A DNA stretch of 64,000 nucleotides. Origin: an uncultured Thermoplasmatales archaeon. GTDB taxonomy: Archaea; Thermoplasmatota; E2; UBA202; DSCA01. Each line of letters opens with the position of its first letter. Positions within the stretch are counted from its first letter, which is position 1. The notes beneath the pieces are model-generated. The model saw only the letters and a list, made by a program, of their open reading frames with translations. It had not been told where the DNA came from and did not search any database. The position numbers and the translations under genes are program-made. Below, one piece after another: positions 1-64,000 of this stretch. Where the stretch lies: assembly GCA_964414415.1 (NCBI GenBank), contig CAYPWJ010000005.1:11772-75771 (forward strand), read 5' to 3'.

Positions 1-503
1 TCCGAGTAGAGAAACCGCTGGGGCTCCGAGCGTACCTGGAAGGTGATGTTGGCGTACTTGGTGAAGCCGCCCGGCATGATGAGGCCGGGTCGCACCTGCA
101 TTTCGACCTGGCATGTGATGTTGGCGATGTAGGAGGGGTCGACGTCGGCGTTGACCCACACCGTGGCGTTGCCCGTCTCATCCCAGTCTTGATAGACAAA
201 TGTGGGGCTGACGCTGGCGGACCATCCCTCACCGTCTACCTCCACGATGCGGAGATAATACCGCATGGGGATGTTCGAGGAACTGTTGACCACTCCGCCA
301 TTCCAGAACTTGAAGCGGAAGCCGTACTGGCCTGTCACCGGCTCAATCGATGCCTGGGTCGGTCCAACGGATTCAACCTGGACGTTCCACCAGAAATCAG
401 ACCACTCCTCCCACGGGATAATCTGCGCCGCCGCCTGCTGCGGCGGGGGCAGAAACAGCGAAAAGAGGACGAGTACCGTGAGTAGGAGTGCAACCTTCCG
501 CAT
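1..503 (-). CDS. secreted protein, N-terminal part (3' end outside window)
   Basis: Reverse-strand ATG at 503-501 opens MRKVALLLTVLVLFSLFLPPPQQAAAQIIPWEEW... (signal-peptide-like N-terminus) and reads without a stop to position 1. Third codon positions are GC-rich. It is absent from the ORF track because it is truncated by the window edge. Confidence 0.45.
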   Translation of the reverse strand, partial: MRKVALLLTVLVLFSLFLPPPQQAAAQIIPWEEWSDFWWNVQVESVGPTQASIEPVTGQYGFRFKFWNGGVVNSSSNIPMRYYLRIVEVDGEGWSASVSPTFVYQDWDETGNATVWVNADVDPSYIANITCQVEMQVRPGLIMPGGFTKYANITFQVRSEPQRFLYS

Positions 504-545
504 GATTTTTGTACCAAACCGGTAAACAGGCGTCCGTTTAAATAA

Positions 546-1508
546 TTAGTTGCTCCGACGCCGTCGTATCACGAGCGATAGGGCAGCAAGCGCACCGATG
601 AGAACGATGGCTTCAAACCCGGGGACGTAGAAGCCTCTGTTTTTGACCATCATCCTGGCGTACACCGTGGCTTGCACTACGTTCTCCGGATCCTTCGACG
701 ACTTCTGGAACTGGTTGCCTTCCTTCACCCAGTAGTCGGCGTAGGACTGCGCGTGTGCCTCCAGCAGGAACGTCTCCCGGTTGTTGTGGTAGGAGACGGC
801 GGTGCCGTGCGGCGTGGTCACCGTAAAGGAAACGGTCTTCTCCGGGGGATTGGGATCGCCCGGCTTCTTGGCGTCCATGATGATCTGCTGCGGTGAGATG
901 ATGGGGTCGGTCCAGTCGTCCGGTACATCAGCGGCCTGCAGCGTCACACGGGTCTGCGCGGTCCCCCAGTTTGCAACGGTGACCGGAAACGTGAGCTCCT
1001 GGTCAGGCGACGACCGTTTTATCGGCTTCGCGATGCTGACGGTGATCTGGGTGAAGGGATTGACCCCGACGAGGATGTCTGTCTCAGCCATCGCGACCTC
1101 CCGCAGCTCACCGCCAAGCACGATCCGGCCTGTCACCTGGATGGTAACGCCGGTCAGGCTGGGCGCCTCGACGTTCTGTTCACTCAACGCGAGGTTGACC
1201 TTGATATTCTTTCGGGCACCGCTCTGCAGCGGAAATGTCTTCTGCGTCGGCGTGACGGTCAGCCAGCTCGGGCTTTTCACGACTTCGATCTGGGCCCAGA
1301 CCGGAAAGTACTGGAAAAAGAATGGCTCGTAGCTGACGGAGAGCGTGAATGAGTCACCACCATAGCGGTTCACGTAAAAGGGAGAAATGTCGGGGGATGC
1401 GGACATTGCGCCCCACTCCATAGCCTGAGCAGCCGGGGCAACCAGTGCAGTTGATAGAAGCATAAAGGTGCCAAAGAGCACACCAATCGTTACGGTTCTT
1501 TTCAGCAT
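546..1508 (-). CDS. secreted surface protein with PGF-CTERM archaeal sorting signal
   Basis: N-terminal signal peptide (MLKRTVTIGVLFGTFMLLSTALVAPAAQA). C-terminus is ...VPGFEAIVLIGALAALSLVIRRRRSN, i.e. a PGF motif, then a hydrophobic helix and a basic tail, as expected for an archaeosortase A substrate. Confidence 0.7.
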   Translation of the reverse strand: MLKRTVTIGVLFGTFMLLSTALVAPAAQAMEWGAMSASPDISPFYVNRYGGDSFTLSVSYEPFFFQYFPVWAQIEVVKSPSWLTVTPTQKTFPLQSGARKNIKVNLALSEQNVEAPSLTGVTIQVTGRIVLGGELREVAMAETDILVGVNPFTQITVSIAKPIKRSSPDQELTFPVTVANWGTAQTRVTLQAADVPDDWTDPIISPQQIIMDAKKPGDPNPPEKTVSFTVTTPHGTAVSYHNNRETFLLEAHAQSYADYWVKEGNQFQKSSKDPENVVQATVYARMMVKNRGFYVPGFEAIVLIGALAALSLVIRRRRSN

Positions 1509-1571
1509 ATTTTACCTCTCAGTGCAATGACAGTGTTGTTATTGGCATTTCGATATATATGTTTTTCGTGG

Positions 1572-1853
1572 TCACTCTTCCGCTTCCCCTTCTTCCTCTT
1601 CCGTCTCCATGGAGACCATCTCGGGGAAATAGCTCAGAATGATGATGTCCCCTGCCGCTGACACCCATCGATACGGGACTCCGACATCCAGCGAGCCTTC
1701 CACCAGCTCAGGGTTCGTGTTGGTAATGATGAGGGTGTCAACGCACCGCTCGTCGGTGTTGAGCGCTACATTGCGCACCTCCCCCACGTAGGTGCCGTGT
1801 CGGGTATATGTCGGCGCGTTCAAGAAGTCAGTGATTTCCTTCGCCATTGTCAT
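1572..1853 (-). CDS. small conserved protein with acidic C-terminal tail (PRC-barrel-like?)
   Basis: The C-terminal 93 aa of the 194-aa ORF read protein-like (MTMAKEITDFLNAPTYTRHGTYVGEVRNVALNTDERCVDTLIITNTN...METEEEEGEAEE). The N-terminal extension of the long ORF is Arg/Cys-rich antisense-type junk lying over an AT-rich promoter. The start could be at 1868, 1853 or 1847; I chose 1853. Confidence 0.4.
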   Translation of the reverse strand: MTMAKEITDFLNAPTYTRHGTYVGEVRNVALNTDERCVDTLIITNTNPELVEGSLDVGVPYRWVSAAGDIIILSYFPEMVSMETEEEEGEAEE

Positions 1854-2038
1854 CACGTGGACATACATCTGAAATGCCTTATTAAGAGTTGTGGTGGCCG
1901 ACGCCGGGCTATACCGGGCACTGCTTATCGGCAATGGTCCGCACCCGCATGTGCTTCCCGACGTCGCCGGCCTCGACAGCGCGCGACAGCGGTACATACA
2001 GATACAGATACAAGATAATTTTATAACAAGGCGAAAGC

Positions 2039-2900
2039 ATGCAAGCAACATTCTGGAAGAAAGGCACGGCAGTCGCTGTCGCTCTCCTATTCTGTGGCCT
2101 CGCAGTGGTGCCGCTGGCAACCCATGCAAGCGGCTCGGATGCAGAAAAACAGACAACCCGGGCGTATGTCACGCGGTACACCGCCGACGGCAGCGCCGAG
2201 CAACGCGCGGTACCGCTGTCGGTGCAGGCGGTGCAGGCGCTCAAGGACAGGTTCGCCGAGGCAGCCACTGCGGAGCAGCGGTTCTCGCTGCTGCAGGGAT
2301 AGGGGCTGCTCTCCGACGACGCGTCGCTCGATGCATGGGAGACAGCGATGAGGGAGCGTGCAGCGCTACTCGGGCTCGACCAGCAGGATGCCAACAACTT
2401 GAACGACGAAGAAGCGGCGGGTCGTTTGCTTCGGATGCCGCTGCTACTGAATTTCTTCTGCAAGGTCAACGCCGCCTATATACTGAGCGGTGAAGCCGGG
2501 GTCGGTCTGCCGCCGCTCTTCGGCATGGTGAAGTTTTTCGGCGGTCATCGGGTGGCGCAGTTCGACCTCTTCGATGTCTGCTGGGGTGCCTTCGGCGTCC
2601 TCCAAACAAAGACGCTGTTCCGGCAGCATAGCATGGTGACGATGCCCAGTCTGCTCGGGATGGCTGGCTTCGTCGGCATCCACGTCCACGTTCCCTTCAT
2701 GCTCAACATCTACAACGGCTACTCAGCCATCACCTTTGCCGCCGGGCTGGGGCCCCAGCATCAGCTTCAACCTGGCCACCATGGCTCTCTTCGGGTTCTT
2801 CCTTGGAGGCAGCCTCGGCGCTATACTGGGCGGCGGAGGGGGCAACGCGACCGGTCAGACCGGCTCATTGACCGCTCCATACGGCGGGCCATACGTGTAA
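2039..2900 (+). pseudogene. signal-peptide/membrane protein gene apparently disrupted by an in-frame TAG (2300-2302) and a +1 frameshift (~2745-2756)
   Basis: The 2039 ORF (MQATFWKKGTAVAVALLFCGLAVVPLATHA...) stops at TAG, yet the same frame continues protein-like (GLLSDDASLDAWETA-MRERAALLG...) into the 2348 ORF. After ~2750 the in-frame translation turns Arg-rich junk, while the +1 frame gives a GC3-rich Gly-rich hydrophobic tail (SISFNLATMALFGFFLGGSLGAILGGGGGNATGQTGSLTAPYGGPYV*) ending at 2900. It could instead be two separate genes plus a sequencing error. Confidence 0.35.
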
Positions 2901-2948
2901 ACGAGTGGACAGGGATACAACTAAAATAGCGGCAGCACATTAGGGGCT

Positions 2949-4385
2949 ATGGCAGACACGCTGTCCTTCCCTGAGCCGCACGACGTCGTCCGGCACCGGC
3001 CGTCGCTCCGTAAGTACCTCCGCTACCTGCTGTTTTTTGGACCGGGGGCCATCCTGGCCTCGATGACCATCGGGCAGGGACAGCTCATCCTCGGGCCACA
3101 GATCGGGGCCTGGGCTGGGTATGGTCTGCTGTGGCTCATCACGCTCAACCTGGGCTCCTACGCCGTCGCCTACGTGGGAACCCGGTTCACGATGCTGTCC
3201 GGCATCAGCACCATGGACATGTTCGCGCTGAAGACGCGGGGCGGATGGATCAACTGGCTCATCATCGCCATCATGGCGGTCTTCGTCCCCACGTTCGCCG
3301 CGGCTATCATAACCACGCTGGGTCATTCACTCGCCTGGATATTCGGCGTCGGCCATTACCTCATGTGGGGCATCGGGTTCTCCGTTTTCGCCGCGATGCT
3401 GGCGCTCTTCGGCCGCTACAAGGTGCTGGAGGTATCGCAGGCGTTCTTCGTGGCGGTGCTGGGCATCGGTGCCATCGCGTCGGTGGCGGTGCTCCGACCG
3501 GATCTCTTCAACATTGTGCCGCGGTTTGCGTTCATCGGCGACGTGCCCGCCTATCCTCCCTGGGTGGACACCGTCACTGATTTCACCAAGACTCCGATTC
3601 CGCTGTCGATGCTCGGCTACCTGGGAACGCTCACCATCTCCATCGTCCCGCTGGTCGGGTACCTCGGCTGGGTGAAGGTAAAAAAATGGGGTATCTTCCG
3701 GGGCAGCATGGACCCCGATGGGCTGTCGGAGCGTCTCTTCGCTCGCTATCGAGAGCAGGGCAGCATGGACTATCTGCCTCATGAACGACAGGAAATAAAA
3801 AAATCACGGCTGCTGCTCCGTCCCCTCGCGGTGGACCTGGCGATCGCGTTCGTCATCGTCTCCCTCGTATCGGCGGCGTACATGATAGCCGGCGCCGAAC
3901 TGCTGGGGCCGCTGCAAAAAATCCCGACCGACGTCAATCTGCTGAAGGAGCAGGCCATCATCTTTTCAAACATGGCGCCGTGGCTCAAGCCGCTCTACCA
4001 GGTAAGCGTCGCCTTCGCGCTGTTCGGCACCGTCTACAGCGCCTTCGAGGCGGCCTCCCGGATGCTCTTCGAAGTCGGGAAAACTGTCAGGGCAGGCATA
4101 GGCAGGCTTCCCTACAAGCGCTTCATGCTCTTCTTTTTGATATATGTGCTGGCGCTGGGCATTCCGCTGGCGGTGTTGATGTACGCCGGCCTGTCTGTGC
4201 TGCTGGTGCTCTCAATCACCCTGCTGTTCATCGGCGTCGTCGGCGTCGTCGTCTACGGAGTCGGCACCATCTACCTGTCGCAGACGGTGCTCCCCCAGGA
4301 GTATCAGCTGGGAAGCCTGGGCATGGGCCTCGCGGTGTTCTGCCTGGAGCTACTCCTGCTCCCCGCCGCCTTTTTCTTCATATGA
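2949..4385 (+). CDS. polytopic membrane permease, LeuT-fold/Nramp-like (divergent)
   Basis: About 11-12 hydrophobic helices. N-terminal FFGPGAILASMTIGQGQLILGPQIGAWAGYGLLWLITLNL resembles the Nramp TM1-2 region, but the canonical DPGN and MPH metal-binding motifs are not evident. The substrate is therefore uncertain. Confidence 0.5.
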   Translation: MADTLSFPEPHDVVRHRPSLRKYLRYLLFFGPGAILASMTIGQGQLILGPQIGAWAGYGLLWLITLNLGSYAVAYVGTRFTMLSGISTMDMFALKTRGGWINWLIIAIMAVFVPTFAAAIITTLGHSLAWIFGVGHYLMWGIGFSVFAAMLALFGRYKVLEVSQAFFVAVLGIGAIASVAVLRPDLFNIVPRFAFIGDVPAYPPWVDTVTDFTKTPIPLSMLGYLGTLTISIVPLVGYLGWVKVKKWGIFRGSMDPDGLSERLFARYREQGSMDYLPHERQEIKKSRLLLRPLAVDLAIAFVIVSLVSAAYMIAGAELLGPLQKIPTDVNLLKEQAIIFSNMAPWLKPLYQVSVAFALFGTVYSAFEAASRMLFEVGKTVRAGIGRLPYKRFMLFFLIYVLALGIPLAVLMYAGLSVLLVLSITLLFIGVVGVVVYGVGTIYLSQTVLPQEYQLGSLGMGLAVFCLELLLLPAAFFFI

Positions 4386-4458
4386 GCGACGGCGCCGACC
4401 GGCGGTGCACAGGAATCTTTTTAACGTCTTAGCCGATACTATTTGAGGAGGAATACCT

Positions 4459-5280
4459 ATGGCTATCGAGATAGCAGGATATGGACTGAACGAGCATCTA
4501 CCATTGATCGGCGTGAGTCTCTGGGACATACTCGTCGCGGTTATCGCGCTCGTCGTCGGCGTCATCGTGGTGCGGCTCGTCACGTCATGGCTGCAGCGAT
4601 GGATGACCCGGTCAGGGCTCTCTGATTTGCTTGCGGAATTCGCCACGCGCATCCTCCGCATCATCATGTACATCTTCGTGGTCGGCATCGCCCTGGCCTT
4701 CCTCGGGCTCAACATCGGCGCGGCGCTGGTCAGCATCTCGGTGGTCCTTGGCTTCGTGCTCGGCTTCGCCCTGGGTGACACGCTGAGCAACATCGCCGCC
4801 GGCTTCATGGTCGCTATCACCCAGCCCTTCACGGCGGGCGACTACGTGACGGTAAACGGTGAAAGCGGCTCGGTGCAGAGCGTCGGCATCAGCGTGACGG
4901 AGCTGGACACGCCCGACAACAAGCGCGTCATCATCCCCAACAAGTCCGTGTGGGGCGGCAACATCGTCAACTACACGCGCCATGACACCCGACGGGTCGA
5001 CATGGAGGTCGGCGTGGGCTACGACGACGACCTCGACCAGGTCATCGAGGCAACGCGGGAGCTGCTCACCGGCGACGACCGGGTGCTGTCCGAGCCGGCG
5101 CCGCAGGTCGCCGTCAAATCGCTGGGTGACAGCGCCGTCGTCCTCATCGTGCGTCCATGGGTCAAAACCGCTGATTACTGGGGCTTTTACTACGACTTCC
5201 AGAAGACGGTCAAGCAGACGTTCGACAAGGCGGACATATCGTTCCCATACCCGCAGATGGACGTCCACCTGGACAAATAG
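4459..5280 (+). CDS. small-conductance mechanosensitive channel (MscS family)
   Basis: N-terminal TM helices followed by the MscS signature ...PFTAGDYVTVNGESGSVQSVGISVTELDTPDNKRVIIPNKSVWGGNIVNYTR. GAGGAGG ribosome-binding site 9 nt upstream. Confidence 0.85.
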   Translation: MAIEIAGYGLNEHLPLIGVSLWDILVAVIALVVGVIVVRLVTSWLQRWMTRSGLSDLLAEFATRILRIIMYIFVVGIALAFLGLNIGAALVSISVVLGFVLGFALGDTLSNIAAGFMVAITQPFTAGDYVTVNGESGSVQSVGISVTELDTPDNKRVIIPNKSVWGGNIVNYTRHDTRRVDMEVGVGYDDDLDQVIEATRELLTGDDRVLSEPAPQVAVKSLGDSAVVLIVRPWVKTADYWGFYYDFQKTVKQTFDKADISFPYPQMDVHLDK

Positions 5281-5307
5281 CGAGTGCAGCCACGAGACAC
5301 GTTCCTG

Positions 5308-5988
5308 TCACTTGAACGTCAGCGACCAGTACACGGTCGAGGCCATCCAGGGATACCGCTCGAGCACACGGGTATCGATGCTGCTCACAGCCTCGGCCAG
5401 TTCAAGGGGCATGAGCTGGTAGAGCCCGTACGGGACCAGAAACGCCTGGACGTGTTGGATATCCCGCACGACCGGCATCCCGTCACATAATTGTTTGAGG
5501 AAGGAATTCGAGTAGAGATGGCTGCGCTGAGGGAGCATCCATTGATAGAGGATGCGCAGGCTGCATGGATGCAGAGTCTCGAAGACAAAGTGATCCCGGG
5601 TCACTCTCGCCACCTCCCGGATGAAGGAGGAAACCTCGTGGCTTCGAAGCAGATGGAGAAACCGCATGCTGATGCTGGTATCGAAGGCGTCGTCTGCAAA
5701 TGGAAGCGCACGGGCGTCTCCCACGACGTATTGAGCACCGCCGGGCGAGAGCATCTCGCTGCTCGCGTCGAGGCCAACGACGTCTGCACCGTGCTCCTGC
5801 AGCAGCTCGGCGAAGCGGCCGGTGCCCGTGGCTATGTCGAGTATCCGTTTCCCCTGAGGTTCGACGAGCGAGAGCAGCAGCTGCTTCTCCCGTCTATCCA
5901 CAAGGCTGCCTCCCCGCGTGAAGCGAGCGTCGTCGTATCTCTCTGCAATTGCCGTATCTCTATACCATTGTTGTCCTACGCGAGGCAT
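5308..5988 (-). CDS. class I SAM-dependent methyltransferase (Methyltransf_11-like)
   Basis: Motif I ILDIATGTGRFA, then VVGLDASSEML and GDARALPFADDAFD. The internal Met at 5988 (MPRVGQQWY...) was chosen over the long-ORF start at 6045. Confidence 0.75.
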   Translation of the reverse strand: MPRVGQQWYRDTAIAERYDDARFTRGGSLVDRREKQLLLSLVEPQGKRILDIATGTGRFAELLQEHGADVVGLDASSEMLSPGGAQYVVGDARALPFADDAFDTSISMRFLHLLRSHEVSSFIREVARVTRDHFVFETLHPCSLRILYQWMLPQRSHLYSNSFLKQLCDGMPVVRDIQHVQAFLVPYGLYQLMPLELAEAVSSIDTRVLERYPWMASTVYWSLTFK

Positions 5989-6187
5989 ATGACACTCCCT
6001 TCCGCGGTAGCAGATAGGAGAGAAAGGAGAAAGCGTACTTAACATTTATTCGTTGACGCAGCACACTGCAACGCCCGGCAACGGCATCCGACGATGAGGC
6101 AGCCAGGCCACCGCGTGCGAACATCGAGCTGCGGGCACCAATGGCTCGTGATAACTTCGAAAAGTATATTACGCCATACCCGTATAG

Positions 6188-7060
6188 ATGCCTGTGGTTT
6201 CAATGCGCGCAACGGATGAAGAGGAACAGGAAGACACGCTCATGGTTGAAGAACTGGTGGAAGGAAGCACATTTGAAACCACGTTTTTCAACGAAGAAAA
6301 AAACAACAGTTACGGTCATTGCGGCAGCGTGATAAAGGAGATACAGAATGGAAAGGACGGCAGCTACCTGGTCAAAATCAGGCCGCCCATGTTCTATCTG
6401 ATGGGGGTACTGAGCAACATATCGCGCCTCCTGTCAGGCACGAAGTCGAGGAAGATACTGGACAACCGGCGGTGGCAGGCCACGGAGATAGCGCGTCTCC
6501 GGAGGCTGCACCCGGATATCAGCACCGATAACACGCCCTTTGAGAACGCCATCCTCATGCAGAAGATAGACGGATGCGTGGTGTACGACATATTGCGGTC
6601 TGCAGATATGTCGAACGAGAAGAAAAGAGAGGTTATCGTCAAGACGGTGCAAGGACTTGAAAACATCCATAGGAAAAACCTGTATCACGGCGAACCCAAC
6701 ACCCAGAACTGTATATTTACCGAGGACGAAGAGCTATACTGGATAGATTTCGAAGTCGAATACCATCCCAGCCTGACGCTCCCGGAAAAAAAGGCCAAGG
6801 ACCTGGAGCAGCTCACTCTGTCTATACTGGGGGCGTTCGATAAGGAGAACGAGGTGGGGATGAGCGACGAGGGATTGATAGAGCTCATACTTGAGACCTA
6901 CACCGGCCGGGAGATAACACAACTGTTCCTGGATGACCCCAATCTGCCCCTCATCGGACCGATACGCTTTTATCAGCTTTCATTCTCGTCGGTCTACCGG
7001 TTTTACCAGACGCAGATAAACCTCTTACGGTACATCGACACCCGGGAGCACAACCCGTGA
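6188..7060 (+). CDS. atypical protein-kinase-like fold protein (Kdo/RIO/Bud32-like small kinase family)
   Basis: A catalytic-loop-like LYHGEPNTQNCIF (HGD->HGE) and WIDFEV (DFG->DFE) after a beta3-Lys-like VKI. The local GC and codon usage are visibly AT-richer than the flanks (ata and aaa codons). The start may be an internal Met at 6203 or 6242. Confidence 0.45.
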   Translation: MPVVSMRATDEEEQEDTLMVEELVEGSTFETTFFNEEKNNSYGHCGSVIKEIQNGKDGSYLVKIRPPMFYLMGVLSNISRLLSGTKSRKILDNRRWQATEIARLRRLHPDISTDNTPFENAILMQKIDGCVVYDILRSADMSNEKKREVIVKTVQGLENIHRKNLYHGEPNTQNCIFTEDEELYWIDFEVEYHPSLTLPEKKAKDLEQLTLSILGAFDKENEVGMSDEGLIELILETYTGREITQLFLDDPNLPLIGPIRFYQLSFSSVYRFYQTQINLLRYIDTREHNP

Positions 7061-7635
7061 GTGAAACCGACAGCTCTTTTTTTGGCGCGGACGGAGACGC
7101 AAAGAAACGCGTTCTCTTCTTCGTGGGTTCCATAACACCGGCGATTACAGCCGTCGTGGTGCTTTATATGCTGGGGCCTGCCTTCTATCAGCCTGCGGCG
7201 GCGGTGTTCTCCACCTATTACTTCACCTTCGGCGCGGGATGGATCACGTCGCCGCTCCTGGGTCTCTCCGCCGGGATGCATCCGGGATTTGTGGCGGTGC
7301 TTTTGGTTTTCATCGCCGTGGAGAGCTCGCTGATAGTATCGGTCAATTACGAGTTGCTCGAAAATATACCGCTTGCCGGGAGGCTCATCAACAGGATTCG
7401 GGAGAAAGCCACCCGGCTGATAGAACAGCGGGAGCTCGGAAGGAGCGTCAGCTACGCCACCATATTCTGGCTCATGTTTATCCCCATCTACGGCACGGGA
7501 CCGATGACGCTGAGCATCGCCGGCAGACTGCTGGGGCTGGACTGGAAGCCACTGTGGCTGACAATCAGCCTCTCGGTCTGCACCCGCTATACGCTCATCG
7601 TTGTGCTGCTCACGCTCGGGCTCTGGTCCCTCTGA
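7057..7635 (+). CDS. integral membrane protein (4-5 TM; small multidrug-export-like/DUF)
   Basis: Hydrophobic helices throughout. A GTG start overlaps the upstream stop (GTGA), suggesting translational coupling with the kinase-like gene. Confidence 0.45.
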   Translation: MSETDSSFFGADGDAKKRVLFFVGSITPAITAVVVLYMLGPAFYQPAAAVFSTYYFTFGAGWITSPLLGLSAGMHPGFVAVLLVFIAVESSLIVSVNYELLENIPLAGRLINRIREKATRLIEQRELGRSVSYATIFWLMFIPIYGTGPMTLSIAGRLLGLDWKPLWLTISLSVCTRYTLIVVLLTLGLWSL

Positions 7636-7934
7636 AGAGATAGCTCCTCTGGAGCGATCGGCAGCAGGTCTCCTGCAGCCCAGTTAAGAAGCACATGACG
7701 TCTCCCTCGTCATGACCAGCGACGACGGGAGCGTGCGGCAGGCCCCACAGCGGCATACATCGAAAAAAGGAGCATCATTCTTCAGGCAAACAACCAGGGA
7801 ATGCGCCTTCAAAAGCAGAGTGAACCGGCCGTGGGGCCTCGGCACCGCGGCACCTGGAAGACCTGCCGCATGCCTGCAATGCGCTTGATAGCCGGGTGAA
7901 AGCGGTTAAATAGCCACCGTCACTTTATGGATTC

Positions 7935-8921
7935 ATGCATCTCCTCGTCACCGGTGGCAGCGGATTCCTCGGCGGCTACCTCCTCGACGAGCTGCAGGAA
8001 GATGGCTACGACATTCGGGTTATGAGCAGGCACCCGGGCCAGCTGTCGGAGGACAACGGCGGCATAGAGGCCTGCTACGGCGACCTGACCGAAGCACATT
8101 CGCTGCGAAAGGTCATGCAGGGCGTCGATATGGTATTCCATAACGCCGCCATCGCCGCAGACTACGGCCCTGCGGAGCGCTTCAGGCGGGTCAACGTGGC
8201 GGGGACGAGAAATGTCCTCGATGCCTGCCGAAACGCAGGTGTGCCACGCCTGGTGTATACGAGCTCAGCCGGTGTATACGGCTTTCCTGACAGCGAGGCA
8301 CCGATCACCGAGGCCAGTCCGAAGCGGCCGATGAACGCGTATCAGCGCTCCAAGTGGGAGGCGGAGCGGCTCGTGCTGCAGCAGGATGATATCGAAGCGG
8401 TCGCGGTGCGGCCGCCGCTGGTGCTGGGGCCAGGGTCGCCTGCCGCCCCGTTGCTGCTGTCCCGGCTTGAAGCACAAAAGTTGCCGTTTTTTGGCTCGGG
8501 TGACAACCTGATTTCGCTGGCGCATCCCCGCGACGTTGCACGCTGCCTCAGGCTGGCCGGTGAGGAGGGACAGAGCGGCGGGGTCTACAACGCGGTGAGC
8601 TTTACCTGCCCGGCCAAGCGGCTGTTCAGGGAGCTGGCCGACCGGCTCGGGGTGCAGCCGCCGCAGCGCCACCTGCCGTATCCGCTGGCGTATGCCGCCG
8701 CCGTCCTAGCTGAGTGGATGGCGCGGCTCCGCAGCGGTGAGCCGACATTGACGCGCTTCAGGGTGATGCAGTTCGGGACGAGCCGGGACATTCGCTCCGA
8801 TAAGGCGATGCGGGAGCTGGGGTTTAGACCTGCCTGGGACCTGGCGGCGATGGCCGACGACCTGGTGTCGTGGTATCACGACAGGGATGAGCAGCGAAAT
8901 GCCGTCAATGAAAAACATTAA
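7935..8921 (+). CDS. NAD-dependent epimerase/dehydratase (extended SDR)
   Basis: N-terminal Rossmann motif LLVTGGSGFLGGYLLDEL, then YTSSAGVYG and the YxxxK region (NAYQRSK). Confidence 0.85.
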   Translation: MHLLVTGGSGFLGGYLLDELQEDGYDIRVMSRHPGQLSEDNGGIEACYGDLTEAHSLRKVMQGVDMVFHNAAIAADYGPAERFRRVNVAGTRNVLDACRNAGVPRLVYTSSAGVYGFPDSEAPITEASPKRPMNAYQRSKWEAERLVLQQDDIEAVAVRPPLVLGPGSPAAPLLLSRLEAQKLPFFGSGDNLISLAHPRDVARCLRLAGEEGQSGGVYNAVSFTCPAKRLFRELADRLGVQPPQRHLPYPLAYAAAVLAEWMARLRSGEPTLTRFRVMQFGTSRDIRSDKAMRELGFRPAWDLAAMADDLVSWYHDRDEQRNAVNEKH

Positions 8922-8922
8922 A

Positions 8923-8968
8923 TACTACTTTGTATTATGTTTTTTGTTGTAAGCGTTACAAAATAGTA
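8923..8968. promoter_or_regulatory. imperfect 12-bp inverted repeat (TACTACTTTGTA...TACAAAATAGTA) in AT-rich leader of Fur/PerR gene; candidate operator plus promoter
   Basis: Arms at 8923-8934 and 8957-8968 match 11/12 as reverse complements. The 22-bp spacer is T-rich. The element lies 22-67 nt upstream of the Fur-family start at 8990. Confidence 0.4.
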
Positions 8969-8989
8969 GCGCTTTCAACGGTGGTGCAG

Positions 8990-9412
8990 ATGGACGAATA
9001 CGTCTCAATCCTCAGGGACCACGACATCACGGTTACGCCCCAGCGGATAGCCGTGCTCAGGTATCTGGACGAACATCGCACGCATCCCGACGCCGACAGC
9101 ATCTACGAGGACCTCAAACGGGACAACCCCTCGCTCTCCAAGACCACCATCTACAACACGCTGGACATGCTCCAGCAGCACGACCTCGTCAAGGTGCTCA
9201 CCATCGGAACGAGGTTCCGGTACGACGTCAACCTCAAGCCCCACCACCACTTCCGCTGCCGGCGGTGCGGCGCCATCATCGACCTCCCGCCGGGCAACGC
9301 ATCTCTGGACTGCATCGACACCGACGGCCACCGCGTCGACGAGGTCCACGTCTACCTCAAAGGCATCTGCAACCAATGCCTGCACAAAGAAAAGGAGGAC
9401 AACAATGGATAA
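8990..9412 (+). CDS. Fur-family metalloregulator (PerR/Fur-like)
   Basis: Winged-helix region [28 protein letters not shown], then ...[10 protein letters not shown]...CNQC (the structural Zn site with CxxC x2) and the His-rich regulatory site. It leads an operon of oxidative-stress and iron genes. Confidence 0.85.
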
Positions 9413-9566
9413 ATATGTATGCACAGTCTGCGGCTACGTCTACGACCCCCAAGAGGGCGACCCCGACGGCGGCATCGAGCCAGGGACGCCGTTCGAAGAG
9501 ATACCCGACGACTGGGTCTGCCCCGTCTGCGGCGCCGCCAAGGACGCATTCAAGCCAGTGGAGTAA
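9405..9566 (+). CDS. rubredoxin
   Basis: 53-aa [56 protein letters not shown] with the two CxxCG knuckles. An AAGGAGG ribosome-binding site sits upstream. It overlaps the Fur stop by 8 nt. It is below the 60-aa cutoff of the ORF track. Confidence 0.9.
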
Positions 9567-9569
9567 ACC

Positions 9570-10757
9570 ATGCAGCTAGAAGCAATAGACACAAACATAT
9601 ATGCAGCAGTAGCGCGGCACTGGGACCGCGAGCTCTTCGACGAGCTCATCCCCCTGCCCGACGGCACCAGCTACAACGCCTACCTGATAGAGGGCAGCGA
9701 GGCGACTGCGCTCATCGACACCGTCGACCCCGCCAAGCAGCACGAGCTGCTCGACCTGCTCGACCGCTACGACGGCGACATCGACTACCTGATAGCCAAC
9801 CACGCCGAGCAGGACCACTCCGGGAGCGTCCCGGCGGTGCTCGACCGCTATCCTGATGCAACAGTCTACTGCACGGCAAAATGCCGGGACATGCTCATCG
9901 ACCACCTGCACGTCGACGAGGAGCATATCCAAGTGGTGGCGGACGGCGACACGCTGTCGCTGGGCGACACAACGCTCCGGTTCATCGAGACGCCATGGGT
10001 CCACTGGCCGGAGACCATGAGCACCTATCTGGAAGAGCAACGCATCCTGTTCCCCTGCGACTTCTTCGGCTCCCACCTGGCAACCAGCAACCTCTACGTG
10101 GAGGACGAGGCGAGGGTGTACGAGGCGGCGAAGCGCTACTACGCCGAGATCATGATGCCGTTCCGGAAGCCAATCCAGAAAAACCTGGCGAAGCTTGCTC
10201 CGCTCGACATCGACATGATAGCACCGAGCCACGGACCCATCTATCGCCACCCTGAGTTCATCATGGACGCCTACCGGGACTGGGCCGGCGACAGCGTCGC
10301 CAGCGAGGTCCTGCTGCCATATGTCTCGATGCACGGGAGCACCAAGGCGATGGTGGACTATTTCGTCGACGCGCTGATCGAGCGTGGCGTTACGGTGAAG
10401 CCGTTCAATCTCACCACGACGGACCTCGGGCAGCTGGCCGTCGCGCTCGTCGACGCGGCCACGCTGGTCATCGCGTCGCCGACGGTGCTCGGCGGGCCGC
10501 ATCCCAAGGCCGTCTATGCCGCCTACCTCGCGAATGCGTTGCGGCCGAAGACGCGCTACGCGGGTGTCATCGGTTCCTACGGCTGGGGCGGCCGTATGGA
10601 GAACAAGATCATCGACCTCATCGGCAATCTCAACGTGGAGCTCCTTGACCCTGTTATATCAAAGGGTCATCCACGTGACGGCGACTATGCATCGATAGAT
10701 GCACTAGCCGACGAAATACTTAAAAGACATAAAGAGATAAAAGACACGGAGGTATAA
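9570..10757 (+). CDS. fprA: flavodiiron protein (FprA-type; metallo-beta-lactamase-like plus flavodoxin domains)
   Basis: The diiron-site region HAEQDHSG and the ETPWVHWPE motif, with a C-terminal flavodoxin-like domain (VIASPTVLGGPHP...GSYGWGG). Confidence 0.85.
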   Translation: MQLEAIDTNIYAAVARHWDRELFDELIPLPDGTSYNAYLIEGSEATALIDTVDPAKQHELLDLLDRYDGDIDYLIANHAEQDHSGSVPAVLDRYPDATVYCTAKCRDMLIDHLHVDEEHIQVVADGDTLSLGDTTLRFIETPWVHWPETMSTYLEEQRILFPCDFFGSHLATSNLYVEDEARVYEAAKRYYAEIMMPFRKPIQKNLAKLAPLDIDMIAPSHGPIYRHPEFIMDAYRDWAGDSVASEVLLPYVSMHGSTKAMVDYFVDALIERGVTVKPFNLTTTDLGQLAVALVDAATLVIASPTVLGGPHPKAVYAAYLANALRPKTRYAGVIGSYGWGGRMENKIIDLIGNLNVELLDPVISKGHPRDGDYASIDALADEILKRHKEIKDTEV

Positions 10758-10758
10758 A

Positions 10759-11145
10759 ATGGACGAATTTGAAGACCTGCTACAGAAGGCAGACTGGAAG
10801 AAAGAGAAACACATGCCGGTCATCGCGGTGCTCGAAGCCAAAGGCGACGAGGTGCGCCTGGAGGCGAGCGTCGGCAAAGAAATCGGGCATCCCAACACGA
10901 CGGCGCACCATATCGAATGGATCGAGGTGTACTTCAAGCCCGACAGCAAGGAATTCCCCTACCTCGTCGGACGATACGACTTCGCGGCACATGGCGCCTC
11001 GACCGACGGCGCCGACAGCAGCACCGTGTACACAAAACCGGCGGTGACGACGTCGTTCAAGACCGAAACGTCAGGCGTCATCTACGCCAAGTCGTACTGC
11101 AACATCCACGGATTGTGGGTCAACAGCGAAGAAATCACGCTCTAG
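10759..11145 (+). CDS. superoxide reductase (desulfoferrodoxin/neelaredoxin family)
   Basis: About 127 aa. H-x-HxIEW and the C-terminal YCNIHGLW (Cys/His ligands of the SOR Fe centre). GGAGGT ribosome-binding site upstream. Confidence 0.8.
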   Translation: MDEFEDLLQKADWKKEKHMPVIAVLEAKGDEVRLEASVGKEIGHPNTTAHHIEWIEVYFKPDSKEFPYLVGRYDFAAHGASTDGADSSTVYTKPAVTTSFKTETSGVIYAKSYCNIHGLWVNSEEITL

Positions 11146-11159
11146 CGAGGTGAACCGAT

Positions 11160-11645
11160 ATGGGAACAATTGGACGAGAAATGGTTGACATGGACGTCGA
11201 GGAGCTGCTGGAGCTGCTGAACAAGGCGTTTGCCGATGAATGGCTGGCCTACTACCAGTACTGGATCGGCGCGCAGGTGCTCGAAGGACAGCTGCACGGC
11301 GAAGCCGAAGCGGAGCTGCTCGAGCACGCGAACGACGAACTGCGGCATGCGCAGATGCTGGCAGACCGGATCATCCAGCTGGACGGCACCCCGGTGTTGA
11401 CGCCGGAGGACTGGTACACGCATACAAACTGCGGCTACGAGGCACCCACCGATCCGTCGGTCAAAACGATCATCCATCAGAACATCGACGGCGAGCAGTG
11501 CGCCATCAAGGTCTACCGGAAACTCGCGGATATGACCAGGGACACGGATCCGGTGACCTACGAGATCGTGCTGGAGATACTGCGCGATGAGATTGAGCAC
11601 GAGGACGACCTCGAGGGTATCCTCGACGACATGAAACATATGTAA
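11160..11645 (+). CDS. ferritin-like diiron-carboxylate protein (Dps/bacterioferritin-like)
   Basis: Four-helix-bundle signature [21 protein letters not shown] ... [20 protein letters not shown] (E...ExxH pair) ... [17 protein letters not shown]. There is no rubredoxin-like C-terminus, so I do not call it rubrerythrin. Confidence 0.65.
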
Positions 11646-11659
11646 GGAAGGTGAAAAAA

Positions 11660-12331
11660 ATGGAAAAACACGAGAAAGAAAAAGGTATGCCCCTCATCGG
11701 GGACCGGTTTCCGGAGCTAACGGTACAGACGACCCACGGGGAACTGAAGCTGCCCGACGCGTTCAAGGGAAAATGGTTCATCCTGTTCTCCCACCCCGGC
11801 GACTTCACGCCCGTCTGCACAACCGAGTTCTACGCGTTCCAGAAACGCTTCGAGGAGTTCCAGTCGCTGAACACAGAGCTCATCGGCCTGAGCATCGACC
11901 AAGTGTTCAGCCATCTCAAGTGGACGGAGTGGATCGAGGACAAGCTCGGAGAAAAAATCGAGTTTCCGATCATCGCCGACGGCACCGGGAAAGTCGCCAA
12001 CCGGCTGGGGCTCATCCATAGCGCCGGCGGCACCGCAACGGTGCGGGCGGTCTTCATCGTCGACCCCAAGGCGACGATACGCGCCATCCTCTACTATCCG
12101 GCGGAGCTCGGCCGCAACATGGACGAGTTCATCCGGATGATCAAGGGCTTCCAGAAGGCCGACGAGGACGGCGTCGCCATCCCGGCGAACTGGCCGGAGA
12201 ACGAACTTGTGCGCGACCACGTCATCGTGCCCCCGGCGAGCGACGAAAAGACAATCGAGGAACGCAAAAAGCTGCAGGACAAAGGCAAAATCGAGTGCTT
12301 CGACTGGTGGCTCTGCCACCGGAAGCCCTAA
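11660..12331 (+). CDS. peroxiredoxin (AhpC/TSA family)
   Basis: [17 protein letters not shown] with the peroxidatic Cys. The ATG at 11660 is preferred over the GTG at 11651 because of the AGGAAGGTG ribosome-binding-site spacing. Confidence 0.9.
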
Positions 12332-12362
12332 ACACGGCCATCATATGCAAAGGTGAAAAACC

Positions 12363-12881
12363 ATGATAAAGAAAGAGATAGAAAACGCGATAAACGACCA
12401 GATAAACGAGGAGCTGTACTCGGCCTACATCTACCTGTCGATGTCCGGCTACTTCGAAGACCAGGACCTGCCGGGCTTCGCCCAGTGGATGTACGCCCAG
12501 TACCAGGAGGAGATAGAGCACGCGATGCGCTTCTACCGCTACCTGCAAGAGCGCGGCGGCCGGCTGCACCTCCAAGAAATCAAGGAGCCACCCAAGGAGT
12601 GGGACTCGCCGCTCGACGCGTTTGAGACGGCGCTGGAGCACGAGCGATACATCACCGGCTGCATCGACGACCTCGTTGATCTCGCGGAAAACGTGCAGGA
12701 CCGGGCGACGTTCAACATGCTGCAGTGGTATGTCGACGAGCAGGTGGAGGAGGAAGACAGCGTCGGGGAGATCGTCGCGAAGCTGGAGCGCGTCGGCGAC
12801 AGCGGCCACGGCCTCCTGATGCTCGACCGCGACCTCGGGCAGCGACAGGCCGGCGCCAGCGACGAAGAAACAGCGGAATAG
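12363..12881 (+). CDS. ferritin (non-haem, Ftn family)
   Basis: INEELYSAYIYLSMS...QEEIEHAMRFYRYLQERGG...EHERYITGCI...FNMLQWYVDEQVEEE, matching the ferritin ferroxidase-centre residues. Confidence 0.85.
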   Translation: MIKKEIENAINDQINEELYSAYIYLSMSGYFEDQDLPGFAQWMYAQYQEEIEHAMRFYRYLQERGGRLHLQEIKEPPKEWDSPLDAFETALEHERYITGCIDDLVDLAENVQDRATFNMLQWYVDEQVEEEDSVGEIVAKLERVGDSGHGLLMLDRDLGQRQAGASDEETAE

Positions 12882-12960
12882 CTCCCTCTCTCTTTTCCCT
12901 CTTTTCTAATTCTTTTAGCTCTTGTTAAATCTCACCTGTTCTTTTCCTTGTTTTTGTCAC
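12882..12960 (+). terminator. about 80-nt polypyrimidine (CT-rich, oligo-T) tract after ferritin; archaeal terminator-like
   Basis: CTCCCTCTCTCTTTTCCCTCTTTTCTAATTCTTTTAGCTCTTGTT...CCTTGTTTTTGTC in an otherwise GC-rich sequence. It shares the CCCTCTCT(T)TTTCCCT(C)TTTCT motif with the tract at 63957-64000. Confidence 0.5.
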
Positions 12961-13028
12961 CGATACCTGGTCATCGAGGTGGAGACGTCTTGCCAGGGTT
13001 TTTATACCCGGGTGTATGTTGTGCTGGT

Positions 13029-13349
13029 ATGGAAACGTCATTGGGCGACGATGAGCGGGAGAAAGAAAAGAAGACGCTGCAGGACTACATCGAAGCCGGC
13101 CGCGCCGGCGAGCAAGATATGCCGGACTCGCTGCTCTCCCAACGAAAAATGGAGGGGCTGGGCCGCGAGGCTGCACGGACCGCCATCAGCCAGGGGCCGC
13201 CGTCCACCGACGACGCGGTTGCAGAAACGCTCGGGCAGCGGCTGAACCGGCACAAGGAAAAGCTCAAGGAGCTCTCCGACATGGCGACCGGCAAACCGCT
13301 GGCCGGCCTCGAGGAGACACCCGACGAGCGAGCCAGCGAGACAGAGTAA
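13029..13349 (+). CDS. small hydrophilic charged protein (hypothetical)
   Basis: METSLGDDEREKEKKTLQDYIEAGRAGEQD... with GC-rich third positions. GAGGTGGA ribosome-binding site upstream. Internal Met chosen over the 12948 start. Confidence 0.4.
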   Translation: METSLGDDEREKEKKTLQDYIEAGRAGEQDMPDSLLSQRKMEGLGREAARTAISQGPPSTDDAVAETLGQRLNRHKEKLKELSDMATGKPLAGLEETPDERASETE

Positions 13350-13400
13350 CAAGGAAGCACGTTACTGTCTTCCTCCCCAGCCCCTTTTATTTGTTGTATG

Positions 13401-14327
13401 CTAGTCGAGGATGTCGGTTGAGAAACTACCGGTCAGGTTGACGGGTGATGCCGTATGCTGTCGGCCGTGATAGGTGAAGGTGGCGCTGCTGTCGACGGTG
13501 TACCTGGTCGTCTCGTCGTTCTCAATGTGCGTCGCAAACCACTGGATGAGGTCGCTGCCGTTGACGACGGCGCTGCAGGCCACCTGAGTGGTCTCGTGGG
13601 GTGGCAGCGTGACGCTGCCGGTGAGGGAGCCGCGGCCGACGGTGAGGTTGTTCATCCCGAAGCGGTAGGTGAACGCGTCGACCTCGATGGCGCTGTCATG
13701 CGGGTTGTAGAGGTGGACGGTGGTGTTGATGACGGTCGCTTCGCCGGTGACGCTGTCCCATGTGGCGGTGAAGTCGCTGGCGACGAGCAGCCGGCGCTCG
13801 CTTCCATCTATGGATGCCGTGACGTTCCGGGGCTGGCTGAGCCGGAGCGTTTGAAGCAGGTCTGTATGCACGGTGCCGTAGCTCTCGTGGATGGTCCGGG
13901 TGCGGTGGAGAGGCCCGGCGGTGGCCTTCACGGTGTACATGAACTCGATGTGGGTGGTCTCGCCGCGGTCGACATGTGACGACCACCATCGGGGCACCCT
14001 GCTCATGTTGACGCTGCTGACGGAGTCGATGACGGTGGCGCCATGTTTGAGGGTGACGTCGGCGTCGTGCCCCTTGGCGATGACGATGTCGTTGAGTAGG
14101 ACTGCATAGCGGAGCGATGAAATCGTGACGTCGAAGGGATTTGGGTTGTCGACGGTTGCCGTGGTCACCAGTTCCGTCTCGTTTGCTGACACGTTTCCCC
14201 AGCTGTTCTCTATCGAGGTTACCCGTGGCGCGCCGAGCCAGCCTGCCAGGTAGCCCGCTACGGCGGCGACGGCGACGGCTGCACCTGCGACCACGACGGC
14301 CGCGACGGCTTTTTTCCAGCGCTTCAT
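13401..14327 (-). CDS. membrane-anchored tandem LEA_2/WHy-domain protein
   Basis: N-terminal Ala/Val-rich TM helix, then two repeats of the LEA14/WHy-like pattern (DNPNPFDVTISSLRYAVLLNDIVIAKG ... ; second repeat TVHLYNPHDSAIEVDAFTYRFGMNNLTVGRG). Confidence 0.55.
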   Translation of the reverse strand: MKRWKKAVAAVVVAGAAVAVAAVAGYLAGWLGAPRVTSIENSWGNVSANETELVTTATVDNPNPFDVTISSLRYAVLLNDIVIAKGHDADVTLKHGATVIDSVSSVNMSRVPRWWSSHVDRGETTHIEFMYTVKATAGPLHRTRTIHESYGTVHTDLLQTLRLSQPRNVTASIDGSERRLLVASDFTATWDSVTGEATVINTTVHLYNPHDSAIEVDAFTYRFGMNNLTVGRGSLTGSVTLPPHETTQVACSAVVNGSDLIQWFATHIENDETTRYTVDSSATFTYHGRQHTASPVNLTGSFSTDILD

Positions 14328-14389
14328 GGTGGCTACTCCTGCTCTTCAAACATGGCGTGGTTTTTGAAGCTTTGTATCCGAGGCGTTGG

Positions 14390-14797
14390 TTATCCGTCGA
14401 GCGGCACCGTCAGCGGCCCAAGGACGAGCAGGCTGCCTTCGATGTCAGTCTGCATCTGCTCTCCCTGCACTGTGTAGGATATGGCGGCGGACACCGTGGC
14501 AGGACCGAGACCGACGACGCCGATGGTGCGCAGCGCCGACTCGCCCGGCTCGAGCTCGGCTGGATGCCAGCCCGTGTCGCGCCCGAGGAGGACAAGGCCG
14601 CCGGCGATGGACAGCGTCTGCAGTCCCTCGACGACGACCACGTCGTCATCCATGTTGGTGATGCGTATCCTGATGCCGAGCCCGGGCTCGAAGGAGCCGG
14701 TGACGTCGGCCGGCGTGGCCTGTACCGTCCCACTGCCTGCCAGCAGCGGCACCGTGAGCAGGAGCGCCATGCCGACAGCCGTGGCTTTCTGTATCAT
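14390..14797 (-). CDS. small secreted protein (signal peptide), hypothetical
   Basis: MIQKATAVGMALLLTVPLLAGSGTVQATPADV... then a beta-rich region. No family recognised. Confidence 0.45.
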   Translation of the reverse strand: MIQKATAVGMALLLTVPLLAGSGTVQATPADVTGSFEPGLGIRIRITNMDDDVVVVEGLQTLSIAGGLVLLGRDTGWHPAELEPGESALRTIGVVGLGPATVSAAISYTVQGEQMQTDIEGSLLVLGPLTVPLDG

Positions 14798-14889
14798 GTC
14801 GCCTCCACCTCTATAACCGCGTGCGGCTATTAAAACATTCCGTCACCTGAAGATGGCAGGTCGGTTCAAAAGAAGAAAAAGGGGGGCGG

Positions 14890-17106
<2,217 letters not shown>

Positions 17107-17177
17107 CTACTATAAATAGCTTGTGGTCTTTCCTTAATAAGGTGTGGTCGTTTAACAATTGAGGAAAAGGTGGACAC

Positions 17178-18656
17178 ATGAAAGAATATGCCCAGTATAT
17201 CGACGGAACATGGACGGAATCCGGCAGCGACGAGCAATTCGAGACCATCAACCCGACGACGGGCGAACCACTCGCCCGCTTTCCCTCAGGTACCCCGAAG
17301 GATGTCGAGCGGGCCGTAACGGCTGCGCGCAACGCCATCACCGAATGGCAACAGATCCCCGCTCCAAGGCGAGGGGAGATCCTGCTCGACGCGGCCCGCA
17401 TCATGCGCCAGCGGAAGCAGGAGCTCGGCGAGCTCGTCACCCGCGAGATGGGCAAGGTCATCTCCGAGGGGCTCGGCGACGTCCAGGAAGCCATCGACAT
17501 GATAGAATACATCGCCGGCGAAGGACGACGCATGACGGGAGAGACGGTTCCGTCGGAGCTGCCCGACAAGGTCTGCATGACGTTCCTAGAGCCCGTCGGC
17601 GTCGTCGGCCTCATCACCCCCTGGAACTTCCCCACGGCGATACCCTCATGGAAGCTCGCTCCGGCGTTGCTCGCCGGCAACGCCGTGCTGTTCAAGCCTT
17701 CGTCGCTGACGCCGATCTGCGCAGCTCGGCTCGTCGAGATATTCGAGGAGGCGGGGGTGCCGCCCGGCGTGCTCAACTTCGTGACGGGGCGCGGCTCCGT
17801 CGTCGGCAGGGCCATCGTGGAGCATCCGCAGGTGACGGCGATATCGTTCACCGGCGGCGTCCCAACCGGCAAAAAAATATATGCCGGCGCAGCACAGCTC
17901 CTCAAGCCCGTCCATCTGGAGCTGGGCGGCAAAAACCCGCTCATCGTGATGGATGACGCACATCTCGAGCTCGCCGTCGAGGGTGCCATGTTTGGCGCCT
18001 TCGGTACCGCCGGGCAGCGCTGCACCGCCGCCAGCCGGCTCATCCTCCACCAGGACGTCTACGAGGAGGCGATGGACATGCTGTTACAGCAGACGGAGGC
18101 GATGACGATTGGCGACCCGCTCGACCCCGACGTGGACATGGGGCCGATGGCGAGCCAGGGACAGCTCGACAAGACGATGGAATATATCGACATCGGCAGC
18201 GACGAGGGCGCCACAATGAGGTACGGCGGCGAACGGCTTGCGGGCGGGATGCACGACGACGGCTTCTTCGTGCAGCCGACCGTGTTCGAGGCGGAGCAGG
18301 GCATGCGCATCACCGAGGAGGAGATCTTCGGACCCGTCCTGTCCGTCATCGAGGCGCGTGACTTCGACGACGCCATCAGGAAGGCAAACGCCGTGCCATA
18401 TGGGCTGTCCGCCTCCATCTACACCCGGGATGTCAACCGTGCCTTCCGGGCCATCCGGCGGCTCGAGGCCGGCGTCACATACGTCAACGCGCCGACCATC
18501 GGCTCGGAGATACAGCTCCCCTTCGGCGGCGTGAAGAACACGGGCAACGGGCTCCGGGAGGCGGGAAGTGCCGCCATCCGGGAGTTCACCGAGACGAAGA
18601 CCGTCTTCGTCGACTACAGCGACCGGCTGCAGAAGGCACAGATACAGGAGGATTGA
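17178..18656 (+). CDS. NAD(P)+-dependent aldehyde dehydrogenase
   Basis: ALDH signatures ITPWNFP, LELGGKNP, catalytic Cys in GTAGQRCTA and the glutamate motif. GAGGAAAAGGTGG ribosome-binding site upstream. Confidence 0.9.
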   Translation: MKEYAQYIDGTWTESGSDEQFETINPTTGEPLARFPSGTPKDVERAVTAARNAITEWQQIPAPRRGEILLDAARIMRQRKQELGELVTREMGKVISEGLGDVQEAIDMIEYIAGEGRRMTGETVPSELPDKVCMTFLEPVGVVGLITPWNFPTAIPSWKLAPALLAGNAVLFKPSSLTPICAARLVEIFEEAGVPPGVLNFVTGRGSVVGRAIVEHPQVTAISFTGGVPTGKKIYAGAAQLLKPVHLELGGKNPLIVMDDAHLELAVEGAMFGAFGTAGQRCTAASRLILHQDVYEEAMDMLLQQTEAMTIGDPLDPDVDMGPMASQGQLDKTMEYIDIGSDEGATMRYGGERLAGGMHDDGFFVQPTVFEAEQGMRITEEEIFGPVLSVIEARDFDDAIRKANAVPYGLSASIYTRDVNRAFRAIRRLEAGVTYVNAPTIGSEIQLPFGGVKNTGNGLREAGSAAIREFTETKTVFVDYSDRLQKAQIQED

Positions 18657-18750
18657 CGCGGCGAGCCATGACGGCGAGCGTCCCGCCGGCGTATTTGATA
18701 GCAAAATATAAGCAAAATATAAATATCACCTCCGTGTTAGAGATGTGCCA

Positions 18751-18807
18751 GGGAAATGGGGCAAAAAATGCCTCCCTTACATTTTTTCGATATGCGCCCC
18801 ATTTCCC
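18751..18807. other. 12-bp perfect inverted repeat (GGGAAATGGGGC ... GCCCCATTTCCC) with 33-nt T-rich loop between convergent genes
   Basis: Arms at 18751-18762 and 18796-18807. The loop contains AAAAAATG...ATTTTTTCG. It sits between the aldehyde dehydrogenase stop (18656) and the M20 peptidase stop (18832), consistent with a bidirectional terminator or a structured RNA. Confidence 0.4.
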
Positions 18808-18831
18808 GTCCTCACCTTTTCCGGCAGCAAT

Positions 18832-20073
18832 CTAGAATACATCCATGAAAAAGTTGAGGAAATATGTCGCGGTGTCAACGACTGCCTGCCGATCTACATA
18901 TTCATTCGGGGCATGGATGTTGCCGCCGCCGGGGCCAAACACCAGCGTCGGTACGCCGGTCCGGGCGGCAAATATGTTGAAGTCGCCGACACTCGTCGTG
19001 GTAAACCGGCATTTTTCGCCCTCGTCCGGCTCCGGCAAAAGGGCAACGAAGCGGTCGAGATACTCGCTTGCCTCCGAGATATAGGGATGATACTCGAGCT
19101 CGGGCGCCGGAGAAAACCGTTTCTGTACGCTCACCTGCGACGGCAGGCCAAGGCGCTCGATGATCTGCTGCAGCTCCTCCGTCGCCGTCTCCTCGTCCTC
19201 GCCGAGCGTCAGCTGCCGGTTCACCAGGATCTTGCAGTAGCCGGGCACCGTAAACGTCTGGTCGCCCCCGGTGATGTTCAGCACCACGTAATGGCCGCGC
19301 CCCATCTTTATGTTGGAGAACATGTCGAACTCCTTTATCGTCGAGATGAGCTGGGCCGCATCTTCCAACGCGTTGACGCCTCCCTGCGGATGCGACGCAT
19401 GCGATGACTCGCCGAAAAACTCTATCTCGTAGATGACGCGGCCCTCCGCCCCGATGATAGGGACGGGAAACGACGGCGTGTGACGGCGCTTGTGCGTGTA
19501 GCAGTAGCTGTCGGCGCCCACCACCGGGGAGGGCTCCGCCACCATGACCAGGTCGTAGTCCTCGATGTCGTGCTCGCGGAGCAGGGTGTCGGCACCCAGC
19601 GAGTAGGGTGCCTCCTCGCCGTAGACGAAGCTCAGGAACAGCTCGCCGTTGACTTCGTCTCGCCTGTCCAGCAGCGCCAGCACGGCCATCATGGCGGCGG
19701 TGCAGCCTCCCTTCATGTCGCAGGCCCCCAGGCCGTATATGTTGCCGTCCTTCTCGGTGGGCTCGTGCGGCGGGTAGAACCATTCGCCGTGAGCAGCAAC
19801 GGTATCAAGGTGGCCGTTCAGCATGATTTTCGGGCCGTCGCCGTCGCCGAGCTTGACGTAGATGTTGTGGTGGTCGCGGCCGGCGTAGTTCATGTAGCCG
19901 ATGTATGGATTCTCGATGTCCTGCACCGTTGGCTCCAGCCCGTGTTCCCGGAGGTATCCCTCGACGTAGTCGTAGATTTCGGGGCCGTCGGTGTCGCTGC
20001 TGGGGATGCCGATGAGCTTTTTTGTCAGGTTGATGACCTCGCCTCGTTCCTCCTCGGTCAGCTCGTGTTGCAT
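18832..20073 (-). CDS. M20-family metallopeptidase/deacylase (ArgE/DapE-like)
   Basis: Metal-ligand motifs NGHLDTV, GLGACDMKGG and the E-E pair. Confidence 0.85.
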   Translation of the reverse strand: MQHELTEEERGEVINLTKKLIGIPSSDTDGPEIYDYVEGYLREHGLEPTVQDIENPYIGYMNYAGRDHHNIYVKLGDGDGPKIMLNGHLDTVAAHGEWFYPPHEPTEKDGNIYGLGACDMKGGCTAAMMAVLALLDRRDEVNGELFLSFVYGEEAPYSLGADTLLREHDIEDYDLVMVAEPSPVVGADSYCYTHKRRHTPSFPVPIIGAEGRVIYEIEFFGESSHASHPQGGVNALEDAAQLISTIKEFDMFSNIKMGRGHYVVLNITGGDQTFTVPGYCKILVNRQLTLGEDEETATEELQQIIERLGLPSQVSVQKRFSPAPELEYHPYISEASEYLDRFVALLPEPDEGEKCRFTTTSVGDFNIFAARTGVPTLVFGPGGGNIHAPNEYVDRQAVVDTATYFLNFFMDVF

Positions 20074-20245
20074 GCTTCCTTCAGATAACGCTGCCGGCGT
20101 ACTTGTATATTTCCCTGTTTGAAAGAGAAAACGAAATGGGGGTACGCCGTCTGTGCAGTACGCAGACCTACCGGCGTCGGGCCGTCATTTGACTACATAG
20201 CCCCGGGCGGCACAATCCTTTTGATACATCACCTGTTATCGGAGC

Positions 20246-20929
20246 GTGGAAACGCTCATCATCGGCATCGCCTTTGGGGCAATCATCGGTCTGGCACAGT
20301 TCTTCAGCGAACATTTTTGCGCCATCTGCGGGCGCCACACGGTCGAGATGACCTCCTTCTCCGCCGGCGTCGCCGTCTCCTATCTCTTCCTCGGTCTTAT
20401 CCCGGAGTTCGTGAGCGAGGTGCAGCACACGGAGCGATGGCTGTACGTGTTCGCGCTGCTTGGCTTCGTGCTCTTCCACCTGGTCGAGAAATACATCTAC
20501 CGGCATTCGGCGCCCCGGGACGTGACCACGCGGCTGGAGCGCGAGAACAGCGCCGTGTCCTTCGCCTACCATTTCATCGTGGGCGTCGTCATCGTCGACC
20601 TGACAGCGATGGGCTTCGCCGACGGGCTGCTCTTTGTTGTCCCCGTCGCGCTGTACACGGCACTCGGGACGCTGCCCGAGCACGTCTCCCCGGAGCGGTG
20701 GGTGCACGTGCTGCTGTCGCTGGCGGCAGTGTTCGGCGTCGTGGCTGCCGTGGTGCTGCGGGACGCGATATCGACGGCTGTCTCGGCGGCGCTGCTGGGG
20801 TTCGTGGTGGGTGCGCTGGCGTTCGCGGTCATCCGGCATGCCATTCCGTATGGCCGGGAGGGGAGGCCGGCGTGGTTCGTCGTCGGGATGGCGGTGTATG
20901 TGCCGCTGGTGCTACTGCTGCAGTCCTGA
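20246..20929 (+). CDS. integral membrane protein (6 TM), hypothetical
   Basis: Consistently hydrophobic helices with GC3-rich codons. No diagnostic motif. Confidence 0.45.
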   Translation: METLIIGIAFGAIIGLAQFFSEHFCAICGRHTVEMTSFSAGVAVSYLFLGLIPEFVSEVQHTERWLYVFALLGFVLFHLVEKYIYRHSAPRDVTTRLERENSAVSFAYHFIVGVVIVDLTAMGFADGLLFVVPVALYTALGTLPEHVSPERWVHVLLSLAAVFGVVAAVVLRDAISTAVSAALLGFVVGALAFAVIRHAIPYGREGRPAWFVVGMAVYVPLVLLLQS

Positions 20930-21348
20930 GTCCGGCATGGGTAAAAAGCAGGTGTCGGTACCGGGATATGGATGACGATGGCGCGTGGCTGCTCTTCGTG
21001 TACAACGCTTCTTGTACAACGCGGACGGCGGGATGATGCAGGCGCTCCGGGATGCGGTGCGCAAGGCGTGTCGCCTGAGACGTATAGCTGCGACCTGTGC
21101 GCGTTGACCTACGGGAGCCCGGGGGATCCGGCGGCGGTGGCGTGGCTTTGTCGATGGACTGCGGCTGCCTGCGGCGTTTCTACATCGGGACGAGTTCCGG
21201 GAGCGATACGGCGATGACGTGGGGTGCCAGCTCTCGTTATCCAGCGTGACGATGCGCTATCGTTGCCGCTGTCGGCAGGGGAGATAAACGGCTGCGCGAC
21301 GCTGGATGAGCTGATGGCGCTGGTGGAGGAAAAGGTTGGCGGAGCTGT

Positions 21349-21480
21349 CTAGGCGAGGCCCTTGATGGCGGCGACGCAGCCTTTGCAGATGTTTCGTTTT
21401 GTGCCCTTGATGTGGACGTGTCGGATGTTGTCGTCGGGGACCTCCGCCCCGCAGACGTCACATGTTGTCATGGCGAGCAT
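21349..21480 (-). CDS. small zinc-ribbon protein (CxxC...CxxC), hypothetical
   Basis: 43-aa MLAMTTCDVCGAEVPDDNIRHVHIKGTKRNICKGCVAAIKGLA forms the clean C-terminus of a 346-aa antisense ORF that is otherwise junk. Its ATG lies just downstream of a palindromic TATA element. Confidence 0.45.
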   Translation of the reverse strand: MLAMTTCDVCGAEVPDDNIRHVHIKGTKRNICKGCVAAIKGLA

Positions 21481-21489
21481 AACTCCTGC

Positions 21490-21503
21490 ATGTTTATAAA
21501 CAT
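21490..21503. promoter_or_regulatory. perfect 14-bp palindromic TATA element (ATGTTTATAAACAT) in divergent promoter region; second TATA-like box CTATATAAAG at 21515-21524
   Basis: Lies in the AT-rich 72-bp gap between the minus-strand zinc-ribbon gene (start 21480) and the plus-strand rhodanese gene (start 21553). The second box is about 27 nt upstream of 21553, fitting a leaderless start. Confidence 0.5.
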
Positions 21504-21552
21504 TCGTGGCATAACTATATAAAGTTACAATTGTTAAGTATGTGGTGGAAGC

Positions 21553-22428
21553 ATGAAAACAAGTCCATATCCAGCGGGAAAAGGCAACATGAAATGGGTC
21601 TCGACCGAATGGCTCGAGGAACACCACGACGACCCCGACCTGATGGTGCTCGACACGCAGCCCGACATCCACGACTATATTACGGAGCACCTGCCAAACG
21701 CGGTCTACTTTAACCAGCGATTGCTCCGCATCCCCTACAGGGGCAGACCCGGCGTCTACGTGCCCGATACCGTGGTGCAGCAGCTGTTCAGCCGCATCGG
21801 CCTCACGCCGGCAAAGCCGGTCGTCGTCTACGGCGGCGTCGGCGCCTTCCGCGGCTGGGGCGACGGCCTCGAGCAGACCATGGTCGCCTACACCCTTGCC
21901 CGCTACGGCCACAAAAACGTCCACGTCCTCAACGGCGGCATCGACAAATGGAAAGCCGAGCAGCGACCCCTGGCCAAGGGATTCCCCGACCTCACGGAGA
22001 GCGACTTTCCCGTCCAGGTGCAGCACGACTACGTCGTCGACATGGACCAAGTCAAAGACATGAAAGACCGCGACGACGTGATGCTGCTCGACGCCCGGCC
22101 GCCCAACTTCTACGAAGGGCAGGGCCCCTGGCGGAAACCCGGCCACATACCCGGCGCGGTCAACCTGCCCTGGAAGCACCTGATGGACGAGGCAAACGCG
22201 ACGCTGCTCAAGCCCGACGACGCCATCCAGACGGTGCTCGACGACCGCGGTATATCGCCCGACAAGACCATCATCTGCTCCTGCGGCACCGGGCGGGAGG
22301 CCACCAACGAGTTCTTGCTGTTCAAATGGTACCTCGGCTATCCGAACGTCCACATCTACGAGGGCTCCTTCACCGAATGGACGGCCCACCCGGACAACCC
22401 GACGGCGACGGGCCCCGAGCCCTACTAA
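21553..22428 (+). CDS. tandem-rhodanese sulfurtransferase (thiosulfate/3-mercaptopyruvate sulfurtransferase-like)
   Basis: Two rhodanese domains with an active-site Cys loop CSCGTGREAT in the C-terminal domain. Confidence 0.85.
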   Translation: MKTSPYPAGKGNMKWVSTEWLEEHHDDPDLMVLDTQPDIHDYITEHLPNAVYFNQRLLRIPYRGRPGVYVPDTVVQQLFSRIGLTPAKPVVVYGGVGAFRGWGDGLEQTMVAYTLARYGHKNVHVLNGGIDKWKAEQRPLAKGFPDLTESDFPVQVQHDYVVDMDQVKDMKDRDDVMLLDARPPNFYEGQGPWRKPGHIPGAVNLPWKHLMDEANATLLKPDDAIQTVLDDRGISPDKTIICSCGTGREATNEFLLFKWYLGYPNVHIYEGSFTEWTAHPDNPTATGPEPY

Positions 22429-22430
22429 CG

Positions 22431-23774
22431 ATGCTGTTCGAACGCATCACCTCTCCTGGCCTGGCACACAACTCCTACATCGTCGGCTCGCAGGGACAGG
22501 CGGCGGTCATCGACCCCCGGCGTGACGCCTGGACATATGCAGAGATAGCACGCAGCAACGACATGCGCATCACCCGTATATTCGAGACGCACCGCAACGA
22601 GGACTACGTCATCGGCTCCCTCGAACTCGCCGAGCTCACCGGCGCGGACGTGTATCACGGCGGAGCCCTTGACTTCGACTACGGCGTCCCGGTCGAGGAG
22701 GACGACAGCTTTACCGTGGGCGCCCTCAAGCTCCAGGTGCTCGAGACCCCGGGCCACACGGACGAGAGCATCTCCATCGTCGTGACCAACGCGGCGGTGG
22801 CGCCGCAGCCCTACATGGTGTTCACCGGCGATGCATTGTTCGCGGGCGACGTCGGCCGCACCGACCTGTATGGCAGCGATGAACGTGAGCGGATGGCCTC
22901 GGCGCTGTACGACAGCCTATATGAGAAGCTGCTGCCGCTGGGCGACCACGTCATCGTCTGCCCGGCCCATGGCTCCGGCTCGGTCTGCGGCGGCTCCATC
23001 GGCGATTTGCCGTTCACGAGCATCGGCTACGAACGGCGGAGCAACCCGATGCTGCAGCTCGACAGGCAGGACTTCATCGAGCGGAAACGCCAGGAGGAGC
23101 TCCACGTGCCGCCGTATTTCCGGCAGATGGAGATATACAACAAGCGTGGGGCGCCGGTGCTCCACCGGATGCCGCAGCCCGCGGCGCTGTCGGTCAGCGA
23201 GCTCGCCGGGATGCAGGACGAGGCGCAGCTGGTGGACGTCCGTCGGCCGGATTGCTTTGCAGCGGCACATATCCCGGGCAGCCTCAACGTGTGGAGCCAT
23301 GCGCTGGCGGGCATCGCGGGCTGGTTCCTGTCATACGACCGGCCGGTGGTGCTCATCGACGGCGATATGGATGCAGCAACGCGCTCCCTCGTCCGCCTCG
23401 GCTTTGACGACCTGTCGGCGTTGCGGGGCGGCATCGGCACCTGGCAGCAGGCGGGGCGGCCGGTGGGGCACATCGACGTGTGGCACGCCGACCGGCTGCA
23501 TGCACGGCTGGATGACGTGTTCACTTTGGACGTCCGGACGAGGCGGAGCCGTGGCGAGCATGGCCACATCCCGGGCTCCCGCCACGTGTATCTCGGTGAT
23601 CTGCCCGACCGGCTTGACGACCTCCCGCGCGAGGAGATCATCGTTATCTATTGTGATGCGGGCTACAAGACGGGGACGGCGGCGAGTCTGCTCACCCGGC
23701 ATGGATTCGACAGGGTGGCGGAGCTCGTCGGTGGCTTCGCGGCCTGGCGGCAGGCCGGCTACGCCGTTGACTAG
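22431..23774 (+). CDS. metallo-beta-lactamase-fold hydrolase fused to two rhodanese domains
   Basis: N-terminal metallo-beta-lactamase region (HRNEDYVIG, GHTDESI, then CPAHGSG), followed by two rhodanese-like modules. One has a catalytic-type Cys (IYCDAGYKTG). It starts 3 nt after the rhodanese stop. Confidence 0.8.
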   Translation: MLFERITSPGLAHNSYIVGSQGQAAVIDPRRDAWTYAEIARSNDMRITRIFETHRNEDYVIGSLELAELTGADVYHGGALDFDYGVPVEEDDSFTVGALKLQVLETPGHTDESISIVVTNAAVAPQPYMVFTGDALFAGDVGRTDLYGSDERERMASALYDSLYEKLLPLGDHVIVCPAHGSGSVCGGSIGDLPFTSIGYERRSNPMLQLDRQDFIERKRQEELHVPPYFRQMEIYNKRGAPVLHRMPQPAALSVSELAGMQDEAQLVDVRRPDCFAAAHIPGSLNVWSHALAGIAGWFLSYDRPVVLIDGDMDAATRSLVRLGFDDLSALRGGIGTWQQAGRPVGHIDVWHADRLHARLDDVFTLDVRTRRSRGEHGHIPGSRHVYLGDLPDRLDDLPREEIIVIYCDAGYKTGTAASLLTRHGFDRVAELVGGFAAWRQAGYAVD

Positions 23775-24280
23775 TCGAGCTGTGCCAGTGATGCCTCGAT
23801 GAAGTCGTCGAGGTCGCCGGGATGCCGGCTGGAGACGAGGTTGTCGTCGATGACGACCGATTGGTCGCGGTAGTCGGCGCCGGCGTTCTTGATGTCCTGG
23901 ACGATGGACGTCCAGCCGGTCATCTTCCGGCCTTGCGCCACCTGGGCGGTGATGAGCAGCTGGGCGCCGTGGCAGATGACGAAGACGGGTTTCCCGCTCT
24001 GGACGAAGTCGCGGACGAATGTCACCGGCGCCTCATGGGCGCGGAGCTTGTCGGGCGAGTAGCCGCCGGGGATGAGCAACGCATCGAAGGCATCAGGTAT
24101 GGCGTCACTGGCTGCCAGGTCGATGGTGACCCCGGTGCCCTGTTTTTTGCCGGTGACCGTCTTTCCCTTTTCGAGGCCGACATGCGTCAGCTCGTGCCCG
24201 GCCTTTTTGAGCGCCGCAGCGGGGCGGCTGTACTCAACGTCTTCGAAGAGGTCGTCGATGACGACGGCGATGCGGCTCAT
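23771..24280 (-). CDS. DJ-1/PfpI family protein (intracellular protease/deglycase-like)
   Basis: LLIPGGYSPDKLR and the nucleophile elbow VFVICHGAQLL. Confidence 0.9.
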   Translation of the reverse strand: MSRIAVVIDDLFEDVEYSRPAAALKKAGHELTHVGLEKGKTVTGKKQGTGVTIDLAASDAIPDAFDALLIPGGYSPDKLRAHEAPVTFVRDFVQSGKPVFVICHGAQLLITAQVAQGRKMTGWTSIVQDIKNAGADYRDQSVVIDDNLVSSRHPGDLDDFIEASLAQLD

Positions 24281-24579
24281 GGTCTGCCTCCCGGATGTAT
24301 GGCGGTCTTTTCTTTGTGTATGTCTCTTGAAGTCATTGTCTCCCTCACCGTCACTATCGCACGGCTGTTTTTAAAAGGTTTGTGACGCATATGGGTGGTA
24401 TGGGCTGTTGCCTGTATGCCGTCGCGGCGCCGAGATACCAGGGTTTTTATACGCCATATCCAGCAAAAATACCAGGTTTTATATAACATAAACTGTTGTT
24501 AATGCCACTGTACGCGATGTTCGGGATTCCATAGAGGCCGAGCTGCCGCTTCCCGAAACCGTGTATAGAAGGTGAGATA

Positions 24580-26082
24580 ATGAGCGATGACCGCCAGACG
24601 GAGGAGAACCCCCGGATGAGGCAATTAGCCCTCGAATCGTCGCTGAATCCGATCGCGCTCTCCGACCTCGACGGAGAGATCACTTATGTCAATCCAGCTT
24701 TCATGGAAACCTGGGGACACGACGACGAAAACGAGGTGCTCGGTCGGCCTGCAACGGCATTCTGGGCGACTGAGGGCAAAGCGAAAGAGGTGCTGCACGC
24801 GCTGCACGAGACAGGGAGATGGTTCGGCGAGATCATCGCCCGCCGCAAGGACGGCACCACGTTCCCGGTGCAGACCTCGGCCAGCGTGGTGACCAATGAA
24901 GACGGCGAAGCGGTCGGCATGATGGCATCCTTCGTGGACCTCAGCGAGCACGCCCGGATACGGCAGGCGCTGCACGAAACCGAGCGGAAATTCCGAGCCA
25001 TCATCAACAACTCGCCGATCGGCATCGCGCTGCTCGACGAGGACGGCGAGCTGCTGCTGAGCAACCTCGCCCTGCAGGACATGCTGGGGTACAGCGAGGA
25101 GAAGCTGCAGAACCTCGGGTTATCCGATCTCACGCATCCCGACGACGTGGAAAAAGACGAGACACTCTACCAGGAGCTCCACGACGAGGAGCGCACCTCG
25201 TATTCCATCGACAAACGCTTCGTCCGGCGGGACGGCTCCGTCATGTGGGGCGCACTCACCGTGGCGGTCATCCGCAACGAGGAGAACGCGCCGCAGAATG
25301 TCATCTGCATGGTGGAGGACGTCACCAAGGAAAAACGAATGGAGCAGGAACGCCAGCAGCTGCTGCAGGACCTGAAGCGGTCCAACGAGGAGCTGGAGCA
25401 GTTCGCCTACGTGGCGTCGCACGACCTGCAGGAGCCGCTCCGGATGGTGTCCAGCTACCTGCAGCTGCTGCAGCGCCGCTACCAGGACGAGCTCGACGAG
25501 GACGCAGACGACTTCATCGTCTACGCGGTGGACGGCGCCCGGCGGATGAAACAGCTCATCAACGACCTGCTCAAATATTCACGCATCACGACGCGCGGCA
25601 ACCCGTTCGAGCCGGTCGACATCTCCGGGCTCATGGAGGAGGTCGTCGACGACCTCCAGCAGCAGATAGCGGAAACAGATGCAGCGGTCACCCACGAGGA
25701 GCTGCCGACGATTACGGCAGACAAATCGCAGCTCCGCCGGCTCCTGCAGAACCTGGTCAGCAACGCCATCAAGTACCGCGGCGACGAGCCACCGGAGATA
25801 CACATCGGCGTCAGAGAGCAGCAGGATGCCTGGCGTTTCGCCGTCGCGGACAACGGCGTCGGCATTCCGGAGGAGCAGCAGGACCGCGTATTTGTCATCT
25901 TCCAGCGGCTGCACGGCCACGACGAGGGCGGCGGCGGGACGGGCATCGGCCTCGCATTGTGCAAGCGCATCGTCGAGCGGCACGGCGGAGACATCTGGGT
26001 TGACTCGGAGCCGGGCGAGGGCGCTACCTTTTACTTTACGATTCCCAAGGATTTGAAGGAAAAACAGGGTGAAAAAAAATGA
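24580..26082 (+). CDS. PAS-domain sensor histidine kinase (PAS x3, HisKA, HATPase_c)
   Basis: H-box FAYVASHDLQEPLR, then the N box (LVSNAIKYR), G1 (DNGVGIP) and G2 (GGTGIGLALCKRIV). Confidence 0.9.
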   Translation: MSDDRQTEENPRMRQLALESSLNPIALSDLDGEITYVNPAFMETWGHDDENEVLGRPATAFWATEGKAKEVLHALHETGRWFGEIIARRKDGTTFPVQTSASVVTNEDGEAVGMMASFVDLSEHARIRQALHETERKFRAIINNSPIGIALLDEDGELLLSNLALQDMLGYSEEKLQNLGLSDLTHPDDVEKDETLYQELHDEERTSYSIDKRFVRRDGSVMWGALTVAVIRNEENAPQNVICMVEDVTKEKRMEQERQQLLQDLKRSNEELEQFAYVASHDLQEPLRMVSSYLQLLQRRYQDELDEDADDFIVYAVDGARRMKQLINDLLKYSRITTRGNPFEPVDISGLMEEVVDDLQQQIAETDAAVTHEELPTITADKSQLRRLLQNLVSNAIKYRGDEPPEIHIGVREQQDAWRFAVADNGVGIPEEQQDRVFVIFQRLHGHDEGGGGTGIGLALCKRIVERHGGDIWVDSEPGEGATFYFTIPKDLKEKQGEKK

Positions 26083-26549
26083 ATGAAGAAGAGAAGGGCA
26101 CAACGATGGGAAAACCGGTTGAGATACTGCTTGTGGAGGACAACCCGGGCGACGTCCGGCTGACCAGGGAGGCACTGCAGGAGAGCAAGCTCCGGAACAA
26201 CCTCCACGTCGTCATGGACGGCGAGGCGGCCATGGATTTCGTCTACCAGCGAGGAGAATACGCCGACGAGCCGCGTCCCGATCTCCTCCTCCTGGACCTC
26301 AACCTGCCGAAGAAGGACGGGCGGGAGGTCCTCGAGGACATAAAGGGTGACGAGGAGCTGCGGAGCATCCCGGTGGTCATCCTGACCACGTCGGAAGCCG
26401 ACGAGGACATCGTCAAGACCTACAACCTGCATGCCAACGCCTACATCACCAAGCCGGTGGGGATGGAAAAGTTCATCGACGTGGTCAAGTCGGTGAAGGA
26501 CTTCTGGTTCACCATCGTCAAGCTGCCCGACGAGCGCCTGGAAAGCTAG
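26079..26549 (+). CDS. response regulator receiver (CheY-like, single domain)
   Basis: LLVEDNPGD...LLLLDLNLPKKDG...TTS with the phospho-acceptor Asp. ATGA overlap with the upstream kinase. Confidence 0.9.
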   Translation: MNEEEKGTTMGKPVEILLVEDNPGDVRLTREALQESKLRNNLHVVMDGEAAMDFVYQRGEYADEPRPDLLLLDLNLPKKDGREVLEDIKGDEELRSIPVVILTTSEADEDIVKTYNLHANAYITKPVGMEKFIDVVKSVKDFWFTIVKLPDERLES

Positions 26550-26556
26550 AGGGACG

Positions 26557-27576
26557 ATGCAAACCGACGTGCTGCTCGTGGAGGACAACCCCGGCGACGC
26601 CCGCCTCGTGCAGGAGATGCTCAGCAACGGCGGGAAAGACAGCTACGACATCACGCATCTCGATTGCCTCTCCACGGCGCTCGAGCAACTGACGGAGGCA
26701 CAACCTGATGTCATCCTGCTCGACCTCAACCTGCCGGACAGCCACGGCGCCGAGACGTTCGACAGCGTCGCCGACCACGATATCGAGCCGCCGGTCGTGG
26801 TGCTCACCGGCCTCGACGACGAGAGCCTTGCACTGCAGCTCGTCCAGCGGGGGGCACAGGACTACCTGGTAAAGGGGCAGCTCAGCCCGACGCTGCTCAG
26901 GAAGAGCATCGTGTATGCCATGGAGCGGCATGAGAGCAAGCAGCGGATAGAGGAGGTCGCCGAGGCGTTGCGGGTCATCAACAAGCTCATACGGCATGAC
27001 ATCATCAACAAGCTCCAGGTCGCGCAGAGCGCCCTCAGCCTCGCCCAGGATGATGCAGACGAGGCGATGATGCAGAAGGCGATGGACCGCGTTGGAGACA
27101 CAATCAGTCTGCTGCATCGCATGAAGGAGCTTGAGCAGCTGGTCGCCTCCAGCAAAACCGTGCAGGAGTACGACGCCCGTCAGGTCGCAGAGGAGGTGGC
27201 GGATCGATTTGACGTCTCCATCTCGCTGGAGGGCGACTGCGCCGTCACGGCCGACAAGGCGCTCTATTCCGTCATGGAAAACCTCCTGCGCAACGCGGTT
27301 GACCACGGCGGCAGCACCCATGTCGACATCTCCATGCAGCCGCATGACGGCACCTGCGAGATACGCGTCGCGGACAACGGCAGCGGCATCGACGATGCGA
27401 TAAAGCAGCGGGTGTTCAACGAGGAGTTCAGCTCGGGCGGCAGCGCCGGCTCCGGGCTCGGCCTCTACATCGTCAAGAAGACAATGGAGCGATACGGCGG
27501 CCGCGTGGCCATCGAGGACAACGACCCCCAAGGTGCAGTCATCGTGCTCACGCTTCCCAGGTGCTCGCCAGGATGA
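26557..27576 (+). CDS. hybrid receiver-histidine kinase (REC, H-box of RHDIIN type, HATPase_c)
   Basis: N-terminal REC (LLVEDNPGDARL...ILLDLNLPDSHG), H-box LIRHDIINKL and an ATPase with DNGSGID / GSGLGLYIV. Confidence 0.8.
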   Translation: MQTDVLLVEDNPGDARLVQEMLSNGGKDSYDITHLDCLSTALEQLTEAQPDVILLDLNLPDSHGAETFDSVADHDIEPPVVVLTGLDDESLALQLVQRGAQDYLVKGQLSPTLLRKSIVYAMERHESKQRIEEVAEALRVINKLIRHDIINKLQVAQSALSLAQDDADEAMMQKAMDRVGDTISLLHRMKELEQLVASSKTVQEYDARQVAEEVADRFDVSISLEGDCAVTADKALYSVMENLLRNAVDHGGSTHVDISMQPHDGTCEIRVADNGSGIDDAIKQRVFNEEFSSGGSAGSGLGLYIVKKTMERYGGRVAIEDNDPQGAVIVLTLPRCSPG

Positions 27577-30500
27577 CCGTCGTCCACACACTGTTGATAG
27601 AGGACAATCCCGCCGATGCCCGCCTGGTAGAGGAGATGCTCGCGGGGCTCGACGACATCCAGTTCGACATCACCATGCGGGAGAGCCTCGCCGACGGCGC
27701 CGCCTTCCTCGACGACCACGAGGCAGACGTGGTGCTCCTCGACCTCGGGCTGCCGGACAGCCAGGGCATGGAGACGTTCAAGTCCATGCATCAAAAGGCG
27801 CCGCTCGTGCCCATCGTGGTACTCACCGGGCTCAAGGACGAGGAGCTCGCCGTCGAGATGGCCAGGGAGGGAGCGCAGGAGTACCTCGTCAAGGACACCA
27901 TCAGCAGCGAGGTGCTCACCCATACCATCCAGTACGCCATCGAGCGGAAAAACGTAGAAAAACACATGCATCGGCTGAACAGCCTCCTGCAGGCGATACG
28001 AGAAATCAACCAGCTCATCGTCCGGGAATCCGACCCGGAGGAACTGATAACGCAGACATGTAACGCTCTCGCCTCGGTCAGCGACTATCATCACGTCCGG
28101 ATATTCCTAACGGACGAGCTCGGCGAGGCGCAGCTCGGCATCTGCGCCGACCAGGATGGGACGACGAAATACCCGGAAAGCGGTATACCTGTCTGCATGG
28201 AACGGGCGATAGCCGACAGCGACATAGTGGCCGTTGAAACCATGGGGTCTATGTGCAGCGAGTGTCCATGGAACGGGAGCTACGATGAGGAATACAACGC
28301 CGTCGCCATACCGCTGAGCTACCTCGGCAACGTGTATGGAGCGCTGTCGGTTCTCATCCCCACAGAGCGGCAGGAAATAGCGGAGGAGGAAGGCCTGTTC
28401 AAGGAGGTCGCCGACGACCTGGCGTTCGCCCTCTACGACCTCGAGCTGGAGGAAAAACACCGGGAGACGGAGGAGCGATACCAGCAGCTCGTGGAGAGCA
28501 CCCCGGGCCTGATATGCCAGCTCGACCCCGACGGGACAACGCGGTTCGTCAACAGCTACGTGGAGGAGCTCATGGGCTACACGGTGGAGGAGGTCGTCGG
28601 CGAGGACTGGTGGAGCCTGTTCTATCCCGGCGACACACGCGAACAGGTCGACGAGCTGTACGACCGCTTCAAGGCAGACGACGACGTCCGCGGTTTCGAG
28701 ATGGAGATGACGGACAAGCACGGGGAACGACACATCATCAGCTGGAACTCGTTCAACCAGTGGGAGAACGGAGCGCTACAGAAAATATTCGGCGTCGGCG
28801 TCGACGTCACCGAGCGGGAGACTTTTCTGGAAAAACTAAAAGAGAAGCATCGAGAGACGGAGGCCATGCTGGAGAGCATGTTGAACGCCTTCGTTCTCTT
28901 CGAGTCGGTTTTTGATGAAGATGGAAACTTCGTCAGTTACCGGTTCGTCTACATCAATAAAGCCTACGAGGAGATGACCGGTGTCAAGCTCGAGGACGTG
29001 AAGGGCAAGACGGTGCATGAAGTCTGGCCCGACACGGAGCCCGAGTGGATAAAAAGATATGGAGAGGTGGCGGTGACCGGCGAAAGTCAGACCTTCGACC
29101 TGTATCACGACCCCACCGGCAAGGTATATCACTGCAACGTATACCGGCCGTACGACACACAAGAGAAGTTCTGCGTAATCTTCGAGGATATCACCGACTG
29201 GAAGCAGGCGCAGCAGGAGCTCAAGGCACGCGAGAAAAAATTCCGGGAGATATTCCACAACGCCAACGACGCGATGTACCTCCACACGTTAACGGACGAC
29301 GGTATGCCGGACCGGTTCATCGAGGTCAACGACGTCGCCTGCGAGATGCTCGGCTACACCCGCGAAGAGTTCCTGGAGATGTCGCCGATGGACATCGACG
29401 ACCCTGATGCACCGACAGATGTCCCTGCAGTTATGCAGGACCTGCTGGACGAGGGACATGCCACCTTCGAGATGCGGCACGTGGCCAAGGACGGCTCCCG
29501 CGTACCGGTCGAGATCAGCTCCCACGCGTTTACCCTGAACGGCGAACAGCTCGTTCTCTCCATCGCCCGGGACATCACCGAGCGAAAGAAAAGACAAAGG
29601 CGACTTGAAAGCTCGCAAGAAATTGCACATGTCGGGAGTTGGGAAATAGACCTGGCAACCGGTGACCTCTCGTGGTCCGACGAGACATGCCGGATATTCG
29701 GAGTGCCGGTCGATGAACCGGTAGACTACGATACGTTTCTGGATTTCGTCCACCCCGAGGACCGTGATCATGTAGATGAAAAGTGGAACGAGGCGCTACA
29801 AACCGGGGAATACGACATTGAACACAGAATCCTGGTCGACGGCACAACAAAGTGGGTGCGGGAAAAAGCCGACATAACGTTTGACGGCCAGGGAGAGCCG
29901 GTCGAAGCAATCGGAAGCGTGCAGGACATCACCGAGCGGAAAGAACGGGAGAAAACCGAGCGGGAACTCAGGCAGCGCATCGAGGCGGGCCTGCAGGCTG
30001 GCAACCTGGCATGGTGGGAGATGGAGCTGCCCTCCGGCGACGTTGTCTTCGACGACCGGAAGGCAGAGATGCTCGGCTACGAGCCGGAGCACTTCGAAAC
30101 CTACGAGGACTTCACCGAGCTGCTGCACCCAGACGACTACGAACGGGCGATGCAGGCCATGCGGGACCATCTGCAGGGCCGGGAGGAGAACTACGAGGTC
30201 GAATACCGCATCAGGACCAGCGATGGCACCTATCGATGGTTCCGGGACGTCGGCGGCATCACGGAACGGGGTGAGGAGACAGGCCACACCAGGGTCATCG
30301 GCATCGTCGAAGACATCACCGAGCGAAAACAGGCACAGCAGGAGCTCGAAAAGCAGGAGCGGAAACTCCGGATGCTCTTCATGGAGACACAGAACCCCAT
30401 CCTGGTGGCAAACGACGAGGATGTACACGTCGATGCCAACCAGGCCGCCCTCGACTTCCTGGAATGCGACATGGAGACGCTGCGGGGAACAACCCCCTGG

Positions 30501-32228
30501 GACTGGGTGCCTCCCGGACGGCTTGAAAAGCAAAAAGAGGAGCATACGCCTTTCGAGGAGCCGCGCACGCTGGAAACTCCTTACTACGTGAACGGCCGGG
30601 TGAAGACGCTGCTGCTCAACGTCGTCCCGCTCACCATTGACGGGGAGACGCTCATCTACGGCATCGGGCAGGACATCACGGAGCGAAAGCAATACGAACG
30701 ACGGCTCCGGGAAACGAAAAACCGGTACCAGTCGCTGTTTGACAACTCCCTGGTAGGCAGCATGCTGACCACCCCTGACGGCGACATCGTTGAAGCAAAC
30801 AACGCCTTAACGACCATCCTCGGTTACGACAAAAGCGAGCTAGGAGAGATGGACGCGGCAGACCTGTACCGGGATGCATCCGACAGAGAAAAGATACGGG
30901 AACTGATGGAAAAAAACGGCATCCTTATGGGCTACGAGACAACCCTGCAACACCAGGACGGGTCAGATGTCACGGTTCTCCTCAGCATCTCGAAAGTCGA
31001 CATCGAAGGCAAACCGTTCTATCAGAAGACGTGCCTCGACATCACCCGGCGGAAACAGGTGCAGCGCGAGCTGCAGGAAAGCGAGGAGAAATACCGGGCT
31101 ATCGTTGAGGGCAGCCACGACGCCATCTTCATCTACCGCGGCGACGAGTTCCTGTTCGTCAACGACCGCGCGGCGGAGCTCACCGGGTACAGCGAGGATG
31201 AACTCATGGACCTGCCCATCTGGGACCTCATCCACCCGGACGACCTCGACATGGTGAAAGACGTCCACCGGAAATGGGTGCAAGACGAGGACGCGCCCAA
31301 CGTCTACCAGGCCAGGATAGTGACCAAGGACGGCGACGTCCGACATTGCGAGTTTTCGATGACGGCCATCTCCTACCACGGCAGGGAGGCAGCCATGGGC
31401 GCCGTCCGGGACATCACCCGGCAAAAGCAGGCGGAGAAGGAACGTGAGCGATACATCAACGAGCTCCAGTTCACCGCGGACACCATCATATCGGTAAGCC
31501 GTATGCAGGATGTCGACGAGATATGCCAGATGGTCGCCAGACAGGTACACGAGGTGAACGACGATGCAGTCGTTGCGGTGTCTCTGTATGACCCAGAACG
31601 GGAGGCCATCACCATCAGAGCGGTGGAAGGCATCGGAGACAGGACACAGCGGCTCTTCGACCTGTTCGGCTTCGACCCCACCGAGCAGAGCATTGGGCGG
31701 GAAAAAATGAAGGAAGCGTCGGGGCTCTACGCCACCGGCACCCTCGAGCAGGTGCCCGGCGGCCTCCACCAATTGATGGGCGGCACGCTGCCAAAGGCCG
31801 CCTGCAACGCTGCTGAAAAACTATTTGGGATAGACGCAACATACACCGTCGGCTTCGCCCTGGGCAGCGACATGCCCTACGGCGGTATATCCATCTTCGT
31901 GCCCGAGGGACAAGAGCTGCAGTATCCATCGGCCATCGAGACCGTCGCCAGCCACGTGTCGACGGCGCTGCAGCGCCGGCAGGCCGAGGAGGAACGCCAA
32001 AAAGCCCTGGAGGAGATGGAGCGTGCGCTGGAGCTCGAAAAGCATTTCAAGGCCGACGCGGCGCATTTCTTCCTCAACCCGATCGCCATCGCCAAGGGAT
32101 ACATGGAGCTCGGGATTGAGGAGATGCCGGAGGAATCCGAGGAGAAGATACATCGGGCGCGGAAGGCCATCAAACGGGTGGAGACGGTCATCAAAAACAT
32201 CGTAGAAAAAGGCGAAATACATGAATAA
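27573..32228 (+). CDS. giant multi-sensor protein: REC, GAF, about 8 PAS/PAC modules, and a C-terminal H-box dimerization region without an ATPase domain
   Basis: REC (LLIEDNPADARL...VLLDLGLPDSQG), GAF (SDYHHVRIFLTDELGEAQLG...), repeated PAS cores with recurring ITERK(Q/K)AE(E) linkers, and a terminal ...EKHFKADAAHFFLNPIAIAKGYMEL H-box. No N/G1/G2 ATP-binding boxes follow. The ATG at 27573 overlaps the upstream stop. Confidence 0.8.
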   Translation: MTVVHTLLIEDNPADARLVEEMLAGLDDIQFDITMRESLADGAAFLDDHEADVVLLDLGLPDSQGMETFKSMHQKAPLVPIVVLTGLKDEELAVEMAREGAQEYLVKDTISSEVLTHTIQYAIERKNVEKHMHRLNSLLQAIREINQLIVRESDPEELITQTCNALASVSDYHHVRIFLTDELGEAQLGICADQDGTTKYPESGIPVCMERAIADSDIVAVETMGSMCSECPWNGSYDEEYNAVAIPLSYLGNVYGALSVLIPTERQEIAEEEGLFKEVADDLAFALYDLELEEKHRETEERYQQLVESTPGLICQLDPDGTTRFVNSYVEELMGYTVEEVVGEDWWSLFYPGDTREQVDELYDRFKADDDVRGFEMEMTDKHGERHIISWNSFNQWENGALQKIFGVGVDVTERETFLEKLKEKHRETEAMLESMLNAFVLFESVFDEDGNFVSYRFVYINKAYEEMTGVKLEDVKGKTVHEVWPDTEPEWIKRYGEVAVTGESQTFDLYHDPTGKVYHCNVYRPYDTQEKFCVIFEDITDWKQAQQELKAREKKFREIFHNANDAMYLHTLTDDGMPDRFIEVNDVACEMLGYTREEFLEMSPMDIDDPDAPTDVPAVMQDLLDEGHATFEMRHVAKDGSRVPVEISSHAFTLNGEQLVLSIARDITERKKRQRRLESSQEIAHVGSWEIDLATGDLSWSDETCRIFGVPVDEPVDYDTFLDFVHPEDRDHVDEKWNEALQTGEYDIEHRILVDGTTKWVREKADITFDGQGEPVEAIGSVQDITERKEREKTERELRQRIEAGLQAGNLAWWEMELPSGDVVFDDRKAEMLGYEPEHFETYEDFTELLHPDDYERAMQAMRDHLQGREENYEVEYRIRTSDGTYRWFRDVGGITERGEETGHTRVIGIVEDITERKQAQQELEKQERKLRMLFMETQNPILVANDEDVHVDANQAALDFLECDMETLRGTTPWDWVPPGRLEKQKEEHTPFEEPRTLETPYYVNGRVKTLLLNVVPLTIDGETLIYGIGQDITERKQYERRLRETKNRYQSLFDNSLVGSMLTTPDGDIVEANNALTTILGYDKSELGEMDAADLYRDASDREKIRELMEKNGILMGYETTLQHQDGSDVTVLLSISKVDIEGKPFYQKTCLDITRRKQVQRELQESEEKYRAIVEGSHDAIFIYRGDEFLFVNDRAAELTGYSEDELMDLPIWDLIHPDDLDMVKDVHRKWVQDEDAPNVYQARIVTKDGDVRHCEFSMTAISYHGREAAMGAVRDITRQKQAEKERERYINELQFTADTIISVSRMQDVDEICQMVARQVHEVNDDAVVAVSLYDPEREAITIRAVEGIGDRTQRLFDLFGFDPTEQSIGREKMKEASGLYATGTLEQVPGGLHQLMGGTLPKAACNAAEKLFGIDATYTVGFALGSDMPYGGISIFVPEGQELQYPSAIETVASHVSTALQRRQAEEERQKALEEMERALELEKHFKADAAHFFLNPIAIAKGYMELGIEEMPEESEEKIHRARKAIKRVETVIKNIVEKGEIHE

Positions 32229-32658
32229 AAAGTGTATCCTCGTCGTGGACGACGAGCCGGACATCCAGGAAATCCTGCGGGCCTACCTTGAGCGCATCGA
32301 TACCGTCACGGCGGTGCCAGCGCTGAGCGGCGAAGACGCCGTTGCCACCTATCGAGAGCTCGCCGATGGCGGCAGGACGCCGGCGATGGTCGTCATGGAC
32401 CTCAACCTCTCCGGCAGCAACTCCGATGAAGAGATCATCGACGCGCATCGTGCCGGCGAAGGTGAAAGCATGGACGGCGTCCGGACCGCCGAACGCATTC
32501 TGGATGCCGACGGCGACGCCGTGATATGGGGCTACACGGCCTGGTCGGACACGGCGTGGGGCGACCGCCTGCGTGAGGCCGGCGCTCGGAAGGTCGTCGA
32601 CCGCACCGTCTCCTTCAAGGAGTTCGCCGGCATGGTGGAATCATTTATGGCGGAGTAG
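32221..32658 (+). CDS. stand-alone receiver domain protein with an insertion
   Basis: ILVVDDEPDIQEILRAYL ... VVMDLNLSGSNSDEEI. It overlaps the stop of the giant sensor. Confidence 0.65.
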   Translation: MNKKCILVVDDEPDIQEILRAYLERIDTVTAVPALSGEDAVATYRELADGGRTPAMVVMDLNLSGSNSDEEIIDAHRAGEGESMDGVRTAERILDADGDAVIWGYTAWSDTAWGDRLREAGARKVVDRTVSFKEFAGMVESFMAE

Positions 32659-32907
32659 CACGACGGCGCCGGTATCGGTACAAAAAGGCGGTCTGCAGGA
32701 GGATTGAGGTGGAGGCAAACGCCGTCAAAAAAAGTGACGAGTTTGGGGCTCAATCCTCCGTTGCCCTCTGAAAGGGCTGACCGACCGCACTATAACAACG
32801 GTTAATAATATATAAAACTTTCGTTTACTGGACCGGGTCGGGGCCCTGCGCAGGAAAACGACGTTCACGACTGCAAATGTTATATATCGTTCTCAGTTGA
32901 AAGACAC

Positions 32908-35634
32908 ATGAGGGATGGAGCGACGCAGAGACAGACCGGCGGAGAGCAGGCAGCAGTGTCCACCGGAGACCACGACCATCTCCCGCTCCCCTACCAGTCG
33001 CTCGACGAGCAGGGTCGCATCCTGGACGTCAACCGCTGCTGGCTGGACACCCTCGGCTACACACGCAGCGACGTCATCGGCACCTGGTTCGGCGACCTGC
33101 TGCCGCCCGGGCAGCAGCAAAAATTCAAAAAAATGTTCCCCCGGTTCAAGGAAGAGGGAAGCATCCATGGATGCGAGCTGCAGCTCCTGAAAAAAGACGG
33201 CGGCACCATCCGCGCCTCCTTCAACGGAACGATAGCCTACAGGGACGACGGCTCCATCGAGCAGACGCACTGCATGTTCGAGGACATCACGGCGCTGCAC
33301 GAGACGGAGGAACGCTTCCGCCACCTGTATGAGAATGCAACCGTCGGCCTGTACCGGACGACGCCCGACGGCAGGATACTCATGGCCAACCCCGCCGCGG
33401 TGGATATGCTCGGCTACGACTCCTTCGAGGAACTGGCAGGGCGCGACCTCGAGGACACGGGCTACGAGCCGGGCTACCCGCGACGCAGATTCAAGGAGAT
33501 GATTGAAGAGCAGGGCGAGGTCCACGGCCTGGAGAGCGCCTGGAAGCGCAAGGACGGCAGCACCATCTACGTGCGGGAGAGCGCCAGAGCCTACTACGAC
33601 GACGATGGCCACATCAAGTACTACGAGGGCAGCGTCGAAGACATCACCGAGCAGAAGGAGGCCGTCACGCAGCTGCGGCGGCACATGGAAAACATGGAGT
33701 ACATAGCGGGGACAGCCAGGGAGTTCATGGAGCTCGAAGGGAGAGAAAAAGCATACGACTACATCGCCAGCTGCATCCATCAGCGCGTCGAAGACGGCGT
33801 GGTCATCGTCAACTCCTACGACGAGGAACGAGAGCTCTCCCGCGTCGAAGCGGTAGCCGGCATGGACAAAAAGCTGGAAAAGATAAGCGAGGTGCTCGGC
33901 CGGCATCCCGTCGGCATGGAATTCCCCATCAAAGGCACGGCAAAGCAGGAGATGCTGTCCGGCCGCCTGATGACCGGTCCGTCCGGGCTCTACGAGCTCT
34001 CAGCCGGGACGATTCCGCGTCCCGTCGCCGCGATGCTCGACCGACTGGTGAACGTCAACCAGATATACGGCATGGGCCTCACGAGGAAGAATACCCTGTA
34101 CGGCAACGTCGTCGTCATCACCACCTCGAGCGACGCCCGGGTGGAACCCGAGGTGCTCGAGGCGCTGATAGGCCAGGCTGCCATCTGGCTGCAGCGACAC
34201 CAGGCTGTGCAGGCACTCCGGAGAAGCGAGAAAAAATATCGGACGCTGTTCGAAAACATGGCGCAGGGCGTCTTCTACCAGCGCCCCGACGGCACCTTCG
34301 TTGACGTCAATCAGGCCGCCCTTGACATGTTCGGGCTGACCCGGAGCGAGTTCCTGAACCGCGATTCGACGCATCCGGACTGGCACGTCATCTCTGAGGA
34401 CGGCGAGGAGCTCCCGCCAGATGAGCGTCCCTCACGGGTGGCGCTGTCGACCGGCAGACCGGTGACCGACGTCACTGTCGGTGTCTCCAGTCCGGACGAC
34501 GATAGCTACACGTGGATGAGCGTCAACGCCATCCCGCAATACCGGGAGGATGAAGACGAGCCGTATCAGGTGTTCGTGACCCTCCAGGACGTCACCGCTC
34601 GGAAGAAGATGCATGATGCGCTCGCCGACAGCAAACGGGAGCTGGAGCTGACCCTGAACGCGACCACCGACGGCATCTGGACGTGGAACTTCAAGACCGA
34701 GGAGATGGAGTTCAGCCCCGGCTACTACACGATGCTCGGCTACGAGCCCGGCGCGTTCGAGCCATCATTCGAAAACTGGGTCTCCCTCATCCATCCAGAT
34801 GACCGGGAGGAAGCGCTGGAGACCGCGGAGGAGTACCTGGAGACAAAGCCCGACCACTACGAAAACGAGTTCCGCCTCCGCACCAGGGACGGCGGCTACC
34901 GGTGGATTCGGTCGCACGCCCGCGTCGTCGAGCGCAACGACGACGGAGCGGCGGTCCGCATGATCGGCAACCACGAGGACATCACGGAACGCAAGCGGAC
35001 CCATCTCGAGCTCAAACAGTCGCTGGAAGAAAAAAAGGTGCTACTCCGGGAGGTCCACCACCGCGTGAAAAACAACCTGCAGGTCATCTCGAGCATGCTC
35101 CAGATGGAATCCAGCCAGCATGATGACCTAGAGGCGAGGCAGGCGCTGCAGGACATGCAGCTCCGCATCAAGTCCATGGGGCTCGTCCACGAACACCTCT
35201 ACCAGTCGCCGGAGCTCTCGCACGTCGACGTCCAGGAGTACCTCACCCAGCTGGCGCACAACGTCATGCAGACATACAGCCGCGGCGAGCATCCTGCGCT
35301 CGACCTCGACGTGCAGGAGATGGAGCTGCCGCTGGACAAAGCCATACCATGCGGCCTCGTTGCGACCGAGCTGCTGTCGAACGCCTTCCGGCATGCCTTC
35401 CCCGACGGTCAGGCGGGAACCGCCCGTCTCTCGGCTCGATGCAGCGACGGGAAATGCATCCTGACGGTGAGCGACGACGGCGTCGGCATGCCCGAGGATA
35501 CGAACGGCGAGACGCTCGGATTGCAGCTCGTCGACGTGCTCGCGGCGCAGCTGGACGGCACCGTCACGTTCACCGGCGAGGAGGGCACCACGGCCACCCT
35601 GACGTTTGCCATGCCCAGCGAGGTGACACCGTGA
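32908..35634 (+). CDS. multi-PAS sensor histidine kinase of HisKA_2 type (HATPase_c_2)
   Basis: At least 5 PAS/PAC repeats. H-box EVHHRVKNNLQVISSML is the HisKA_2 signature. C-terminal ATPase LVATELLSNAFRHAF...DDGVGMP. Confidence 0.85.
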   Translation: MRDGATQRQTGGEQAAVSTGDHDHLPLPYQSLDEQGRILDVNRCWLDTLGYTRSDVIGTWFGDLLPPGQQQKFKKMFPRFKEEGSIHGCELQLLKKDGGTIRASFNGTIAYRDDGSIEQTHCMFEDITALHETEERFRHLYENATVGLYRTTPDGRILMANPAAVDMLGYDSFEELAGRDLEDTGYEPGYPRRRFKEMIEEQGEVHGLESAWKRKDGSTIYVRESARAYYDDDGHIKYYEGSVEDITEQKEAVTQLRRHMENMEYIAGTAREFMELEGREKAYDYIASCIHQRVEDGVVIVNSYDEERELSRVEAVAGMDKKLEKISEVLGRHPVGMEFPIKGTAKQEMLSGRLMTGPSGLYELSAGTIPRPVAAMLDRLVNVNQIYGMGLTRKNTLYGNVVVITTSSDARVEPEVLEALIGQAAIWLQRHQAVQALRRSEKKYRTLFENMAQGVFYQRPDGTFVDVNQAALDMFGLTRSEFLNRDSTHPDWHVISEDGEELPPDERPSRVALSTGRPVTDVTVGVSSPDDDSYTWMSVNAIPQYREDEDEPYQVFVTLQDVTARKKMHDALADSKRELELTLNATTDGIWTWNFKTEEMEFSPGYYTMLGYEPGAFEPSFENWVSLIHPDDREEALETAEEYLETKPDHYENEFRLRTRDGGYRWIRSHARVVERNDDGAAVRMIGNHEDITERKRTHLELKQSLEEKKVLLREVHHRVKNNLQVISSMLQMESSQHDDLEARQALQDMQLRIKSMGLVHEHLYQSPELSHVDVQEYLTQLAHNVMQTYSRGEHPALDLDVQEMELPLDKAIPCGLVATELLSNAFRHAFPDGQAGTARLSARCSDGKCILTVSDDGVGMPEDTNGETLGLQLVDVLAAQLDGTVTFTGEEGTTATLTFAMPSEVTP

Positions 35635-36755
35635 CGTCCATCCTCATCGTCGAGGACGACATGATTACCGCCACGGGCATCCAGAAGATGGTGGAGCGAT
35701 GGGACTACGAGGTGGACGGCATCGTCGACACCGGCGAAAAAGCCGTCAGCGCCGATCGGGAGCACCAGCCGGACATCATCCTGATGGACATCCGGCTCAA
35801 GGGAGACATGGACGGCATCGAGGCAGCCCGCCGCATCCAGGAGCACCGAAGTGTCCCCGTCCTGTATCTGACCGCCTACGCCGACCGGACGACGGTGGAG
35901 CGAGCCGTCGACACCGGACCCTACAGCTACATCCTCAAGCCCTTCCAGGAACGGGAGCTCAGGGCGGCCATCGAGGTCGCCCTGTACCGCCATCAACGGG
36001 ATGAAAAACTCAGGGAGAGCAAGGAAGAACTCGACCGCATCCTGGAGGGAACCGGCGACGGCATCTGCGTCATCGACACCGACTGCACGGTCCGCCGCGT
36101 CAACCAGGCGTACGCGGCGCTCGTCGGGAGCAGCGAGAAAGAAGCGACGGGAAAACAATGCCACGAGGTGTTCCCCACCACCCTGTGCGACACGTCGAAC
36201 TGTCCGCTCACCCGTATAATGGAGGACGGCGAAGACGTCGAATACGTCATGGAACAAAAAGCCGGTGAAGGCCAGCACGTCCACAGCATCCTGACCGCCA
36301 CGCCCTACAGGGATAACGACGGTCAACTGCTCGGCATCATCGTCGCCGTCAAGGACGTCACCGACACCATCGGCCTTGCCACCGACGCGCAGCAGGCAAC
36401 GGCGCGCAAACGCCGGAAGGAACGGGCGATGGGCGGCAAGACTCCCTGCGCCATCCTCTCCTGGGACGTCCACCCCGCCATCCGCAAAGAGCTGGCCGAG
36501 CATCTCACCAAGCGAGGGCTCACCCAGAAGAAAGTGGCCGACAAGCTGGGCGTCAGCCGGGCAGCGGTCTCGCAGTACCTCTCCAAAAAACGCGGCGACC
36601 TCGTGGACTTCGACGAGTCGATGCAGCAGGCGTTCGACGAGTCAGCGCAGCGCATCATCGAGGGTGGCGATGCCGTGCGGGAGATGTGCCGGCTGTGCCG
36701 GCGTGTCAAAAAAACACTCGGCCTGGACCCCGAGAGCAGCACAGCGTCACGATAA
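35631..36755 (+). CDS. response regulator with REC, PAS and C-terminal HTH (DNA-binding output)
   Basis: REC (ILIVEDDMITATG...IILMDIRLKGDMDG), a PAS with Cys-rich region, and a C-terminal LTQKKVADKLGVSRAAVSQYLSKKRG helix-turn-helix. The GTG at 35631 overlaps the kinase stop (GTGA). Confidence 0.75.
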   Translation: MTSILIVEDDMITATGIQKMVERWDYEVDGIVDTGEKAVSADREHQPDIILMDIRLKGDMDGIEAARRIQEHRSVPVLYLTAYADRTTVERAVDTGPYSYILKPFQERELRAAIEVALYRHQRDEKLRESKEELDRILEGTGDGICVIDTDCTVRRVNQAYAALVGSSEKEATGKQCHEVFPTTLCDTSNCPLTRIMEDGEDVEYVMEQKAGEGQHVHSILTATPYRDNDGQLLGIIVAVKDVTDTIGLATDAQQATARKRRKERAMGGKTPCAILSWDVHPAIRKELAEHLTKRGLTQKKVADKLGVSRAAVSQYLSKKRGDLVDFDESMQQAFDESAQRIIEGGDAVREMCRLCRRVKKTLGLDPESSTASR

Positions 36756-36856
36756 AACGTGCTTCATTCCTTTCCATCTCTATGTCTTCCTGCTCACGTC
36801 GACAGAAATCCTCCGCTGCGCCAGAAACGTTAAAAGAAAACAGGCGATGTCCTGCC

Positions 36857-37978
36857 ATGAAACAGGCGCTCGTGCTATTGGCCGTGACATCGCTGCTCGT
36901 CCTCCCCGCAGGCGGCGTATCGCTTGCGTCGACGTCGTCATCAGCAGCATCACCTGCATCCACGGCGGCGGAGGTGCCGGACGCATTCAGCTGGCGAAAC
37001 GTCAACGGCACCGACTACACGACCGGTGTCAAGAACCAGGAGCCATGCCCGAGCTGCGAGGCCTACGCCTTATGCGCGGCTCTGGAGACCAAGATGCAGT
37101 ACAAGCTGCGCGAACGGTTTAACCCAGACCTCTCCGAGGCGCACCTCTTCTTCTGCGCCGGCGGCACCTGTGAATGGGGCGTCAACGTCAGCCATGCAGC
37201 CGACTATCTCGTCGAGCACGGCGTCCCCGACGAGGGATGTTTCCCCGACCCGCATCGGCGCGGCGACCAGCCGTGCAACGACACGCTTCCCGGCTGGCAA
37301 AACCGGACCGTCAAGATACAGGAATGGGGGTGGGTGCCCCGCGACGAGGACGCCATCAAGCAGGCGCTCATCGACCACGGGCCGCTGACCATCTGCATCT
37401 GGGTCTACAAGGACTTCATGTACTACGACGGCGGCGTCTACCGGCATCGGTGGGGGCGGCTGGACGGCGGCCACCTGGTCACGCTGATGGGCTACGATGA
37501 CGGCAAGGAGGCGTGGCTGGTCAAGAACAGCTGGGGCCAAAGCTGGGGTGACGACGGCTGGTTCTGGATGGAATACGACATGGACTTGTTCATCCCGGGC
37601 TGCTACGGCGGCACCGGCATCCTGTACATCGACGGCGTGTACGGCACCTTCAAGCCCGACGTCCCCCGGGTCTACATCGAGGAGCCGCGGCGCTACCACA
37701 GCTACATCCTCGGCCGCGAGATACCCGCTATCTTTGGCCGCGCGCTGCTGCAAATCGGCATCCCTCGCGTCTTCGGTCACACCGGCATCGTCGTCAACGC
37801 CAGCAACACGGAGCGCGTCGACTTCTACCTGGACGGCTCGCCTCGGTATACGGACAGCGAGGCGCCGTTTTCGTGGCGGCTGGATGCCCTGCCCGGTCGG
37901 CACACCGTGGAGGCATATGCCTACAGCGACGACGGTAACGTCTCCCGCGACGTCGTCGACGTGTTCGTGGTGCTGTAG
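36857..37978 (+). CDS. secreted papain-like cysteine peptidase (C1 family) with C-terminal beta-sandwich domain
   Basis: Signal peptide MKQALVLLAVTSLLVLPAGG. Catalytic Cys motif NQEPCPSCEAYA (Q...C.SCWAF-like), His in GGHLVTLMGYDD, and Asn/Trp in WLVKNSWGQSWGDDGWFWM. The internal Met at 36857 was chosen. Confidence 0.8.
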   Translation: MKQALVLLAVTSLLVLPAGGVSLASTSSSAASPASTAAEVPDAFSWRNVNGTDYTTGVKNQEPCPSCEAYALCAALETKMQYKLRERFNPDLSEAHLFFCAGGTCEWGVNVSHAADYLVEHGVPDEGCFPDPHRRGDQPCNDTLPGWQNRTVKIQEWGWVPRDEDAIKQALIDHGPLTICIWVYKDFMYYDGGVYRHRWGRLDGGHLVTLMGYDDGKEAWLVKNSWGQSWGDDGWFWMEYDMDLFIPGCYGGTGILYIDGVYGTFKPDVPRVYIEEPRRYHSYILGREIPAIFGRALLQIGIPRVFGHTGIVVNASNTERVDFYLDGSPRYTDSEAPFSWRLDALPGRHTVEAYAYSDDGNVSRDVVDVFVVL

Positions 37979-38018
37979 CCCTCTCTTCGACATTTGAACG
38001 GCAATATATATTAAAAGC

Positions 38019-39644
38019 GTGATGTTGTATCCAGTGATGGACGGCAGACAGAAAATCCTGCTTCTCTCCGTCGTCGGGCTCGCCCTGCTGTCGTCGGTCA
38101 TGGCCTACAGCTGGCATGACCCCGGCAGCGACAGGGAGAAGTCAGCGGCCTCACTCGTGCTCTCTCCCGCCACGATCACGCTGGAGGAGAACGAAACCGT
38201 CGAGCTCGTCCTATCGTTTACCGCCGGTGATGGAACGCCGATATCCGCCGACGTTTCATGGAAGATAAACGCATCGGGGGGGACCGGGGAGATTCGCTGT
38301 GCGGCAGCGACCAACGCCTCGGGGCTGCTCAACGCGACCTATGCAGCACCGGCGGACGTCGACATCCGGAGGCACAACGTGACCATCGAGGCGCACGCAA
38401 CCTGGAACGAAAACACCTACGTTGCCACGGCGCAGGGGGTCGTCATCCCGACGATCCATGAGACCGCCGTCACGATATCCGCCGGTCAGGGAGTGATGAC
38501 CGCCGGCGAAACCGCCATGGTCACGGCGACGCTCCGCGTTCGCACCGACGACGGGTGGCGTCCGCTCACCGGGCAGCCGCTTGCCTGGACCTTCTTCGAG
38601 CGAGAGGAACGGACGCTGCGGCCGCTGGACACTGCAACGATATGCACCGACGCGGCTGGCAGGGCCACCGTCCCGTTTTTTCTCTCAGATGTCAACAGGA
38701 CAACGGAGGTGCTCTGCTGGGTGCAGATGGCTGAAAACCTCAGCGGCGACCGTGAATACCGGGGGTGTGAATGCACGACGACAATCGAGGTGCAGCCGGA
38801 GACACCCGGCAGCCATCCCGTCGTGCTCATCCACGGCTGGGGGGCCTCCGTCAACGACGGCATCCTCAACTTCACCTGGTGGAACCTGACACAAAAACTA
38901 CAGCAGCAGGGCTACGAGATCCTCGACTTTGACACCAGCACACCCGGCATCCAGTATCTCCGCTATGCACCCGGCTGGAACGACCATCACATCCCCTGGA
39001 TCGCGGCCCGGGTCAGCGACGCCATCCGACACGCGCTGGTCATGAACGGATACAGCCCCGACCAGACAGTCGACGTGGTGGCGCACAGCATGGGCGGCCT
39101 CGTCGCCCGGTTCATGGCGGAGCACCCTGATGCAGATGTTGACTACTGGAACAGCTCATGGCAGCCGGGTGACGAGGGGACGCCGTGGCACGGCGACGGC
39201 GACGGCGACGTCTCCCTGGACGGCAGACAGATAGATGACCTCTTCATGGTCGGGACGCCCAATCACGGTGTCCCGCCCAATCTCAAGGATCGATTTCTGG
39301 ACCTGCTGAGCTATCTCCCCATCCCCTGGTGGGCCTGCCAGACGCAGGACATGGTCTACGGCTCCACGTTCCTGCAGGCGATGGGGTACCAGGGATGCGG
39401 CATCGTTGACTACTATGCCATCGGCACGGACATCGGGTTTACCATCGGAGAACCGCGGGACTTCGACGGTGACGGCGTGAACCACACCACGGACGGGCTG
39501 GTCCCCACCGAGAGCCCCTATCTGGAGGGTGCCCCCCTGTACGTCGTCACCGGAAAAGCGTGGCCGCAGGGCGAAGCCGACCACATCTCGCAGATCGCCG
39601 TCAACGAACAGGTGCACCGCTACATCATCGGGCATCTCTCCTGA
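38019..39644 (+). CDS. secreted lipase/esterase-like alpha/beta hydrolase with N-terminal Ig-like (Big) domains
   Basis: N-terminal anchor/signal, two beta-sandwich repeats, then PVVLIHGWGAS (oxyanion region) and the nucleophile elbow VDVVAHSMGGLVARFM (GxSxG), as in PGAP1/lipase class 2-like hydrolases. Confidence 0.7.
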   Translation: MMLYPVMDGRQKILLLSVVGLALLSSVMAYSWHDPGSDREKSAASLVLSPATITLEENETVELVLSFTAGDGTPISADVSWKINASGGTGEIRCAAATNASGLLNATYAAPADVDIRRHNVTIEAHATWNENTYVATAQGVVIPTIHETAVTISAGQGVMTAGETAMVTATLRVRTDDGWRPLTGQPLAWTFFEREERTLRPLDTATICTDAAGRATVPFFLSDVNRTTEVLCWVQMAENLSGDREYRGCECTTTIEVQPETPGSHPVVLIHGWGASVNDGILNFTWWNLTQKLQQQGYEILDFDTSTPGIQYLRYAPGWNDHHIPWIAARVSDAIRHALVMNGYSPDQTVDVVAHSMGGLVARFMAEHPDADVDYWNSSWQPGDEGTPWHGDGDGDVSLDGRQIDDLFMVGTPNHGVPPNLKDRFLDLLSYLPIPWWACQTQDMVYGSTFLQAMGYQGCGIVDYYAIGTDIGFTIGEPRDFDGDGVNHTTDGLVPTESPYLEGAPLYVVTGKAWPQGEADHISQIAVNEQVHRYIIGHLS

Positions 39645-39690
39645 GCCGGCGGTCGCCAAAATTATTAAATAACCCGGCAGTTAGCCATCC

Positions 39691-40374
39691 ATGCACCTTC
39701 GGGCGCCTGCCAGCATGCTTTTTCTCTTCCTTGCACTGCCGCTTCTACTTATCCTGCTCATCCTTTTGTTCGTGGGCGCCATCAACGAGGTGTTCCAGAC
39801 GCTTGGGTTTCCACCCTGGGTCGCCATCGCGCTGCTCGTCGGCGTGCTCGCCGGCAGCTTCGTCAACATCCCGGTGTGGCAGATAGAGGGGCAGCAGGAG
39901 CATGTCTCCTATGACACCGCGCGGTTTCCCGTCCGACCGGTCAAACACGTCGAGAAGGGCACAACCACCATCAACCTCAACCTGGGCGGCGGCGTCATCC
40001 CCATCTGCATCTCCCTGTTTCTGCTCGTCAGGCTGCCCGCTGCCCGCTACCCGCACATCCTAGCTGCCACGGCCATCGTGGCGGCGGTGTGCTACAAGCT
40101 GGCCCGCCCTATCCGAGGGACGGGTATCGCCATGCCGGCGCTCATCCCGCCGGTGCTGGCCTCGCTGCTGGCTGTCGTGCTGGCCCCGGAGCAGGCCGCC
40201 GCGGTGGCCTTCGTGTCCGGCGTCATCGGGGTTCTCGTGGGCGCCGACCTGCTGAACCTGCCGAAGCTGGCCCATATCGGGGCAGGGGCTGCCTCAATCG
40301 GCGGTGCCGGGACGTTCGACGGCATCTTTCTCACCGGCATTCTCTCAGTGGTCCTGGTCGCGATACTACTATGA
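39691..40374 (+). CDS. integral membrane protein (DUF-type, about 6 TM)
   Basis: Hydrophobic throughout. Gly-rich C-terminal segment GAGAASIGGAGTFDGIFLTGIL. ATGA overlap with the downstream helicase. Confidence 0.5.
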   Translation: MHLRAPASMLFLFLALPLLLILLILLFVGAINEVFQTLGFPPWVAIALLVGVLAGSFVNIPVWQIEGQQEHVSYDTARFPVRPVKHVEKGTTTINLNLGGGVIPICISLFLLVRLPAARYPHILAATAIVAAVCYKLARPIRGTGIAMPALIPPVLASLLAVVLAPEQAAAVAFVSGVIGVLVGADLLNLPKLAHIGAGAASIGGAGTFDGIFLTGILSVVLVAILL

Positions 40375-43037
40375 AGGAAAAGCTGGATCACGCGCTCCGG
40401 GAGGTCATGCAACGCGAGGGGCTCGAGGAGCTCACGGAGCCGCAGCGCCGGGCGCTGCCACCACTACTCCAGGGTGACAACTGCCTCGTCATCGCGCCCA
40501 CCGGGATGGGCAAGACCGAGGCGGCGTTGATACCGCTCTTCCAGCGCCTGCTCGACGGCGGCACCTCGGCGGGCGTCAGCCTGCTCTATGTCACGCCGCT
40601 GCGGGCGCTCAACCGTGACATGCTCCGCCGGACGCTGTCCTGGGGCGAGCAGCTGGGCATCGACATCGCCGTCCGCCACGGCGACACGACGCGGAAGGAA
40701 CGGCGGCGGCAGTCGCTGCATCCACCGGACATGCTCATCACGACGCCGGAGACAGTGCAGATACTGTTCACCGGCTCCCGACTCAGGAAGAGCCTGGAGG
40801 ACGTTCGCTCCGTCGTCGTCGACGAGGTACACGAGCTTGCCGGCACCGAGCGAGGGGCACAGCTGAGCGTGGCGCTGGAGCGCATCGAGGCGCTGGCCGG
40901 CCCGGTGCAGCGGGTCGGGCTGTCCGCGACCGTCGGCTCGCCGGAGGAGGTCGCCCGGTTTTTGAGCGGCGGCGACCCCGTCGAGATAATCGAGGCGATG
41001 GGCGGCAAAGACATGGACATAGACGTGCTGCTGCCCGAGGTCACCACCAGCGATAGAAAGCGGGCTGCAGCGCTGGCAATCGATGCCAGGATGGCGGCGG
41101 TGCTCCGCGTCGTCCAGCAGATACTCAAGGAGCACGTGTCGGTGCTGCTGTTCGTCAACACCCGGGATACGGCGGAGCTGCTCGCTGCGCATCTACACGA
41201 GGTCGACGCCTCAATCGAGGTGCACCATGGCTCCCTGTCGAAGGACAGCCGCATCGCCGCGGAGGATGCATTCAAAAACGGCGAGGTGAAGGCCCTCATC
41301 TGCACCTCGTCGCTTGAACTCGGCATCGACGTCGGCCACACCGACTACGTCATCCAGTTCAACTCCCCTCGGCAGGTCACGAGGCTGGTGCAGCGCGTCG
41401 GCCGAAGCGAGCACCGTGCGGGTGCAACCGCCAGGGGCGCCGTCATCGCCACCAATCCCGAGGACTACGCCGAGGCGACGGTCATCGCCCAGCGGACCAT
41501 GCACGGCGAGCTGGAGCCGACGCGCATCCGCCGCAAACCGCTGGCGGTCCTCGCCAACCAGCTTATCTCCATCGCCATGGAGTACCGGAGCATAGAGAGC
41601 GACGCGCTGTTCAATCTGATCCACGGTGCAATGCCATTCCAGGACCTGGAGCGAGAGACGTTCGAGGCGGTGCTGGAGCAGCTCCACCGGCAGCGCATCC
41701 TGTGGTACGACGGCGACAGCGTCAACCGCAAGCGGAAATCCCGGCAGTACTTCCTCGACAACATCTCGATGATCCCCGACGAGAAAAACATCGACGTCGT
41801 CGACCTGTCCAGCAACGAGCAGATCGGGACGCTCGACGAAAGCTTCGTCGTCGACTACTGCGAGCCCGGCGCGCAGTTCATCATGCAGGGCCGGACCTGG
41901 GAGGTCGTCGAGCGCGGCGAGGTGCTCAGGGTGGCGCCGGCCGGCCGGACCAGCACGACGCCCGACTGGACGGGCGAGGAGATACCGGTCCCCTTCGAGG
42001 TCGCCCGTGCCGTCGGCGTCATGCGCCGGCGGGCTGCAGCCGGCGGGGACGTCGACGACGTCATCAGCGAGCAGGTCAGACGGCAGCAGGACGAGGGCTT
42101 TGCAGTGCCCTCCGACCAGCTGCTGACCATTGAAGTCGGCGAGGAAACCATCTACCTCTCCACGCACTTCGGCAGCCGGACCAACGAAACCGTCGGCCGG
42201 CTCGCGGCGTCGCTGCTGGCGCAACGGCTGGGACAAAGCGTCGGCATGGACAGCGACAGCTACCGCATCTACCTGCGCATCGCCCGGCCCATCCCCACCT
42301 CGCTGGTAACGGAGGTGCTGACCTCCATCGAGCCCGGCAACGTCGAAGCACTGCTCAGAGTCATCCTCCGCCGCAGCTCCTATATCCGGTGGGAGCTCGT
42401 CAAGGTCGCCCGGAAGTTCGGGGTGCTCAGCAAGGACGCCGACCCCTACCTGCTGTCGATGGAGACGCTCATGGATGTCTTCTCAGGGATGCCGCTCATG
42501 GAGGAGGTCATCGACCGCGTGATATGGGAGAAAATGGACGTCGAGCACGCGATGCAGGCGCTGCAGGAGCTCCGGGACGGCACCCTGGCGGTGGAGGAGC
42601 AGCACGTCTCGCCGATGTCACTGCAGGGTGAGTCACCAAGGGGCGAGATACTCCGGCCGGGCGACGTCGACGCGGCGGTCCTCCGCTCGCTCGAGAAGCG
42701 GCTCATGAAGGCACGGGTCACGCTACGCTGCATGAACTGCAGCCACGAGTGGCACAGCACCGTGACGCGCGCCACGCCGCAGTGCCCGCAGTGCGGGAGC
42801 CGCATGGTCGCCGTCGCCCGCGGCAGCCTCGGCAGCCGGAGTCACGACGAGCTGGTGAAGAGCGCGTCGCTGGTCGCCGAATACGGCAGGAAGGCGATGC
42901 TGACGCTGGCGGGCTACGGCGTCGGCCCACAGACGGCAGCGCGCATCCTCGGGAAGCAACTCGAGGGCAACGCCCTGCTGAAAGAGATCCTGCAGGCCGA
43001 GATAACCTACAGCCGCACCAGGGAGTTCTGGGACTAA
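40371..43037 (+). CDS. lhr: Lhr-like large DEAD/DEAH-box helicase with C-terminal zinc ribbon
   Basis: Motif I APTGMGKTE, II VVDEVHEL, III SAT, VI QRVGRSEHR. About 888 aa with a C-terminal CMNCSHEWHS...CPQCGS ribbon. The upstream 94 codons of the long ORF are Arg/Gly-rich and were rejected. Confidence 0.85.
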   Translation: MKEKLDHALREVMQREGLEELTEPQRRALPPLLQGDNCLVIAPTGMGKTEAALIPLFQRLLDGGTSAGVSLLYVTPLRALNRDMLRRTLSWGEQLGIDIAVRHGDTTRKERRRQSLHPPDMLITTPETVQILFTGSRLRKSLEDVRSVVVDEVHELAGTERGAQLSVALERIEALAGPVQRVGLSATVGSPEEVARFLSGGDPVEIIEAMGGKDMDIDVLLPEVTTSDRKRAAALAIDARMAAVLRVVQQILKEHVSVLLFVNTRDTAELLAAHLHEVDASIEVHHGSLSKDSRIAAEDAFKNGEVKALICTSSLELGIDVGHTDYVIQFNSPRQVTRLVQRVGRSEHRAGATARGAVIATNPEDYAEATVIAQRTMHGELEPTRIRRKPLAVLANQLISIAMEYRSIESDALFNLIHGAMPFQDLERETFEAVLEQLHRQRILWYDGDSVNRKRKSRQYFLDNISMIPDEKNIDVVDLSSNEQIGTLDESFVVDYCEPGAQFIMQGRTWEVVERGEVLRVAPAGRTSTTPDWTGEEIPVPFEVARAVGVMRRRAAAGGDVDDVISEQVRRQQDEGFAVPSDQLLTIEVGEETIYLSTHFGSRTNETVGRLAASLLAQRLGQSVGMDSDSYRIYLRIARPIPTSLVTEVLTSIEPGNVEALLRVILRRSSYIRWELVKVARKFGVLSKDADPYLLSMETLMDVFSGMPLMEEVIDRVIWEKMDVEHAMQALQELRDGTLAVEEQHVSPMSLQGESPRGEILRPGDVDAAVLRSLEKRLMKARVTLRCMNCSHEWHSTVTRATPQCPQCGSRMVAVARGSLGSRSHDELVKSASLVAEYGRKAMLTLAGYGVGPQTAARILGKQLEGNALLKEILQAEITYSRTREFWD

Positions 43038-43066
43038 CGTTTTAAACGCCCTGCCGTTGCCGTGGC

Positions 43067-43489
43067 ATGCAGGTCAAAAAGCAGGGCAACATCTACATCG
43101 CCAAGTTCACAGAGGGCGACGCACTCGAGAACCTCGAAGGACTGGCACAACGCTTCGATATCCGTTCCGCCGTCATCCTGTCGGGCATCGGCATGCTTGA
43201 CGAGGCATCGATCGGCTACTACGACGGCACGGAATATGCAACGACGACGCTGGAGGAACCGGCCGAACTGGTATCCATGAACGGCAACGTCGGCCGCAAG
43301 CGAGATAGCAACACCGTGGCCTGCCACCTCCACGTGGCGCTGGCACAACGCGACCACACGCTGGTGGGCGGCCACCTCATGAGCGGCAAAGTTGCCGTGG
43401 TCAACGAGATAGTGCTGCAGCGTCTCAAGCCCGGAACGATTCACCGGGTGGAAAACGAGCAGGGGCTGCTCGAGATGCAGCTCGAATGA
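43067..43489 (+). CDS. PPC/DUF296 domain protein (PD1-like DNA-binding fold)
   Basis: AVILSGIGMLDEASIGYY...HLHVALAQRDHTLVGGHLMSGKVA-VNEIVLQ matches the PPC-domain pattern. Confidence 0.7.
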   Translation: MQVKKQGNIYIAKFTEGDALENLEGLAQRFDIRSAVILSGIGMLDEASIGYYDGTEYATTTLEEPAELVSMNGNVGRKRDSNTVACHLHVALAQRDHTLVGGHLMSGKVAVVNEIVLQRLKPGTIHRVENEQGLLEMQLE

Positions 43490-44026
43490 TTATTCGAGGA
43501 ACATAGCCGCAGCCAGAACCGTCGTCCACTGACCGGGTGTACCCGTGGCAGCGGCTCCCACACTTTGGGAGTGCACGATGCGGCCGCTCATCCGGTACCG
43601 CTGCCGGCGTTCGTCCCACTGCTGCTCCGGGTCGAACTCCAGGCCGAGTGTCGTCGCCAGCATCGTCGCCGCCAGGTCTTCTGCATGATCGCCGGCCTGC
43701 CCCGCGCTTTCGTGCTCGCCGTGATACTCGGAGAGGTAGCCATACAGCGTCTCGTCGGCCGGCAGCGCCATCCCGACCGCCGCCGTGACATCGCTAGCCT
43801 CGCACGTCGTGTTTTTGGCCAGCACACAATACGTTATCTCGCCGGCGCGCAACCGCCGTTGTCCCTCCTCAAACGGGACCACCTCGCAGCCCGGAGGAAC
43901 GATGCTGGAGACCTCCACCAGGTTGCAGATGGCGACCCCGGCGTCGCGGAGCGCGAGCTCGAACGACTGCAGCCGATGCTTGTGGACGCCGGTGCCGCTT
44001 GTCAGGAAAAGCCTGGATGGACGCAT
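43490..44026 (-). CDS. pdaD: pyruvoyl-dependent arginine decarboxylase
   Basis: MRPSRLFLTSGTGVHKHRLQSFELALRDAGVAICNLVEVSSIVPPGC is the PdaD hallmark, with the Ser precursor of the pyruvoyl group in the SS region. The internal Met at 44026 was chosen. Confidence 0.85.
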   Translation of the reverse strand: MRPSRLFLTSGTGVHKHRLQSFELALRDAGVAICNLVEVSSIVPPGCEVVPFEEGQRRLRAGEITYCVLAKNTTCEASDVTAAVGMALPADETLYGYLSEYHGEHESAGQAGDHAEDLAATMLATTLGLEFDPEQQWDERRQRYRMSGRIVHSQSVGAAATGTPGQWTTVLAAAMFLE

Positions 44027-44055
44027 CGTTGTGACATGCCCACGGGATAATAAAT

Positions 44056-45060
44056 CTATCGCAGGTGCTCCGCGACGACCTGCGCGAGACCGACGACGTC
44101 TCCATGCCGTTTCAGCTGCAGGTAGCACTGCGGCGACGCGGTGACAACCGTCGCTTGTGTATCGGTCGCCGCCGCCAGCAGCCTTCGCGCCATTTCGTCC
44201 GCCATCTCTGGAAATGCCGCATGGAAGGCGAGGTCGCCGCCGCAGCAGCCGGACAGCTCGTGGTGCCCCTCGAATTCCACGAGGTCGCCAGCCCGGCCGA
44301 GCAGCTCACGGGGCGCCTCGTATACCTCCAGCTTCCGGCCCAGCACCGAGGGGTCATGGTAGAGCATCGCTCCACCCCGGGCGTCGAGCTCGACATCCTG
44401 CCGGAGCAGGAACTCGGAGAGATGCAGCAGCTCCACCTCATCAGCGAGCGGCTGCAGCGCCAGCAGACCGCTCGGGCAGCTCACCACCAGGGTGTCGATT
44501 CCGTGCGCCTCGATGCGCTCCCGTATCGCCTCAAGCCGGGTATTGTCCACGCCGATGACGTCAAGCGGGCTGCCGCAGCATCCCTCGATAACGGCAACGT
44601 CGATGTCAAGATGGTCGAAGATGGCAAGGGCCGCGCTGCGGAGCTCCGGCGCCCGATAGGTAGCGACGCAACCCGGAAAAAAACCGATGGTGCCACCGTG
44701 GCTGTCGGGGCGCTTTTCTTCACCATACACGGTGCCGTGCTCCCGGATGTGGTTCACTATCTCCTCGTGAGCAGGCAGCAACGTCGTCAAATCGCGGCGT
44801 GCCGCCTGCACGATGTCGCGTATCGGTATCTTGGAGGGACAGTCCTGCTCGCATCGGCCGCAGAGCGGGCAGCGCTGCAGCGCCTCGACCAGCGATTGGT
44901 CCTCCTCGAGCTCGCCGGTGAGGAGACCGTTAGAGAGGAAGACTTTGCCGCGGCCGCTGTCCGCCTCGGTGCCGCCGATGTCCAGCGTGGGGCAGTTCTG
45001 TTTGCAGTAGCCGCAGCCGGTGCAGCACATCAGGTCGTGTTTCAATGCTTCGAGATGCAT
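44056..45060 (-). CDS. Fe-S oxidoreductase subunit with two [4Fe-4S] motifs and CCG domains (GlcF/HdrD-like)
   Basis: CTGCGYCKQNCP and CPLCGRCEQDCP, then two Cys-rich CCG-type clusters (GCCGSP, SGCCGG). Confidence 0.85.
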   Translation of the reverse strand: MHLEALKHDLMCCTGCGYCKQNCPTLDIGGTEADSGRGKVFLSNGLLTGELEEDQSLVEALQRCPLCGRCEQDCPSKIPIRDIVQAARRDLTTLLPAHEEIVNHIREHGTVYGEEKRPDSHGGTIGFFPGCVATYRAPELRSAALAIFDHLDIDVAVIEGCCGSPLDVIGVDNTRLEAIRERIEAHGIDTLVVSCPSGLLALQPLADEVELLHLSEFLLRQDVELDARGGAMLYHDPSVLGRKLEVYEAPRELLGRAGDLVEFEGHHELSGCCGGDLAFHAAFPEMADEMARRLLAAATDTQATVVTASPQCYLQLKRHGDVVGLAQVVAEHLR

Positions 45061-45064
45061 GGTA

Positions 45065-46483
45065 TCACGGGTACCTCAGGTATTTGATGATGCTTCCCTG
45101 CCACTGCATGACCTTGCCGGGGTTCATGATGTTCTTCGGGTCGACCGCCTGCTTGATGTCGCGCATGAGCTGCAGCGTATCCCGGCGCTCCAGCTGCATC
45201 CAGGGCGCCTTGGAGATGCCGATGCCATGCTCGCCGCTGACGGTCCCCTGAAGCTCCAGGACAGCGCGATAGATGGCGTCGACCGCTGCCTCGGCGCGGT
45301 CCCAGCTGCCCTCCTCCAGAGGATTGATGAGCACCTTTGTATGGAGGTTGCCGTCGCCCGCGTGGCCATAGGTGCCGACCAGGATGTCGTGCTCGTCGGC
45401 GATCTCCTGGAATCGACGAATGGCGATGGGGATGCGGGAGATGGGGACTGACATGTCGTCGGCCAGCGAGACGGAGACGGAGTCCTCGCCGTAGCGCGAC
45501 AGCGATGGCAGCACGCTCTTGCGACCCTGCCACAGCGACGCCATCTCGTCTTCCTTGTGAGTGAAGTCGACCGTGGTGGCACCGCTCCCCCGGCAGATGT
45601 CCGCGACGGCTTCGATGTCCTCCTTGATGACCGCCTCGTCGCCGTCGACCTCGGCCAGGATGATAGCCTCGCACTCGGGCAGCCCGACACCGGTGGACTG
45701 GTTGACCGCCCGGATGCATACCTCGTCCATGATCTCCAGGCCGGAGGGCTGCAACCCGGATGCGACGACGTTTGAGATGCCCTGCCCGGCCTGCTCGAGG
45801 TCGTCGAACGAGGCGATGGCGATCGCCCGGCTCTTTGGCAGCGGCAACAACCGCAGCGTTACCTTGGTGATGACGCCGAGGGTGCCCTCGCTGCCGACCA
45901 TCAGCCGTGAGAGCTGGTAGCCAGACGAGTTCTTGATGGTCCGGGTGCCCATGTGCGCGACGGAGCCATCAGGCAGGACGACCTCGAGGCCGAGGACGTA
46001 GTCACGGGTGGCGCCGTACTTGATGGCGCGCATCCCGGAGGCGTTGCAGGCCACCATGCCGCCGATGGTGCAGACGTCGCTGCTGCCGGGCGACGGCGGG
46101 AAAAAGAAGTTCTCTGGTGCCAGCTGCTCGTTGAGCTTCGCGTATATCACGCCCGGCTCGACGACGCAGTAGAGGTCGTCGACGTTGACCTCGAGCACCC
46201 GGTCCATCGCTGACATGTCAAGCACGATGCCACCCTGTATCGGCACAGCCTGGCCTGACAGCGCGGTGCCCGACCCGCGGGCCACCACCGGCACCTCGTG
46301 CTCGTGGGCGACGGTGACGATGTCGCTCACCTGATCGGTGCTGCGGGGCTGCACGACGACGTCGGGCGTCCGATGATGGATGGAGGCATCGAATCCATAT
46401 GCATAGAGACCAGCCAGCGAGGTGATGAGCCGACCGTCGCCGACGACCTCCCGGAGCTCTTCCATGACCTGACTCGAAAGCAT
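45065..46483 (-). CDS. FAD-linked oxidase (GlcD/D-lactate dehydrogenase family)
   Basis: FAD-binding PCMH domain (VVARGSGTALSGQAVP), then EHGIG and the C-terminal FAD-oxidase_C region. It pairs with the Fe-S subunit 5 nt downstream. Confidence 0.9.
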   Translation of the reverse strand: MLSSQVMEELREVVGDGRLITSLAGLYAYGFDASIHHRTPDVVVQPRSTDQVSDIVTVAHEHEVPVVARGSGTALSGQAVPIQGGIVLDMSAMDRVLEVNVDDLYCVVEPGVIYAKLNEQLAPENFFFPPSPGSSDVCTIGGMVACNASGMRAIKYGATRDYVLGLEVVLPDGSVAHMGTRTIKNSSGYQLSRLMVGSEGTLGVITKVTLRLLPLPKSRAIAIASFDDLEQAGQGISNVVASGLQPSGLEIMDEVCIRAVNQSTGVGLPECEAIILAEVDGDEAVIKEDIEAVADICRGSGATTVDFTHKEDEMASLWQGRKSVLPSLSRYGEDSVSVSLADDMSVPISRIPIAIRRFQEIADEHDILVGTYGHAGDGNLHTKVLINPLEEGSWDRAEAAVDAIYRAVLELQGTVSGEHGIGISKAPWMQLERRDTLQLMRDIKQAVDPKNIMNPGKVMQWQGSIIKYLRYP

Positions 46484-46506
46484 GGATGGATAATATACAG
46501 GATATT

Positions 46507-47745
46507 TTAAGCGTTGCCGTCAACAGCTTGGTTCTGTCCTAAAAATTCTTGCAATCTATCTCTATTTGCCTCAGGAAATTTATCTTTATATAGCACTAAT
46601 ACTCGGTCTATTTGTGTAGCTTGGCCCTTTTTTTCATCTCCCCATATCCGACTGACTTTGTTTTCGGTGGGAAGTTTATCTTCAATGATTGAAGCAAGTT
46701 TAAACTGCGTGTGAGGAGCTACCTCTTCCCAGAGCACGTTTGCCAATTTTGTGTGTCTCTCTTCGTTTCTTTTTCCTATGTCACCGACAACGATTGCGGC
46801 CACGCCGTTATCTGCTAGCACCGACTCTATACTATGAAGGAATGTTAAGAAAAATTCGCCATAATTCCGACGGGAATATGCGTCGCTCAAACATTGGTCA
46901 ACTTTTTTTGGGTCAATATCAAGTAGCCATAGTCGAATCCAATTGTATTTCCCATATTTTATAATATTTATATAGGGAGGGGAACAAACCACCAATTTAA
47001 CGCTGTTTTTTTCAAAATATTGGTTTTGAATTGAGGGTAAATCTCTAACATCTGCCAGATATGCTTTTCCTCGATTTGCAGGCAAATCATCCTCATATAG
47101 CCTATCAAGTTTATGTCTCAAGTTGTCGAAGGCATCTAAAGGTAATTTTTTCAAATTTTTTTCTTTGATATAGTTTCTTACATAGTTGGGAGACATGCTA
47201 AAGGTGTTCGGCATACTTATGCTGAGATAACTAGAGGTGTTACCGGATTTGTGATGCTGACCGTGTAAAATTCCTGCTAAGCAAGCTAATAAGAATCTGT
47301 CAATATCATCATTTTTATCAAGATTGTTTTTCAGATATACTATCTGTTCCAAGGTGGATTCATGAAAAAGCATCGATATATCATCGGGAACACTGCGAAT
47401 GTTATCTCCCCCAAAGTTGGTAGATAGCTCTAATATTCTATCTAATGCCTCATCTTTAGTGGGGGGTTTGAGTTTAGCTTCTGTTATGAGATGCGCTAGA
47501 GGATTCAAGTCTACACCTACTCCAACTCTACCTTCAAGACATGCTTGCAAAGGGGTAGTACCACTCCCACAAAACGGGTCAAGCACAACATCTCCTTCGT
47601 CGCTAAATAATTGAATAAAGTAATGTGGAATCCTTGGAGGAAAACTTGCCATATAAGAGCACATAGAATGAAATGAGTGCCCCCATCTTTTCCGAAGTAA
47701 TCGCCAACGATTCTCATCCCACTTTGTTTTCGCCATTATATTCAC
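46507..47745 (-). CDS. DNA N6-adenine/N4-cytosine methyltransferase (N6_N4_Mtase-type motifs)
   Basis: AdoMet motif I block SFHSMCSYMASFPPRIPHYFIQLFSDEGDVVLDPFCGSGTT near the N-terminus and catalytic motif IV VVCSPPYIN about 190 aa later. Confidence 0.85.
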   Translation of the reverse strand: MNIMAKTKWDENRWRLLRKRWGHSFHSMCSYMASFPPRIPHYFIQLFSDEGDVVLDPFCGSGTTPLQACLEGRVGVGVDLNPLAHLITEAKLKPPTKDEALDRILELSTNFGGDNIRSVPDDISMLFHESTLEQIVYLKNNLDKNDDIDRFLLACLAGILHGQHHKSGNTSSYLSISMPNTFSMSPNYVRNYIKEKNLKKLPLDAFDNLRHKLDRLYEDDLPANRGKAYLADVRDLPSIQNQYFEKNSVKLVVCSPPYINIIKYGKYNWIRLWLLDIDPKKVDQCLSDAYSRRNYGEFFLTFLHSIESVLADNGVAAIVVGDIGKRNEERHTKLANVLWEEVAPHTQFKLASIIEDKLPTENKVSRIWGDEKKGQATQIDRVLVLYKDKFPEANRDRLQEFLGQNQAVDGNA

Positions 47746-50012
47746 AGATTCATGGACTCGGTGAGTCTCTCAATGGATATAAGAGAATGTATAATAGTTC
47801 TTGCGGCTCTTTGTAACTCTGACTCAAATACTTCCTCTGGTATGTCGGGGATGCCATCGGCCTCCATTTCCGGTAATTCTTCTTTTCGATAGAAGTGTTG
47901 TAACCACGCACAAAAAGCTACGTACACCGTATAGTTATCTTTGAACCGGTTTATCCATTTCTCAGAATAGCGTGATTTCTCCAGTTGCTCTTTAAAGTAA
48001 TGAAATTCCATAGAAACCAATATGTCTATTGAATCAGCCTCCTCTTTTACCTCTGCAACATTATTCTCGTCCCAACCTAACCTTTCCCACGCCGGCGTTT
48101 GTTTTGATACTCGTCTTATATTTGGAAGCGAGATTTTTCTTTTTGTCCCTTCTCCATAATCAGCTGTGGGTGGCTCTTTTACAATCCCTTTCCGTTCTTC
48201 TTTAAGTGGACTCTGATTTGGCCGGGTTAACACTGCTGTTATTGATACTTCCTCCCCTATTTCAGCTTCGTCAGATGTTTCTAAAAAGCAGCGAAGTCTT
48301 CCTCCATCAAAATAGGAATGTCCCCTAACATTTATGTGGTCTTCGGGCTCTATTAGCAACAATATTTTATTTTGTCGACTCAAATAACCATCTTCTGCAT
48401 CGCTCTCTATCTTCAATTGGGAAGAACGGCCTTTCACCAGAGGGATTGGATCTTGCTTATTTGCGATTTTTATGTAGGTGGGGATTTCCCGGGTCTCAAG
48501 AGGCTCTGGCGGGGTATAGCTTCCTCTCTTAGACGTTCCTGTCTGTGTTTTATCCCCAGAGGATGTGCCGCCTACAGTCTCGGTTTCCCCTCTAACGTAG
48601 TCAATTAATTTTCCTAATTCCTCTTTCAATTTTTGCGTTTCTTCTTCACTTGTCTCTGATAAAATCTCTTGGTGTCTTTGTTTCTCTAATGCCCTCAGAT
48701 CATCATCATTTCTTAAAGCGGTGCGGATAGCTTCCTCCATTTGATCACGGACCATACCTTTATTGAGCCTCTCACGTGTGGAACTAAATAATTCTCTCTT
48801 ACCTTTTGCAGTAAGAGTGTCACAACTTACCTCTACAATGAGATATTTTGATAAGTAGGGTAACTGTAATTTATTTCTGATAAAAGAGCGGGAAAGATAA
48901 CCATGGGTTTGCCCGTAATGAGTGAAGTAAATAGGGTGTCGTTTATCAACATAAGCCTCAACAGGATAGGACTTATCGGGATCATGCCTCAGTACCCAAT
49001 AACGGACTATCACTTTGCCATATTTTCCCGTAGGTCTTAAATTTACCTCACAGACGTCACTTTTTTCTATCAAATCACGTGGATCACTCTGCAGACGGGT
49101 ATAATTCCCAGCAATTGTCCTAGACTTAGTTTTCTTCCTATTATCCGTTACATAGACAGGCAGCACCGGATCAAATAAGGAACTTTGAATGAGCCACCAC
49201 AAACTGCCAGTAGGTGCTGTCAGAGTTGCTGAATATTTTGGAAGCTCAAAATCAATATGTTTGATGTAAGTGCCTTCAAAATTATTACCTAAACCCAACT
49301 CTGTTGGCGGAATTGTTAATACTTCATTTTCATCTGTTACAAGATACTCGTAAGTACCATTTTTGTATTTTTCTGGATCTCGTTCTCCATAACGGACGAT
49401 CGTCATACCTACCACATCTTCTGCGTCCTCCCCTAGTAAGTCGGGTGGACGGCGGGAAATAATAATTGTATATTTACTATATCTGAAAGTTGTCTGTCCT
49501 CCCTGGCCATAAGCTCCTGCTAGATATAGCTTAGTTAATTTATTACTCTCGTTTAGGCTTAAAAGAGTATTAGGAAAATCAAGCGGATGTTGCCCGACGC
49601 CTTTATCCCGAATTACCAGGGTAGGAGTTCTCCTTTTTGACCCTTTATACATTTGTATTTGGATATTATTTTTCGCCAATTTCCGTCTCTCTGTAGAGGT
49701 AAGAGTATCCAAATGCCCGGTTTTTACTCCAAACCATTCTTCTACCGCTTCCCTTGGATTATCCGGGTAGTTATCCATCTCCGGATTTTCAAGGGCAGCT
49801 CTTTCTAATATTGCATCAATGGCATTAGTGAGTCTCTCAATAAAGCCCTCCCCAGGATCTGCACCCATATTTATAACGCCAACATTGTTTTCTTTATCGC
49901 CCACCGGCCGCCATTGTAAGTTATATTTATCCTCTACTTTATTAATAAAACCCTCCATTTCGGTAGCTTCATTGATATTCAATAGTTCTTCCATCTCGCT
50001 TTCTGTAAACAT
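47742..50012 (-). CDS. large GHKL (Bergerat-fold) ATPase protein, prokaryotic MORC/paraMORC-like; C-terminal about 500 aa unassigned
   Basis: N-terminal N box GFIERLTNAIDAILERA (ExxxNxxDA), G1 box VIRDKGVGQ (DxGxG) and G2 box GAYGQGGQTTF (GxxGxG). The 4-nt overlap with the MTase suggests translational coupling. Same AT-rich codon usage. Confidence 0.7.
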   Translation of the reverse strand: MFTESEMEELLNINEATEMEGFINKVEDKYNLQWRPVGDKENNVGVINMGADPGEGFIERLTNAIDAILERAALENPEMDNYPDNPREAVEEWFGVKTGHLDTLTSTERRKLAKNNIQIQMYKGSKRRTPTLVIRDKGVGQHPLDFPNTLLSLNESNKLTKLYLAGAYGQGGQTTFRYSKYTIIISRRPPDLLGEDAEDVVGMTIVRYGERDPEKYKNGTYEYLVTDENEVLTIPPTELGLGNNFEGTYIKHIDFELPKYSATLTAPTGSLWWLIQSSLFDPVLPVYVTDNRKKTKSRTIAGNYTRLQSDPRDLIEKSDVCEVNLRPTGKYGKVIVRYWVLRHDPDKSYPVEAYVDKRHPIYFTHYGQTHGYLSRSFIRNKLQLPYLSKYLIVEVSCDTLTAKGKRELFSSTRERLNKGMVRDQMEEAIRTALRNDDDLRALEKQRHQEILSETSEEETQKLKEELGKLIDYVRGETETVGGTSSGDKTQTGTSKRGSYTPPEPLETREIPTYIKIANKQDPIPLVKGRSSQLKIESDAEDGYLSRQNKILLLIEPEDHINVRGHSYFDGGRLRCFLETSDEAEIGEEVSITAVLTRPNQSPLKEERKGIVKEPPTADYGEGTKRKISLPNIRRVSKQTPAWERLGWDENNVAEVKEEADSIDILVSMEFHYFKEQLEKSRYSEKWINRFKDNYTVYVAFCAWLQHFYRKEELPEMEADGIPDIPEEVFESELQRAARTIIHSLISIERLTESMNL

Positions 50013-50107
50013 TTGAACGACTAATGGAAAAAGCCATTAAAATAATTACGTTTTTTATACTGATAAAAAGTAACCAAAAGCATTTAACAAACAGGGTATT
50101 TCAGCCT

Positions 50108-51649
50108 ATGCACTGGGCAGACGTCGCGGCACGGGAGCTCATGGAGCGCGGTGACAGCCACGTCCTCGCCACGGCGATCACGCCATCCGGCCCCATCCAC
50201 GTGGGCAACATGCGCGAGGTGCTGACAACCGACGCCGTCCATCGGGCCGTCGCCAGCCACGGCGGCGAGTCGGAGCTCATCTACATCGGCGACACCTACG
50301 ACCCGCTGCGCAAGGTCTACCCGTTTCTGCCCGACAGCTACGAGCAATACGTCGGCCAGCCGCTCTCCGAGATACCATGCCCCTGCGGCAGCCACGACAG
50401 CTACGCCCATCATTTCCTGACGCCGTTCCTCTCGTCGCTCGAGGAACTCGGGATAACGCCGACGGTGCATCTCGCCCACGAGCTCTACCGGGAGGGTGAA
50501 TACAACGAGGCGATCCACGTCGCGCTCGACCACGCCGACGGCATCCGCCACACGCTTAACAGCATCGCCAGCCGGGATCTGCCGGAGGGATGGATGCCAT
50601 TCACGGTGCGATGCCCCCACTGCGGCCGGCTCGCCGGCGACGTCACCTCATACGACTGGCCCTCCATCTCGTATCACTGCAGCGATTGCAACGAAGACGG
50701 CGAGGTCAACGCCGAGGACGGCGGCGTCGGCAAGCTCCCCTGGCGCGTCGACTGGCCGGCCCGCTGGCAGATGTTCGACGTATCGTTTGAGGCATTCGGC
50801 AAGGATCATGCTGCAGCCGGCGGCTCGTGGGACACCGGTCAGGCCATCGTCCGCAACGTCTACGGGCGTGAGCCGCCGATGCCGATGGTCTACGAGTTCA
50901 TCCACCTCAAGGGACAGGGCGCGATGCATGGCTCGACCGGTACGGCCATCGCGGCGGCGGACATGCTCAGGATGACGCCGCCCGAGGTGCTCCGCTTCCT
51001 GCTCATGAAAAGCGAGCCGTCGCGGCACATCGAGTTCGACGCGGGCTTCGGCCTGCTCGACCTCGTCGACGAATACGACCGCTATGAGCGCGCATACTAC
51101 GGTGAGGAAGACGTGGGCCTCAAGGAAGACAAACGGATCTACGAGCTGTCGCAGCCCTCCGGGACGACGCCGACCAAGATGCCGGCACAGGTGCCCTACC
51201 GGCACCTGGTCACCGTGGCGCAGGTCGCCGATGGCTTCGACGACATGCTGGCCATCCTCCGGCGCAACGAAGAAATCAACGAGCTGTCAAGCGACGGCAG
51301 GCGCCGGCTCCGGGACCGCTGGGAAAAAGTCCGCTACTGGCTTGAGCATTTCGCTCCCGAGGCGGTCCAGTTCGAGGTGCAGGACAATCTGCCTGACGTC
51401 GACCTGAGCAGCGAGCAGCGGCGTTTCCTGGCGACCCTCCACCATGAGATGCAGGAACTGCCGTGGGAGGCGGAGGCTATCCACCAGGCCATCTACGACG
51501 CCGCCGAGCAGCACGACCTGTCCGCCGGCGCGGCCTTCAAAGCGCTCTACCGCATACTGCTCGGCCAGAAAAAAGGCCCGCGCGCCGGCTACTTCATCCA
51601 TTCACTGGGACGCGAGTTCATGTTGCAGCGGCTCGCAGAGGCGACCTGA
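50108..51649 (+). CDS. lysS: class I lysyl-tRNA synthetase (archaeal type)
   Basis: HIGN-type motif ITPSGPIHVGNMREV and a Zn-binding Cys cluster (CPHCG...CSDC). The internal Met at 50108 was chosen; the upstream codons lie in an AT-rich leader. Confidence 0.9.
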   Translation: MHWADVAARELMERGDSHVLATAITPSGPIHVGNMREVLTTDAVHRAVASHGGESELIYIGDTYDPLRKVYPFLPDSYEQYVGQPLSEIPCPCGSHDSYAHHFLTPFLSSLEELGITPTVHLAHELYREGEYNEAIHVALDHADGIRHTLNSIASRDLPEGWMPFTVRCPHCGRLAGDVTSYDWPSISYHCSDCNEDGEVNAEDGGVGKLPWRVDWPARWQMFDVSFEAFGKDHAAAGGSWDTGQAIVRNVYGREPPMPMVYEFIHLKGQGAMHGSTGTAIAAADMLRMTPPEVLRFLLMKSEPSRHIEFDAGFGLLDLVDEYDRYERAYYGEEDVGLKEDKRIYELSQPSGTTPTKMPAQVPYRHLVTVAQVADGFDDMLAILRRNEEINELSSDGRRRLRDRWEKVRYWLEHFAPEAVQFEVQDNLPDVDLSSEQRRFLATLHHEMQELPWEAEAIHQAIYDAAEQHDLSAGAAFKALYRILLGQKKGPRAGYFIHSLGREFMLQRLAEAT

Positions 51650-51685
51650 CGGCAACCTATTTATAAAAATCGTGGCTTTGCGTGC

Positions 51686-52933
51686 ATGGAGAAGACGTCA
51701 CGTATCTCCGGCTTCTACAAGCTGCCGATAGAGGAGCGCATCAAAAAAGTGCAGGCCTTCGCCAGTCTCACCGACGAGGAGGCCGCGATGCTCCAGTCGA
51801 TGCATGCACTCGACGCGGACACGGCCGACCGATTGATAGAAAACGTCGTCGGGACGATGCAGCTCCCCCTCGGCATCGCAACCAATTTCACGGTCAACGG
51901 CACCGACTACCTGGTCCCCATGGCCATCGAGGAGACATCCGTCGTCGCGGCAGCGTCGAACGGGGCAAAGCGAGCGCGCGTCAAGGGGGGCTTCACCGCG
52001 AGTGCCGACGATCCGGTCATGATCGGCCAGATGCAGGTGCTCAATCCCGACGGCGACGCAGCGGAGGCCGTCATGCGCCATAAGCAGGAGATCCTGGAGC
52101 TGGCCAACGCCCAGGACAGGGTGCTCGTCAGGCTCGGCGGTGGCGCCCGTGAACTCGAGGTCCGCGACCTCGGCCACGACATGCTCGTCGTCCACCTCCA
52201 CGTCGACGTCCGCGACGCGATGGGTGCAAACGCGGTCAACACGATGGCTGAAGTGGTGGCGCCGCTCATCGAGGATGTCACCGGCGGCACCACGCGGCTG
52301 CGTATCATCTCCAACCTGGCTGACCGGCGGCTCGTTCGGGCGAAGGGCATCTTTGACAGCGAAACCATCGGCGGCGAGGGTGTCGTCGACCACATGCTGG
52401 AGGCCTACGAGTTCGCGGCCAGGGACCCGTATCGGGCGGCGACGCACAACAAGGGCGTCATGAACGGTATCGACGCGGTCGTCATCGCCACCGGCAACGA
52501 CTGGCGGGCCATCGAGGCCGGTGCCCACAGTTATGCGGCACGTGACGGCTACGGCCCGCTCACACATTATGGGAAGAACGAGGACGGCGACCTCGTCGGC
52601 TCCATCGAGCTGCCTCTCGCCATCGGGACGGTCGGCGGCACCACCCGGGTGCATCCCATGGCGCAGCTCGCCCTCAAGATCCTGGGTGTCGAGTCGGCGC
52701 AGGAACTCGCACAGGTCATCGCCTCGGTCGGGTTGGCCCAGAACTTCGCGGCGCTGCACGCGCTGGCAACGAAGGGCATCCAGCAGGGGCACATGCGCCT
52801 GCACGCCAAGAACATCGCCGTGACGGCCGGCGCAAGCGGCGACGAAATCGATGAGGTGGCACGGCGGATGGTCGACGAGGATGCTGTCAGGACGGACCGC
52901 GCCGAGGAGATACTGGAGGAACTTCGCTCCTGA
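51686..52933 (+). CDS. hmgA: 3-hydroxy-3-methylglutaryl-CoA reductase, class I
   Basis: Catalytic regions EETSVVAAASNGAK, DAMGANAVNTM and GTVGG...HMRLHA (catalytic His). Confidence 0.9.
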   Translation: MEKTSRISGFYKLPIEERIKKVQAFASLTDEEAAMLQSMHALDADTADRLIENVVGTMQLPLGIATNFTVNGTDYLVPMAIEETSVVAAASNGAKRARVKGGFTASADDPVMIGQMQVLNPDGDAAEAVMRHKQEILELANAQDRVLVRLGGGARELEVRDLGHDMLVVHLHVDVRDAMGANAVNTMAEVVAPLIEDVTGGTTRLRIISNLADRRLVRAKGIFDSETIGGEGVVDHMLEAYEFAARDPYRAATHNKGVMNGIDAVVIATGNDWRAIEAGAHSYAARDGYGPLTHYGKNEDGDLVGSIELPLAIGTVGGTTRVHPMAQLALKILGVESAQELAQVIASVGLAQNFAALHALATKGIQQGHMRLHAKNIAVTAGASGDEIDEVARRMVDEDAVRTDRAEEILEELRS

Positions 52934-53746
52934 TCAGCTAATGCACCGGGCCGTCCAGGAGACCATGAGCACCACGACGAATGAGATGGCGTAGGCCGCC
53001 AGCGTCCCCCATGCGATGTCCAGCCCGGGATACAGGAAAAAGACGGCGACGCTGAAGGCGACGGTGGTCAGGGAGCCCAGCATCATGGACTTCGCCATCG
53101 CCCCGGCGAACCTGGCCCCATGCTCGTAGACGAAGATGGTCATCGTCGACGTGAAGATGGCCGGGAACACGGAAAAGATACCCGAGATGGCGGCGCCGAC
53201 GTTGGAGAGCAGCACCGCTACGGCGATAACCGAGCCGGCGAGCAGCCCCCGGAACAGGATCTTCCGCCACGTGTAATGCACCTTGATGGGGCTGCTGGAC
53301 GGCACCTTTTTCCACCGCTCGAGGAACAAAAACGAAGGCACCATCAACGCCAGATAGATGGCAAGCGACAGCCACACGCTGGCAGGCGACAAAAAGTATA
53401 GCCCGGCGGACAGTACCGCCCACAGGCCAAGTGAGGCAATCAGCGCGAAGGGAAGCGAGCGGTATGCGGCAACGGCGAACACGGCCAGATAGAGAATGTT
53501 GATACCCATCTCCGCCGGCACAACAACGGCCGCGTCGGCAGCAAACACGGCGCCGCGGTTGACGCCGATGAAGACCAGCGCCACCGCCAGATTGGTCGGC
53601 AGCGTCCCGATGATGCCGCCGACCTTGGTGCCGTATCGCTCTGCAACCAGCGTGATGACGATAACGACGAGGGCGGAGAGCGAGAACGGGATGACGACCT
53701 GTGTGAGCCAGTCCATGACGAGGGATGCACCGACGGTATAAAACAT
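52934..53746 (-). CDS. integral membrane protein (about 8 TM), hypothetical
   Basis: Hydrophobic from MFYTVGASLVMDWLTQVV onward. The upstream 70 codons of the long ORF lie in an AT-rich promoter-like stretch and were rejected. Confidence 0.5.
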   Translation of the reverse strand: MFYTVGASLVMDWLTQVVIPFSLSALVVIVITLVAERYGTKVGGIIGTLPTNLAVALVFIGVNRGAVFAADAAVVVPAEMGINILYLAVFAVAAYRSLPFALIASLGLWAVLSAGLYFLSPASVWLSLAIYLALMVPSFLFLERWKKVPSSSPIKVHYTWRKILFRGLLAGSVIAVAVLLSNVGAAISGIFSVFPAIFTSTMTIFVYEHGARFAGAMAKSMMLGSLTTVAFSVAVFFLYPGLDIAWGTLAAYAISFVVVLMVSWTARCIS

Positions 53747-53861
53747 GCACGTCTCCGGCGGATAATAAATGCACGTATAAACCATATAAAAATAATCCGA
53801 ATATTTATAAACAAGTATTACATTCATTATATGAACGCTCACAAAATGGGAGGTGCAAAAT

Positions 53862-56210
53862 ATGATAAAAATTGCAGCATCCTGCATGGCCGCCGTTCTG
53901 CTCCTGTCCCTCTGCGCAGCTCCGAGCACCATACAGGGCGATGATTCATCCGGCATTCATGGCGGCAGATACGATAGAGTCCAGGTTGCAGACAGCGGCG
54001 ACGGCGACACACTCTACGTCGGCGGCTCCGGAACCGGCAACTACACCACGATACAGGCGGCGGTAACAGCCGCAAAAGACGGAGACACCGTCTTTGTCTA
54101 CGATGACTCATCTCCATATTATGAGAACGTGGTGGTGCAGAAATCCATCCAGCTGGAAGGAGAAAACAGGCATTCCACCGTCGTAATCGGGGTACTAAAT
54201 ACGCCGACGATTGTAATCGCTGCTGACGATGTCATCCTGTGCAGGGTTACTGTCCACCACACGCAGCGAAGTCCATTTCGAAGCGAAAGCGACGGCGTGT
54301 CCATTCGAGGTGCCAACGTAACCATCCAGAATAACTACATCTCTGAAAACTGGAACCACGGCATATCAGTCAGAGGTGCCTCCAGCGTCCGCATCGTGGA
54401 CAACGAAATCAACCGCAACATATGGGTCAACATCTACATGGCTGATGCAACGGATGCCATCATTGCAAACAACACCATCGTCCGAGCCAAGCTGAACGTG
54501 CTGCTTCGCGGCGCTTCACACAATACCATCAGCTCCAACGTCATCGGCCACTCCAACGGCCTCCACATGGATGGTGCATCAAGCCATAACAGCATCGTCG
54601 CCAACACCTTCGAAAACTGCGGAGACAGCATCACGATGCGCGACGGCTGCAGCGACAACCGCATATCAGACAACCGCATCACCGAGAGCTCCAGGATCGG
54701 AGTTATAATCCACGAGGGATGCCTCCGCAACACCGCGAGGAACAACACGTTCACGAGGACGACCATAGGGATAGAATGCCGTTCGCCGAGCACGATAGAA
54801 AAAAATACATTTACCCGGAGCGGCATACGCATTTTTTCGAAAGGCAACAGAGTGGAAGGCAACACCGCCAACGGCAAACCGATTATCTATCTGGAAAACC
54901 GTTCACACGTCGCGGTGAATGAATCTCCCGGACAAGTCATCCTCATATGCTGCGACAACGTCACTATCGACAACCATACGATAGCGAACACGAGCGTGGG
55001 CGTACAACTCTGGCATTCCCGCTACTGCAGCATTGCAAACACCACGTGTACCGGAAACACCGTCGGCATCCACATCGGTTCATCCAGCCACATCCATGTC
55101 GCTGACAATGTCCTCCAAGACAACGAAAACGCTCTGCATATACAGGGGACACAGAACACCGTAGCCCATAACCAGCTTCTATCAAACATGGACGGCATCT
55201 GGCTTGGCTACAGCAGCAACAACAGCATCCAAGACAACCATGTAGCCAACACCCGATACACCGGCATCGACCTCTACGATTCATCCGAAAACAGGATAGA
55301 AAACAACACTCTGATCGATGGGTTCTACGGCATCCACGTGAGGTATTCCTCAAACAATCGTTTCCTCTATAACGTGTTCAAAAGCAATAGCGAAGGTATA
55401 TCGCTCGACAGTGGCACCAGCAACGTTATCGTACATAACGCTCTCTACGATGACGGGCTGCGCGTCCGTCAGGTGGCATCGCTCCGCTCTAACGTCATCA
55501 GAAACAATACCGTGAACGACAAACCGCTTGTCTTGTGGGAGGAAAAAACAGATGAAATCCTGCCTGACGTGGGTCAGGCCATCCTCGTCGGGTGCAGCAA
55601 CGTCACCCTCCGCAACCAGACTATATCAGACACGACAACCGCCGTAACGCTCTGGAATTGCACTAATTGCAGGATTTCTAGCTGCGACATATATGCCAAC
55701 AGCGACGCTGGGATAGAACTACACACATCATCCTGCAACGTCATCCACGACAACCAGCTCCACTCCAACCGATACGGCATCAGACTCTACGACTCCTCCT
55801 CAAACGATATTTCGGGGAACACCCTGTTAGCCGGAGGGTTGCTTATCTCTCGGTCAGACGAAAACCTTGTTAGCGGCAACCGTTTCTCTGCAAACGAGAG
55901 AGCTGTATCTATCGATGCTTCGTCCGGCAACCGCCTCAAAGACAACATCTTCTCCGAGAACAACAACGCAATGGTGGTAGCCCAGAGCAACGGCAACCAT
56001 ATCCATCGCAACGACTTCATAGATAACGAGAACGACGTCATCCTCTACTCATTCCACAACCTCTGGACGAGAAACTACTGGGATACCTGGCACATGGCAG
56101 CCCCGAAGCCGATACTCGGGCATCTCGGGCAGGGAATCCTGACAAACCTCCCGTGGCTAAACGTCGACTGGTGCCCACGGCTTATGCCGCAGGAGGCCGA
56201 CACCGGATGA
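53862..56210 (+). CDS. secreted right-handed parallel beta-helix repeat protein (NosD/PbH1-like)
   Basis: Signal peptide MIKIAASCMAAVLLLSLCAAPS. Many about 22-aa beta-helix coils with N-x-I/V-x-x-N patterns (e.g. IQNNYISENWNHGISVRGAS). C-terminal NYWDTWHMAAPKPILGH...NVDWCPRLMP motif. Confidence 0.75.
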   Translation: MIKIAASCMAAVLLLSLCAAPSTIQGDDSSGIHGGRYDRVQVADSGDGDTLYVGGSGTGNYTTIQAAVTAAKDGDTVFVYDDSSPYYENVVVQKSIQLEGENRHSTVVIGVLNTPTIVIAADDVILCRVTVHHTQRSPFRSESDGVSIRGANVTIQNNYISENWNHGISVRGASSVRIVDNEINRNIWVNIYMADATDAIIANNTIVRAKLNVLLRGASHNTISSNVIGHSNGLHMDGASSHNSIVANTFENCGDSITMRDGCSDNRISDNRITESSRIGVIIHEGCLRNTARNNTFTRTTIGIECRSPSTIEKNTFTRSGIRIFSKGNRVEGNTANGKPIIYLENRSHVAVNESPGQVILICCDNVTIDNHTIANTSVGVQLWHSRYCSIANTTCTGNTVGIHIGSSSHIHVADNVLQDNENALHIQGTQNTVAHNQLLSNMDGIWLGYSSNNSIQDNHVANTRYTGIDLYDSSENRIENNTLIDGFYGIHVRYSSNNRFLYNVFKSNSEGISLDSGTSNVIVHNALYDDGLRVRQVASLRSNVIRNNTVNDKPLVLWEEKTDEILPDVGQAILVGCSNVTLRNQTISDTTTAVTLWNCTNCRISSCDIYANSDAGIELHTSSCNVIHDNQLHSNRYGIRLYDSSSNDISGNTLLAGGLLISRSDENLVSGNRFSANERAVSIDASSGNRLKDNIFSENNNAMVVAQSNGNHIHRNDFIDNENDVILYSFHNLWTRNYWDTWHMAAPKPILGHLGQGILTNLPWLNVDWCPRLMPQEADTG

Positions 56211-57772
56211 CAAAAAACCTCGTAGCCATACACGTGGTTTTCTTCCTTCTCGCCAGCGCTCTGACCCCGACCGCCGGCATCTACAGTGCCCAGAGCGAAG
56301 CGCCTGATCCCGATAGCGTGAGGGTGCAGCTGACTGGAGACGCCGCCACCCTCCATGTCGGTGGCTCAGGACCCGGCAACTATAGCAGCATTCAGGCAGC
56401 TGTCGACGACGCCAGGGACGGAGACACCGTGTTCGTCTACGACGATTCGTCGCCGTATTATGAGAGCGTTTTCATCGATACGTCAATCCATCTGCTGGGT
56501 GAACGGAAAAACACGACGGTCATCGACGGCCGGAAAAACACGACGGTGCTCCGTATAACGGCGGACCGGGCACGGGTCAGCAACTGTACCATCCAGCACG
56601 GCGGCGGACTCGACGACGTCGGAGCAGGGATACATCTCGCCGGCGATGAAAACACGGTTTCCGGCACCGTCATCAAAGACAACCTGGCCGGCCTGGTCCT
56701 CACCCATGCCAGCCACAATGTCGTCACCCGAAACGTTATCGCGGGCAACGGATGGCGGGGCATCCAGTTCCTCCACTCCCACCACAACGCCATCACGGGA
56801 AACCATTTCCACAATAACTGGGAGCACGCCGTCGAGCTCCACATCGACAGCCACCGCAACACCATATCCTGCAACAGGTTTACCCGGGACAGGCCGGAAT
56901 ACCACAATACGCTGCAAATCGGCAGCGACGAAGGCCGCGCCGCCCACACCGTCATAGCCAACAACACATTCGTCGGCGGCGGTCTCACCGTCGAAAGCGG
57001 GAACAACAACACCGTCCGGGACAACCTCGTCAACGGGAGACCCCTCGTCTACATGGAAAACACGGCCGGCGCCAGGATAGACAATGCCGGGCAGGTCATC
57101 CTGGTAAACTGCACCGACATCACGGTGGAAAACCTGCATCTCTCCCGGCTGCACGTCGCCGTAGAACTCGTGGGTTCACGCCGATGCTGCATCCGCAACA
57201 ACACTGTCAGCGGGTGCATGCACGGGATAGCACTTGAGCGGTCGGACGACACCGTGCTTTCAGACAACGAGCTGGTAGACGACACCGTTGCCATTTACCT
57301 CTGGTTTTCACAGCGAAACAGCGTTATCAATAACCGCTTGAGGCACAACAACAACGGAATGAGGCTGTTTTACCGCGCCAGCGGCAACGTCATCTCTGGC
57401 AACGAGCTGGTAGACCAGGTCGATGCAGTGACGTTGACCTCGATATGTACCGGAAACCTGGTCAGATGCAACACCATCGCCGGCAGTGCCGCCGGGCTGA
57501 CGGTAACGGCTTCACCGCTCAACAGGGTCATACATAATACCATCCGCGGGAGCCACGACTGGGGGCTCTGTCTCGCCATGAGCCACGGGACAGTGGTGTG
57601 CTCCAACATCTTCATAGAAAATGCCCTCCATGCAACCTTTGGATCCTCCCGCTTCACCCTGTGCCTGCGGAACTACTGGGACGACTGGCACATGCTGCTG
57701 CCCCGGCCTATCGAGGGAAAATATACCGCGTATGACTGGTGCCCCCGCCTGCTCCCCGCCGGCCCGTGCTGA
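56207..57772 (+). CDS. secreted parallel beta-helix repeat protein (paralog of the upstream gene)
   Basis: Same N-terminal architecture (LHVGGSGPGNYSSIQAAVDDARDGDTVFVYDDSSPYYESV versus the upstream LYVGGSGTGNYTTIQAAVTAAKDGDTVFVYDDSSPYYENV) and the same C-terminal NYWDDWHMLLPRPIEG...DWCPRLLP motif. ATGA overlap with the upstream paralog. Confidence 0.75.
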   Translation: MTKNLVAIHVVFFLLASALTPTAGIYSAQSEAPDPDSVRVQLTGDAATLHVGGSGPGNYSSIQAAVDDARDGDTVFVYDDSSPYYESVFIDTSIHLLGERKNTTVIDGRKNTTVLRITADRARVSNCTIQHGGGLDDVGAGIHLAGDENTVSGTVIKDNLAGLVLTHASHNVVTRNVIAGNGWRGIQFLHSHHNAITGNHFHNNWEHAVELHIDSHRNTISCNRFTRDRPEYHNTLQIGSDEGRAAHTVIANNTFVGGGLTVESGNNNTVRDNLVNGRPLVYMENTAGARIDNAGQVILVNCTDITVENLHLSRLHVAVELVGSRRCCIRNNTVSGCMHGIALERSDDTVLSDNELVDDTVAIYLWFSQRNSVINNRLRHNNNGMRLFYRASGNVISGNELVDQVDAVTLTSICTGNLVRCNTIAGSAAGLTVTASPLNRVIHNTIRGSHDWGLCLAMSHGTVVCSNIFIENALHATFGSSRFTLCLRNYWDDWHMLLPRPIEGKYTAYDWCPRLLPAGPC

Positions 57773-57943
57773 AAACCACGCATCGGCGGGGAGTTAAACG
57801 TGATTTTAATCCTGTTCAACCGGTGTTAAACTGACATTTATATCGCCGGGGCTTCATTTGAAGCAATGGCACCCACGGCCCTCTGGGACAGAGCGGAAAC
57901 ATGCTTCGGACGGCCGCGCTCCTCCTGGACGACGGTGGATGAG

Positions 57944-59230
57944 ATGATCTACGATACCGACAGCTACTTCGACGGCGACCGGGAGAAGATGCGGGAGGCT
58001 CGCTTTGCGGCGACCAAGGAATCCCTGCGGCATCACTACGAGCACAGCCGCTTTTACAACCGGCTCTGCCGGGAGTACGACTTCACGCCCGACGAGGTGC
58101 AGAGCGAGGACGACCTGCACAGGGTCCCCATGGTGCCCGACACCTTCTTCAAGGAATACCCGTCGGAAGATCCACGCCGGGTCTACGAATGGCTGCGAAA
58201 GGTGACCACGGTGGACATCGGCGAGTATGACTACACCGGCAGGTCGCTGCAGGGCTTCCTCCGCTGGGCCGAGCAGCGCCTCCAAGGTATGGTCAACCAT
58301 TCGTCGGGGACCACCGGCAACTACAGCTTCATGTTCCGCGACCGGGTCACCTTCAAGCGCTTCTACTACGCGGCGGTGACCACGCTGCTGGCTGTCTCGC
58401 CGCCGCGCAGCGAGCCGCATTACGTCTATCCGGGCTCCCCGAACACCTATCTCACGCTCGGCCGATGGATCGGCGAGGGCGCCCGCATTTTTAAAGAGAG
58501 CAGGCAGCATTTCCTGACGGATAGAGAGATCACGATGGACGTCGCCCGGCTGCTGTCGACCGGGCAGCCCCGCGGCCTCAGGGACAGACTGAAGCTGCTG
58601 ATGCTCCGGCGGGCCATGAAAAAAGGCGAAAAAAAGCTCGTCGACCGGCTGCAGCGCCTCGACAAGCGCAACGAGCAGACCTACGTCATCGGCCCCCCGT
58701 TCCAGATATACAGCGTCATGCAGCGGATGCGCAAGGACGGCGTCAGCCTGTCACTCGGCGACGACGGCGGCGCCATGGTCACCGGCGGCGGATGGAAAAT
58801 ATATGAAGACCGGAAGGTGTCGGAGCAGGCGTTCGCCGCGATGGCCGAGGAAACGCTGGGCATCCCGCCGGAGCGCTACGTGGATGTCTACGGCATGTCG
58901 GAGATGAACGGGCTGGCCGTCTCGTGCGAGGGACGATACAAGCACCTGCATCCCTGGATCTATCCGATGGTACTCGACGACAACGAGGGGATGCTCGGCT
59001 ACGGGGAATGGGGACGGTTCGCGTTTCTCGACCCCGTGGCGCACAGCTACCCGGGCTTCATCATCACCGGCGACCGCGTCAGGCTGCTCGAGGAATGCCC
59101 CGCCTGCGGCAAAACGGGGCCGGTCCTGGACAACGACATCGGCCGGATGGCCGGCGCCGAGGCGAAGGGATGCGCCAACCTCATGCGGGGGTTGATGGCA
59201 AACGAGCTGAAAAAAGCGGAGGAAGCATAA
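57944..59230 (+). CDS. ANL-superfamily adenylate-forming enzyme (PaaK/LuxE/coenzyme-F390-synthetase-like)
   Basis: AMP-binding P-loop HSSGTTGNYSF. Overall length and layout match phenylacetate-CoA-ligase-like enzymes. The internal Met at 57944 was chosen. Confidence 0.6.
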   Translation: MIYDTDSYFDGDREKMREARFAATKESLRHHYEHSRFYNRLCREYDFTPDEVQSEDDLHRVPMVPDTFFKEYPSEDPRRVYEWLRKVTTVDIGEYDYTGRSLQGFLRWAEQRLQGMVNHSSGTTGNYSFMFRDRVTFKRFYYAAVTTLLAVSPPRSEPHYVYPGSPNTYLTLGRWIGEGARIFKESRQHFLTDREITMDVARLLSTGQPRGLRDRLKLLMLRRAMKKGEKKLVDRLQRLDKRNEQTYVIGPPFQIYSVMQRMRKDGVSLSLGDDGGAMVTGGGWKIYEDRKVSEQAFAAMAEETLGIPPERYVDVYGMSEMNGLAVSCEGRYKHLHPWIYPMVLDDNEGMLGYGEWGRFAFLDPVAHSYPGFIITGDRVRLLEECPACGKTGPVLDNDIGRMAGAEAKGCANLMRGLMANELKKAEEA

Positions 59231-59231
59231 C

Positions 59232-60197
59232 ATGCTGAAAGAGCTCCGGGAGAAAGGATACTTTTTTGACGGTGAATGGATCCGCACGTTTGGGCGGGCG
59301 CTGCCGTCGCTCATCGCCATCGCGCTCCGGCATCCGCTGCTCGTCGTCCATGCAAATCGTGCCTGCCCCAAGGGACCGGAGAACCTGCAGCCGGATGAGC
59401 TGCCCTACGAGATTCCCTCGTATGATGCAGCGATGGAGTGCGGCGTCACGGGCGAGCGGTACCTCCGGCCGACGTATCTGTGCGATCCCTGCAGCGAGGA
59501 CATCGTCGCGATGGCGCACGAGCTCGGTGCCTTCGAGATGGACGACTGGAGCTACGCCGAGCGGGTGTTCCAGTTCGTCAACCGGAACATACGGGTGGAT
59601 TTTTCGCCTATCAAATCTGCGACCGAGACGCTCCAAAAGGGGCACGGCACCTGCATCGACAAGATGTCGCTGTTCATCGCGCTGTGCAGAGCTGCAGGGA
59701 TACCGGGTCGCTACAGGCTGTACAGCCCCACCGGCGTGCAGGCGCTCTACGACATCTATTTCTCCGCGGATCCCCTGGTACAGCGGTGGTTCGACGCCCT
59801 CGGTTTCTTCATCCTGCACGGCAGCGCGGAGGTGTACGTCAACGATGAATGGGTCATCAGCGATGTCTCCGCTGATTTCTATCACACCATAGCGGCCAGG
59901 ATTCCAGTGCCGCATTTCGGTGAGGACCCGGCTGACACATGGATAAAGCCGGCTCGGGGCGTCATGCAGAAGGAGGGGCTCCCGCTTGGATTGAAAGCTA
60001 TCGGCAGCCTGCCGTTCGTGCTGTTCGGCGGCACCGGCCGCGCTGTCAACGCCAGCGTCAAGGCCAACCTGGAGGAGGGGAAACGGCTGCTTGAAGACAC
60101 CACGCTGGAGGAGTACGACCGGGAGATCCGGCGGGACTACGAGCCGAAATGGATCGAGTCGGCGCAGAAGGCCACCAGGGTTCTGGATGAACTGTAG
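59232..60197 (+). CDS. transglutaminase-like cysteine protease-fold protein
   Basis: Core motif QKGHGTCIDKMSLFIALCRAAGIPGRY (Cys nucleophile in G-x-C, then LF-AL-RA-GIP-R), with a His/Asp-bearing region downstream (ILHGSAEVYVNDEWVISD). It starts 1 nt after the adenylating-enzyme stop. Confidence 0.7.
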   Translation: MLKELREKGYFFDGEWIRTFGRALPSLIAIALRHPLLVVHANRACPKGPENLQPDELPYEIPSYDAAMECGVTGERYLRPTYLCDPCSEDIVAMAHELGAFEMDDWSYAERVFQFVNRNIRVDFSPIKSATETLQKGHGTCIDKMSLFIALCRAAGIPGRYRLYSPTGVQALYDIYFSADPLVQRWFDALGFFILHGSAEVYVNDEWVISDVSADFYHTIAARIPVPHFGEDPADTWIKPARGVMQKEGLPLGLKAIGSLPFVLFGGTGRAVNASVKANLEEGKRLLEDTTLEEYDREIRRDYEPKWIESAQKATRVLDEL

Positions 60198-60250
60198 CGA
60201 TGCAGCGGCCGAAAGAGAAAAAACATTAAGCCCCGACGGCTTTACTATCG

Positions 60251-61129
60251 ATGAAACGTGCTCACGTGGCGCTCTTCATAGCCATCGTGTCGGTGTCCTT
60301 TGCAGCGGTGTTGATCGTGTCCACCGATGCGAGGCCGCTCGTCATCGCGTTTTATCGGATGCTGTTTACCACGCTGCTGCTCACCCCGTTTTTTGTCCTG
60401 CCGCGCTACCGCCGGGAGCTGACAGGGCTCATTCGCCGTGACCTGCTCGTGCTGGGCGGCATCGGTGTGGTGCTGGCCGCGCATTTCGCCTTCTGGATTA
60501 CCTCGCTGGACTTCACCTCCGTCGCCAGTTCCGTCATCCTCGTCACGGCGCATCCCGTCCTGGTGGCGCCGCTTGCCTATCATTTTTTCCGGGAGCAGGT
60601 ATCCCAGGTCAACGTGGCGGGGATAGCGCTTTCGCTGCTCGGCGTCGTGGTGCTGGTCGGCGGCAACTACAGCCTGGAGCCAGGGACGCTGCACGGCAAC
60701 CTGCTGGCCATGCTCGGCGGGGCGGCAGCCGGCATCTACATCTTGGGCGGCCGGCAGATGCGACACACGCTGTCAACACCGGTCTACGCCATGGTGGTGT
60801 ACGGCGTGGCTACCGTTACGCTGGCCGGCATCGTCCTGCTGGCCGGGGTGCAGCTCACCGGTCTCGGGCTTCGTGCCTACGGCCTCATCCTGCTGATGGC
60901 GCTCATCCCCGGTATTTTTGGCCACACGCTGTACAACTGGTCGCTGAAATATGTCCGCGCATCGGTTGCGTCGGTGTCGCTGCTCGGGGAGCCGCTGGGA
61001 TCCACGCTGCTGGCGTTCCTCCTGCCCTGGATCCATCAGATGCCCTCCTGGTTCACGGTTGCGGGCGGCGGATGCATCCTGCTCGGCATCTACCTGGCGT
61101 CGCGGGCAGCCGAGCCAGAGCCTTTATAA
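60251..61129 (+). CDS. EamA/DMT-superfamily transporter (10 TM)
   Basis: Two EamA repeats, about 10 helices. ITSLDFTSVASSVILVTAHPVL is typical of the family. Confidence 0.8.
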   Translation: MKRAHVALFIAIVSVSFAAVLIVSTDARPLVIAFYRMLFTTLLLTPFFVLPRYRRELTGLIRRDLLVLGGIGVVLAAHFAFWITSLDFTSVASSVILVTAHPVLVAPLAYHFFREQVSQVNVAGIALSLLGVVVLVGGNYSLEPGTLHGNLLAMLGGAAAGIYILGGRQMRHTLSTPVYAMVVYGVATVTLAGIVLLAGVQLTGLGLRAYGLILLMALIPGIFGHTLYNWSLKYVRASVASVSLLGEPLGSTLLAFLLPWIHQMPSWFTVAGGGCILLGIYLASRAAEPEPL

Positions 61130-61154
61130 ATCACCTGTGCCTTACGAAAAAATA

Positions 61155-62090
61155 ATGCGCGTGGGTATTACCGGCGCGGCTGGATATTTCGGCAGAAATA
61201 TTATCGCCCGCCTGGAAGAAAACGACGACGTCGAACACGTGCTGGGCGTCTCACGGCGGCCGTGGCGGCACGACTACCAGAAACTGACGTATCGCCGCCT
61301 CGACGTCCGAAGCGACGCGTTGCCGGGGCTGTTCGCCTCGCACGCCGTCGACACAGTGATACATCTCGCGTTCCTGCTGAATCCCATCCACGACGAGCAG
61401 GAGATGCACGACGTCAACGTCAACGGGACGAAAAACGTGCTCGCGGCGGCGTCGGAGGCAGATGTCAAAAAGCTCGTCATGAGCAGCAGCACCACGGTGT
61501 ACGGCGCTCAGCCTGACAACCCGTCCCGGCTGACAGAGAAGGCACCGCAGCGGGGACGCGACAGCCGTTACTATTATCCACGGGACAAAGCCCGGCTGGA
61601 GGAACACTGCGAGGAATGGAAACAGGCGCACCCCGGCGTCATCGTGACGGTGCTCCGTCCCTGCCTGGTCATGGGGCCAACGGTGGACCAGTTTTACTCC
61701 CGGCTGCTCAACTGGCGGATGCTCCCCCTGGTCAGCGGCGCCAACCCCGAAATGCAGTTCGTGCATGAAGACGACGTCGCCCGCGCCTTCGAGCATTTCA
61801 CCGTGGAAGACGTCGGCGGCGTGTTCAACATCGTCGGCGATGGCACGATGCACTGGCGGGACATCATCGAAATGGCAGGTGTCCGCCCGGTCAGCATCCC
61901 GCGGGCCATCCTGTCACCCGTTATGTCGCTGGCATGGCGGCTCCACCTGACAGAGATACCGCCCGGCATCCTCGACTTCATCCAGTATCCCTGGGTAGCC
62001 GCAGGCGACAAGGCAAAAAAAGCCGGCTTTACACCGCAGTACAGTACCAGGGAAACGCTGTCCGCCTTCCTTGAAGCGACGAAAAACTAA
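61155..62090 (+). CDS. NAD-dependent epimerase/dehydratase family protein
   Basis: Rossmann motif VGITGAAGYFGRNII, then SSSTTVYG and the YYYPRDK (YxxxK) catalytic pair. The internal Met at 61155 was chosen over the 60951 ORF start, which overlaps the EamA gene. Confidence 0.8.
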   Translation: MRVGITGAAGYFGRNIIARLEENDDVEHVLGVSRRPWRHDYQKLTYRRLDVRSDALPGLFASHAVDTVIHLAFLLNPIHDEQEMHDVNVNGTKNVLAAASEADVKKLVMSSSTTVYGAQPDNPSRLTEKAPQRGRDSRYYYPRDKARLEEHCEEWKQAHPGVIVTVLRPCLVMGPTVDQFYSRLLNWRMLPLVSGANPEMQFVHEDDVARAFEHFTVEDVGGVFNIVGDGTMHWRDIIEMAGVRPVSIPRAILSPVMSLAWRLHLTEIPPGILDFIQYPWVAAGDKAKKAGFTPQYSTRETLSAFLEATKN

Positions 62091-62129
62091 GAAAAACTTT
62101 TAGTATCCAAAACCCTTACATGTCCCGAT

Positions 62130-62202
62130 GGGCCCGTAGGGTAGTTTGGCATCCTTCTACCATGGGGCGGTAGTAACTCGAGTTCAAATCTCGACGGGCC
62201 CA
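62130..62202 (+). tRNA. tRNA-Pro(GGG): tRNA-Pro (anticodon GGG), CCA not encoded
   Basis: Hand-folded cloverleaf. Acceptor stem GGGCCCG/CGGGCCC, D-stem GGGT/ATCC with a 9-nt D-loop, anticodon stem CTACC/GGTAG with loop A-T-GGG-G-C, 4-nt variable loop, T-stem TCGAG/CTCGA with T-loop TTCAAAT, discriminator A. Confidence 0.85.
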
Positions 62203-62203
62203 C

Positions 62204-62377
62204 TCACTCTTTCGGCATCAGGTACGGAATGCCTTCCTTGATCTCGTAGTCCACGCTGCACGCATCGCAGCGAAGCGTCCCGCTCCATATCTCGCTGTCC
62301 CGCCTAACGGCATCGCGCAGCGAAAGCTCGCCGTGACACGTGGGACAGCGCAACAGCTCGAGGTATTCCTCCTGCAT
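62204..62377 (-). CDS. Trm112-like zinc-ribbon protein (UPF0434/DUF343)
   Basis: 57-aa MQEEYLELLRCPTCHGELSLRDAVRRDSEIWSGTLRCDACSVDYEIKEGIPYLMPKE, showing the Trm112 pattern with two CxxC pairs and the C-terminal GIP-LMP motif. It is below the 60-aa cutoff and convergent with the tRNA, 2 nt apart. Confidence 0.7.
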   Translation of the reverse strand: MQEEYLELLRCPTCHGELSLRDAVRRDSEIWSGTLRCDACSVDYEIKEGIPYLMPKE

Positions 62378-62421
62378 CACATCCGTATAAACACATTAAA
62401 ATAAAAAGGTGTTTATCGGCC

Positions 62422-63204
62422 ATGCGTCTCGCGCTCCGTGTTGCCTACGACGGCACCTGTTTTTATGGGTCAGCGCGGCAGCCGGACGTGCCGACGGTCG
62501 AGGGCACGATATTGGAGCGACTCATGGAGATGGATGCCGTCGAGGGTGCCGACGAGGCGCGCTTCCAGGCTGCGTCGCGGACCGACGCCGGGGTCAGTGC
62601 AGCCGGCAACGTCGTCGCCTTTGACACGGGGATGCCGCCTCGCTCAGTCGTGAACGCCCTCGCTTATGGCCTTGCCTGCATCTGGCCGCTGTACTACGCC
62701 GCCGTCGACGATGATTTCAAGCCGCGGCATACCCTGCGGAAGACCTATCGCTACTATCTCTACAACGAGGGATACGACCGTGAGGCCATGGATGCGGCAG
62801 CGCGCTGTTTCGAGGGCAGCCATGATTTTTCTGCCTTTGCAAGGCTGGACGGGCGGTCGCCTGTCCGGGAGATACACCGTGTCGACGTCACGGGTGACGA
62901 CATCCTGGCCATCGACGTGGTCGGCAGGAGTTTCCTCTGGCAGCAGGTACGGCGGATGGTCGCTGCGTTGCAGCAGGTCGGACGCGGTGAGCTGCCGGCC
63001 GGAGTGATAGGCGAGGTACTGCAGCACCCGGCCGGACGGGACTTTGGTCTCGCGGCGCCGGAGCGGCTGCTGCTCCTCGACATCGAGTACGGCAGGCCGC
63101 TTGCCTGGATGAATGCCCCTGGCCGGGAGCGGCTGGTGGAGCAACTGCACGCCGTGCAGGTGAGAGGTCGCATGTATGGAGACATCGTACAGTCATCGAA
63201 ATAA
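62422..63204 (+). CDS. truA: tRNA pseudouridine(38-40) synthase TruA/Pus10-type (TruA family)
   Basis: RVAYDGTCFYGSARQ... and the catalytic-Asp motif SRTDAGVSAAGNVVAFD. Confidence 0.9.
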   Translation: MRLALRVAYDGTCFYGSARQPDVPTVEGTILERLMEMDAVEGADEARFQAASRTDAGVSAAGNVVAFDTGMPPRSVVNALAYGLACIWPLYYAAVDDDFKPRHTLRKTYRYYLYNEGYDREAMDAAARCFEGSHDFSAFARLDGRSPVREIHRVDVTGDDILAIDVVGRSFLWQQVRRMVAALQQVGRGELPAGVIGEVLQHPAGRDFGLAAPERLLLLDIEYGRPLAWMNAPGRERLVEQLHAVQVRGRMYGDIVQSSK

Positions 63205-63245
63205 ATAAATAGCGTGTTTCCATTAGCTACGTAGGTGATTGGAGT

Positions 63246-63956
63246 ATGAAGTCACAAAAACTAAAGCTGAGTCTCGTAGTCGGCGTCGCTGCGCTACTGG
63301 TGTGTCTCCCGTTGGTGAACCCCGCCGTTGAGGCGTCGTCCTCGGGTGGAGAACGAGAGGTAACCGTCAACTGTTCCGTGGTGAACGACAACACGAAGGC
63401 TGCATCCGCCAAGAAGACCATCTCGCTGAGTGAGGCACAGAAACTGTCGAGTGAATGGGAGCGAGCAGCGGATGCCTTTGAAACGCTCTACAACGCTGAC
63501 GATGAGACCGATGCGGCAGACAAAGAGGAAGCGCAACGCATCATCGAGAACGTCGTCAATATGATGCAGCGGCTTGATATTCTCCCGGGTACAACTCTGA
63601 CAAAGAAACTGCTGCGGAAGCTCCTGATGCCCTCGCACACCATGGACTTCCTTGGTCCCGTGGTCAGCGTCGGCAAGGGACGGACCTGGATACCGATGTA
63701 CCCCGGCGAAGCGTTCATCGGCATGATGCTTCGGCCGATCTTTGTGCTGTACCCCATGATGGGATACACGGCGTCACTGAACGCGAATCTGCCGCCGCCA
63801 CGCCTCAACTACTGGGATCTCGTCGGACCGCAGGTATTCATGAGCTGGGGCTTCACGGGCATCTTCATCAACTTCGCCAAGATCGGGGTCGGCGTGCCCA
63901 ACACCAACTTCATGCTGGGCTACTCGGTAGCAACGGCGGGCATAAGCCTGCTGTAA
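63246..63956 (+). CDS. secreted protein with signal peptide, hypothetical
   Basis: MKSQKLKLSLVVGVAALLVCLPLVNPAVEA... followed by a hydrophobic C-terminal half. No family recognised. Confidence 0.45.
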   Translation: MKSQKLKLSLVVGVAALLVCLPLVNPAVEASSSGGEREVTVNCSVVNDNTKAASAKKTISLSEAQKLSSEWERAADAFETLYNADDETDAADKEEAQRIIENVVNMMQRLDILPGTTLTKKLLRKLLMPSHTMDFLGPVVSVGKGRTWIPMYPGEAFIGMMLRPIFVLYPMMGYTASLNANLPPPRLNYWDLVGPQVFMSWGFTGIFINFAKIGVGVPNTNFMLGYSVATAGISLL

Positions 63957-64000
63957 CCCCCTCTCTTTTTCCCTTTTCTTTCTGTTTTTTTGTTCAATGT
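63957..64000 (+). terminator. polypyrimidine/oligo-T tract after secreted-protein gene (terminator-like)
   Basis: CCCTCTCTTTTTCCCTTTTCTTTCTGTTTTTTTGTTC, which shares the core motif with the 12882-12960 tract. Confidence 0.45.

Follow-up and report, generated by a model that had tools for sequence, protein, structure and literature searches.

The perR-rub-fdp-sor-dpsL-prx-ftn genes of an uncultured Thermoplasmatota archaeon probably constitute a single autoregulated operon (Table 1). An initial annotation had read them as an O2/ROS-detoxification and iron-sequestration unit under its own Fur/PerR-family regulator, and this core reading is borne out by the agreement between domains, catalytic and ligand residues and tight gene coupling, as well as by a single promoter/operator ahead of the genes, an oligo-T terminator behind them and an arrangement conserved in relatives. 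The seven genes lie on the plus strand between positions 8990 and 12881 of the 64-kb stretch of DNA analysed here (the window); their identities, established by Pfam and NCBIfam searches, are those originally given, and public gene calls return the same coordinates. PerR-led oxygen-stress operons are a well-known design in anaerobic bacteria, and our analysis shows that they are widespread in Thermoplasmatota.

Table 1. Features of the perR-led operon and its surroundings (window coordinates).
Feature	Position	Strand	Details
TATA-like box ATTAAATAC, A-rich BRE-like stretch directly upstream	8917..8925	+	predicted archaeal operon promoter
Upstream operator half-site TTGTATT	8930..8936	+	17 bp before main box; TGTA at this offset
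Main candidate PerR operator TTGTAAGCGTTACAA	8947..8961	+	family consensus TTGTAATnATTACAA; predicted to overlie transcription start
Degenerate second box TAGTAGCGCTTTCAA	8964..8978	+	17 bp after main box; 3 mismatches
perR, Fur-family PerR-type metalloregulator	8990..9412	+	140 aa; PF01475 1.6e-22
rub, rubredoxin	9405..9566	+	53 aa; PF00301 1.1e-25; NF045768 108 bits (cut-off 90)
fdp, class-A flavodiiron protein	9570..10757	+	395 aa; PF19583/PF00753; metallo-beta-lactamase-like and flavodoxin-like domains
sor, 1Fe superoxide reductase, neelaredoxin type	10759..11145	+	128 aa; PF01880 4.3e-28; TIGR00332 116 bits (cut-off 62)
dpsL, DPS-like protein (DPSL/'thioferritin')	11160..11645	+	161 aa; PF00210 3.6e-27
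prx, archaeal peroxiredoxin	11660..12331	+	223 aa; NF009668 352 bits (cut-off 211)
ftn, non-haem ferritin	12363..12881	+	172 aa; PF00210 9.3e-46
Pyrimidine-rich oligo-T tract	12882..12960	+	42 T and 24 C of 79 nt; predicted archaeal operon terminator
Separate leaderless gene	13029-13349		106 aa; between operon and LEA_2 gene
LEA_2 gene	13401-14327	minus	convergent to operon

The 80 related genome loci all derive from Thermoplasmatota-type MAGs, with two Undinarchaeota in addition. Loci L004-L006 and L008, at PerR identities of 61-85% (61% in L008), have all seven genes in exactly the same order, as does L007 as far as the contig end at the peroxiredoxin gene. Across the phylum a looser core, perR-(Hrb or Rd)-FDP-Prx-Ftn, recurs with or without Rbr and SOR; the gene order after perR is very plastic, and an Hrb-type flavin-reductase-rubredoxin fusion adjoins FDP in most relatives.

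Among NCBIfam models, the regulator scores highest with that of Clostridial PerR (113 bits; cut-off 180), with Fur, Irr and Zur models as further matches, and among PDB structures it is closest to B. subtilis PerR (2FE3, 1.8e-21). In the 2FE3 alignment, residues H32, D79, H85, H87 and D98 fall on H37, D85, H91, H93 and D104 of the B. subtilis protein, C90, C93, C127 and C130 on its four cysteines, and N56 on its DNA-reading N61; the metal-ligand residues are invariant or nearly so among 29 homologues, at least 90% of which have Asp at the D98 position. It is Asp at the D104 position, as opposed to the Glu of Fur, that confers peroxide sensitivity, and the N61-type DNA-reading position is Asn in PerR and Arg in Fur. 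The nearest non-archaeal homologues are Clostridia-type proteins, at approximately 38-39% identity. A TTG start at 8930, which would give a protein of 160 aa, was rejected, as the homologues all start at the ATG at 8990.

The inverted repeat noted upstream of perR is indeed present, as a 12-nt repeat (8923-8934/8957-8968) and an inner perfect TTGTAA/TTACAA (8947-8961). The palindrome TTGTAAGCGTTACAA starts 28 nt past the TATA-like box and is the sole site in the 64-kb window with two or fewer mismatches to this sequence. Among relatives, 46 of 83 loci have a single exact copy of the palindrome, in every case directly upstream of perR; when up to one mismatch is allowed, 73-76 of 81 related loci have the site ahead of perR, set against 8-11 such sites elsewhere in 1.13 Mb of flanks, three of the 11 being the same promoter/operator displaced by about 260 nt upstream. 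In the anchored consensus of 74 related loci an AAAa.tTTaAa element, which we infer to be the TATA/BRE from the archaeal promoter consensus, begins at a fixed spacing, 28-30 nt upstream of the palindrome. TGTA occupies the half-site offset in 61 of these 74 loci, and a second box with up to three mismatches is found at exactly +17 in 39 of them, none being found at offsets 12, 14-16 or 18-22. Half-site, main box and second box hence form a three-site array at 17-bp spacing, of which the window's second box, owing to its three mismatches, is weak on its own.

The consensus TTGTAATnATTACAA matches the B. subtilis Per box TTATAATNATTATAA (PMC545781) at 12 of the 14 specified positions, each half-site having one difference, symmetrically placed. 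This symmetric A-to-G/T-to-C change produces a core common to Zur boxes; in addition, the window's clade has a 6-3-6 geometry with a GCG centre, as opposed to the 7-1-7 of the family, a point against the PerR-operon reading. Since the Gram-positive Zur box has this very core, GTAATnATTAC (TCGTAATNATTACGA in consensus; PMC545781), DNA specificity alone is insufficient to call the regulator PerR. The shared core favors the alternative that the regulator is a Fur-, Zur- or Mur-like metal sensor rather than a peroxide sensor, so that the operon would answer iron, zinc or manganese availability, in which case the ferritin and the DPS-like protein would be the primary targets and the redox enzymes would be carried along as passengers; the subthreshold PerR-specific score, the additional Fur, Irr and Zur matches, the fact that two of the seven genes encode iron-storage proteins and the metal-homeostasis regulon of the archaeal SisPerR (PMC11724291) all point the same way. 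We nevertheless regard this alternative as unlikely, because it is redox enzymes (Hrb/Rd, FDP, Rbr, SOR, Prx), rather than metal transporters, that are the conserved partners of perR across 67 related operons, and because repression of a ferritin under metal repletion would reverse the normal Fur logic. Both the best family match and the best structure match, moreover, are to PerR, and the Asp and Asn at the D104 and N61 equivalents are those of a peroxide sensor rather than of Fur.

The rubredoxin has two CxxC motifs (C6/C9 and C39/C42). The superoxide reductase, which is without an N-terminal desulforedoxin domain, contains E16-K17-H18, H44, H50, C114 and H117 and matches two chains deposited under that name, 4BFF (1.2e-47) and 1DO6 (7e-39), which we take to be the Archaeoglobus and Pyrococcus proteins, respectively. 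The DPS-like protein matches 2VZB (9.3e-43; deposited as 'putative bacterioferritin-related protein' and presumably Bacteroides fragilis DPSL), with cysteines of which its C91/C114 pair aligns, and also 8W1D and 2CLB, chains deposited as DPS-like proteins. The peroxiredoxin has a peroxidatic C53 (PVCTTE) and a C-terminal C213/C219 pair and matches 6ITZ (6.6e-90) and 2CV4 (1.2e-79), both deposited as peroxiredoxin and the latter presumably from Aeropyrum pernix, while the ferritin shows E17, Y24, E50 and H53 and scores 111 bits with the NF007638 non-haem ferritin model, under its cut-off of 178. Finally, the flavodiiron protein finds its best PDB match in Moorella FprA (1YCF, 7.6e-64, residues 5-359) and also matches the D. 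gigas rubredoxin:O2 oxidoreductase (1E5D, 9e-51); four diiron-site motifs and the SMxxST loop of the flavodoxin domain are conserved in the alignment, the diiron ligands presumably being H78, E80, D82, H83, H145, D164 and H221.

The names of the best matches ('anaerobic nitric oxide reductase flavorubredoxin' in NCBIfam, 'nitric oxide reductase' for Moorella FprA) might suggest that the rubredoxin-flavodiiron module serves nitric-oxide detoxification under nitrosative stress and not O2 reduction. Such a role is quite improbable, however, given that the scores fall far under the NorV equivalog cut-offs (233 against 635 bits), that the D. gigas enzyme and methanogen F420H2 oxidases match almost equally, and that the module sits with SOR, Prx, DPSL and ferritin behind a PerR-type regulator, whereas an NO-responsive one is absent. 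The description of the operon as complete is overstated: neither an NAD(P)H:rubredoxin oxidoreductase nor a flavin-reductase domain was found in the operon or the rest of the 64 kb, which leaves the system without its electron entry point. Of the genes checked, none was seen to encode an oxidase, catalase or SOD, but a window of 64 kb is too small to establish the strict anaerobiosis suggested initially.

Successive genes from perR to ftn are separated by -8, 3, 1, 14, 14 and 31 nt, the first value being the 8-nt perR/rub overlap exactly as initially described. The rubredoxin gene, then reported as missing from the ORF track, is included in public annotations, and its product of 53 aa is under the usual ORF-length cut-off, which explains the omission. 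The strong ribosome-binding sites also claimed are present in five of the seven genes, as Shine-Dalgarno cores of at least 5 nt from AGGAGGTGA within -20..-4 (background chance 0.08 per site; P ~6e-5 for the enrichment), but not in perR and the FDP gene, whose cores have just 4 nt (GGTG and GGAG). After ftn, the tract described as CT-rich and terminator-like proved to be 84% pyrimidine, with five T runs of at least four in 79 nt versus 2 per kb in the window, and similar tracts follow ftn in relatives L004, L005 and L008; as no hairpin-type terminator was found on the plus strand after ftn, we predict it to be an archaeal-type oligo-T terminator. The LEA_2 gene, by contrast, does not follow the operon as had been stated, being encoded on the opposite strand with another gene in between. 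Very improbable is the view that the genes form a conserved cluster rather than one regulated unit, several of them being constitutive or internally promoted and the palindrome autoregulating perR only: although the D. gigas rub-roo operon is reportedly strongly constitutive (cited in PMC545781), the plastic order downstream of perR implies modules able to work in other contexts and the longest gap lies before ftn, no gap can accommodate an archaeal BRE/TATA together with a leader, rub starts before the stop of perR, internal genes are preceded by Shine-Dalgarno motifs and not by leaderless starts, of which the gene at 13029 exemplifies an independent local case, oligo-T tracts occur after ftn only, and the seven-gene order persists down to the PerR identity of L008. 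Internal promoters may still lie within the coding sequence, and these would count against the single-operon reading.

As a single operon, the seven genes would be co-transcribed and induced by oxidants. In reduced cells, the PerR-type repressor, loaded with Zn at the structural Cys4 site and with Fe(II) or Mn(II) at the His3Asp2 site, would bind the TTGTAAGCGTTACAA palindrome and the weaker flanking sites and, since the operator sites begin 28 nt after the TATA, over the predicted transcription start, would block RNA polymerase recruitment. Peroxide (or O2) would then oxidise the Fe-site histidines, or the metal would be lost, and PerR would leave the DNA to allow synthesis of one polycistronic mRNA; the likely mode of control is thus that PerR represses its own operon at the transcription start until peroxide or O2 lifts the repression. 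Rubredoxin, its reductant supplied from outside the operon, would serve as electron donor both for the reduction of O2 to water by the flavodiiron protein and for that of superoxide to H2O2 by the superoxide reductase, the H2O2 would be removed by the peroxiredoxin and probably also by the DPS-like protein, and the latter and the ferritin would sequester Fe(II), thereby preventing Fenton chemistry.

The enzyme families are those of the SOR-Rd-NROR-rubrerythrin set of Pyrococcus/Thermococcus, the neelaredoxin of Archaeoglobus and the Hrb-FprA pair of Moorella; to our knowledge, the rubredoxin-centred system of Thermococcales is not under PerR control. In the window's clade, a free 53-aa rubredoxin replaces the Hrb-type fusion seen in most relatives, with no reductase encoded nearby. 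With B. subtilis PerR the regulator shares the five regulatory-site ligands, the Cys4 zinc site and the DNA-reading Asn at just ~35-40% identity, whereas catalase, AhpCF, haem biosynthesis genes and Fur, members of the B. subtilis PerR regulon, are absent from the archaeal operon. Bacterial precedents are perR-rbr-rdl of Desulfovibrio (D. vulgaris) and perR-rbr-roo of Geobacter (PMC545781). As in the PerR operons of bacterial anaerobes, including the Clostridium acetobutylicum PerR regulon, perR comes first and is followed by rubredoxin-dependent O2/ROS scavengers, including a flavodiiron protein (roo), and a palindrome of the xxGTAATnATTACxx type lies directly upstream of perR (PMC545781), a position that implies autoregulation. 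However, whereas the bacterial operators overlap -10/-35 elements, that of the archaeal host belongs to a TATA/BRE promoter and lies across the predicted start. The archaeal unit also comprises more genes, those for SOR, a DPS-like protein, ferritin and an archaeal peroxiredoxin being additional, and the window's operon has no gene for rubrerythrin, the hallmark protein of the bacterial operons, which does occur in many archaeal relatives.

The sole experimentally characterised archaeal PerR that we found, SisPerR of Saccharolobus islandicus, is likewise an autoregulated archaeal repressor of the Fur family that responds to H2O2 and has a Dps gene among its targets (PMC11724291). [quoted passage not shown] PerR homologues have been described as scarce in Euryarchaea outside Methanobacteria and Methanomicrobia (PMC11724291); here, 207 genome stretches encoding relatives of the window's PerR clade were found.

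Starting from gene-level facts and operator statistics, both observed directly here, we arrive at a reading that we regard as a little better than an even bet: a bacterial-type PerR, together with a Per-box-like operator lying over the start of an archaeal TATA promoter, would head O2-stress operons across the Thermoplasmatota as well as in some Undinarchaeota, would constitute the first archaeal PerR system directly controlling ROS- and O2-scavenging enzymes, and would probably stem from Firmicutes-like bacteria, having since been fitted to archaeal transcription. The gain over the initial annotation is a defined operator and promoter geometry, conserved across the phylum. The identities of the seven genes of the operon perR-rub-fdp-sor-dpsL-prx-ftn follow from Pfam, NCBIfam and PDB-sequence searches that are mutually concordant, and independent public gene calls return the same seven genes at identical coordinates. 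A TTG start at 8930, giving a longer perR, and a GTG start of prx at 11651 were ruled out by homologue alignment and by these public calls. The rubredoxin gene is indeed missing from the default ORF list, as had been remarked, because its product is only 53 aa long.

Coordinates of the operon, its flanking elements and other features of the window
Feature	Position	Strand	Length
Fur-family PerR-type regulator	8990-9412	+	140 aa
Rubredoxin	9405-9566	+	53 aa
Class-A flavodiiron protein (FDP)	9570-10757	+	395 aa
1Fe superoxide reductase (SOR)	10759-11145	+	128 aa
DPS-like 'thioferritin'	11160-11645	+	161 aa
Archaeal peroxiredoxin	11660-12331	+	223 aa
Non-haem ferritin	12363-12881	+	172 aa
Outer inverted repeat, 12-nt arms	8923-8934/8957-8968
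Main box (candidate operator)	8947-8961
Pyrimidine-rich tract 3' of ftn	12882-12960
hyp106 gene	13029-13349	+	106 aa
LEA_2 gene	13401-14327	-
Metallo-beta-lactamase/rhodanese-domain fusion	21948-23774	+
PAS-rich run of two-component signalling genes	~24580-37100	+
Receiver/GAF/multi-PAS protein	27561-32228		1551 aa
Multi-PAS HisKA_2 kinase	32908-35634		908 aa
ORF in public record	47742-50012	-	756 aa
Two NosD/right-handed beta-helix repeat proteins	53853-57772	+	~785 and 521-539 aa

The Fur-family fold of the regulator, a winged-helix DNA-binding domain joined to a dimerisation domain, is evident from PF01475 (80 bits; cut-off 23) and from full-length alignment with Bacillus subtilis PerR 2FE3, which is also its closest solved structure (1.8e-21). 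Aspartate, not glutamate, at position 104 is diagnostic of PerR. In the 2FE3 alignment, residues H32, D79, H85, H87 and D98 correspond to His37, Asp85, His91, His93 and Asp104, the regulatory-site ligands listed for PerR in B. subtilis numbering (PMC11724291). Likewise, C90, C93, C127 and C130, arranged in two CxxC motifs, match the zinc-site C96/C99/C136/C139, and Y55-N56 matches the recognition-helix Y60-N61. Across 29 homologues, down to 36% identity, the zinc-site cysteines are invariant and the regulatory-site ligands are invariant or at least 90% conserved. The top NCBIfam model, the Clostridial PerR equivalog NF052545, reaches 113 bits where its cut-off is 180, and NF047406 reaches 78 of 200; because these scores fall short, the protein is best described as PerR-like, without equivalog status in the curated bacterial groups. 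Its nearest homologues outside archaea are Clostridia-type proteins.

The main box, TTGTAAGCGTTACAA (TTGTAA-N3-TTACAA), is found once in the 64 kb, and no other site appears when up to two mismatches are tolerated. Among the related loci carrying a perR homologue, the exact palindrome occurs as a single copy in each of 46 out of 83, always directly 5' of perR, and with at most one mismatch it lies no more than 130 nt from perR in 73 of 81, while across the rest of those loci (1.13 Mb) there are 11 sites with one mismatch and none that is exact. Three of these 11 outlying sites are themselves perR promoter/operators displaced to about 260 nt upstream of the gene; the loci with a box upstream of perR number 73-76 of the 81. 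Compared with the B. subtilis Per box, TTATAATNATTATAA, the family consensus, TTGTAATnATTACAA, has one changed position in each half-site, symmetrically placed, and its core is identical to that of the Gram-positive Zur box (consensus sequences as quoted in PMC545781). In the GC-rich clade of the window the box is of the 6-3-6 type, since its centre is GCG, in place of the family's 7-1-7. The Zur-like core and the sub-threshold PerR scores could point to a Fur- or Zur-like metal sensor; we nevertheless consider this unlikely, given the Asp/Asn signature, the best matches to PerR, and gene partners that are consistently redox enzymes and not transporters.

For the PerR-like regulator, the surroundings of the box add a promoter geometry. 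When 74 loci are anchored on the box, a BRE/TATA-like consensus, AAAa.tTTaAa, starts 28-30 nt upstream of it, and a half-site, TTGTATT, stands at -17 relative to it; a second, weaker box with at most three mismatches is found at exactly +17 in 39 of the 74 loci, and in none of them at offsets 12, 14-16 or 18-22. Archaeal TATA boxes are usually centred at about -26, and with that placement assumed the main box would cover about +1 to +15, which makes it a candidate operator lying over the predicted transcription start, the classical position from which an archaeal repressor blocks polymerase recruitment. A bacterial promoter/terminator model was rejected: sigma-70 and hairpin scans of the window give counts no higher than in shuffled sequence, and no hairpin-type terminator is found on the plus strand, wherefore archaeal TATA and oligo-T signals are preferred. 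The upstream inverted repeat on which the initial annotation had suggested testing binding of the regulator is real, with its two 12-nt arms; they show no co-variation in relatives, and we read this outer repeat as a by-product of the half-site and main-box array. In three loci (L042, about 9737; L059, about 66; L064, about 7489) the whole TATA/half-site/box promoter lies some 250-270 nt 5' of the perR match, as against the usual ~45 nt, implying that either a further short gene or a long leader separates perR from the operator.

Of the six proteins encoded after perR, the first five carry the residues expected of their families. In the FDP, the motifs NHAEQDH, VHWPE, CDFFG and PSHG are matched in alignment with Moorella FprA (residues 5-359), and within them we take H78, E80, D82, H83, H145, D164 and H221 to be the diiron ligands (HxExDH...H...D...H pattern); Pfam matches only the N-terminal metallo-beta-lactamase-like domain, and the flavodoxin-like FMN domain is backed by PDB and NCBIfam alignments. 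Database names suggest that this protein serves in nitric-oxide reduction, which appears quite improbable considering that its scores fall far under the NorV cut-offs and that O2-reducing relatives match nearly as well. The SOR has the His4Cys iron site and E-K-H-x-P motif (E16-K17-H18, H44, H50, C114, H117), lacks a desulforedoxin N-domain, matches PDB 4BFF and 1DO6, and scores 116 bits with TIGR00332 (cut-off 62) as against 41 with the 2Fe model TIGR00320 (cut-off 147). The DPS-like protein, a four-helix-bundle ferritin-like fold with a bacterioferritin-type di-metal site, matches 2VZB (9.3e-43), 8W1D and 2CLB, aligns C91 and C114 with the 2VZB cysteines, and stays under the cut-off of the NCBIfam archaeal DPS equivalogs (85 versus 158). 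The peroxiredoxin is of the archaeal Prx6 type (NF009668, 352 bits against 211; PF10417, the 1-Cys Prx C-terminal domain, also matched; PDB 6ITZ, 6.6e-90), with peroxidatic C53 in PVCTTE and a C-terminal pair C213/C219. The rubredoxin (NF045768, 108 bits against 90) has two CxxCG motifs, CTVCGY and CPVCGA. The putative non-haem ferritin (PF00210, 156 bits against 24.5) has E17, Y24, E50 and H53 as candidate ferroxidase-centre residues and stays under the cut-off of the NCBIfam FtnA equivalog (111 versus 178).

The tight spacing of the seven same-strand genes, already pointed out in the initial annotation, is borne out by junctions of -8, 3, 1, 14, 14 and 31 nt with which the public calls agree, and the strong ribosome-binding sites also claimed there hold for five of the seven starts, which follow a Shine-Dalgarno core matching 5 nt or more of AGGAGGTGA (background 0.08 per equivalent stretch, P about 6e-5), but not for perR and the FDP gene, where the core is 4 nt only. 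The CT-rich, terminator-like tract described 3' of ftn has a pyrimidine content of 84%, contains five T runs of at least 4, fits archaeal oligo-T termination and has comparable T-rich counterparts 3' of ftn in relatives. The very short gaps, SD-type internal starts and single terminator tract make it very unlikely that the genes form a mere cluster with internal or constitutive promoters. Downstream of this predicted transcription unit, hyp106 is conserved in the two nearest related loci (65-68% identity), has no Pfam or NCBIfam match, and is probably transcribed on its own as a leaderless message, because a conserved TTTTTATAC lies ~22 nt 5' of its ATG and no Shine-Dalgarno motif precedes the start. 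It lies between the operon and the LEA_2 gene, which had been said to follow and does so only loosely, being 3' of the operon yet convergent to it. Scanning the window for Rfam families (at gathering thresholds) and for tRNAs yielded nothing relevant to the locus, and the composition profile shows no GC anomaly marking the operon as a recent island.

The related loci come from MAGs of uncultured Thermoplasmatota, Thermoplasmatales or Methanomassiliicoccales, plus two Undinarchaeota. The exact gene order is kept in full in L004-L006 and L008, and up to the contig end in L007, with PerR identities of 61-85% in these five; L004 and L005 also keep the flanks (epimerase 5'; hyp106, LEA_2 and CDC48 3'), the synteny of the GC-rich close relatives being based on tblastn. 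The make-up of the perR-led unit varies across the phylum. An Hrb-type flavin-reductase-rubredoxin fusion, and not a free rubredoxin, takes second place in 31 of 56 loci; this protein of ~231 aa (PF01613 + PF00301) stands directly 3' of perR in L011, L019, L027, L030 and ~27 others, and is replaced by the free rubredoxin in the clade of the window. Many relatives add rubrerythrin, reverse rubrerythrin, 2Fe desulfoferrodoxin, hybrid-cluster protein, IscU/IscS/TusA/DsrE or SufC/SufBD, a PAS_10 protein and a small Cys-rich protein, the longest operons reaching ~16 genes; the window holds a compact version, with the DPS-like protein where relatives have rubrerythrin. The Cys-rich protein (52 aa, for example in L072) occurs in nine loci and is without a Pfam match, and the stand-alone PAS_10-domain protein (134 aa in L011) occurs in 11 and may serve as a further sensor of redox state or O2. 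In the DPANN-type Undinarchaeota MAGs, L056 and L070, a PerR homologue (51-53% identity) has a one-mismatch box 73 nt 5' and the FDP gene next; because homologue, box and FDP gene recur there, the module may have moved between archaeal phyla.

As regards function, PerR binding, its signal, co-transcription and the electron paths are drawn from the named families and from bacterial precedents. On these grounds, one or more metallated PerR dimers on the box array would repress the promoter, perR included, and the operon would be derepressed when H2O2 or O2 oxidises the Fe-site histidines or the metal is lost. Reduced rubredoxin would then supply FDP, reducing O2 to water, and SOR, reducing superoxide to H2O2; the peroxiredoxin and the DPS-like protein would remove H2O2, and the latter, with ferritin, would keep iron from Fenton chemistry. 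The adjacency of its gene and the Hrb fusion that is its counterpart in relatives point to rubredoxin as a candidate electron donor of FDP. To call the operon complete was an overstatement: no homologue of a flavin reductase or NROR (rubredoxin reductase) is encoded in it or elsewhere in the 64 kb, so that the reductant of rubredoxin would have to come from outside the operon.

As to the proposed strict anaerobe, no oxidase, catalase or SOD is found among the annotated genes of the window, a negative that in 64 kb is no evidence of their absence from the genome. The remaining content of the window, which includes housekeeping genes of archaeal type, numerous PAS kinases and an FAD-oxidase/FeS pair, speaks neither for nor against that lifestyle. 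Other genes in it are typically archaeal (class I lysyl-tRNA synthetase, pyruvoyl arginine decarboxylase, HMG-CoA reductase, CDC48). The metallo-beta-lactamase/rhodanese-domain fusion, which adjoins another rhodanese protein and a DJ-1/PfpI protein, resembles persulfide-dioxygenase-rhodanese fusions in architecture and, if it were one, would be relevant to whether the organism makes any use of O2. The window also contains a dense, PAS-rich run of two-component signalling genes with two large multi-PAS proteins, an ORF without any Pfam match, and two adjoining large beta-helix proteins, probably surface proteins.

The places where uncultured Thermoplasmatota of sediment and gut can live are determined by oxygen tolerance, and archaeal oxidative-stress regulation is poorly known; the locus provides a concrete regulatory model (operator, promoter geometry, ligand set) applicable to more than 70 related genomes, with TTGTAAnnnTTACAA as a simple sequence probe for regulon mapping in MAGs. 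In the open-access literature we found no description of a Thermoplasmatota/Methanomassiliicoccales PerR clade, operon or operator, which is weak evidence of absence, and the only characterised archaeal PerR found in the searchable literature was that of Saccharolobus islandicus, which controls metal-homeostasis genes and not ROS scavengers (PMC11724291). Our reading, if true, would set the system apart from this PerR of the Sulfolobales and contradict the scarcity of PerR homologues that is reported for Euryarchaea outside two methanogen classes (PMC11724291). In bacterial anaerobes, PerR-headed operons of rubredoxin-dependent scavengers are already established, as in perR-rbr-rdl of D. vulgaris, with a AtCAGTAATtGTTACTGgT site at -36, and in the perR-rbr-roo operon of Geobacter (PMC545781). 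Hence, because both the enzymes and the regulatory logic are textbook matter for anaerobic bacteria, the archaeal locus would extend a known principle to a new lineage and not establish a new one.

Follow-up and report, generated by a model that had tools for sequence, protein, structure and literature searches.

A histidine-kinase-like multi-PAS protein lacking an ATP-binding domain, and its likely receiver partner, in a Thermoplasmatales archaeon

The window, a 64,000-nucleotide stretch of DNA from an uncultured Thermoplasmatales archaeon, contains a cluster of seven signalling genes, p1 to p7, all on the + strand (24580-36755). Judged from its sequence, the product of the fourth gene, p4, is a histidine-kinase look-alike, in which the phosphorylatable helix pair is kept and the ATP-binding half is missing. 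The class to which it belongs has already been catalogued in archaea, and what is added here is a likely partner that can be named, the small receiver p5. We suggest that p4 acts on p5 as a signal-gated phosphatase or as its phosphoryl partner, with the adjacent RHDxxN kinase p3 as the feeder, and would put the probability of this reading at about 0.45.

Layout of the cluster

ORF calls and Pfam confirmed the seven same-strand genes and the domain content that a first-pass annotation had given them. The first gene, p1 (24580..26082), encodes a histidine kinase of 500 aa with two PAS domains, HisKA (47.8 bits) and HATPase_c (110.5 bits), and p2 (26079..26549) a single-domain receiver of 156 aa of the 'LLVEDNPGD' type (Response_reg, 72.4 bits). 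The 339-aa kinase p3 (26557..27576) has a receiver (Response_reg, 71.5 bits), a RHDIINKL-type DHp domain with a weak match to SPOB_a (24.5 bits), and HATPase_c (84.6 bits). Downstream of p4 (27573..32228) and p5 (32221..32658) lies p6 (32908..35634), a kinase of 908 aa with four PAS domains, a GAF-like domain recognised by its paralogy to p4, HisKA_2 (93.1 bits) and HATPase_c (44.7 bits). The last gene, p7 (35631..36755), encodes a REC-PAS-HTH regulator of 374 aa with an XRE-type HTH (Response_reg 91.8, PAS_4 68.6 and HTH_3 29.9 bits), and starts at the GTG at 35631, not at the ORF start at 35349. In NCBIfam its receiver is matched best by the PhyR family (99 bits).

The stop and start codons of several neighbours overlap, as had been noted before: by 4 nt at p1/p2, p3/p4 (ATGA, the ATG of p4 at 27573 with the stop of p3) and p6/p7 (GTGA), and by 8 nt at p4/p5, where the start of p5 lies across the stop of p4. 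Between p2 and p3 there is a gap of 7 nt. It is from these overlaps alone that we infer co-transcription. According to the gene calls, the intergenic region upstream of p1 (24281..24579, + strand) is bordered on its left by a divergent DJ-1/PfpI gene. AT-rich TATA-like elements can be read at about 24443-24490, and GGTGA precedes the ATG of p1; the region is a likely promoter of p1-p5. The 249-nt gap between p5 and p6 (32659..32907, + strand) also has AT-rich TATA-like elements, at about 32801-32822 and 32879-32890, and is a possible internal promoter for p6-p7.

The cluster is partly conserved in three related MAGs, as p1-p5 in L010, where the p1 ortholog is 79% identical, and as p4-p7 in L006 and L009. 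The p3-p4-p5 unit is also found elsewhere without p1/p2 or p6/p7. The HisKA_2 kinase p6 and p7, with its PhyR-like receiver, look like a cognate pair of their own, a separate kinase/transcription-factor module. A single cascade through all seven genes to the HTH regulator, as first proposed, is not borne out by the recurrence of p3-p4-p5 alone, the promoter-like gap and the pair-like p6/p7, and the cluster is probably three adjoining modules rather than one proven cascade.

The p4 protein and its C-terminal tail

Called from the ATG at 27573, p4 is 1551 aa long (1555 aa from the alternative start GTG at 27561), not 1552 aa as first annotated. The REC-GAF-(PAS)n architecture given with that length was correct, and can be extended to eight PAS domains and a second GAF-like domain ahead of a DHp hairpin. 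The N-terminal receiver (aa 7-118, 27591..27926; Pfam 61.2 bits) has kept the acidic pocket, Asp, Thr and Lys; in pairwise alignments it is 49% identical to the receiver of p3, and the p2 receiver is 31-32% identical to these two. It is followed by a GAF domain (aa 153-287, 28029..28433; Pfam GAF_2 29.2 bits, GAF 26.0 bits) and by the eight PAS domains (aa 298-1285, 28464..31427), all of them brought out by searching with a PAS HMM made from the p1, p6 and p7 sequences; Pfam PAS families match here too. Each of them closes with a D(I/V)TxxK linker, and eight DITERK-like motifs were counted. The second GAF-like domain (aa 1290-1472, 31440..31988), which is without a match in Pfam or NCBIfam, is paralogous to p6 aa 258-433 (BLASTP E 4e-15). 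An AlphaFold2 model of the last 265 aa (pLDDT 75.5) has a GAF-like domain and a helical hairpin (H166-231 and H234-260), and its top Foldseek matches were phytochrome and cyanobacteriochrome GAF domains and the dual-sensor kinase 6oaq. In this REC-GAF kinase (PDB 6oap/6oaq) receiver and GAF inputs are led to the DHp domain via a long signalling helix, as in p4, but this kinase is complete and includes the ATP-binding domain.

The hairpin belongs to a 75-aa DHp-only tail (32001..32225) with the motif AAH-F-F-L-N-P-IAIAKGY. The H-box, ..AAHFFLNPIAIAKGY.., covers aa 1496-1510; its phosphoacceptor is His1498 (codon 32064-32066), and the residue at H+1 is Phe, not acidic. The tail could be aligned to true HisKA DHp domains with the His in register (hhalign 98.75%, E 1.5e-16), and its best PDB matches were the DHp domains of ThkA and KinB; Pfam HisKA gave 20.3 bits, under the cutoff of 26.9 bits. 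The likeness of the H-box to RHDIINKL in p3, an H-x3-N pattern pointed out in the first-pass annotation, is superficial, the H-box of p4 being of the HisKA type and that of its neighbour of another, weakly SPOB_a-like, DHp type.

The protein terminates (...KGEIHE) straight after DHp helix 2, 24 residues past the start of this helix. A cryptic ATPase domain was not found in p4 by Pfam, NCBIfam, PDB profile search or AlphaFold2 with Foldseek, where the C-terminal model returned GAF folds only. The earlier description of a genuine H-box without an ATP-binding domain thus holds. There was no Pfam match to the HPt domain (PF01627) at E <= 0.01, and a degenerate alpha/beta domain of the Spo0B/ChpT type, resembling an ATPase, is absent, as nothing follows the hairpin. 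Compared with a canonical HisKA sensor kinase, p4 has the DHp hairpin and the phosphoacceptor His, and lacks both the GHKL catalytic domain and the acidic H+1. Because the ATPase is absent and an aromatic residue replaces the acidic one beside the His, the tail is predicted to be unable to autophosphorylate alone, which had been claimed before and is a sound conclusion for p4 and for its family.

The tail family and the p5-type receivers

Among 1.84 billion proteins there were 161 matches to the p4-type tail. It is C-terminal in nearly all of the 122 strong matches (1.84e9 representatives), with more than 120 clusters at 50% identity, and was seen only in Thermoplasmatota MAGs. The weak matches of the tail profile were true HisKA + HATPase kinases, aligned at the same coordinates. 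In about 70 of 77 related loci the tail runs to the last residue, and in the remainder it stops 3-13 residues from the end. The sensor modules ahead of it vary (PAS, GAF, REC, 7TM, CHASE4, HAMP and MASE11) and diverge, while the tails stay 49-85% conserved. A HATPase profile made from the kinases of this analysis gave no match in the tail family of the 77 loci, HATPase_c does not appear in the list of the 25 commonest Pfam families across 90 members, and a stand-alone ATPase-domain gene was seen in none of the 77 loci.

A kinase gene that has decayed or been truncated, or an artefact of assembly or frameshifting, would also leave a protein without its catalytic domain, and the missing domain itself is all that points that way. 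Four independent assemblies give the identical 1551-aa product, the stop codon is overlapped by the gene of a conserved partner, and the tail is a conserved terminal element in the loci and clusters described above. For practical purposes this explanation is refuted.

The His is invariant in the 185 unique tails, Pro is found at H+5 in 184 of them, and the Gly of the H-box is nearly absolute; the family tails end in GEIxE. At H+4, 175 tails have N and 5 have T (N/T 180/185). The H+1 position is Y, H or F in 175 tails and acidic (Glu) in 4.

Archaeal 'nonenzymatic HK-like proteins' ('HisKA, no HATPase'; REC-PAS/GAF-HisKA), exemplified by Archaeoglobus fulgidus AF_1472, have been described as uncharacterised and their partners as unknown; P2CS labels them 'possible incomplete histidine kinase', and they were found mainly in Archaeoglobi and Methanomicrobia, in a census where the 11 genomes from Thermoplasmata gave no more than 3 kinases (Galperin et al. 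2018, PMC5847659). By its predicted domains p4 belongs here: REC, PAS and GAF sensors are N-terminal, the C-terminus is HisKA-like with the conserved His, a HATPase is not recognisable, there are several paralogs per genome, and dimerisation is predicted. Unlike that class, the p4 family has been seen only in Thermoplasmatota MAGs, and it has a conserved tail of its own (aromatic H+1, terminal GEIxE) and an identifiable receiver partner. The likeness to AF_1472 is one of architecture.

The likely partner, p5, is a single-domain receiver of 145 aa from a special subfamily, recognised by alignments, AlphaFold2 and Foldseek; Pfam covers aa 6-65 only. Its Asp60 lies in VVMDLNLSG, and an IWGYTAW motif is also present. 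In the alignment D10, D11, D60 and T106 are conserved, and the acidic pocket, phospho-Asp and Thr are thus intact. The conserved Lys at the end of beta5 is replaced by Arg128, a change that most of the subfamily shares, with the canonical K-P in this column in a few homologs, and a loop insertion of about 20 aa (aa 64-84) bears a conserved H-R-x-G. The AlphaFold2 model (pLDDT 88.7) has a receiver fold with an extra helix (70-77), and its best Foldseek matches were Spo0F and RR468 (TM-score to target 0.87-0.88), Sln1-R1, and the receiver of a hybrid kinase bound to an HPt protein. As modelled, p5 has the fold and active site of a receiver without the conserved Lys. The Arg and the insertion could mean that its phosphorylation chemistry is atypical, or that there is none.

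A p5-type receiver lies directly downstream of the tail gene, usually with overlapping stop and start codons, in 31 of the 74 loci with enough downstream sequence for this check, and the two genes were also found together in 2 of 6 contexts retrieved via the receiver. In one case, P0134, PAS, tail and receiver are naturally fused. The identities of tails and receivers are correlated (r = 0.72, reached in 0 of 1000 permutations), which is partly phylogenetic, and two matched tail/receiver subtypes coexist within the same genomes. Adjacency, fusion and co-divergence suggest that p5 is likely to be a dedicated partner of the p4 tail, and they favour this over the general 'hub' role first proposed for p4. 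Counted against our best explanation are the 43 of 74 tail genes without an adjoining p5-type receiver, the orphan p5-type receivers in L080 and L082, and the 59 of 77 tail loci that have no same-strand kinase gene within 700 nt.

Possible activities of the tail

The proposed mechanism is that p4 has lost the catalytic domain of a sensor kinase and that its HisKA-type DHp hairpin would still be functional, acting upon p5, which would be translated from the overlapping frame. The most likely activity would be a signal-gated dephosphorylation of p5~P, or phosphoryl back-transfer to His1498. We infer this activity, and likewise which way phosphoryl groups would flow and that p3 would supply them. 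RHDxxN-core kinases like p3 adjoin 11 tail-family genes, and they also accompany p5-type receivers without a tail gene (L083, L084). The paralogous receivers in p3 and p4 are probably substrates of the kinase p1, and the eight PAS and two GAF domains would integrate further inputs into the duration of p5 phosphorylation, with p6 and p7 presumably working alongside as a separate pair.

In four HisKA kinases the acidic H+1 was needed for kinase but not phosphatase activity, and T/N at H+4 for phosphatase but not kinase activity (Willett and Kirby, PMC3510030); phosphatase activity also depends in part on the chemistry of the His (PMC7005713). The bifunctional kinases CrdS, HK853 and EnvZ (PMC3510030) have a DHp hairpin homologous to that of p4, where the His and the H+4 Asn/Thr are kept. 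With no acidic H+1 and with Asn at H+4, the tail resembles mutants engineered to lose kinase and keep phosphatase activity (PMC3510030). CrdS, HK853 and EnvZ have their own catalytic domain, whereas the p4 family is naturally without it, and p4 is likened to them by sequence. A phosphatase or phosphotransfer role has been put forward independently for this class (Galperin et al. 2018, PMC5847659). The residue pattern of the tail would suit a pure His-Asp phosphotransferase no less well, since the transfer requires the His and not the acidic residue.

Such a transferase could be a Spo0B-like phosphorelay, from a receiver (that of p4 itself, or p2) to His1498 and on to p5. The p4 protein would then be a fused relay of the Spo0F-Spo0B type, the throughput of which is gated by PAS and GAF signals. 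We regard this as unlikely. It would agree with a His present in every tail beside a dispensable acidic residue, with the intact p4 receiver so similar to that of p3, and with the best structural matches of p5, which are relay receivers; phosphoacceptor or phosphotransfer function was also named as possible by Galperin et al. (PMC5847659). Like Spo0B and ChpT, which exchange phosphoryl groups with receivers, p4 would be a helical-hairpin His carrier without kinase activity. However, in these proteins sensors are absent and a pseudo-ATPase alpha/beta domain is kept at the C-terminus, whereas in p4 about 1470 aa of sensors are present and nothing comes after helix 2; its tail is HisKA-like, and the Spo0B-like H-box (RHDxxN) sits in p3. 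Since no more than 14 of 90 members of the family contain a receiver domain themselves, an intramolecular relay cannot be the general mechanism. A receiver without output domain, such as p5, is an odd terminus for a relay, and the conserved N/T at H+4 is a phosphatase signature (PMC3510030).

A split kinase, in which the ATP-binding domain of p3, p1 or p6 phosphorylates His1498 in trans and p4 serves as phosphodonor of p5, appears quite unlikely. The isolated DHp domain of EnvZ ('domain A'), a comparison system for the p4 tail, can be phosphorylated by a separate catalytic domain in vitro, and at 18 of 77 tail genes a HATPase kinase is encoded on the same strand no more than 700 nt away, in many cases with stop and start codons that overlap (for instance L004, L012, L014 and the window). 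Yet the acidic H+1 of the autophosphorylation chemistry is gone in 181 of 185 tails, the neighbouring kinases have a different DHp type with its own His, and the loci with no kinase nearby, like the lack of stand-alone ATPase-domain genes, are against it.

The tail could also act independently of phosphorylation, as dimerisation or docking helices that sequester p5 or titrate kinases, and for REC-PAS/GAF-HisKA proteins dimerisation and protein-protein interaction have been suggested (Galperin et al., PMC5847659). The Arg of p5 and the insertion beside its active site would suit such a decoy or scaffold, which we nevertheless consider improbable. The absolute His and near-absolute Asn, Pro and Gly are hard to explain without catalysis, and p5 has retained its acidic pocket, Asp60 and Thr106.

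There is also a small chance that tail and receiver are a self-contained His-Asp unit without any GHKL kinase. The Arg-variant receiver with its His-bearing loop could, for instance, be charged by itself from a small-molecule donor, or by a non-GHKL enzyme. The kinase-less loci and the full conservation of the catalytic residues for His-Asp exchange are compatible with this. If it were true, dozens of catalytic-domain-less sensors per lineage would exert control by gated phosphoryl removal or exchange, which would be a lineage-wide shift from kinase control to phosphatase/transferase control.

The practical message is modest: the cluster is real, probably consists of three modules, and its giant kinase-less protein falls in a catalogued class. 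'Histidine kinases' without a catalytic domain are routinely misannotated as kinases, and a diagnostic residue pattern is offered here, with His and the H+4 Asn kept and the acidic H+1 lost. Together with a cloneable candidate trio, the kinase p3, the kinase-less sensor p4 and the receiver p5, it opens such proteins to a direct test between the roles of dedicated phosphatase, relay and decoy. Two-component repertoires are expanded in some uncultured Thermoplasmatota; for this class, the 11 census genomes had yielded no more than 3 histidine kinases (PMC5847659).

The signalling cluster and its boundaries

The seven consecutive genes p1 to p7 occupy positions 24580-36755 of the + strand, with a divergent DJ-1/PfpI gene on one side and a peptidase C1 gene on the other. 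All the ORFs are present, and their Pfam domains agree with those named in the first-pass annotation, which was made from the sequence alone. p1 (24580-26082) is a PAS-PAS-HisKA-HATPase_c protein, p2 (26079-26549) a receiver (REC), and p3 (26557-27576) combines REC with the DHp core RHDIINKL, weakly matched by SPOB_a, and HATPase_c. In p4 (27573-32228), REC and GAF domains and an array of eight PAS domains are followed by a sub-threshold HisKA match (20.3 bits) at the extreme C-terminus, with no HATPase; the protein is the giant that had been described, but of 1551 aa from the ATG at 27573 and not 1552. p5 (32221-32658) is a REC protein whose Pfam match is confined to aa 6-65, p6 (32908-35634) carries PAS, HisKA_2 and HATPase_c, and p7 (35631-36755), starting with GTG at 35631, is a REC-PAS-HTH_3 protein of 374 aa. 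The overlapping stop and start codons reported earlier were found at p1/p2, p3/p4, p4/p5, where the p5 ATG lies 8 nt ahead of the p4 stop, and p6/p7.

The idea that all seven genes form a single cascade with the HTH protein as output is not supported. Between p5 and p6 there is an AT-rich gap of 249 nt with TATA-like boxes, read by eye, and a similar AT-rich region, likewise read by eye, lies upstream of p1. p6, with its HisKA_2 domain, and p7, which has a receiver most similar to the PhyR family, look like a separate kinase/regulator pair behind this promoter-like gap. The cluster is partially kept in related MAGs, as p1-p5 in one locus (L010) and as p4-p7 in two others (L006, L009); the p4-like proteins of the related MAGs have 1347 and 994 aa and a tail (the C-terminal 75 aa of p4) with 79-85% identity. 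The p3 receiver shares 49% identity with that of p4, and the p2 receiver 31-32% with each of them; p1 may thus feed all three.

No RNA element was found in the window with Rfam at gathering thresholds, and the single tRNA-Pro is far from the cluster. The G+C content of the window is ~0.62, and a low-GC island (0.41-0.45) at 46507-50012 on the - strand holds an N6/N4 DNA methylase ORF (46507-47745) overlapping a 756-aa ORF without Pfam match (47742-50012), probably a horizontally acquired restriction-modification-like pair. Two large NosD/right-handed beta-helix repeat proteins of 785 and 539 aa are encoded side by side at 53853-57772 (+), where the G+C is lower (0.52-0.59).

The C-terminal part of p4 and its family

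p4 is not an artefact of truncation or frameshift, since four assemblies carry the identical gene and every relative has the tail at its very end. Its product (27573-32228) is identical to a protein on the 115.6-kb contig CAJOUV010000001.1 of GCA_905333555.1, and was called in three further independent assemblies. The claim that p4 lacks an ATP-binding domain has held: a cryptic ATPase was sought by Pfam, NCBIfam, PDB sequence and profile searches and by AlphaFold2 with Foldseek, and none was found. The last 265 residues gave no HATPase match in Pfam or NCBIfam, the stretch ahead of the H-box is predicted to have a GAF-like fold, and the start of p5 overlaps the p4 stop, all of which argues against a hidden catalytic domain. 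That stretch, aa 1290-1472 between the last PAS domain and the H-box, had no Pfam or NCBIfam match, and is paralogous to aa 258-433 of p6 (E 4e-15). The AlphaFold2 model of the p4 C-terminus (pLDDT 75.5) consists of an alpha/beta GAF-like domain joined by a 66-residue helix to a helical hairpin, and Foldseek matched it to phytochrome, cyanobacteriochrome and other GAF domains and one dual-sensor kinase; a GHKL fold was absent among the matches. On this model the unannotated ~185 aa are a GAF-like domain. Such a domain, to which Pfam and NCBIfam are blind, is common to the kinase-less p4 (window 31440-31988), the true kinase p6 (~33679-34206) and kinases of other MAGs (for example L014, 1793-2395); AlphaFold2 and Foldseek place it with the phytochrome-type GAF domains, and its 40-residue insertion is of low confidence.

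When the last 265 aa of p4 were used as a database query, 12 proteins were returned whose common part was the last 75-85 residues, at 50-78% identity, and the terminal sequence was the same in all. When a tail profile was searched against 1.84 billion representative proteins, 161 matched at E <= 1e-3 and 122 at E <= 1e-10. Essentially every strong match, in proteins of 71-1982 aa, ended at the last residue, and the weakest matches were complete kinases with Pfam HisKA at the same coordinates, followed by HATPase_c. Five proteins of 71 aa (P0118, P0120, P0122-P0124) consist of nothing but the tail module, and may be free-standing DHp proteins or products of wrongly called starts. PDB searches with the tail gave weak matches to the KinB and ThkA DHp domains, in which the His was aligned. 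Compared profile to profile with true DHp domains and p1, the tail matched at a probability of 98.75% (E 1.5e-16, 68 columns, His aligned), in a set where five of the six sequences had been selected from weak tail-profile matches. By this match and its terminal position, the tail is a HisKA-type DHp domain truncated precisely at the catalytic-domain linker. The H-box noted earlier in p4 is thus a real one without a kinase domain, but it is not of the same type as the RHDIINKL of its neighbour p3.

Scanning one genome per GTDB species revealed 71 tail loci, and as many as seven or more of them in a single MAG. In six-frame ORFs the tail was terminal in all 77 non-redundant genes, of which about 70 end with the tail itself and the others 3-13 residues beyond it; none of the 77 had a HATPase. 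The named relatives of the key proteins come from Thermoplasmatota, Thermoplasmata or Thermoplasmatales MAGs, except for one locus labelled Hadarchaeota. Among 90 family members, Pfam found the sensor repertoire typical of kinases, with PAS in 77, GAF in 26, REC in 14 and HisKA_7TM in 4, besides CHASE4, HAMP, SBP_bac_3 and MASE11; HATPase_c was not among the 25 families listed.

The phosphoacceptor His is invariant in 185 unique tails, which speaks against the rival explanation that p4 is a phosphorylation-independent scaffold. Position H+1 holds Tyr, His or Phe in 175 of these tails and an acidic residue in four; at H+4, 175 have Asn and five Thr, and 184 have Pro at H+5. Work on four HisKA kinases has shown that kinase activity, but not phosphatase activity, depends on an acidic H+1, and that the reverse holds for T/N at H+4, which the phosphatase activity requires and the kinase activity does not (PMC3510030); the His, too, contributes to the chemistry of the phosphatase reaction (PMC7005713). 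Judged by this residue pattern, the tails resemble DHp domains that are "kinase-minus, phosphatase-plus" by nature. The pattern would suit phosphotransfer as well, and a Spo0B-like relay through p4 is a rival to the phosphatase-like reading.

A second kinase-less subfamily was also observed, in which a PRC-barrel or CdvA-like coiled coil and PAS precede a canonical, C-terminal HisKA H-box (SHEFFNPLCIAQGY) whose score exceeds the Pfam threshold, with a 130-aa receiver next at a 4-nt overlap (L001 2964-4181 and 4178-4570; L018; L087 3778-5001; P0147, P0153).

The receiver p5 and its pairing with the tail

p5 is modelled with a receiver fold (pLDDT 88.7), its best Foldseek matches being Spo0F, RR468 and Sln1-R1, and it retains Asp60 and Thr106 as well as the acidic pocket. 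Two features set it apart from canonical receivers, an insertion of ~20 residues after the phospho-Asp strand, with a conserved H-R-x-G inside, and Arg128 at the position of the conserved Lys, a column where a few homologs have the canonical K-P. The homologs form about 55 clusters of 140-150-aa proteins; the named ones are all from Thermoplasmatota MAGs, annotated as hypothetical protein, response regulator or CheY-like and nothing more.

In loci fetched through the tail, a p5-type receiver directly follows 31 of the 74 tail genes with enough downstream sequence, typically with an overlap of 8 or 17 nt. Of the 33 best-scoring p5-type receivers 32 directly follow a tail gene, but these loci had been fetched through the tail, and the figure was dropped as a pairing rate. 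To counter this bias we re-sampled through the receiver itself (L080, L082-L086). Two of these loci had a tail gene upstream of the receiver (L085, L086), two had an RHDxxN-type kinase and no tail gene (L083, L084), and in L080 and L082, from two different metagenome samples, the receiver was an orphan in the same arrangement; the pairing is therefore frequent but not obligatory. One and the same syntenic slot, just downstream of the gene for the DNA polymerase II large subunit (DP2), is occupied by a MASE11-tail protein in one lineage (L001 8001-8888) and by the orphan receiver in another (L080/L082 7001-7435). The L084 operon (3946-7450) encodes a multi-PAS kinase of the RHD type, a predicted membrane protein of 90 aa and a p5-like receiver that has diverged, with all stops and starts overlapping. 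When metagenomes were scanned with the receiver alignment, matches to the generic DDEPDI pattern predominated, and only two to three true family members emerged.

A natural TM-PAS-tail-receiver fusion exists in the metagenomic protein P0134 (430 aa), its p5-like receiver carrying the subfamily motif VYGYTSW. Tail and receiver identities correlate (r = 0.72, reached by none of 1000 partner shuffles), a correlation confounded by shared phylogeny, and matched subtypes coexist in single genomes, HFFLNPIAIAKGY with DDEPDIQEIL and HHFFNPIAISKGY with DDEQDIQDIL; weighed together, these are suggestive of specific partners. Of the proposal that p4 is a phosphotransfer or decoy hub, the general hub has thus given way to p5 as a specific and more likely partner, considering the 31 of 74 pairings, the fusion and the matched subtypes.

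Proposed phosphoryl flow and the known class

On the same strand and within 700 nt, 11 tail genes have a p3-type RHDxxN kinase, lying either upstream or after the receiver, and 18 have any HATPase kinase. This proximity would suit a further rival, in which the catalytic domain of a neighbour trans-phosphorylates p4. In a related Thermoplasmatota MAG, a contig bearing a kinase and kinase-less sensor pair also has a bacteriorhodopsin-family gene (L004 11518-12168). The unit that recurs combines an RHDxxN kinase with a kinase-less HisKA sensor and an Arg-variant receiver, here p3, p4 and p5. Given their anatomy, homology and gene associations, which are established, we infer a direction of phosphoryl flow in which p3 would phosphorylate p5, and p4 would remove or take back the phosphoryl group, gated by its eight PAS and two GAF domains and its own receiver.

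p4 belongs to an already known class, as it has every defining feature of the archaeal "nonenzymatic HK-like proteins" of Galperin et al. 2018 (PMC5847659), PAS/GAF sensors with a C-terminal HisKA-like domain, a conserved His and no HATPase. They occur in several copies per genome, mainly in Archaeoglobi and Methanomicrobia, and the census includes REC-PAS/GAF-HisKA proteins such as AF_1472; none of the class had been studied and their partners were unknown, with phosphoacceptor, phosphotransfer or phosphatase roles considered possible (PMC5847659). A literature search for experimental work on such proteins gave only this census and a 2026 preprint on the opposite class, with HATPase and no HisKA. 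Set beside the Archaeoglobus and Methanomicrobia tails by published description only, what is added here is a specific, strongly conserved tail family seen only in Thermoplasmatota MAGs, a systematic loss of the acidic H+1 in its sequences, and a candidate dedicated receiver and kinase type. The class itself is known, and the p3-p4-p5 locus opens a long-noted question to experiment.

Follow-up and report, generated by a model that had tools for sequence, protein, structure and literature searches.

The question raised by this locus is what an abruptly AT-rich pair of genes, encoding a DNA methyltransferase (MTase) and a 756-aa GHKL ATPase, is doing between a glcD-like gene and lysS in the window (the whole 64-kb stretch of DNA that was analyzed). 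The answer we favor, with a probability of about 0.6, is that the region is a self-contained, horizontally acquired two-gene module of the restriction-modification (R-M) type with a putative role in defense.

The foreign nature of the region was deduced from its composition and from the corresponding sites in relatives. A GC scan recorded a drop from 0.64 to 0.66 down to 0.36 to 0.43 over positions ~46500 to 50000, the lowest-GC part of the window, and the GC content at third codon positions (GC3) was 0.34 for the MTase gene and 0.35 for the ATPase gene compared to 0.79 to 0.89 for the neighboring genes and 0.86 for lysS. The AT-rich island with A/T-ending codons described in the initial annotation was thus borne out (40% GC), as was its suggested horizontal acquisition. 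In the two closest relatives found, the metagenome loci L088 and L153 (glcD-like protein, 87 to 88% identity; lysyl-tRNA synthetase [LysRS], 79% identity), the start codons of the glcD-like gene and lysS lie 72 nt apart at a GC content of ~0.65 and the island is absent, which is the synteny that had been anticipated for an acquired island and the opposite of a lineage-wide gene pair with native codons. The insert is placed precisely between the divergent native genes (Table 1), and the empty-site comparison defines the mobile unit as exactly two genes, MTase and ATPase. The stop codon and last three codons of the MTase gene were found by junction comparison to be host flank sequence. The insert holds no third gene; neither direct or inverted terminal repeats at the island ends nor flanking repeats were found, and neither an integrase nor a nearby tRNA was found for the island. 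Scans of the island for bacterial sigma-70 promoters and terminators gave no enrichment, and an Rfam search of the window gave no match. A TATA-like element, read directly from the DNA, lies within the insert and may serve as the promoter of the cassette. The host is probably an archaeon, as judged from its gene content (class I LysRS, pyruvoyl arginine decarboxylase, HMG-CoA reductase, and Lhr).

The island could in principle be nonfunctional in this genome at present, either silent or decaying as a passenger, given that its codon usage is far from that of the host, its promoter is only a candidate, and the MTase C terminus has been rebuilt from the flank. This is considered very improbable, as both ORFs are intact and retain all invariant family residues, and no difference in the island (100% identity) is seen among four independent assemblies, one of which has 8 SNPs in the glcD gene next to it. 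Two entries, L086 and L087, were at first suspected to represent another genome carrying the same island between other flanking sequences, but both proved to be the same locus, and the 359-aa MTase of L086 reflects a gene-caller difference rather than a mutation.

Table 1. Positions of the insert, its two genes and their motifs and domains, and the native flanking genes
Feature	Position	Strand	Remarks
glcD-like FAD-linked oxidase gene, native flank	45065..46483	-	PF01565, PF02913; start 23 nt from MTase stop
Foreign insert	46519..50071	.	3,553 bp, GC 0.399; junctions set against empty sites in L088 and L153
DNA MTase gene	46507..47745	-	412 aa from GTG; 409 aa from ATG at 47736
MTase motif IV, SPPY, residues 255-258	46972-46983	-	From sequence
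MTase motif I, DPFCGSGTT, residues 56-64	47554-47580	-	From sequence
756-aa paraMORC-like GHKL-S5 ATPase gene	47742..50012	-	Upstream member of the gene pair
ATPase C-terminal small alpha/beta unit plus long helical hairpin, residues ~630-756	47745..48125	-	No nuclease signature
Ig-like beta-sandwich domain, residues ~505-615	48168..48500	-	Semi-conserved ESDAxD patch (E536, D538, D541)
Three-helix linker (420-475), then disordered low-complexity tether (476-498)	48519..48755	-	Secondary structure; tether pLDDT <50
S5-fold transducer domain, residues ~270-420	48753..49205	-	Invariant R292, W339, R413
GQTH loop in S5 domain	48897-48917	-	Invariant G367-Q368
GHKL (Bergerat) ATP-binding domain, residues ~1-250	49263..50012	-	Conserved motifs in 49 homologues
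ATPase motif IV, G247-T248	49257-49277	-	
ATPase motif III, G166xxGxGG in GAYGQGGQ, residues 166-173	49494-49517	-	
ATPase motif II, D136xGxG in IRDKGVGQ, residues 134-141	49590-49613	-	
ATPase motif I, E59..N63..D66 in ERLTNAIDA, residues 59-67	49812-49838	-	
TATA-like A/T-rich element	50051..50059	-	Inside insert, ~40-47 nt 5' of ATPase ATG; direct reading
Class I lysyl-tRNA synthetase gene (lysS), native flank	50108..51649	+	PF01921; divergent from island

The MTase matches PF01555 (7.2e-19) and, over its full length, the PADLOC model MTase_II (PDLC03325; 6e-37). With DPFCGSGTT and SPPY it has both of the catalytic motifs, I and IV, looked for in the MTase of a type II R-M system, and its initial assignment to the N6/N4 type was upheld. 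Motif IV has the SPP(Y/F) form of N4-cytosine MTases and not (D/N)PP(Y/F); SPPY was present in all 38 MTase orthologues checked, and SPPF was present in 16 of the 17 partner MTases of the upstream type (see below). The relatives in the PDB were M.PvuII and other N4-cytosine MTases, and one UniRef name was cytosine-N4-specific. On the basis of the motif and these relatives, the island MTase is probably N4-cytosine specific. Close homologues belong to a DISARM-like locus and, in Bacilli, adjoin a DUF87 ATPase gene. The 4-nt overlap (GTGA) reported between the two island genes is conditional on the GTG start, since the ATG chosen by public gene callers leaves a 5-nt gap. The translational coupling that it implies is nevertheless credible because ATGA/GTGA overlaps or gaps of 0 to 3 nt are the rule between the paired genes in homologous loci.

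The 756-aa protein gave no match in Pfam, NCBIfam, PADLOC, PHROGs, or the PDB (phmmer and profile searches), and its fold was identified by structure prediction only. The predicted structure has the Bergerat alpha/beta sandwich followed directly by an S5 transducer domain with a phosphate-sensing residue, which places it in the GHKL+S5 class, and its best structural match was MORC3, in agreement with the MORC-like GHKL fold first proposed. The three Bergerat boxes noted at that time (RLTNAIDA, RDKGVG, and GAYGQGGQ) are all present; motifs I to IV are intact and a lysine precedes motif III, as in GHKL ATPases generally. Among 49 homologues, E59, N63, D66, D136, G138, G140, K158, G166, G169, G171, G172, and G247 were invariant and T248 was kept in 97%. 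The low pLDDT at residues ~150 to 170 is consistent with a mobile ATP lid. Conservation across the family extends over the C-terminal 330 residues, and the C-terminal fragment matched only Ig-like folds. The only conserved polar residues of the C-terminal unit are W642, W647, N670, E732, R735, and T739, and this unit is presumed to have a role in dimerization or target reading. In a subfamily of ~830 to 920 aa, the full family profile matched only to about residue 622, plus a second, shorter stretch, which suggests that the C-terminal module has been replaced. Structure, conservation, and analysis of the C-terminal fragment revealed neither a nuclease fold nor a conserved set of catalytic residues at any position of the protein, and profile and structure searches did not provide the recognizable nuclease that marks the partner in a type II R-M system.

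Three placements of the ATPase were considered. A housekeeping GHKL enzyme (MutL, topoisomerase VI-B, or HtpG), named in the initial annotation as the identity that would overturn its proposal, was rejected on the basis that no curated model in NCBIfam or Pfam was matched, that the gene lies in a foreign insert, and that the family is patchy and MTase-linked. MORC sensu stricto was not supported by either of its marks. The MORC signature GhXhhpXXRhl of the S5 domain was matched by none of 79 ATPase family members, while in the positive control it was at the expected position in 12 of 14 neighboring HATPase_c_3 proteins and elsewhere in one more; the G367-to-R375 spacing is kept in the ATPase family but the hydrophobic positions of the signature are not. 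The anticipated Pfam match to HATPase_c_3 (PF13589) did not materialize at an E value of ≤1 for the 756-aa protein, and the homologues P0372 (24.8 bits) and P0284 (20.5 bits) both fell short of the 25-bit cutoff. An hhalign comparison of the family to bacterial MORCs aligned the right motifs at a nonsignificant E value of 0.16. Because the MORC signature is absent, "paraMORC-like" is more accurate than "MORC." Of the paraMORC groups, paraMORC3/Shedu type I-D was rejected, as no DUF4263 PD-(D/E)xK match was obtained (Pfam; the C-terminal fragment being Ig-like only). The family is probably the paraMORC1 of Iyer et al. (2008), whose descriptive features are found in both the 756-aa protein and its family (PMC2292703).

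The family comprises 1,062 representatives at an E value of ≤1e-30 (clusters at 50% identity), distributed patchily over more than 15 bacterial phyla and three archaeal lineages. It is nearly absent from viruses, and a phage origin was rejected on the same counts (0 matches in INPHARED and 1 in IMG/VR). The linkage to MTases is tight, since one adjoins the ATPase in ~60 of 75 informative loci, and the partners belong to at least three, probably four, types that are unrelated to one another. In ~39 loci the island-type MTase is immediately downstream of the ATPase, usually with an ATGA/GTGA overlap, and in ~18 loci a different, beta-class PF01555 MTase is present, usually immediately upstream, with an apparent in-frame fusion at a single locus (L033). 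Other loci have an N6/N4 MTase of a further kind, a C5 MTase (PF00145; 1e-51), or a protein with a weak D12-class match (PF02086, under the Pfam cutoff) and EPFAGS/DPPY motifs. Interchangeable MTases around one conserved partner are the pattern expected of a restriction component. The genomic context is of the defense type: genes for a HindIII R-M system, for a PLD nuclease and YhcG, and for transposases lie near family members, and distant plasmid homologues adjoin PAPS-reductase, DUF262, and SIR2 genes. In fourteen loci, 13 of them in Bacteroidota genomes (including Leeuwenhoekiella blandensis MED217, locus L028) and the other on a metagenome contig (L002), the ATPase is followed by the MTase, a 265-aa protein, and, last, a bona fide MORC gene. 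In these loci, the co-occurrence of MORC and methylase without a helicase, one of the features described for paraMORC1 (PMC2292703), was observed; the island has only the ATPase and the MTase.

The same distribution bears on two alternatives. A MutL-like ATPase paired with a cytosine MTase might serve in methylation-linked repair or maintenance, handling damage or mismatches at methylated sites in the manner of Vsr with Dcm. This is quite unlikely, as the insert carries no MutS, Vsr, glycosylase, or nuclease partner, and the family shows the patchy distribution and mobility of R-M systems rather than vertical inheritance, adjoins other defense genes, and also pairs, on the weak evidence of the D12-class match, with an adenine-type MTase. 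Alternatively, the ATPase might be a latent toxin against the cell's own DNA or proteins that is checked by ongoing methylation and freed upon cassette loss or MTase inhibition, phage protection being a by-product of cell death. Type II R-M systems can cause post-segregational killing, and such addiction or abortive infection would suit a minimal selfish unit with tightly coupled genes of which the ATPase is translated first. Nothing in these data, however, distinguishes addiction from ordinary restriction, and strong dependence on the MTase is opposed by ~10 family members with sufficient flank that have no MTase within 5 kb (e.g., several Vulcanimicrobiota loci) and by L011, in which an insertion interrupts the MTase but the ATPase ORF remains intact. 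Addiction is regarded as improbable. These loci also count against the R-M interpretation, a broken MTase with an intact ATPase being awkward for a lethal restriction enzyme, with the qualification that L011 is from a MAG.

Under the R-M interpretation, the MTase (probably N4-cytosine specific) would mark host DNA as self, and the ATPase, as the putative effector, would target DNA without the methyl mark of its partner. By analogy to MutL, MORC, and topoisomerase B subunits, the ATPase is probably a dimer in which ATP binding shuts the N-terminal gate, thereby clamping or looping the DNA. It may then cut at an unrecognized active site or block the replication and expression of that DNA. The lack of a nuclease fold and of a third gene in the insert argues against an R-M system, as does the result of the PADLOC-DB v2 search, where the ATPase matched 0 families at an E value of ≤1; the latter agrees with the initial view that the pair corresponds to no named two-gene anti-phage system.

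Two forms of the R-M interpretation differ in the fate of the foreign DNA. The ATPase itself might cleave unmethylated DNA in cis, as opposed to acting without a nuclease or recruiting one from the host, with the semi-conserved acidic patch E536/D538/D541 or the conserved D398/R413/D436 cluster as candidate sites. The sequences of restriction nucleases are known to diverge widely, the two genes suffice by themselves as a mobile element, acidic and basic residues are conserved outside the ATPase motifs, and nucleases are fused in other GHKL lineages (the MutL C-terminal domain, VcSduA, and, according to PMC2292703, paraMORC3). Cleavage in cis is regarded as a tentative possibility. The second form, that the module restricts foreign DNA without cutting and uses cytosine N4-methylation as the self mark, appears rather doubtful. 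Here, the dimer would read unmethylated sites via its Ig-like and helical C-terminal module, and ATP-driven closure of the N-terminal gate would entrap the invading DNA and compact or roadblock it. If true, the module would be a prokaryotic forerunner of eukaryotic MORC-mediated silencing.

The importance of the family is that it is found in many bacterial phyla and in archaea and yet escapes detection by Pfam, NCBIfam, PADLOC, and PHROGs; a profile built from the family alignment would let defense-system annotators detect a module that is currently missed. Its minimal unit pairs a single MTase with a single ATPase, lacks a helicase and any detectable nuclease, and offers a simple handle on how a GHKL clamp tells marked from unmarked DNA and what follows. 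Should the ATPase prove to cut DNA, it would define a new class of ATP-dependent restriction enzymes; should it not, the module would exclude DNA without a nuclease, by a mechanism linked in direct evolutionary descent to gene silencing in eukaryotes.

Compared to eukaryotic MORC3, MORC2, and SMCHD1, the window protein is similar in sequence at the motif level only; it lacks the CW, chromo, and hinge domains, and its Ig-like/helical C terminus is unrelated. In BREX, an MTase marks self and an ATPase is present with no evident nuclease, which provides a precedent for restriction without cleavage. The island, however, has no PglZ, BrxC, BrxL, or other BREX proteins, consists of two genes rather than six or more, and has an ATPase from a different superfamily. 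The statement in the initial annotation that essentially no prokaryotic MORC or paraMORC has been characterized is dated, since VcSduA, a Shedu protein of the paraMORC3 type in which a GHKL ATPase at the N terminus is combined with a clamp-like middle domain, is a validated anti-phage protein (PMC12137116). VcSduA is a single gene with a C-terminal DUF4263 PD-(D/E)xK nuclease and no MTase (PMC12137116), whereas the window protein is coupled to an MTase and has no such nuclease match. A MutL-like GHKL protein is also found in the validated defense system mzaABCDE (Gao et al. 2020, as cited in PMC9523054), and operons related to it are described in the same source as carrying a cytosine MTase and MORC-family proteins.

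A 2008 prediction (PMC2292703) cast prokaryotic MORC and paraMORC proteins as components of R-M systems and as ancestors of the eukaryotic MORC chromatin silencers. The paraMORC1 operons described there and the present family both have DNA methylases and no helicase, and both are patchy and laterally mobile; L. blandensis, shown in Figure 1 of that paper, is among the 14 loci with a MORC gene. Relative to the paraMORC1/MORC operons presented there, the island is the bare two-gene form, with no MORC, helicase, or nuclease gene. Like the classical type II and III R-M systems, it is a translationally coupled two-gene unit with a PF01555 MTase that is inserted whole, with no integrase, and whose MTase partners are interchangeable across homologues. 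It differs from them in its non-MTase component, a GHKL ATPase, where type II systems have a PD-(D/E)xK, HNH, or PLD nuclease and type III systems an SF2 helicase-nuclease.

The island is a mobile two-gene unit. In 500-nt windows the GC fraction fell from 0.64-0.66 to 0.36-0.43 at about positions 46500-50000 and then recovered, a dip unmatched elsewhere in a scan of the whole 64-kb window. The GC3 values of the island genes were 0.34 and 0.35 versus 0.79-0.89 for the neighbouring genes, and these data confirmed the compositional break reported in the initial annotation. Its placement of the insertion between the glcD-like gene and lysS was supported by a metagenome scan in which the class I lysyl-tRNA synthetase (LysRS) from the flank was the query. 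Two contigs from the nearest relatives that could be obtained (79% identity in LysRS, 87-88% in the glcD-like oxidase) were recovered, and in both the two genes are adjacent, with divergent start codons 72 nt apart, a GC of about 0.65 and no island.

Alignment of the window to this empty site delimited an insert of 3,553 bp with a GC of 0.399. The insert is located between A/T-rich elements that flank each native start codon and remain in place; these were taken to be both native core promoters, preserved by the insertion. The methyltransferase (MTase) ORF extends three codons (Gly-Asn-Ala) into host intergenic sequence and then stops. Since these terminal codons are shared with the empty site, it was deduced that the original 3' end of the gene was replaced at insertion. 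The island ends showed neither terminal repeats nor a target duplication, no integrase was found, and no tRNA lies close by. Four assemblies from one population share this locus, and their islands are 100% identical. In assembly ERR5414701 (L086) of this population, where the island is likewise identical, a stretch of glcD holds eight substitutions, seven of them within 28 nt, which may have arisen by local recombination or as an error at the contig end. The host is probably an archaeon, as its genes include those for class I LysRS, a pyruvoyl-dependent arginine decarboxylase, HMG-CoA reductase and Lhr helicase. A gene for a NosD/beta-helix repeat protein (785 aa; GC about 0.52-0.53 versus 0.62-0.66 around it) forms a second, milder compositional anomaly and may also be foreign.

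Coordinates of the island and of other features discussed, within the window unless a comparison locus (L) is named
Feature	Coordinates	Strand	Remark
Insert	46519-50071		MTase and ATPase genes
ATPase ORF, 756 aa	47742-50012	-	upstream gene of pair
MTase ORF, 412 aa from GTG	46507-47745	-	downstream gene of pair
MTase last three codons and stop	46507-46518		present in empty site
glcD substitutions versus L086	45833-46061
NosD/beta-helix gene	53853-56210	+
tRNA-Pro(GGG)	62130-62203	+	ARAGORN; Rfam at gathering thresholds, zero matches in whole window
MTase-ATPase fusion	L033:6768-10232		Gemmatimonadales MAG
Four-gene operon	L028:7989-13898		Leeuwenhoekiella blandensis MED217
PLD-family protein	L064:9938-10780
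PLD-family protein	L066:9727-10578
~340-aa upstream protein	L015:6991-8004
~340-aa upstream protein	L053:6582-7620
~340-aa upstream protein	L065:2847-3850
~340-aa upstream protein	L071:6983-8005
DISARM-like locus	L165:4051-13257		Thalassobacillus devorans
DUF87 ATPase locus	L163:6001-11505		Bacillus paralicheniformis

The 4-nt overlap initially described for the two genes holds for the GTG start of the MTase, which overlaps the ATPase stop codon as GTGA, but not for the start chosen by public gene callers, an ATG three codons further in that leaves a 5-nt gap. Because orthologous pairs normally overlap as ATGA or GTGA or are separated by 0-3 nt, tight translational coupling was deduced to be a family trait. 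The motifs quoted earlier for both proteins were all found where they had been placed, and the assignment to the N6/N4-type DNA MTases was borne out by matches to Pfam N6_N4_Mtase (7e-19) and, over the full length, to the PADLOC type II MTase model (6e-37). Motif I (DPFCGSGTT, residues 56-64) lies about 190 residues ahead of motif IV (SPPY, residues 255-258), an order that is circularly permuted relative to the nearest solved relatives, the beta-class M.PvuII and M.RsrI. A serine at the first position of motif IV is typical of N4-cytosine enzymes. SPPY was kept in 38 of 38 orthologues examined, and for a 50%-identical homologue one UniRef name reads cytosine-N4-specific; the protein is probably an m4C enzyme, as judged from its sequence. 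The MTase belongs to a far larger family than the ATPase does. Homologues from Bacilli (48-49% identity) adjoin a DrmE_C protein and a large helicase in a DISARM-like locus, or a DUF87 ATPase and a 455-aa protein. From these neighbours the MTase looks like a general-purpose self-marking module, and a single MTase type appears to be employed by several kinds of defence-type system.

The 756-aa protein gave nothing meaningful in Pfam, NCBIfam, PADLOC, PHROGs or the PDB (single sequence and profile). A word-indexed search yielded 421 full-length homologues, none of which has a name or a Pfam domain and the nearest of which is only 40% identical. An exhaustive profile search at E<=0.001 yielded 2,536 cluster representatives, of which 1,062 reached E<=1e-30. 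The family was essentially absent from viral collections. In a 49-member alignment the invariant residues of the ATPase half were E59, R60, T62, N63, D66, D136, G138, G140, K158, G166, G169, G171, G172 and G247, and those of the second half were R292, W339, G367, Q368 and R413; T248 is conserved at 97% in the family alignment. The conserved positions of the ATPase half correspond to Bergerat motifs I-IV. Structural matches were led by the MORC3 ATPase (19.2; 283), SMCHD1 (18.1; 314) and the MutL N-terminal domain (16.6; 272), followed by TRAP1, MORC2, Topo VI-B and ParE. Motifs and fold establish the protein as a predicted GHKL+S5 ATPase whose catalytic motifs are intact and which has a tethered Ig-like and helical module.

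MutL, Topo VI-B and HtpG, the housekeeping GHKL enzymes considered in the initial annotation, were rejected because no curated model matched, the gene is foreign and its distribution is patchy. The description as a MORC-like GHKL ATPase was retained for the GHKL fold and the paraMORC-like character but not for a true MORC. MORC sensu stricto was rejected since the signature GhXhhpXXRhl was matched by 0 of 79 large proteins of the family, the expected match to HATPase_c_3 (PF13589) was not obtained for the window protein (two homologues fell just under the cutoff), and hhalign of the family against bacterial MORCs gave an E of 0.16.

Gene context was compared across 80 genome and 2 metagenome loci. 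An MTase was adjacent in about 60 of the roughly 75 loci with enough flanking sequence, and the linkage of the ATPase to interchangeable MTases is tight and conserved. The window's MTase type lies directly downstream in about 39 loci, and a different beta-class PF01555 MTase (SPPF ... DPFAGSN), mostly immediately upstream, is found in about 18. In L033 the latter is apparently fused in frame with the ATPase (1,154-aa ORF), which could be an assembly artefact as it comes from a single MAG. Other partners were another N6/N4 MTase (L015), a C5 MTase (L065; PF00145, 1e-51) and, on the opposite strand in L036, a weak D12-class match (PF02086, below the Pfam cutoff) with EPFAGS and DPPY motifs read by eye. 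Directly upstream of the ATPase, loci from archaea (Methanoregula, Thaumarchaeota) and actinobacteria encode a conserved ~340-aa protein without a Pfam match, which may be a third component in its subclade. Distant plasmid homologues (22-28% identity) adjoin PAPS-reductase, DUF262 and SIR2 genes. Two of these, both about 27% identical and 805-822 aa long, lie beside PAPS-reductase-family genes, with a 'sensor histidine kinase' on Ensifer adhaerens plasmid pC (L160) and with DUF262 and SIR2 genes on a Hymenobacter plasmid (L161); their context suggests that partnerships of the wider superfamily extend to non-methyl DNA-modification modules.

In 14 loci (13 Bacteroidota genomes and metagenome contig L002) two further genes extend the pair, one for a 265-290-aa protein and one for a HATPase_c_3 protein of 505-520 aa. 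The operon of L. blandensis runs ATPase, MTase, 265-290-aa protein and true MORC; the others are L002, L019, L023, L025, L029, L031, L034, L037, L039, L045, L052, L069 and L077. The HATPase_c_3 neighbour matches PF13589, and in 12 of the 14 loci the MORC signature occurs in it as GFALVQGNRVI where it is expected. The 265-290-aa protein, in which E106 and Q119 are invariant and D89 and E104 are each at least 90% conserved, may be a PD-(D/E)xK-like nuclease. The window carries only the first two genes. A PLD-family protein (PF13091, weak RE_NgoFVII match) follows a shortened ATPase (577-669 aa) in L064 and L066, which hints at a separate nuclease in some variants.

The restriction-modification-like interpretation was supported overall, and we give a defence role a probability of about 0.6. 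The MTase would mark host DNA, and the ATPase, probably acting as a dimer whose N-terminal gate closes on ATP as in MutL, MORC and topoisomerase B subunits, would engage mark-free DNA via its variable C-terminal module and then inactivate it. Inactivation could mean cutting at an unrecognised site, the work of a recruited host nuclease, or entrapment that needs no nuclease. The missing nuclease counts against defence; within that reading, cleavage in cis by the ATPase is a tentative option, and nuclease-free exclusion of foreign DNA a rather unlikely one. Also against defence are the roughly 10 loci with enough flank but no MTase within 5 kb, and L011, where a disrupted MTase lies beside an intact ATPase. 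The alternatives are an accessory to repair, which is improbable, an addiction or abortive-infection toxin, slightly more so, and a silent passenger, the least probable. Defence is the preferred reading.

Literature searches found no experimental work on a two-gene MTase plus GHKL system. ParaMORC3/Shedu, for which VcSduA (PMC12137116) served as the comparator, was rejected because its DUF4263 is absent from the window protein. Prokaryotic MORCs and five 'paraMORC' families were predicted to be restriction-modification components by Iyer, Abhiman and Aravind in 2008 (PMC2292703), and the paraMORC-like protein was probably foreseen there computationally. In that paper paraMORC1 is found in a minority of MORC neighbourhoods with methylases and without a helicase. 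The L028 locus fits this arrangement exactly and its species is in the Figure 1 list (PMC2292703); by published description and gene context the window protein is therefore most likely a paraMORC1. A large ATPase family has been missed by all current annotation resources, and the island offers a clean, tractable entry to the unsolved question of how prokaryotic MORC-type ATPases act on DNA. The module is not categorically new; it is a minimal variant of a predicted restriction-modification component, lacking a helicase and any identifiable nuclease.
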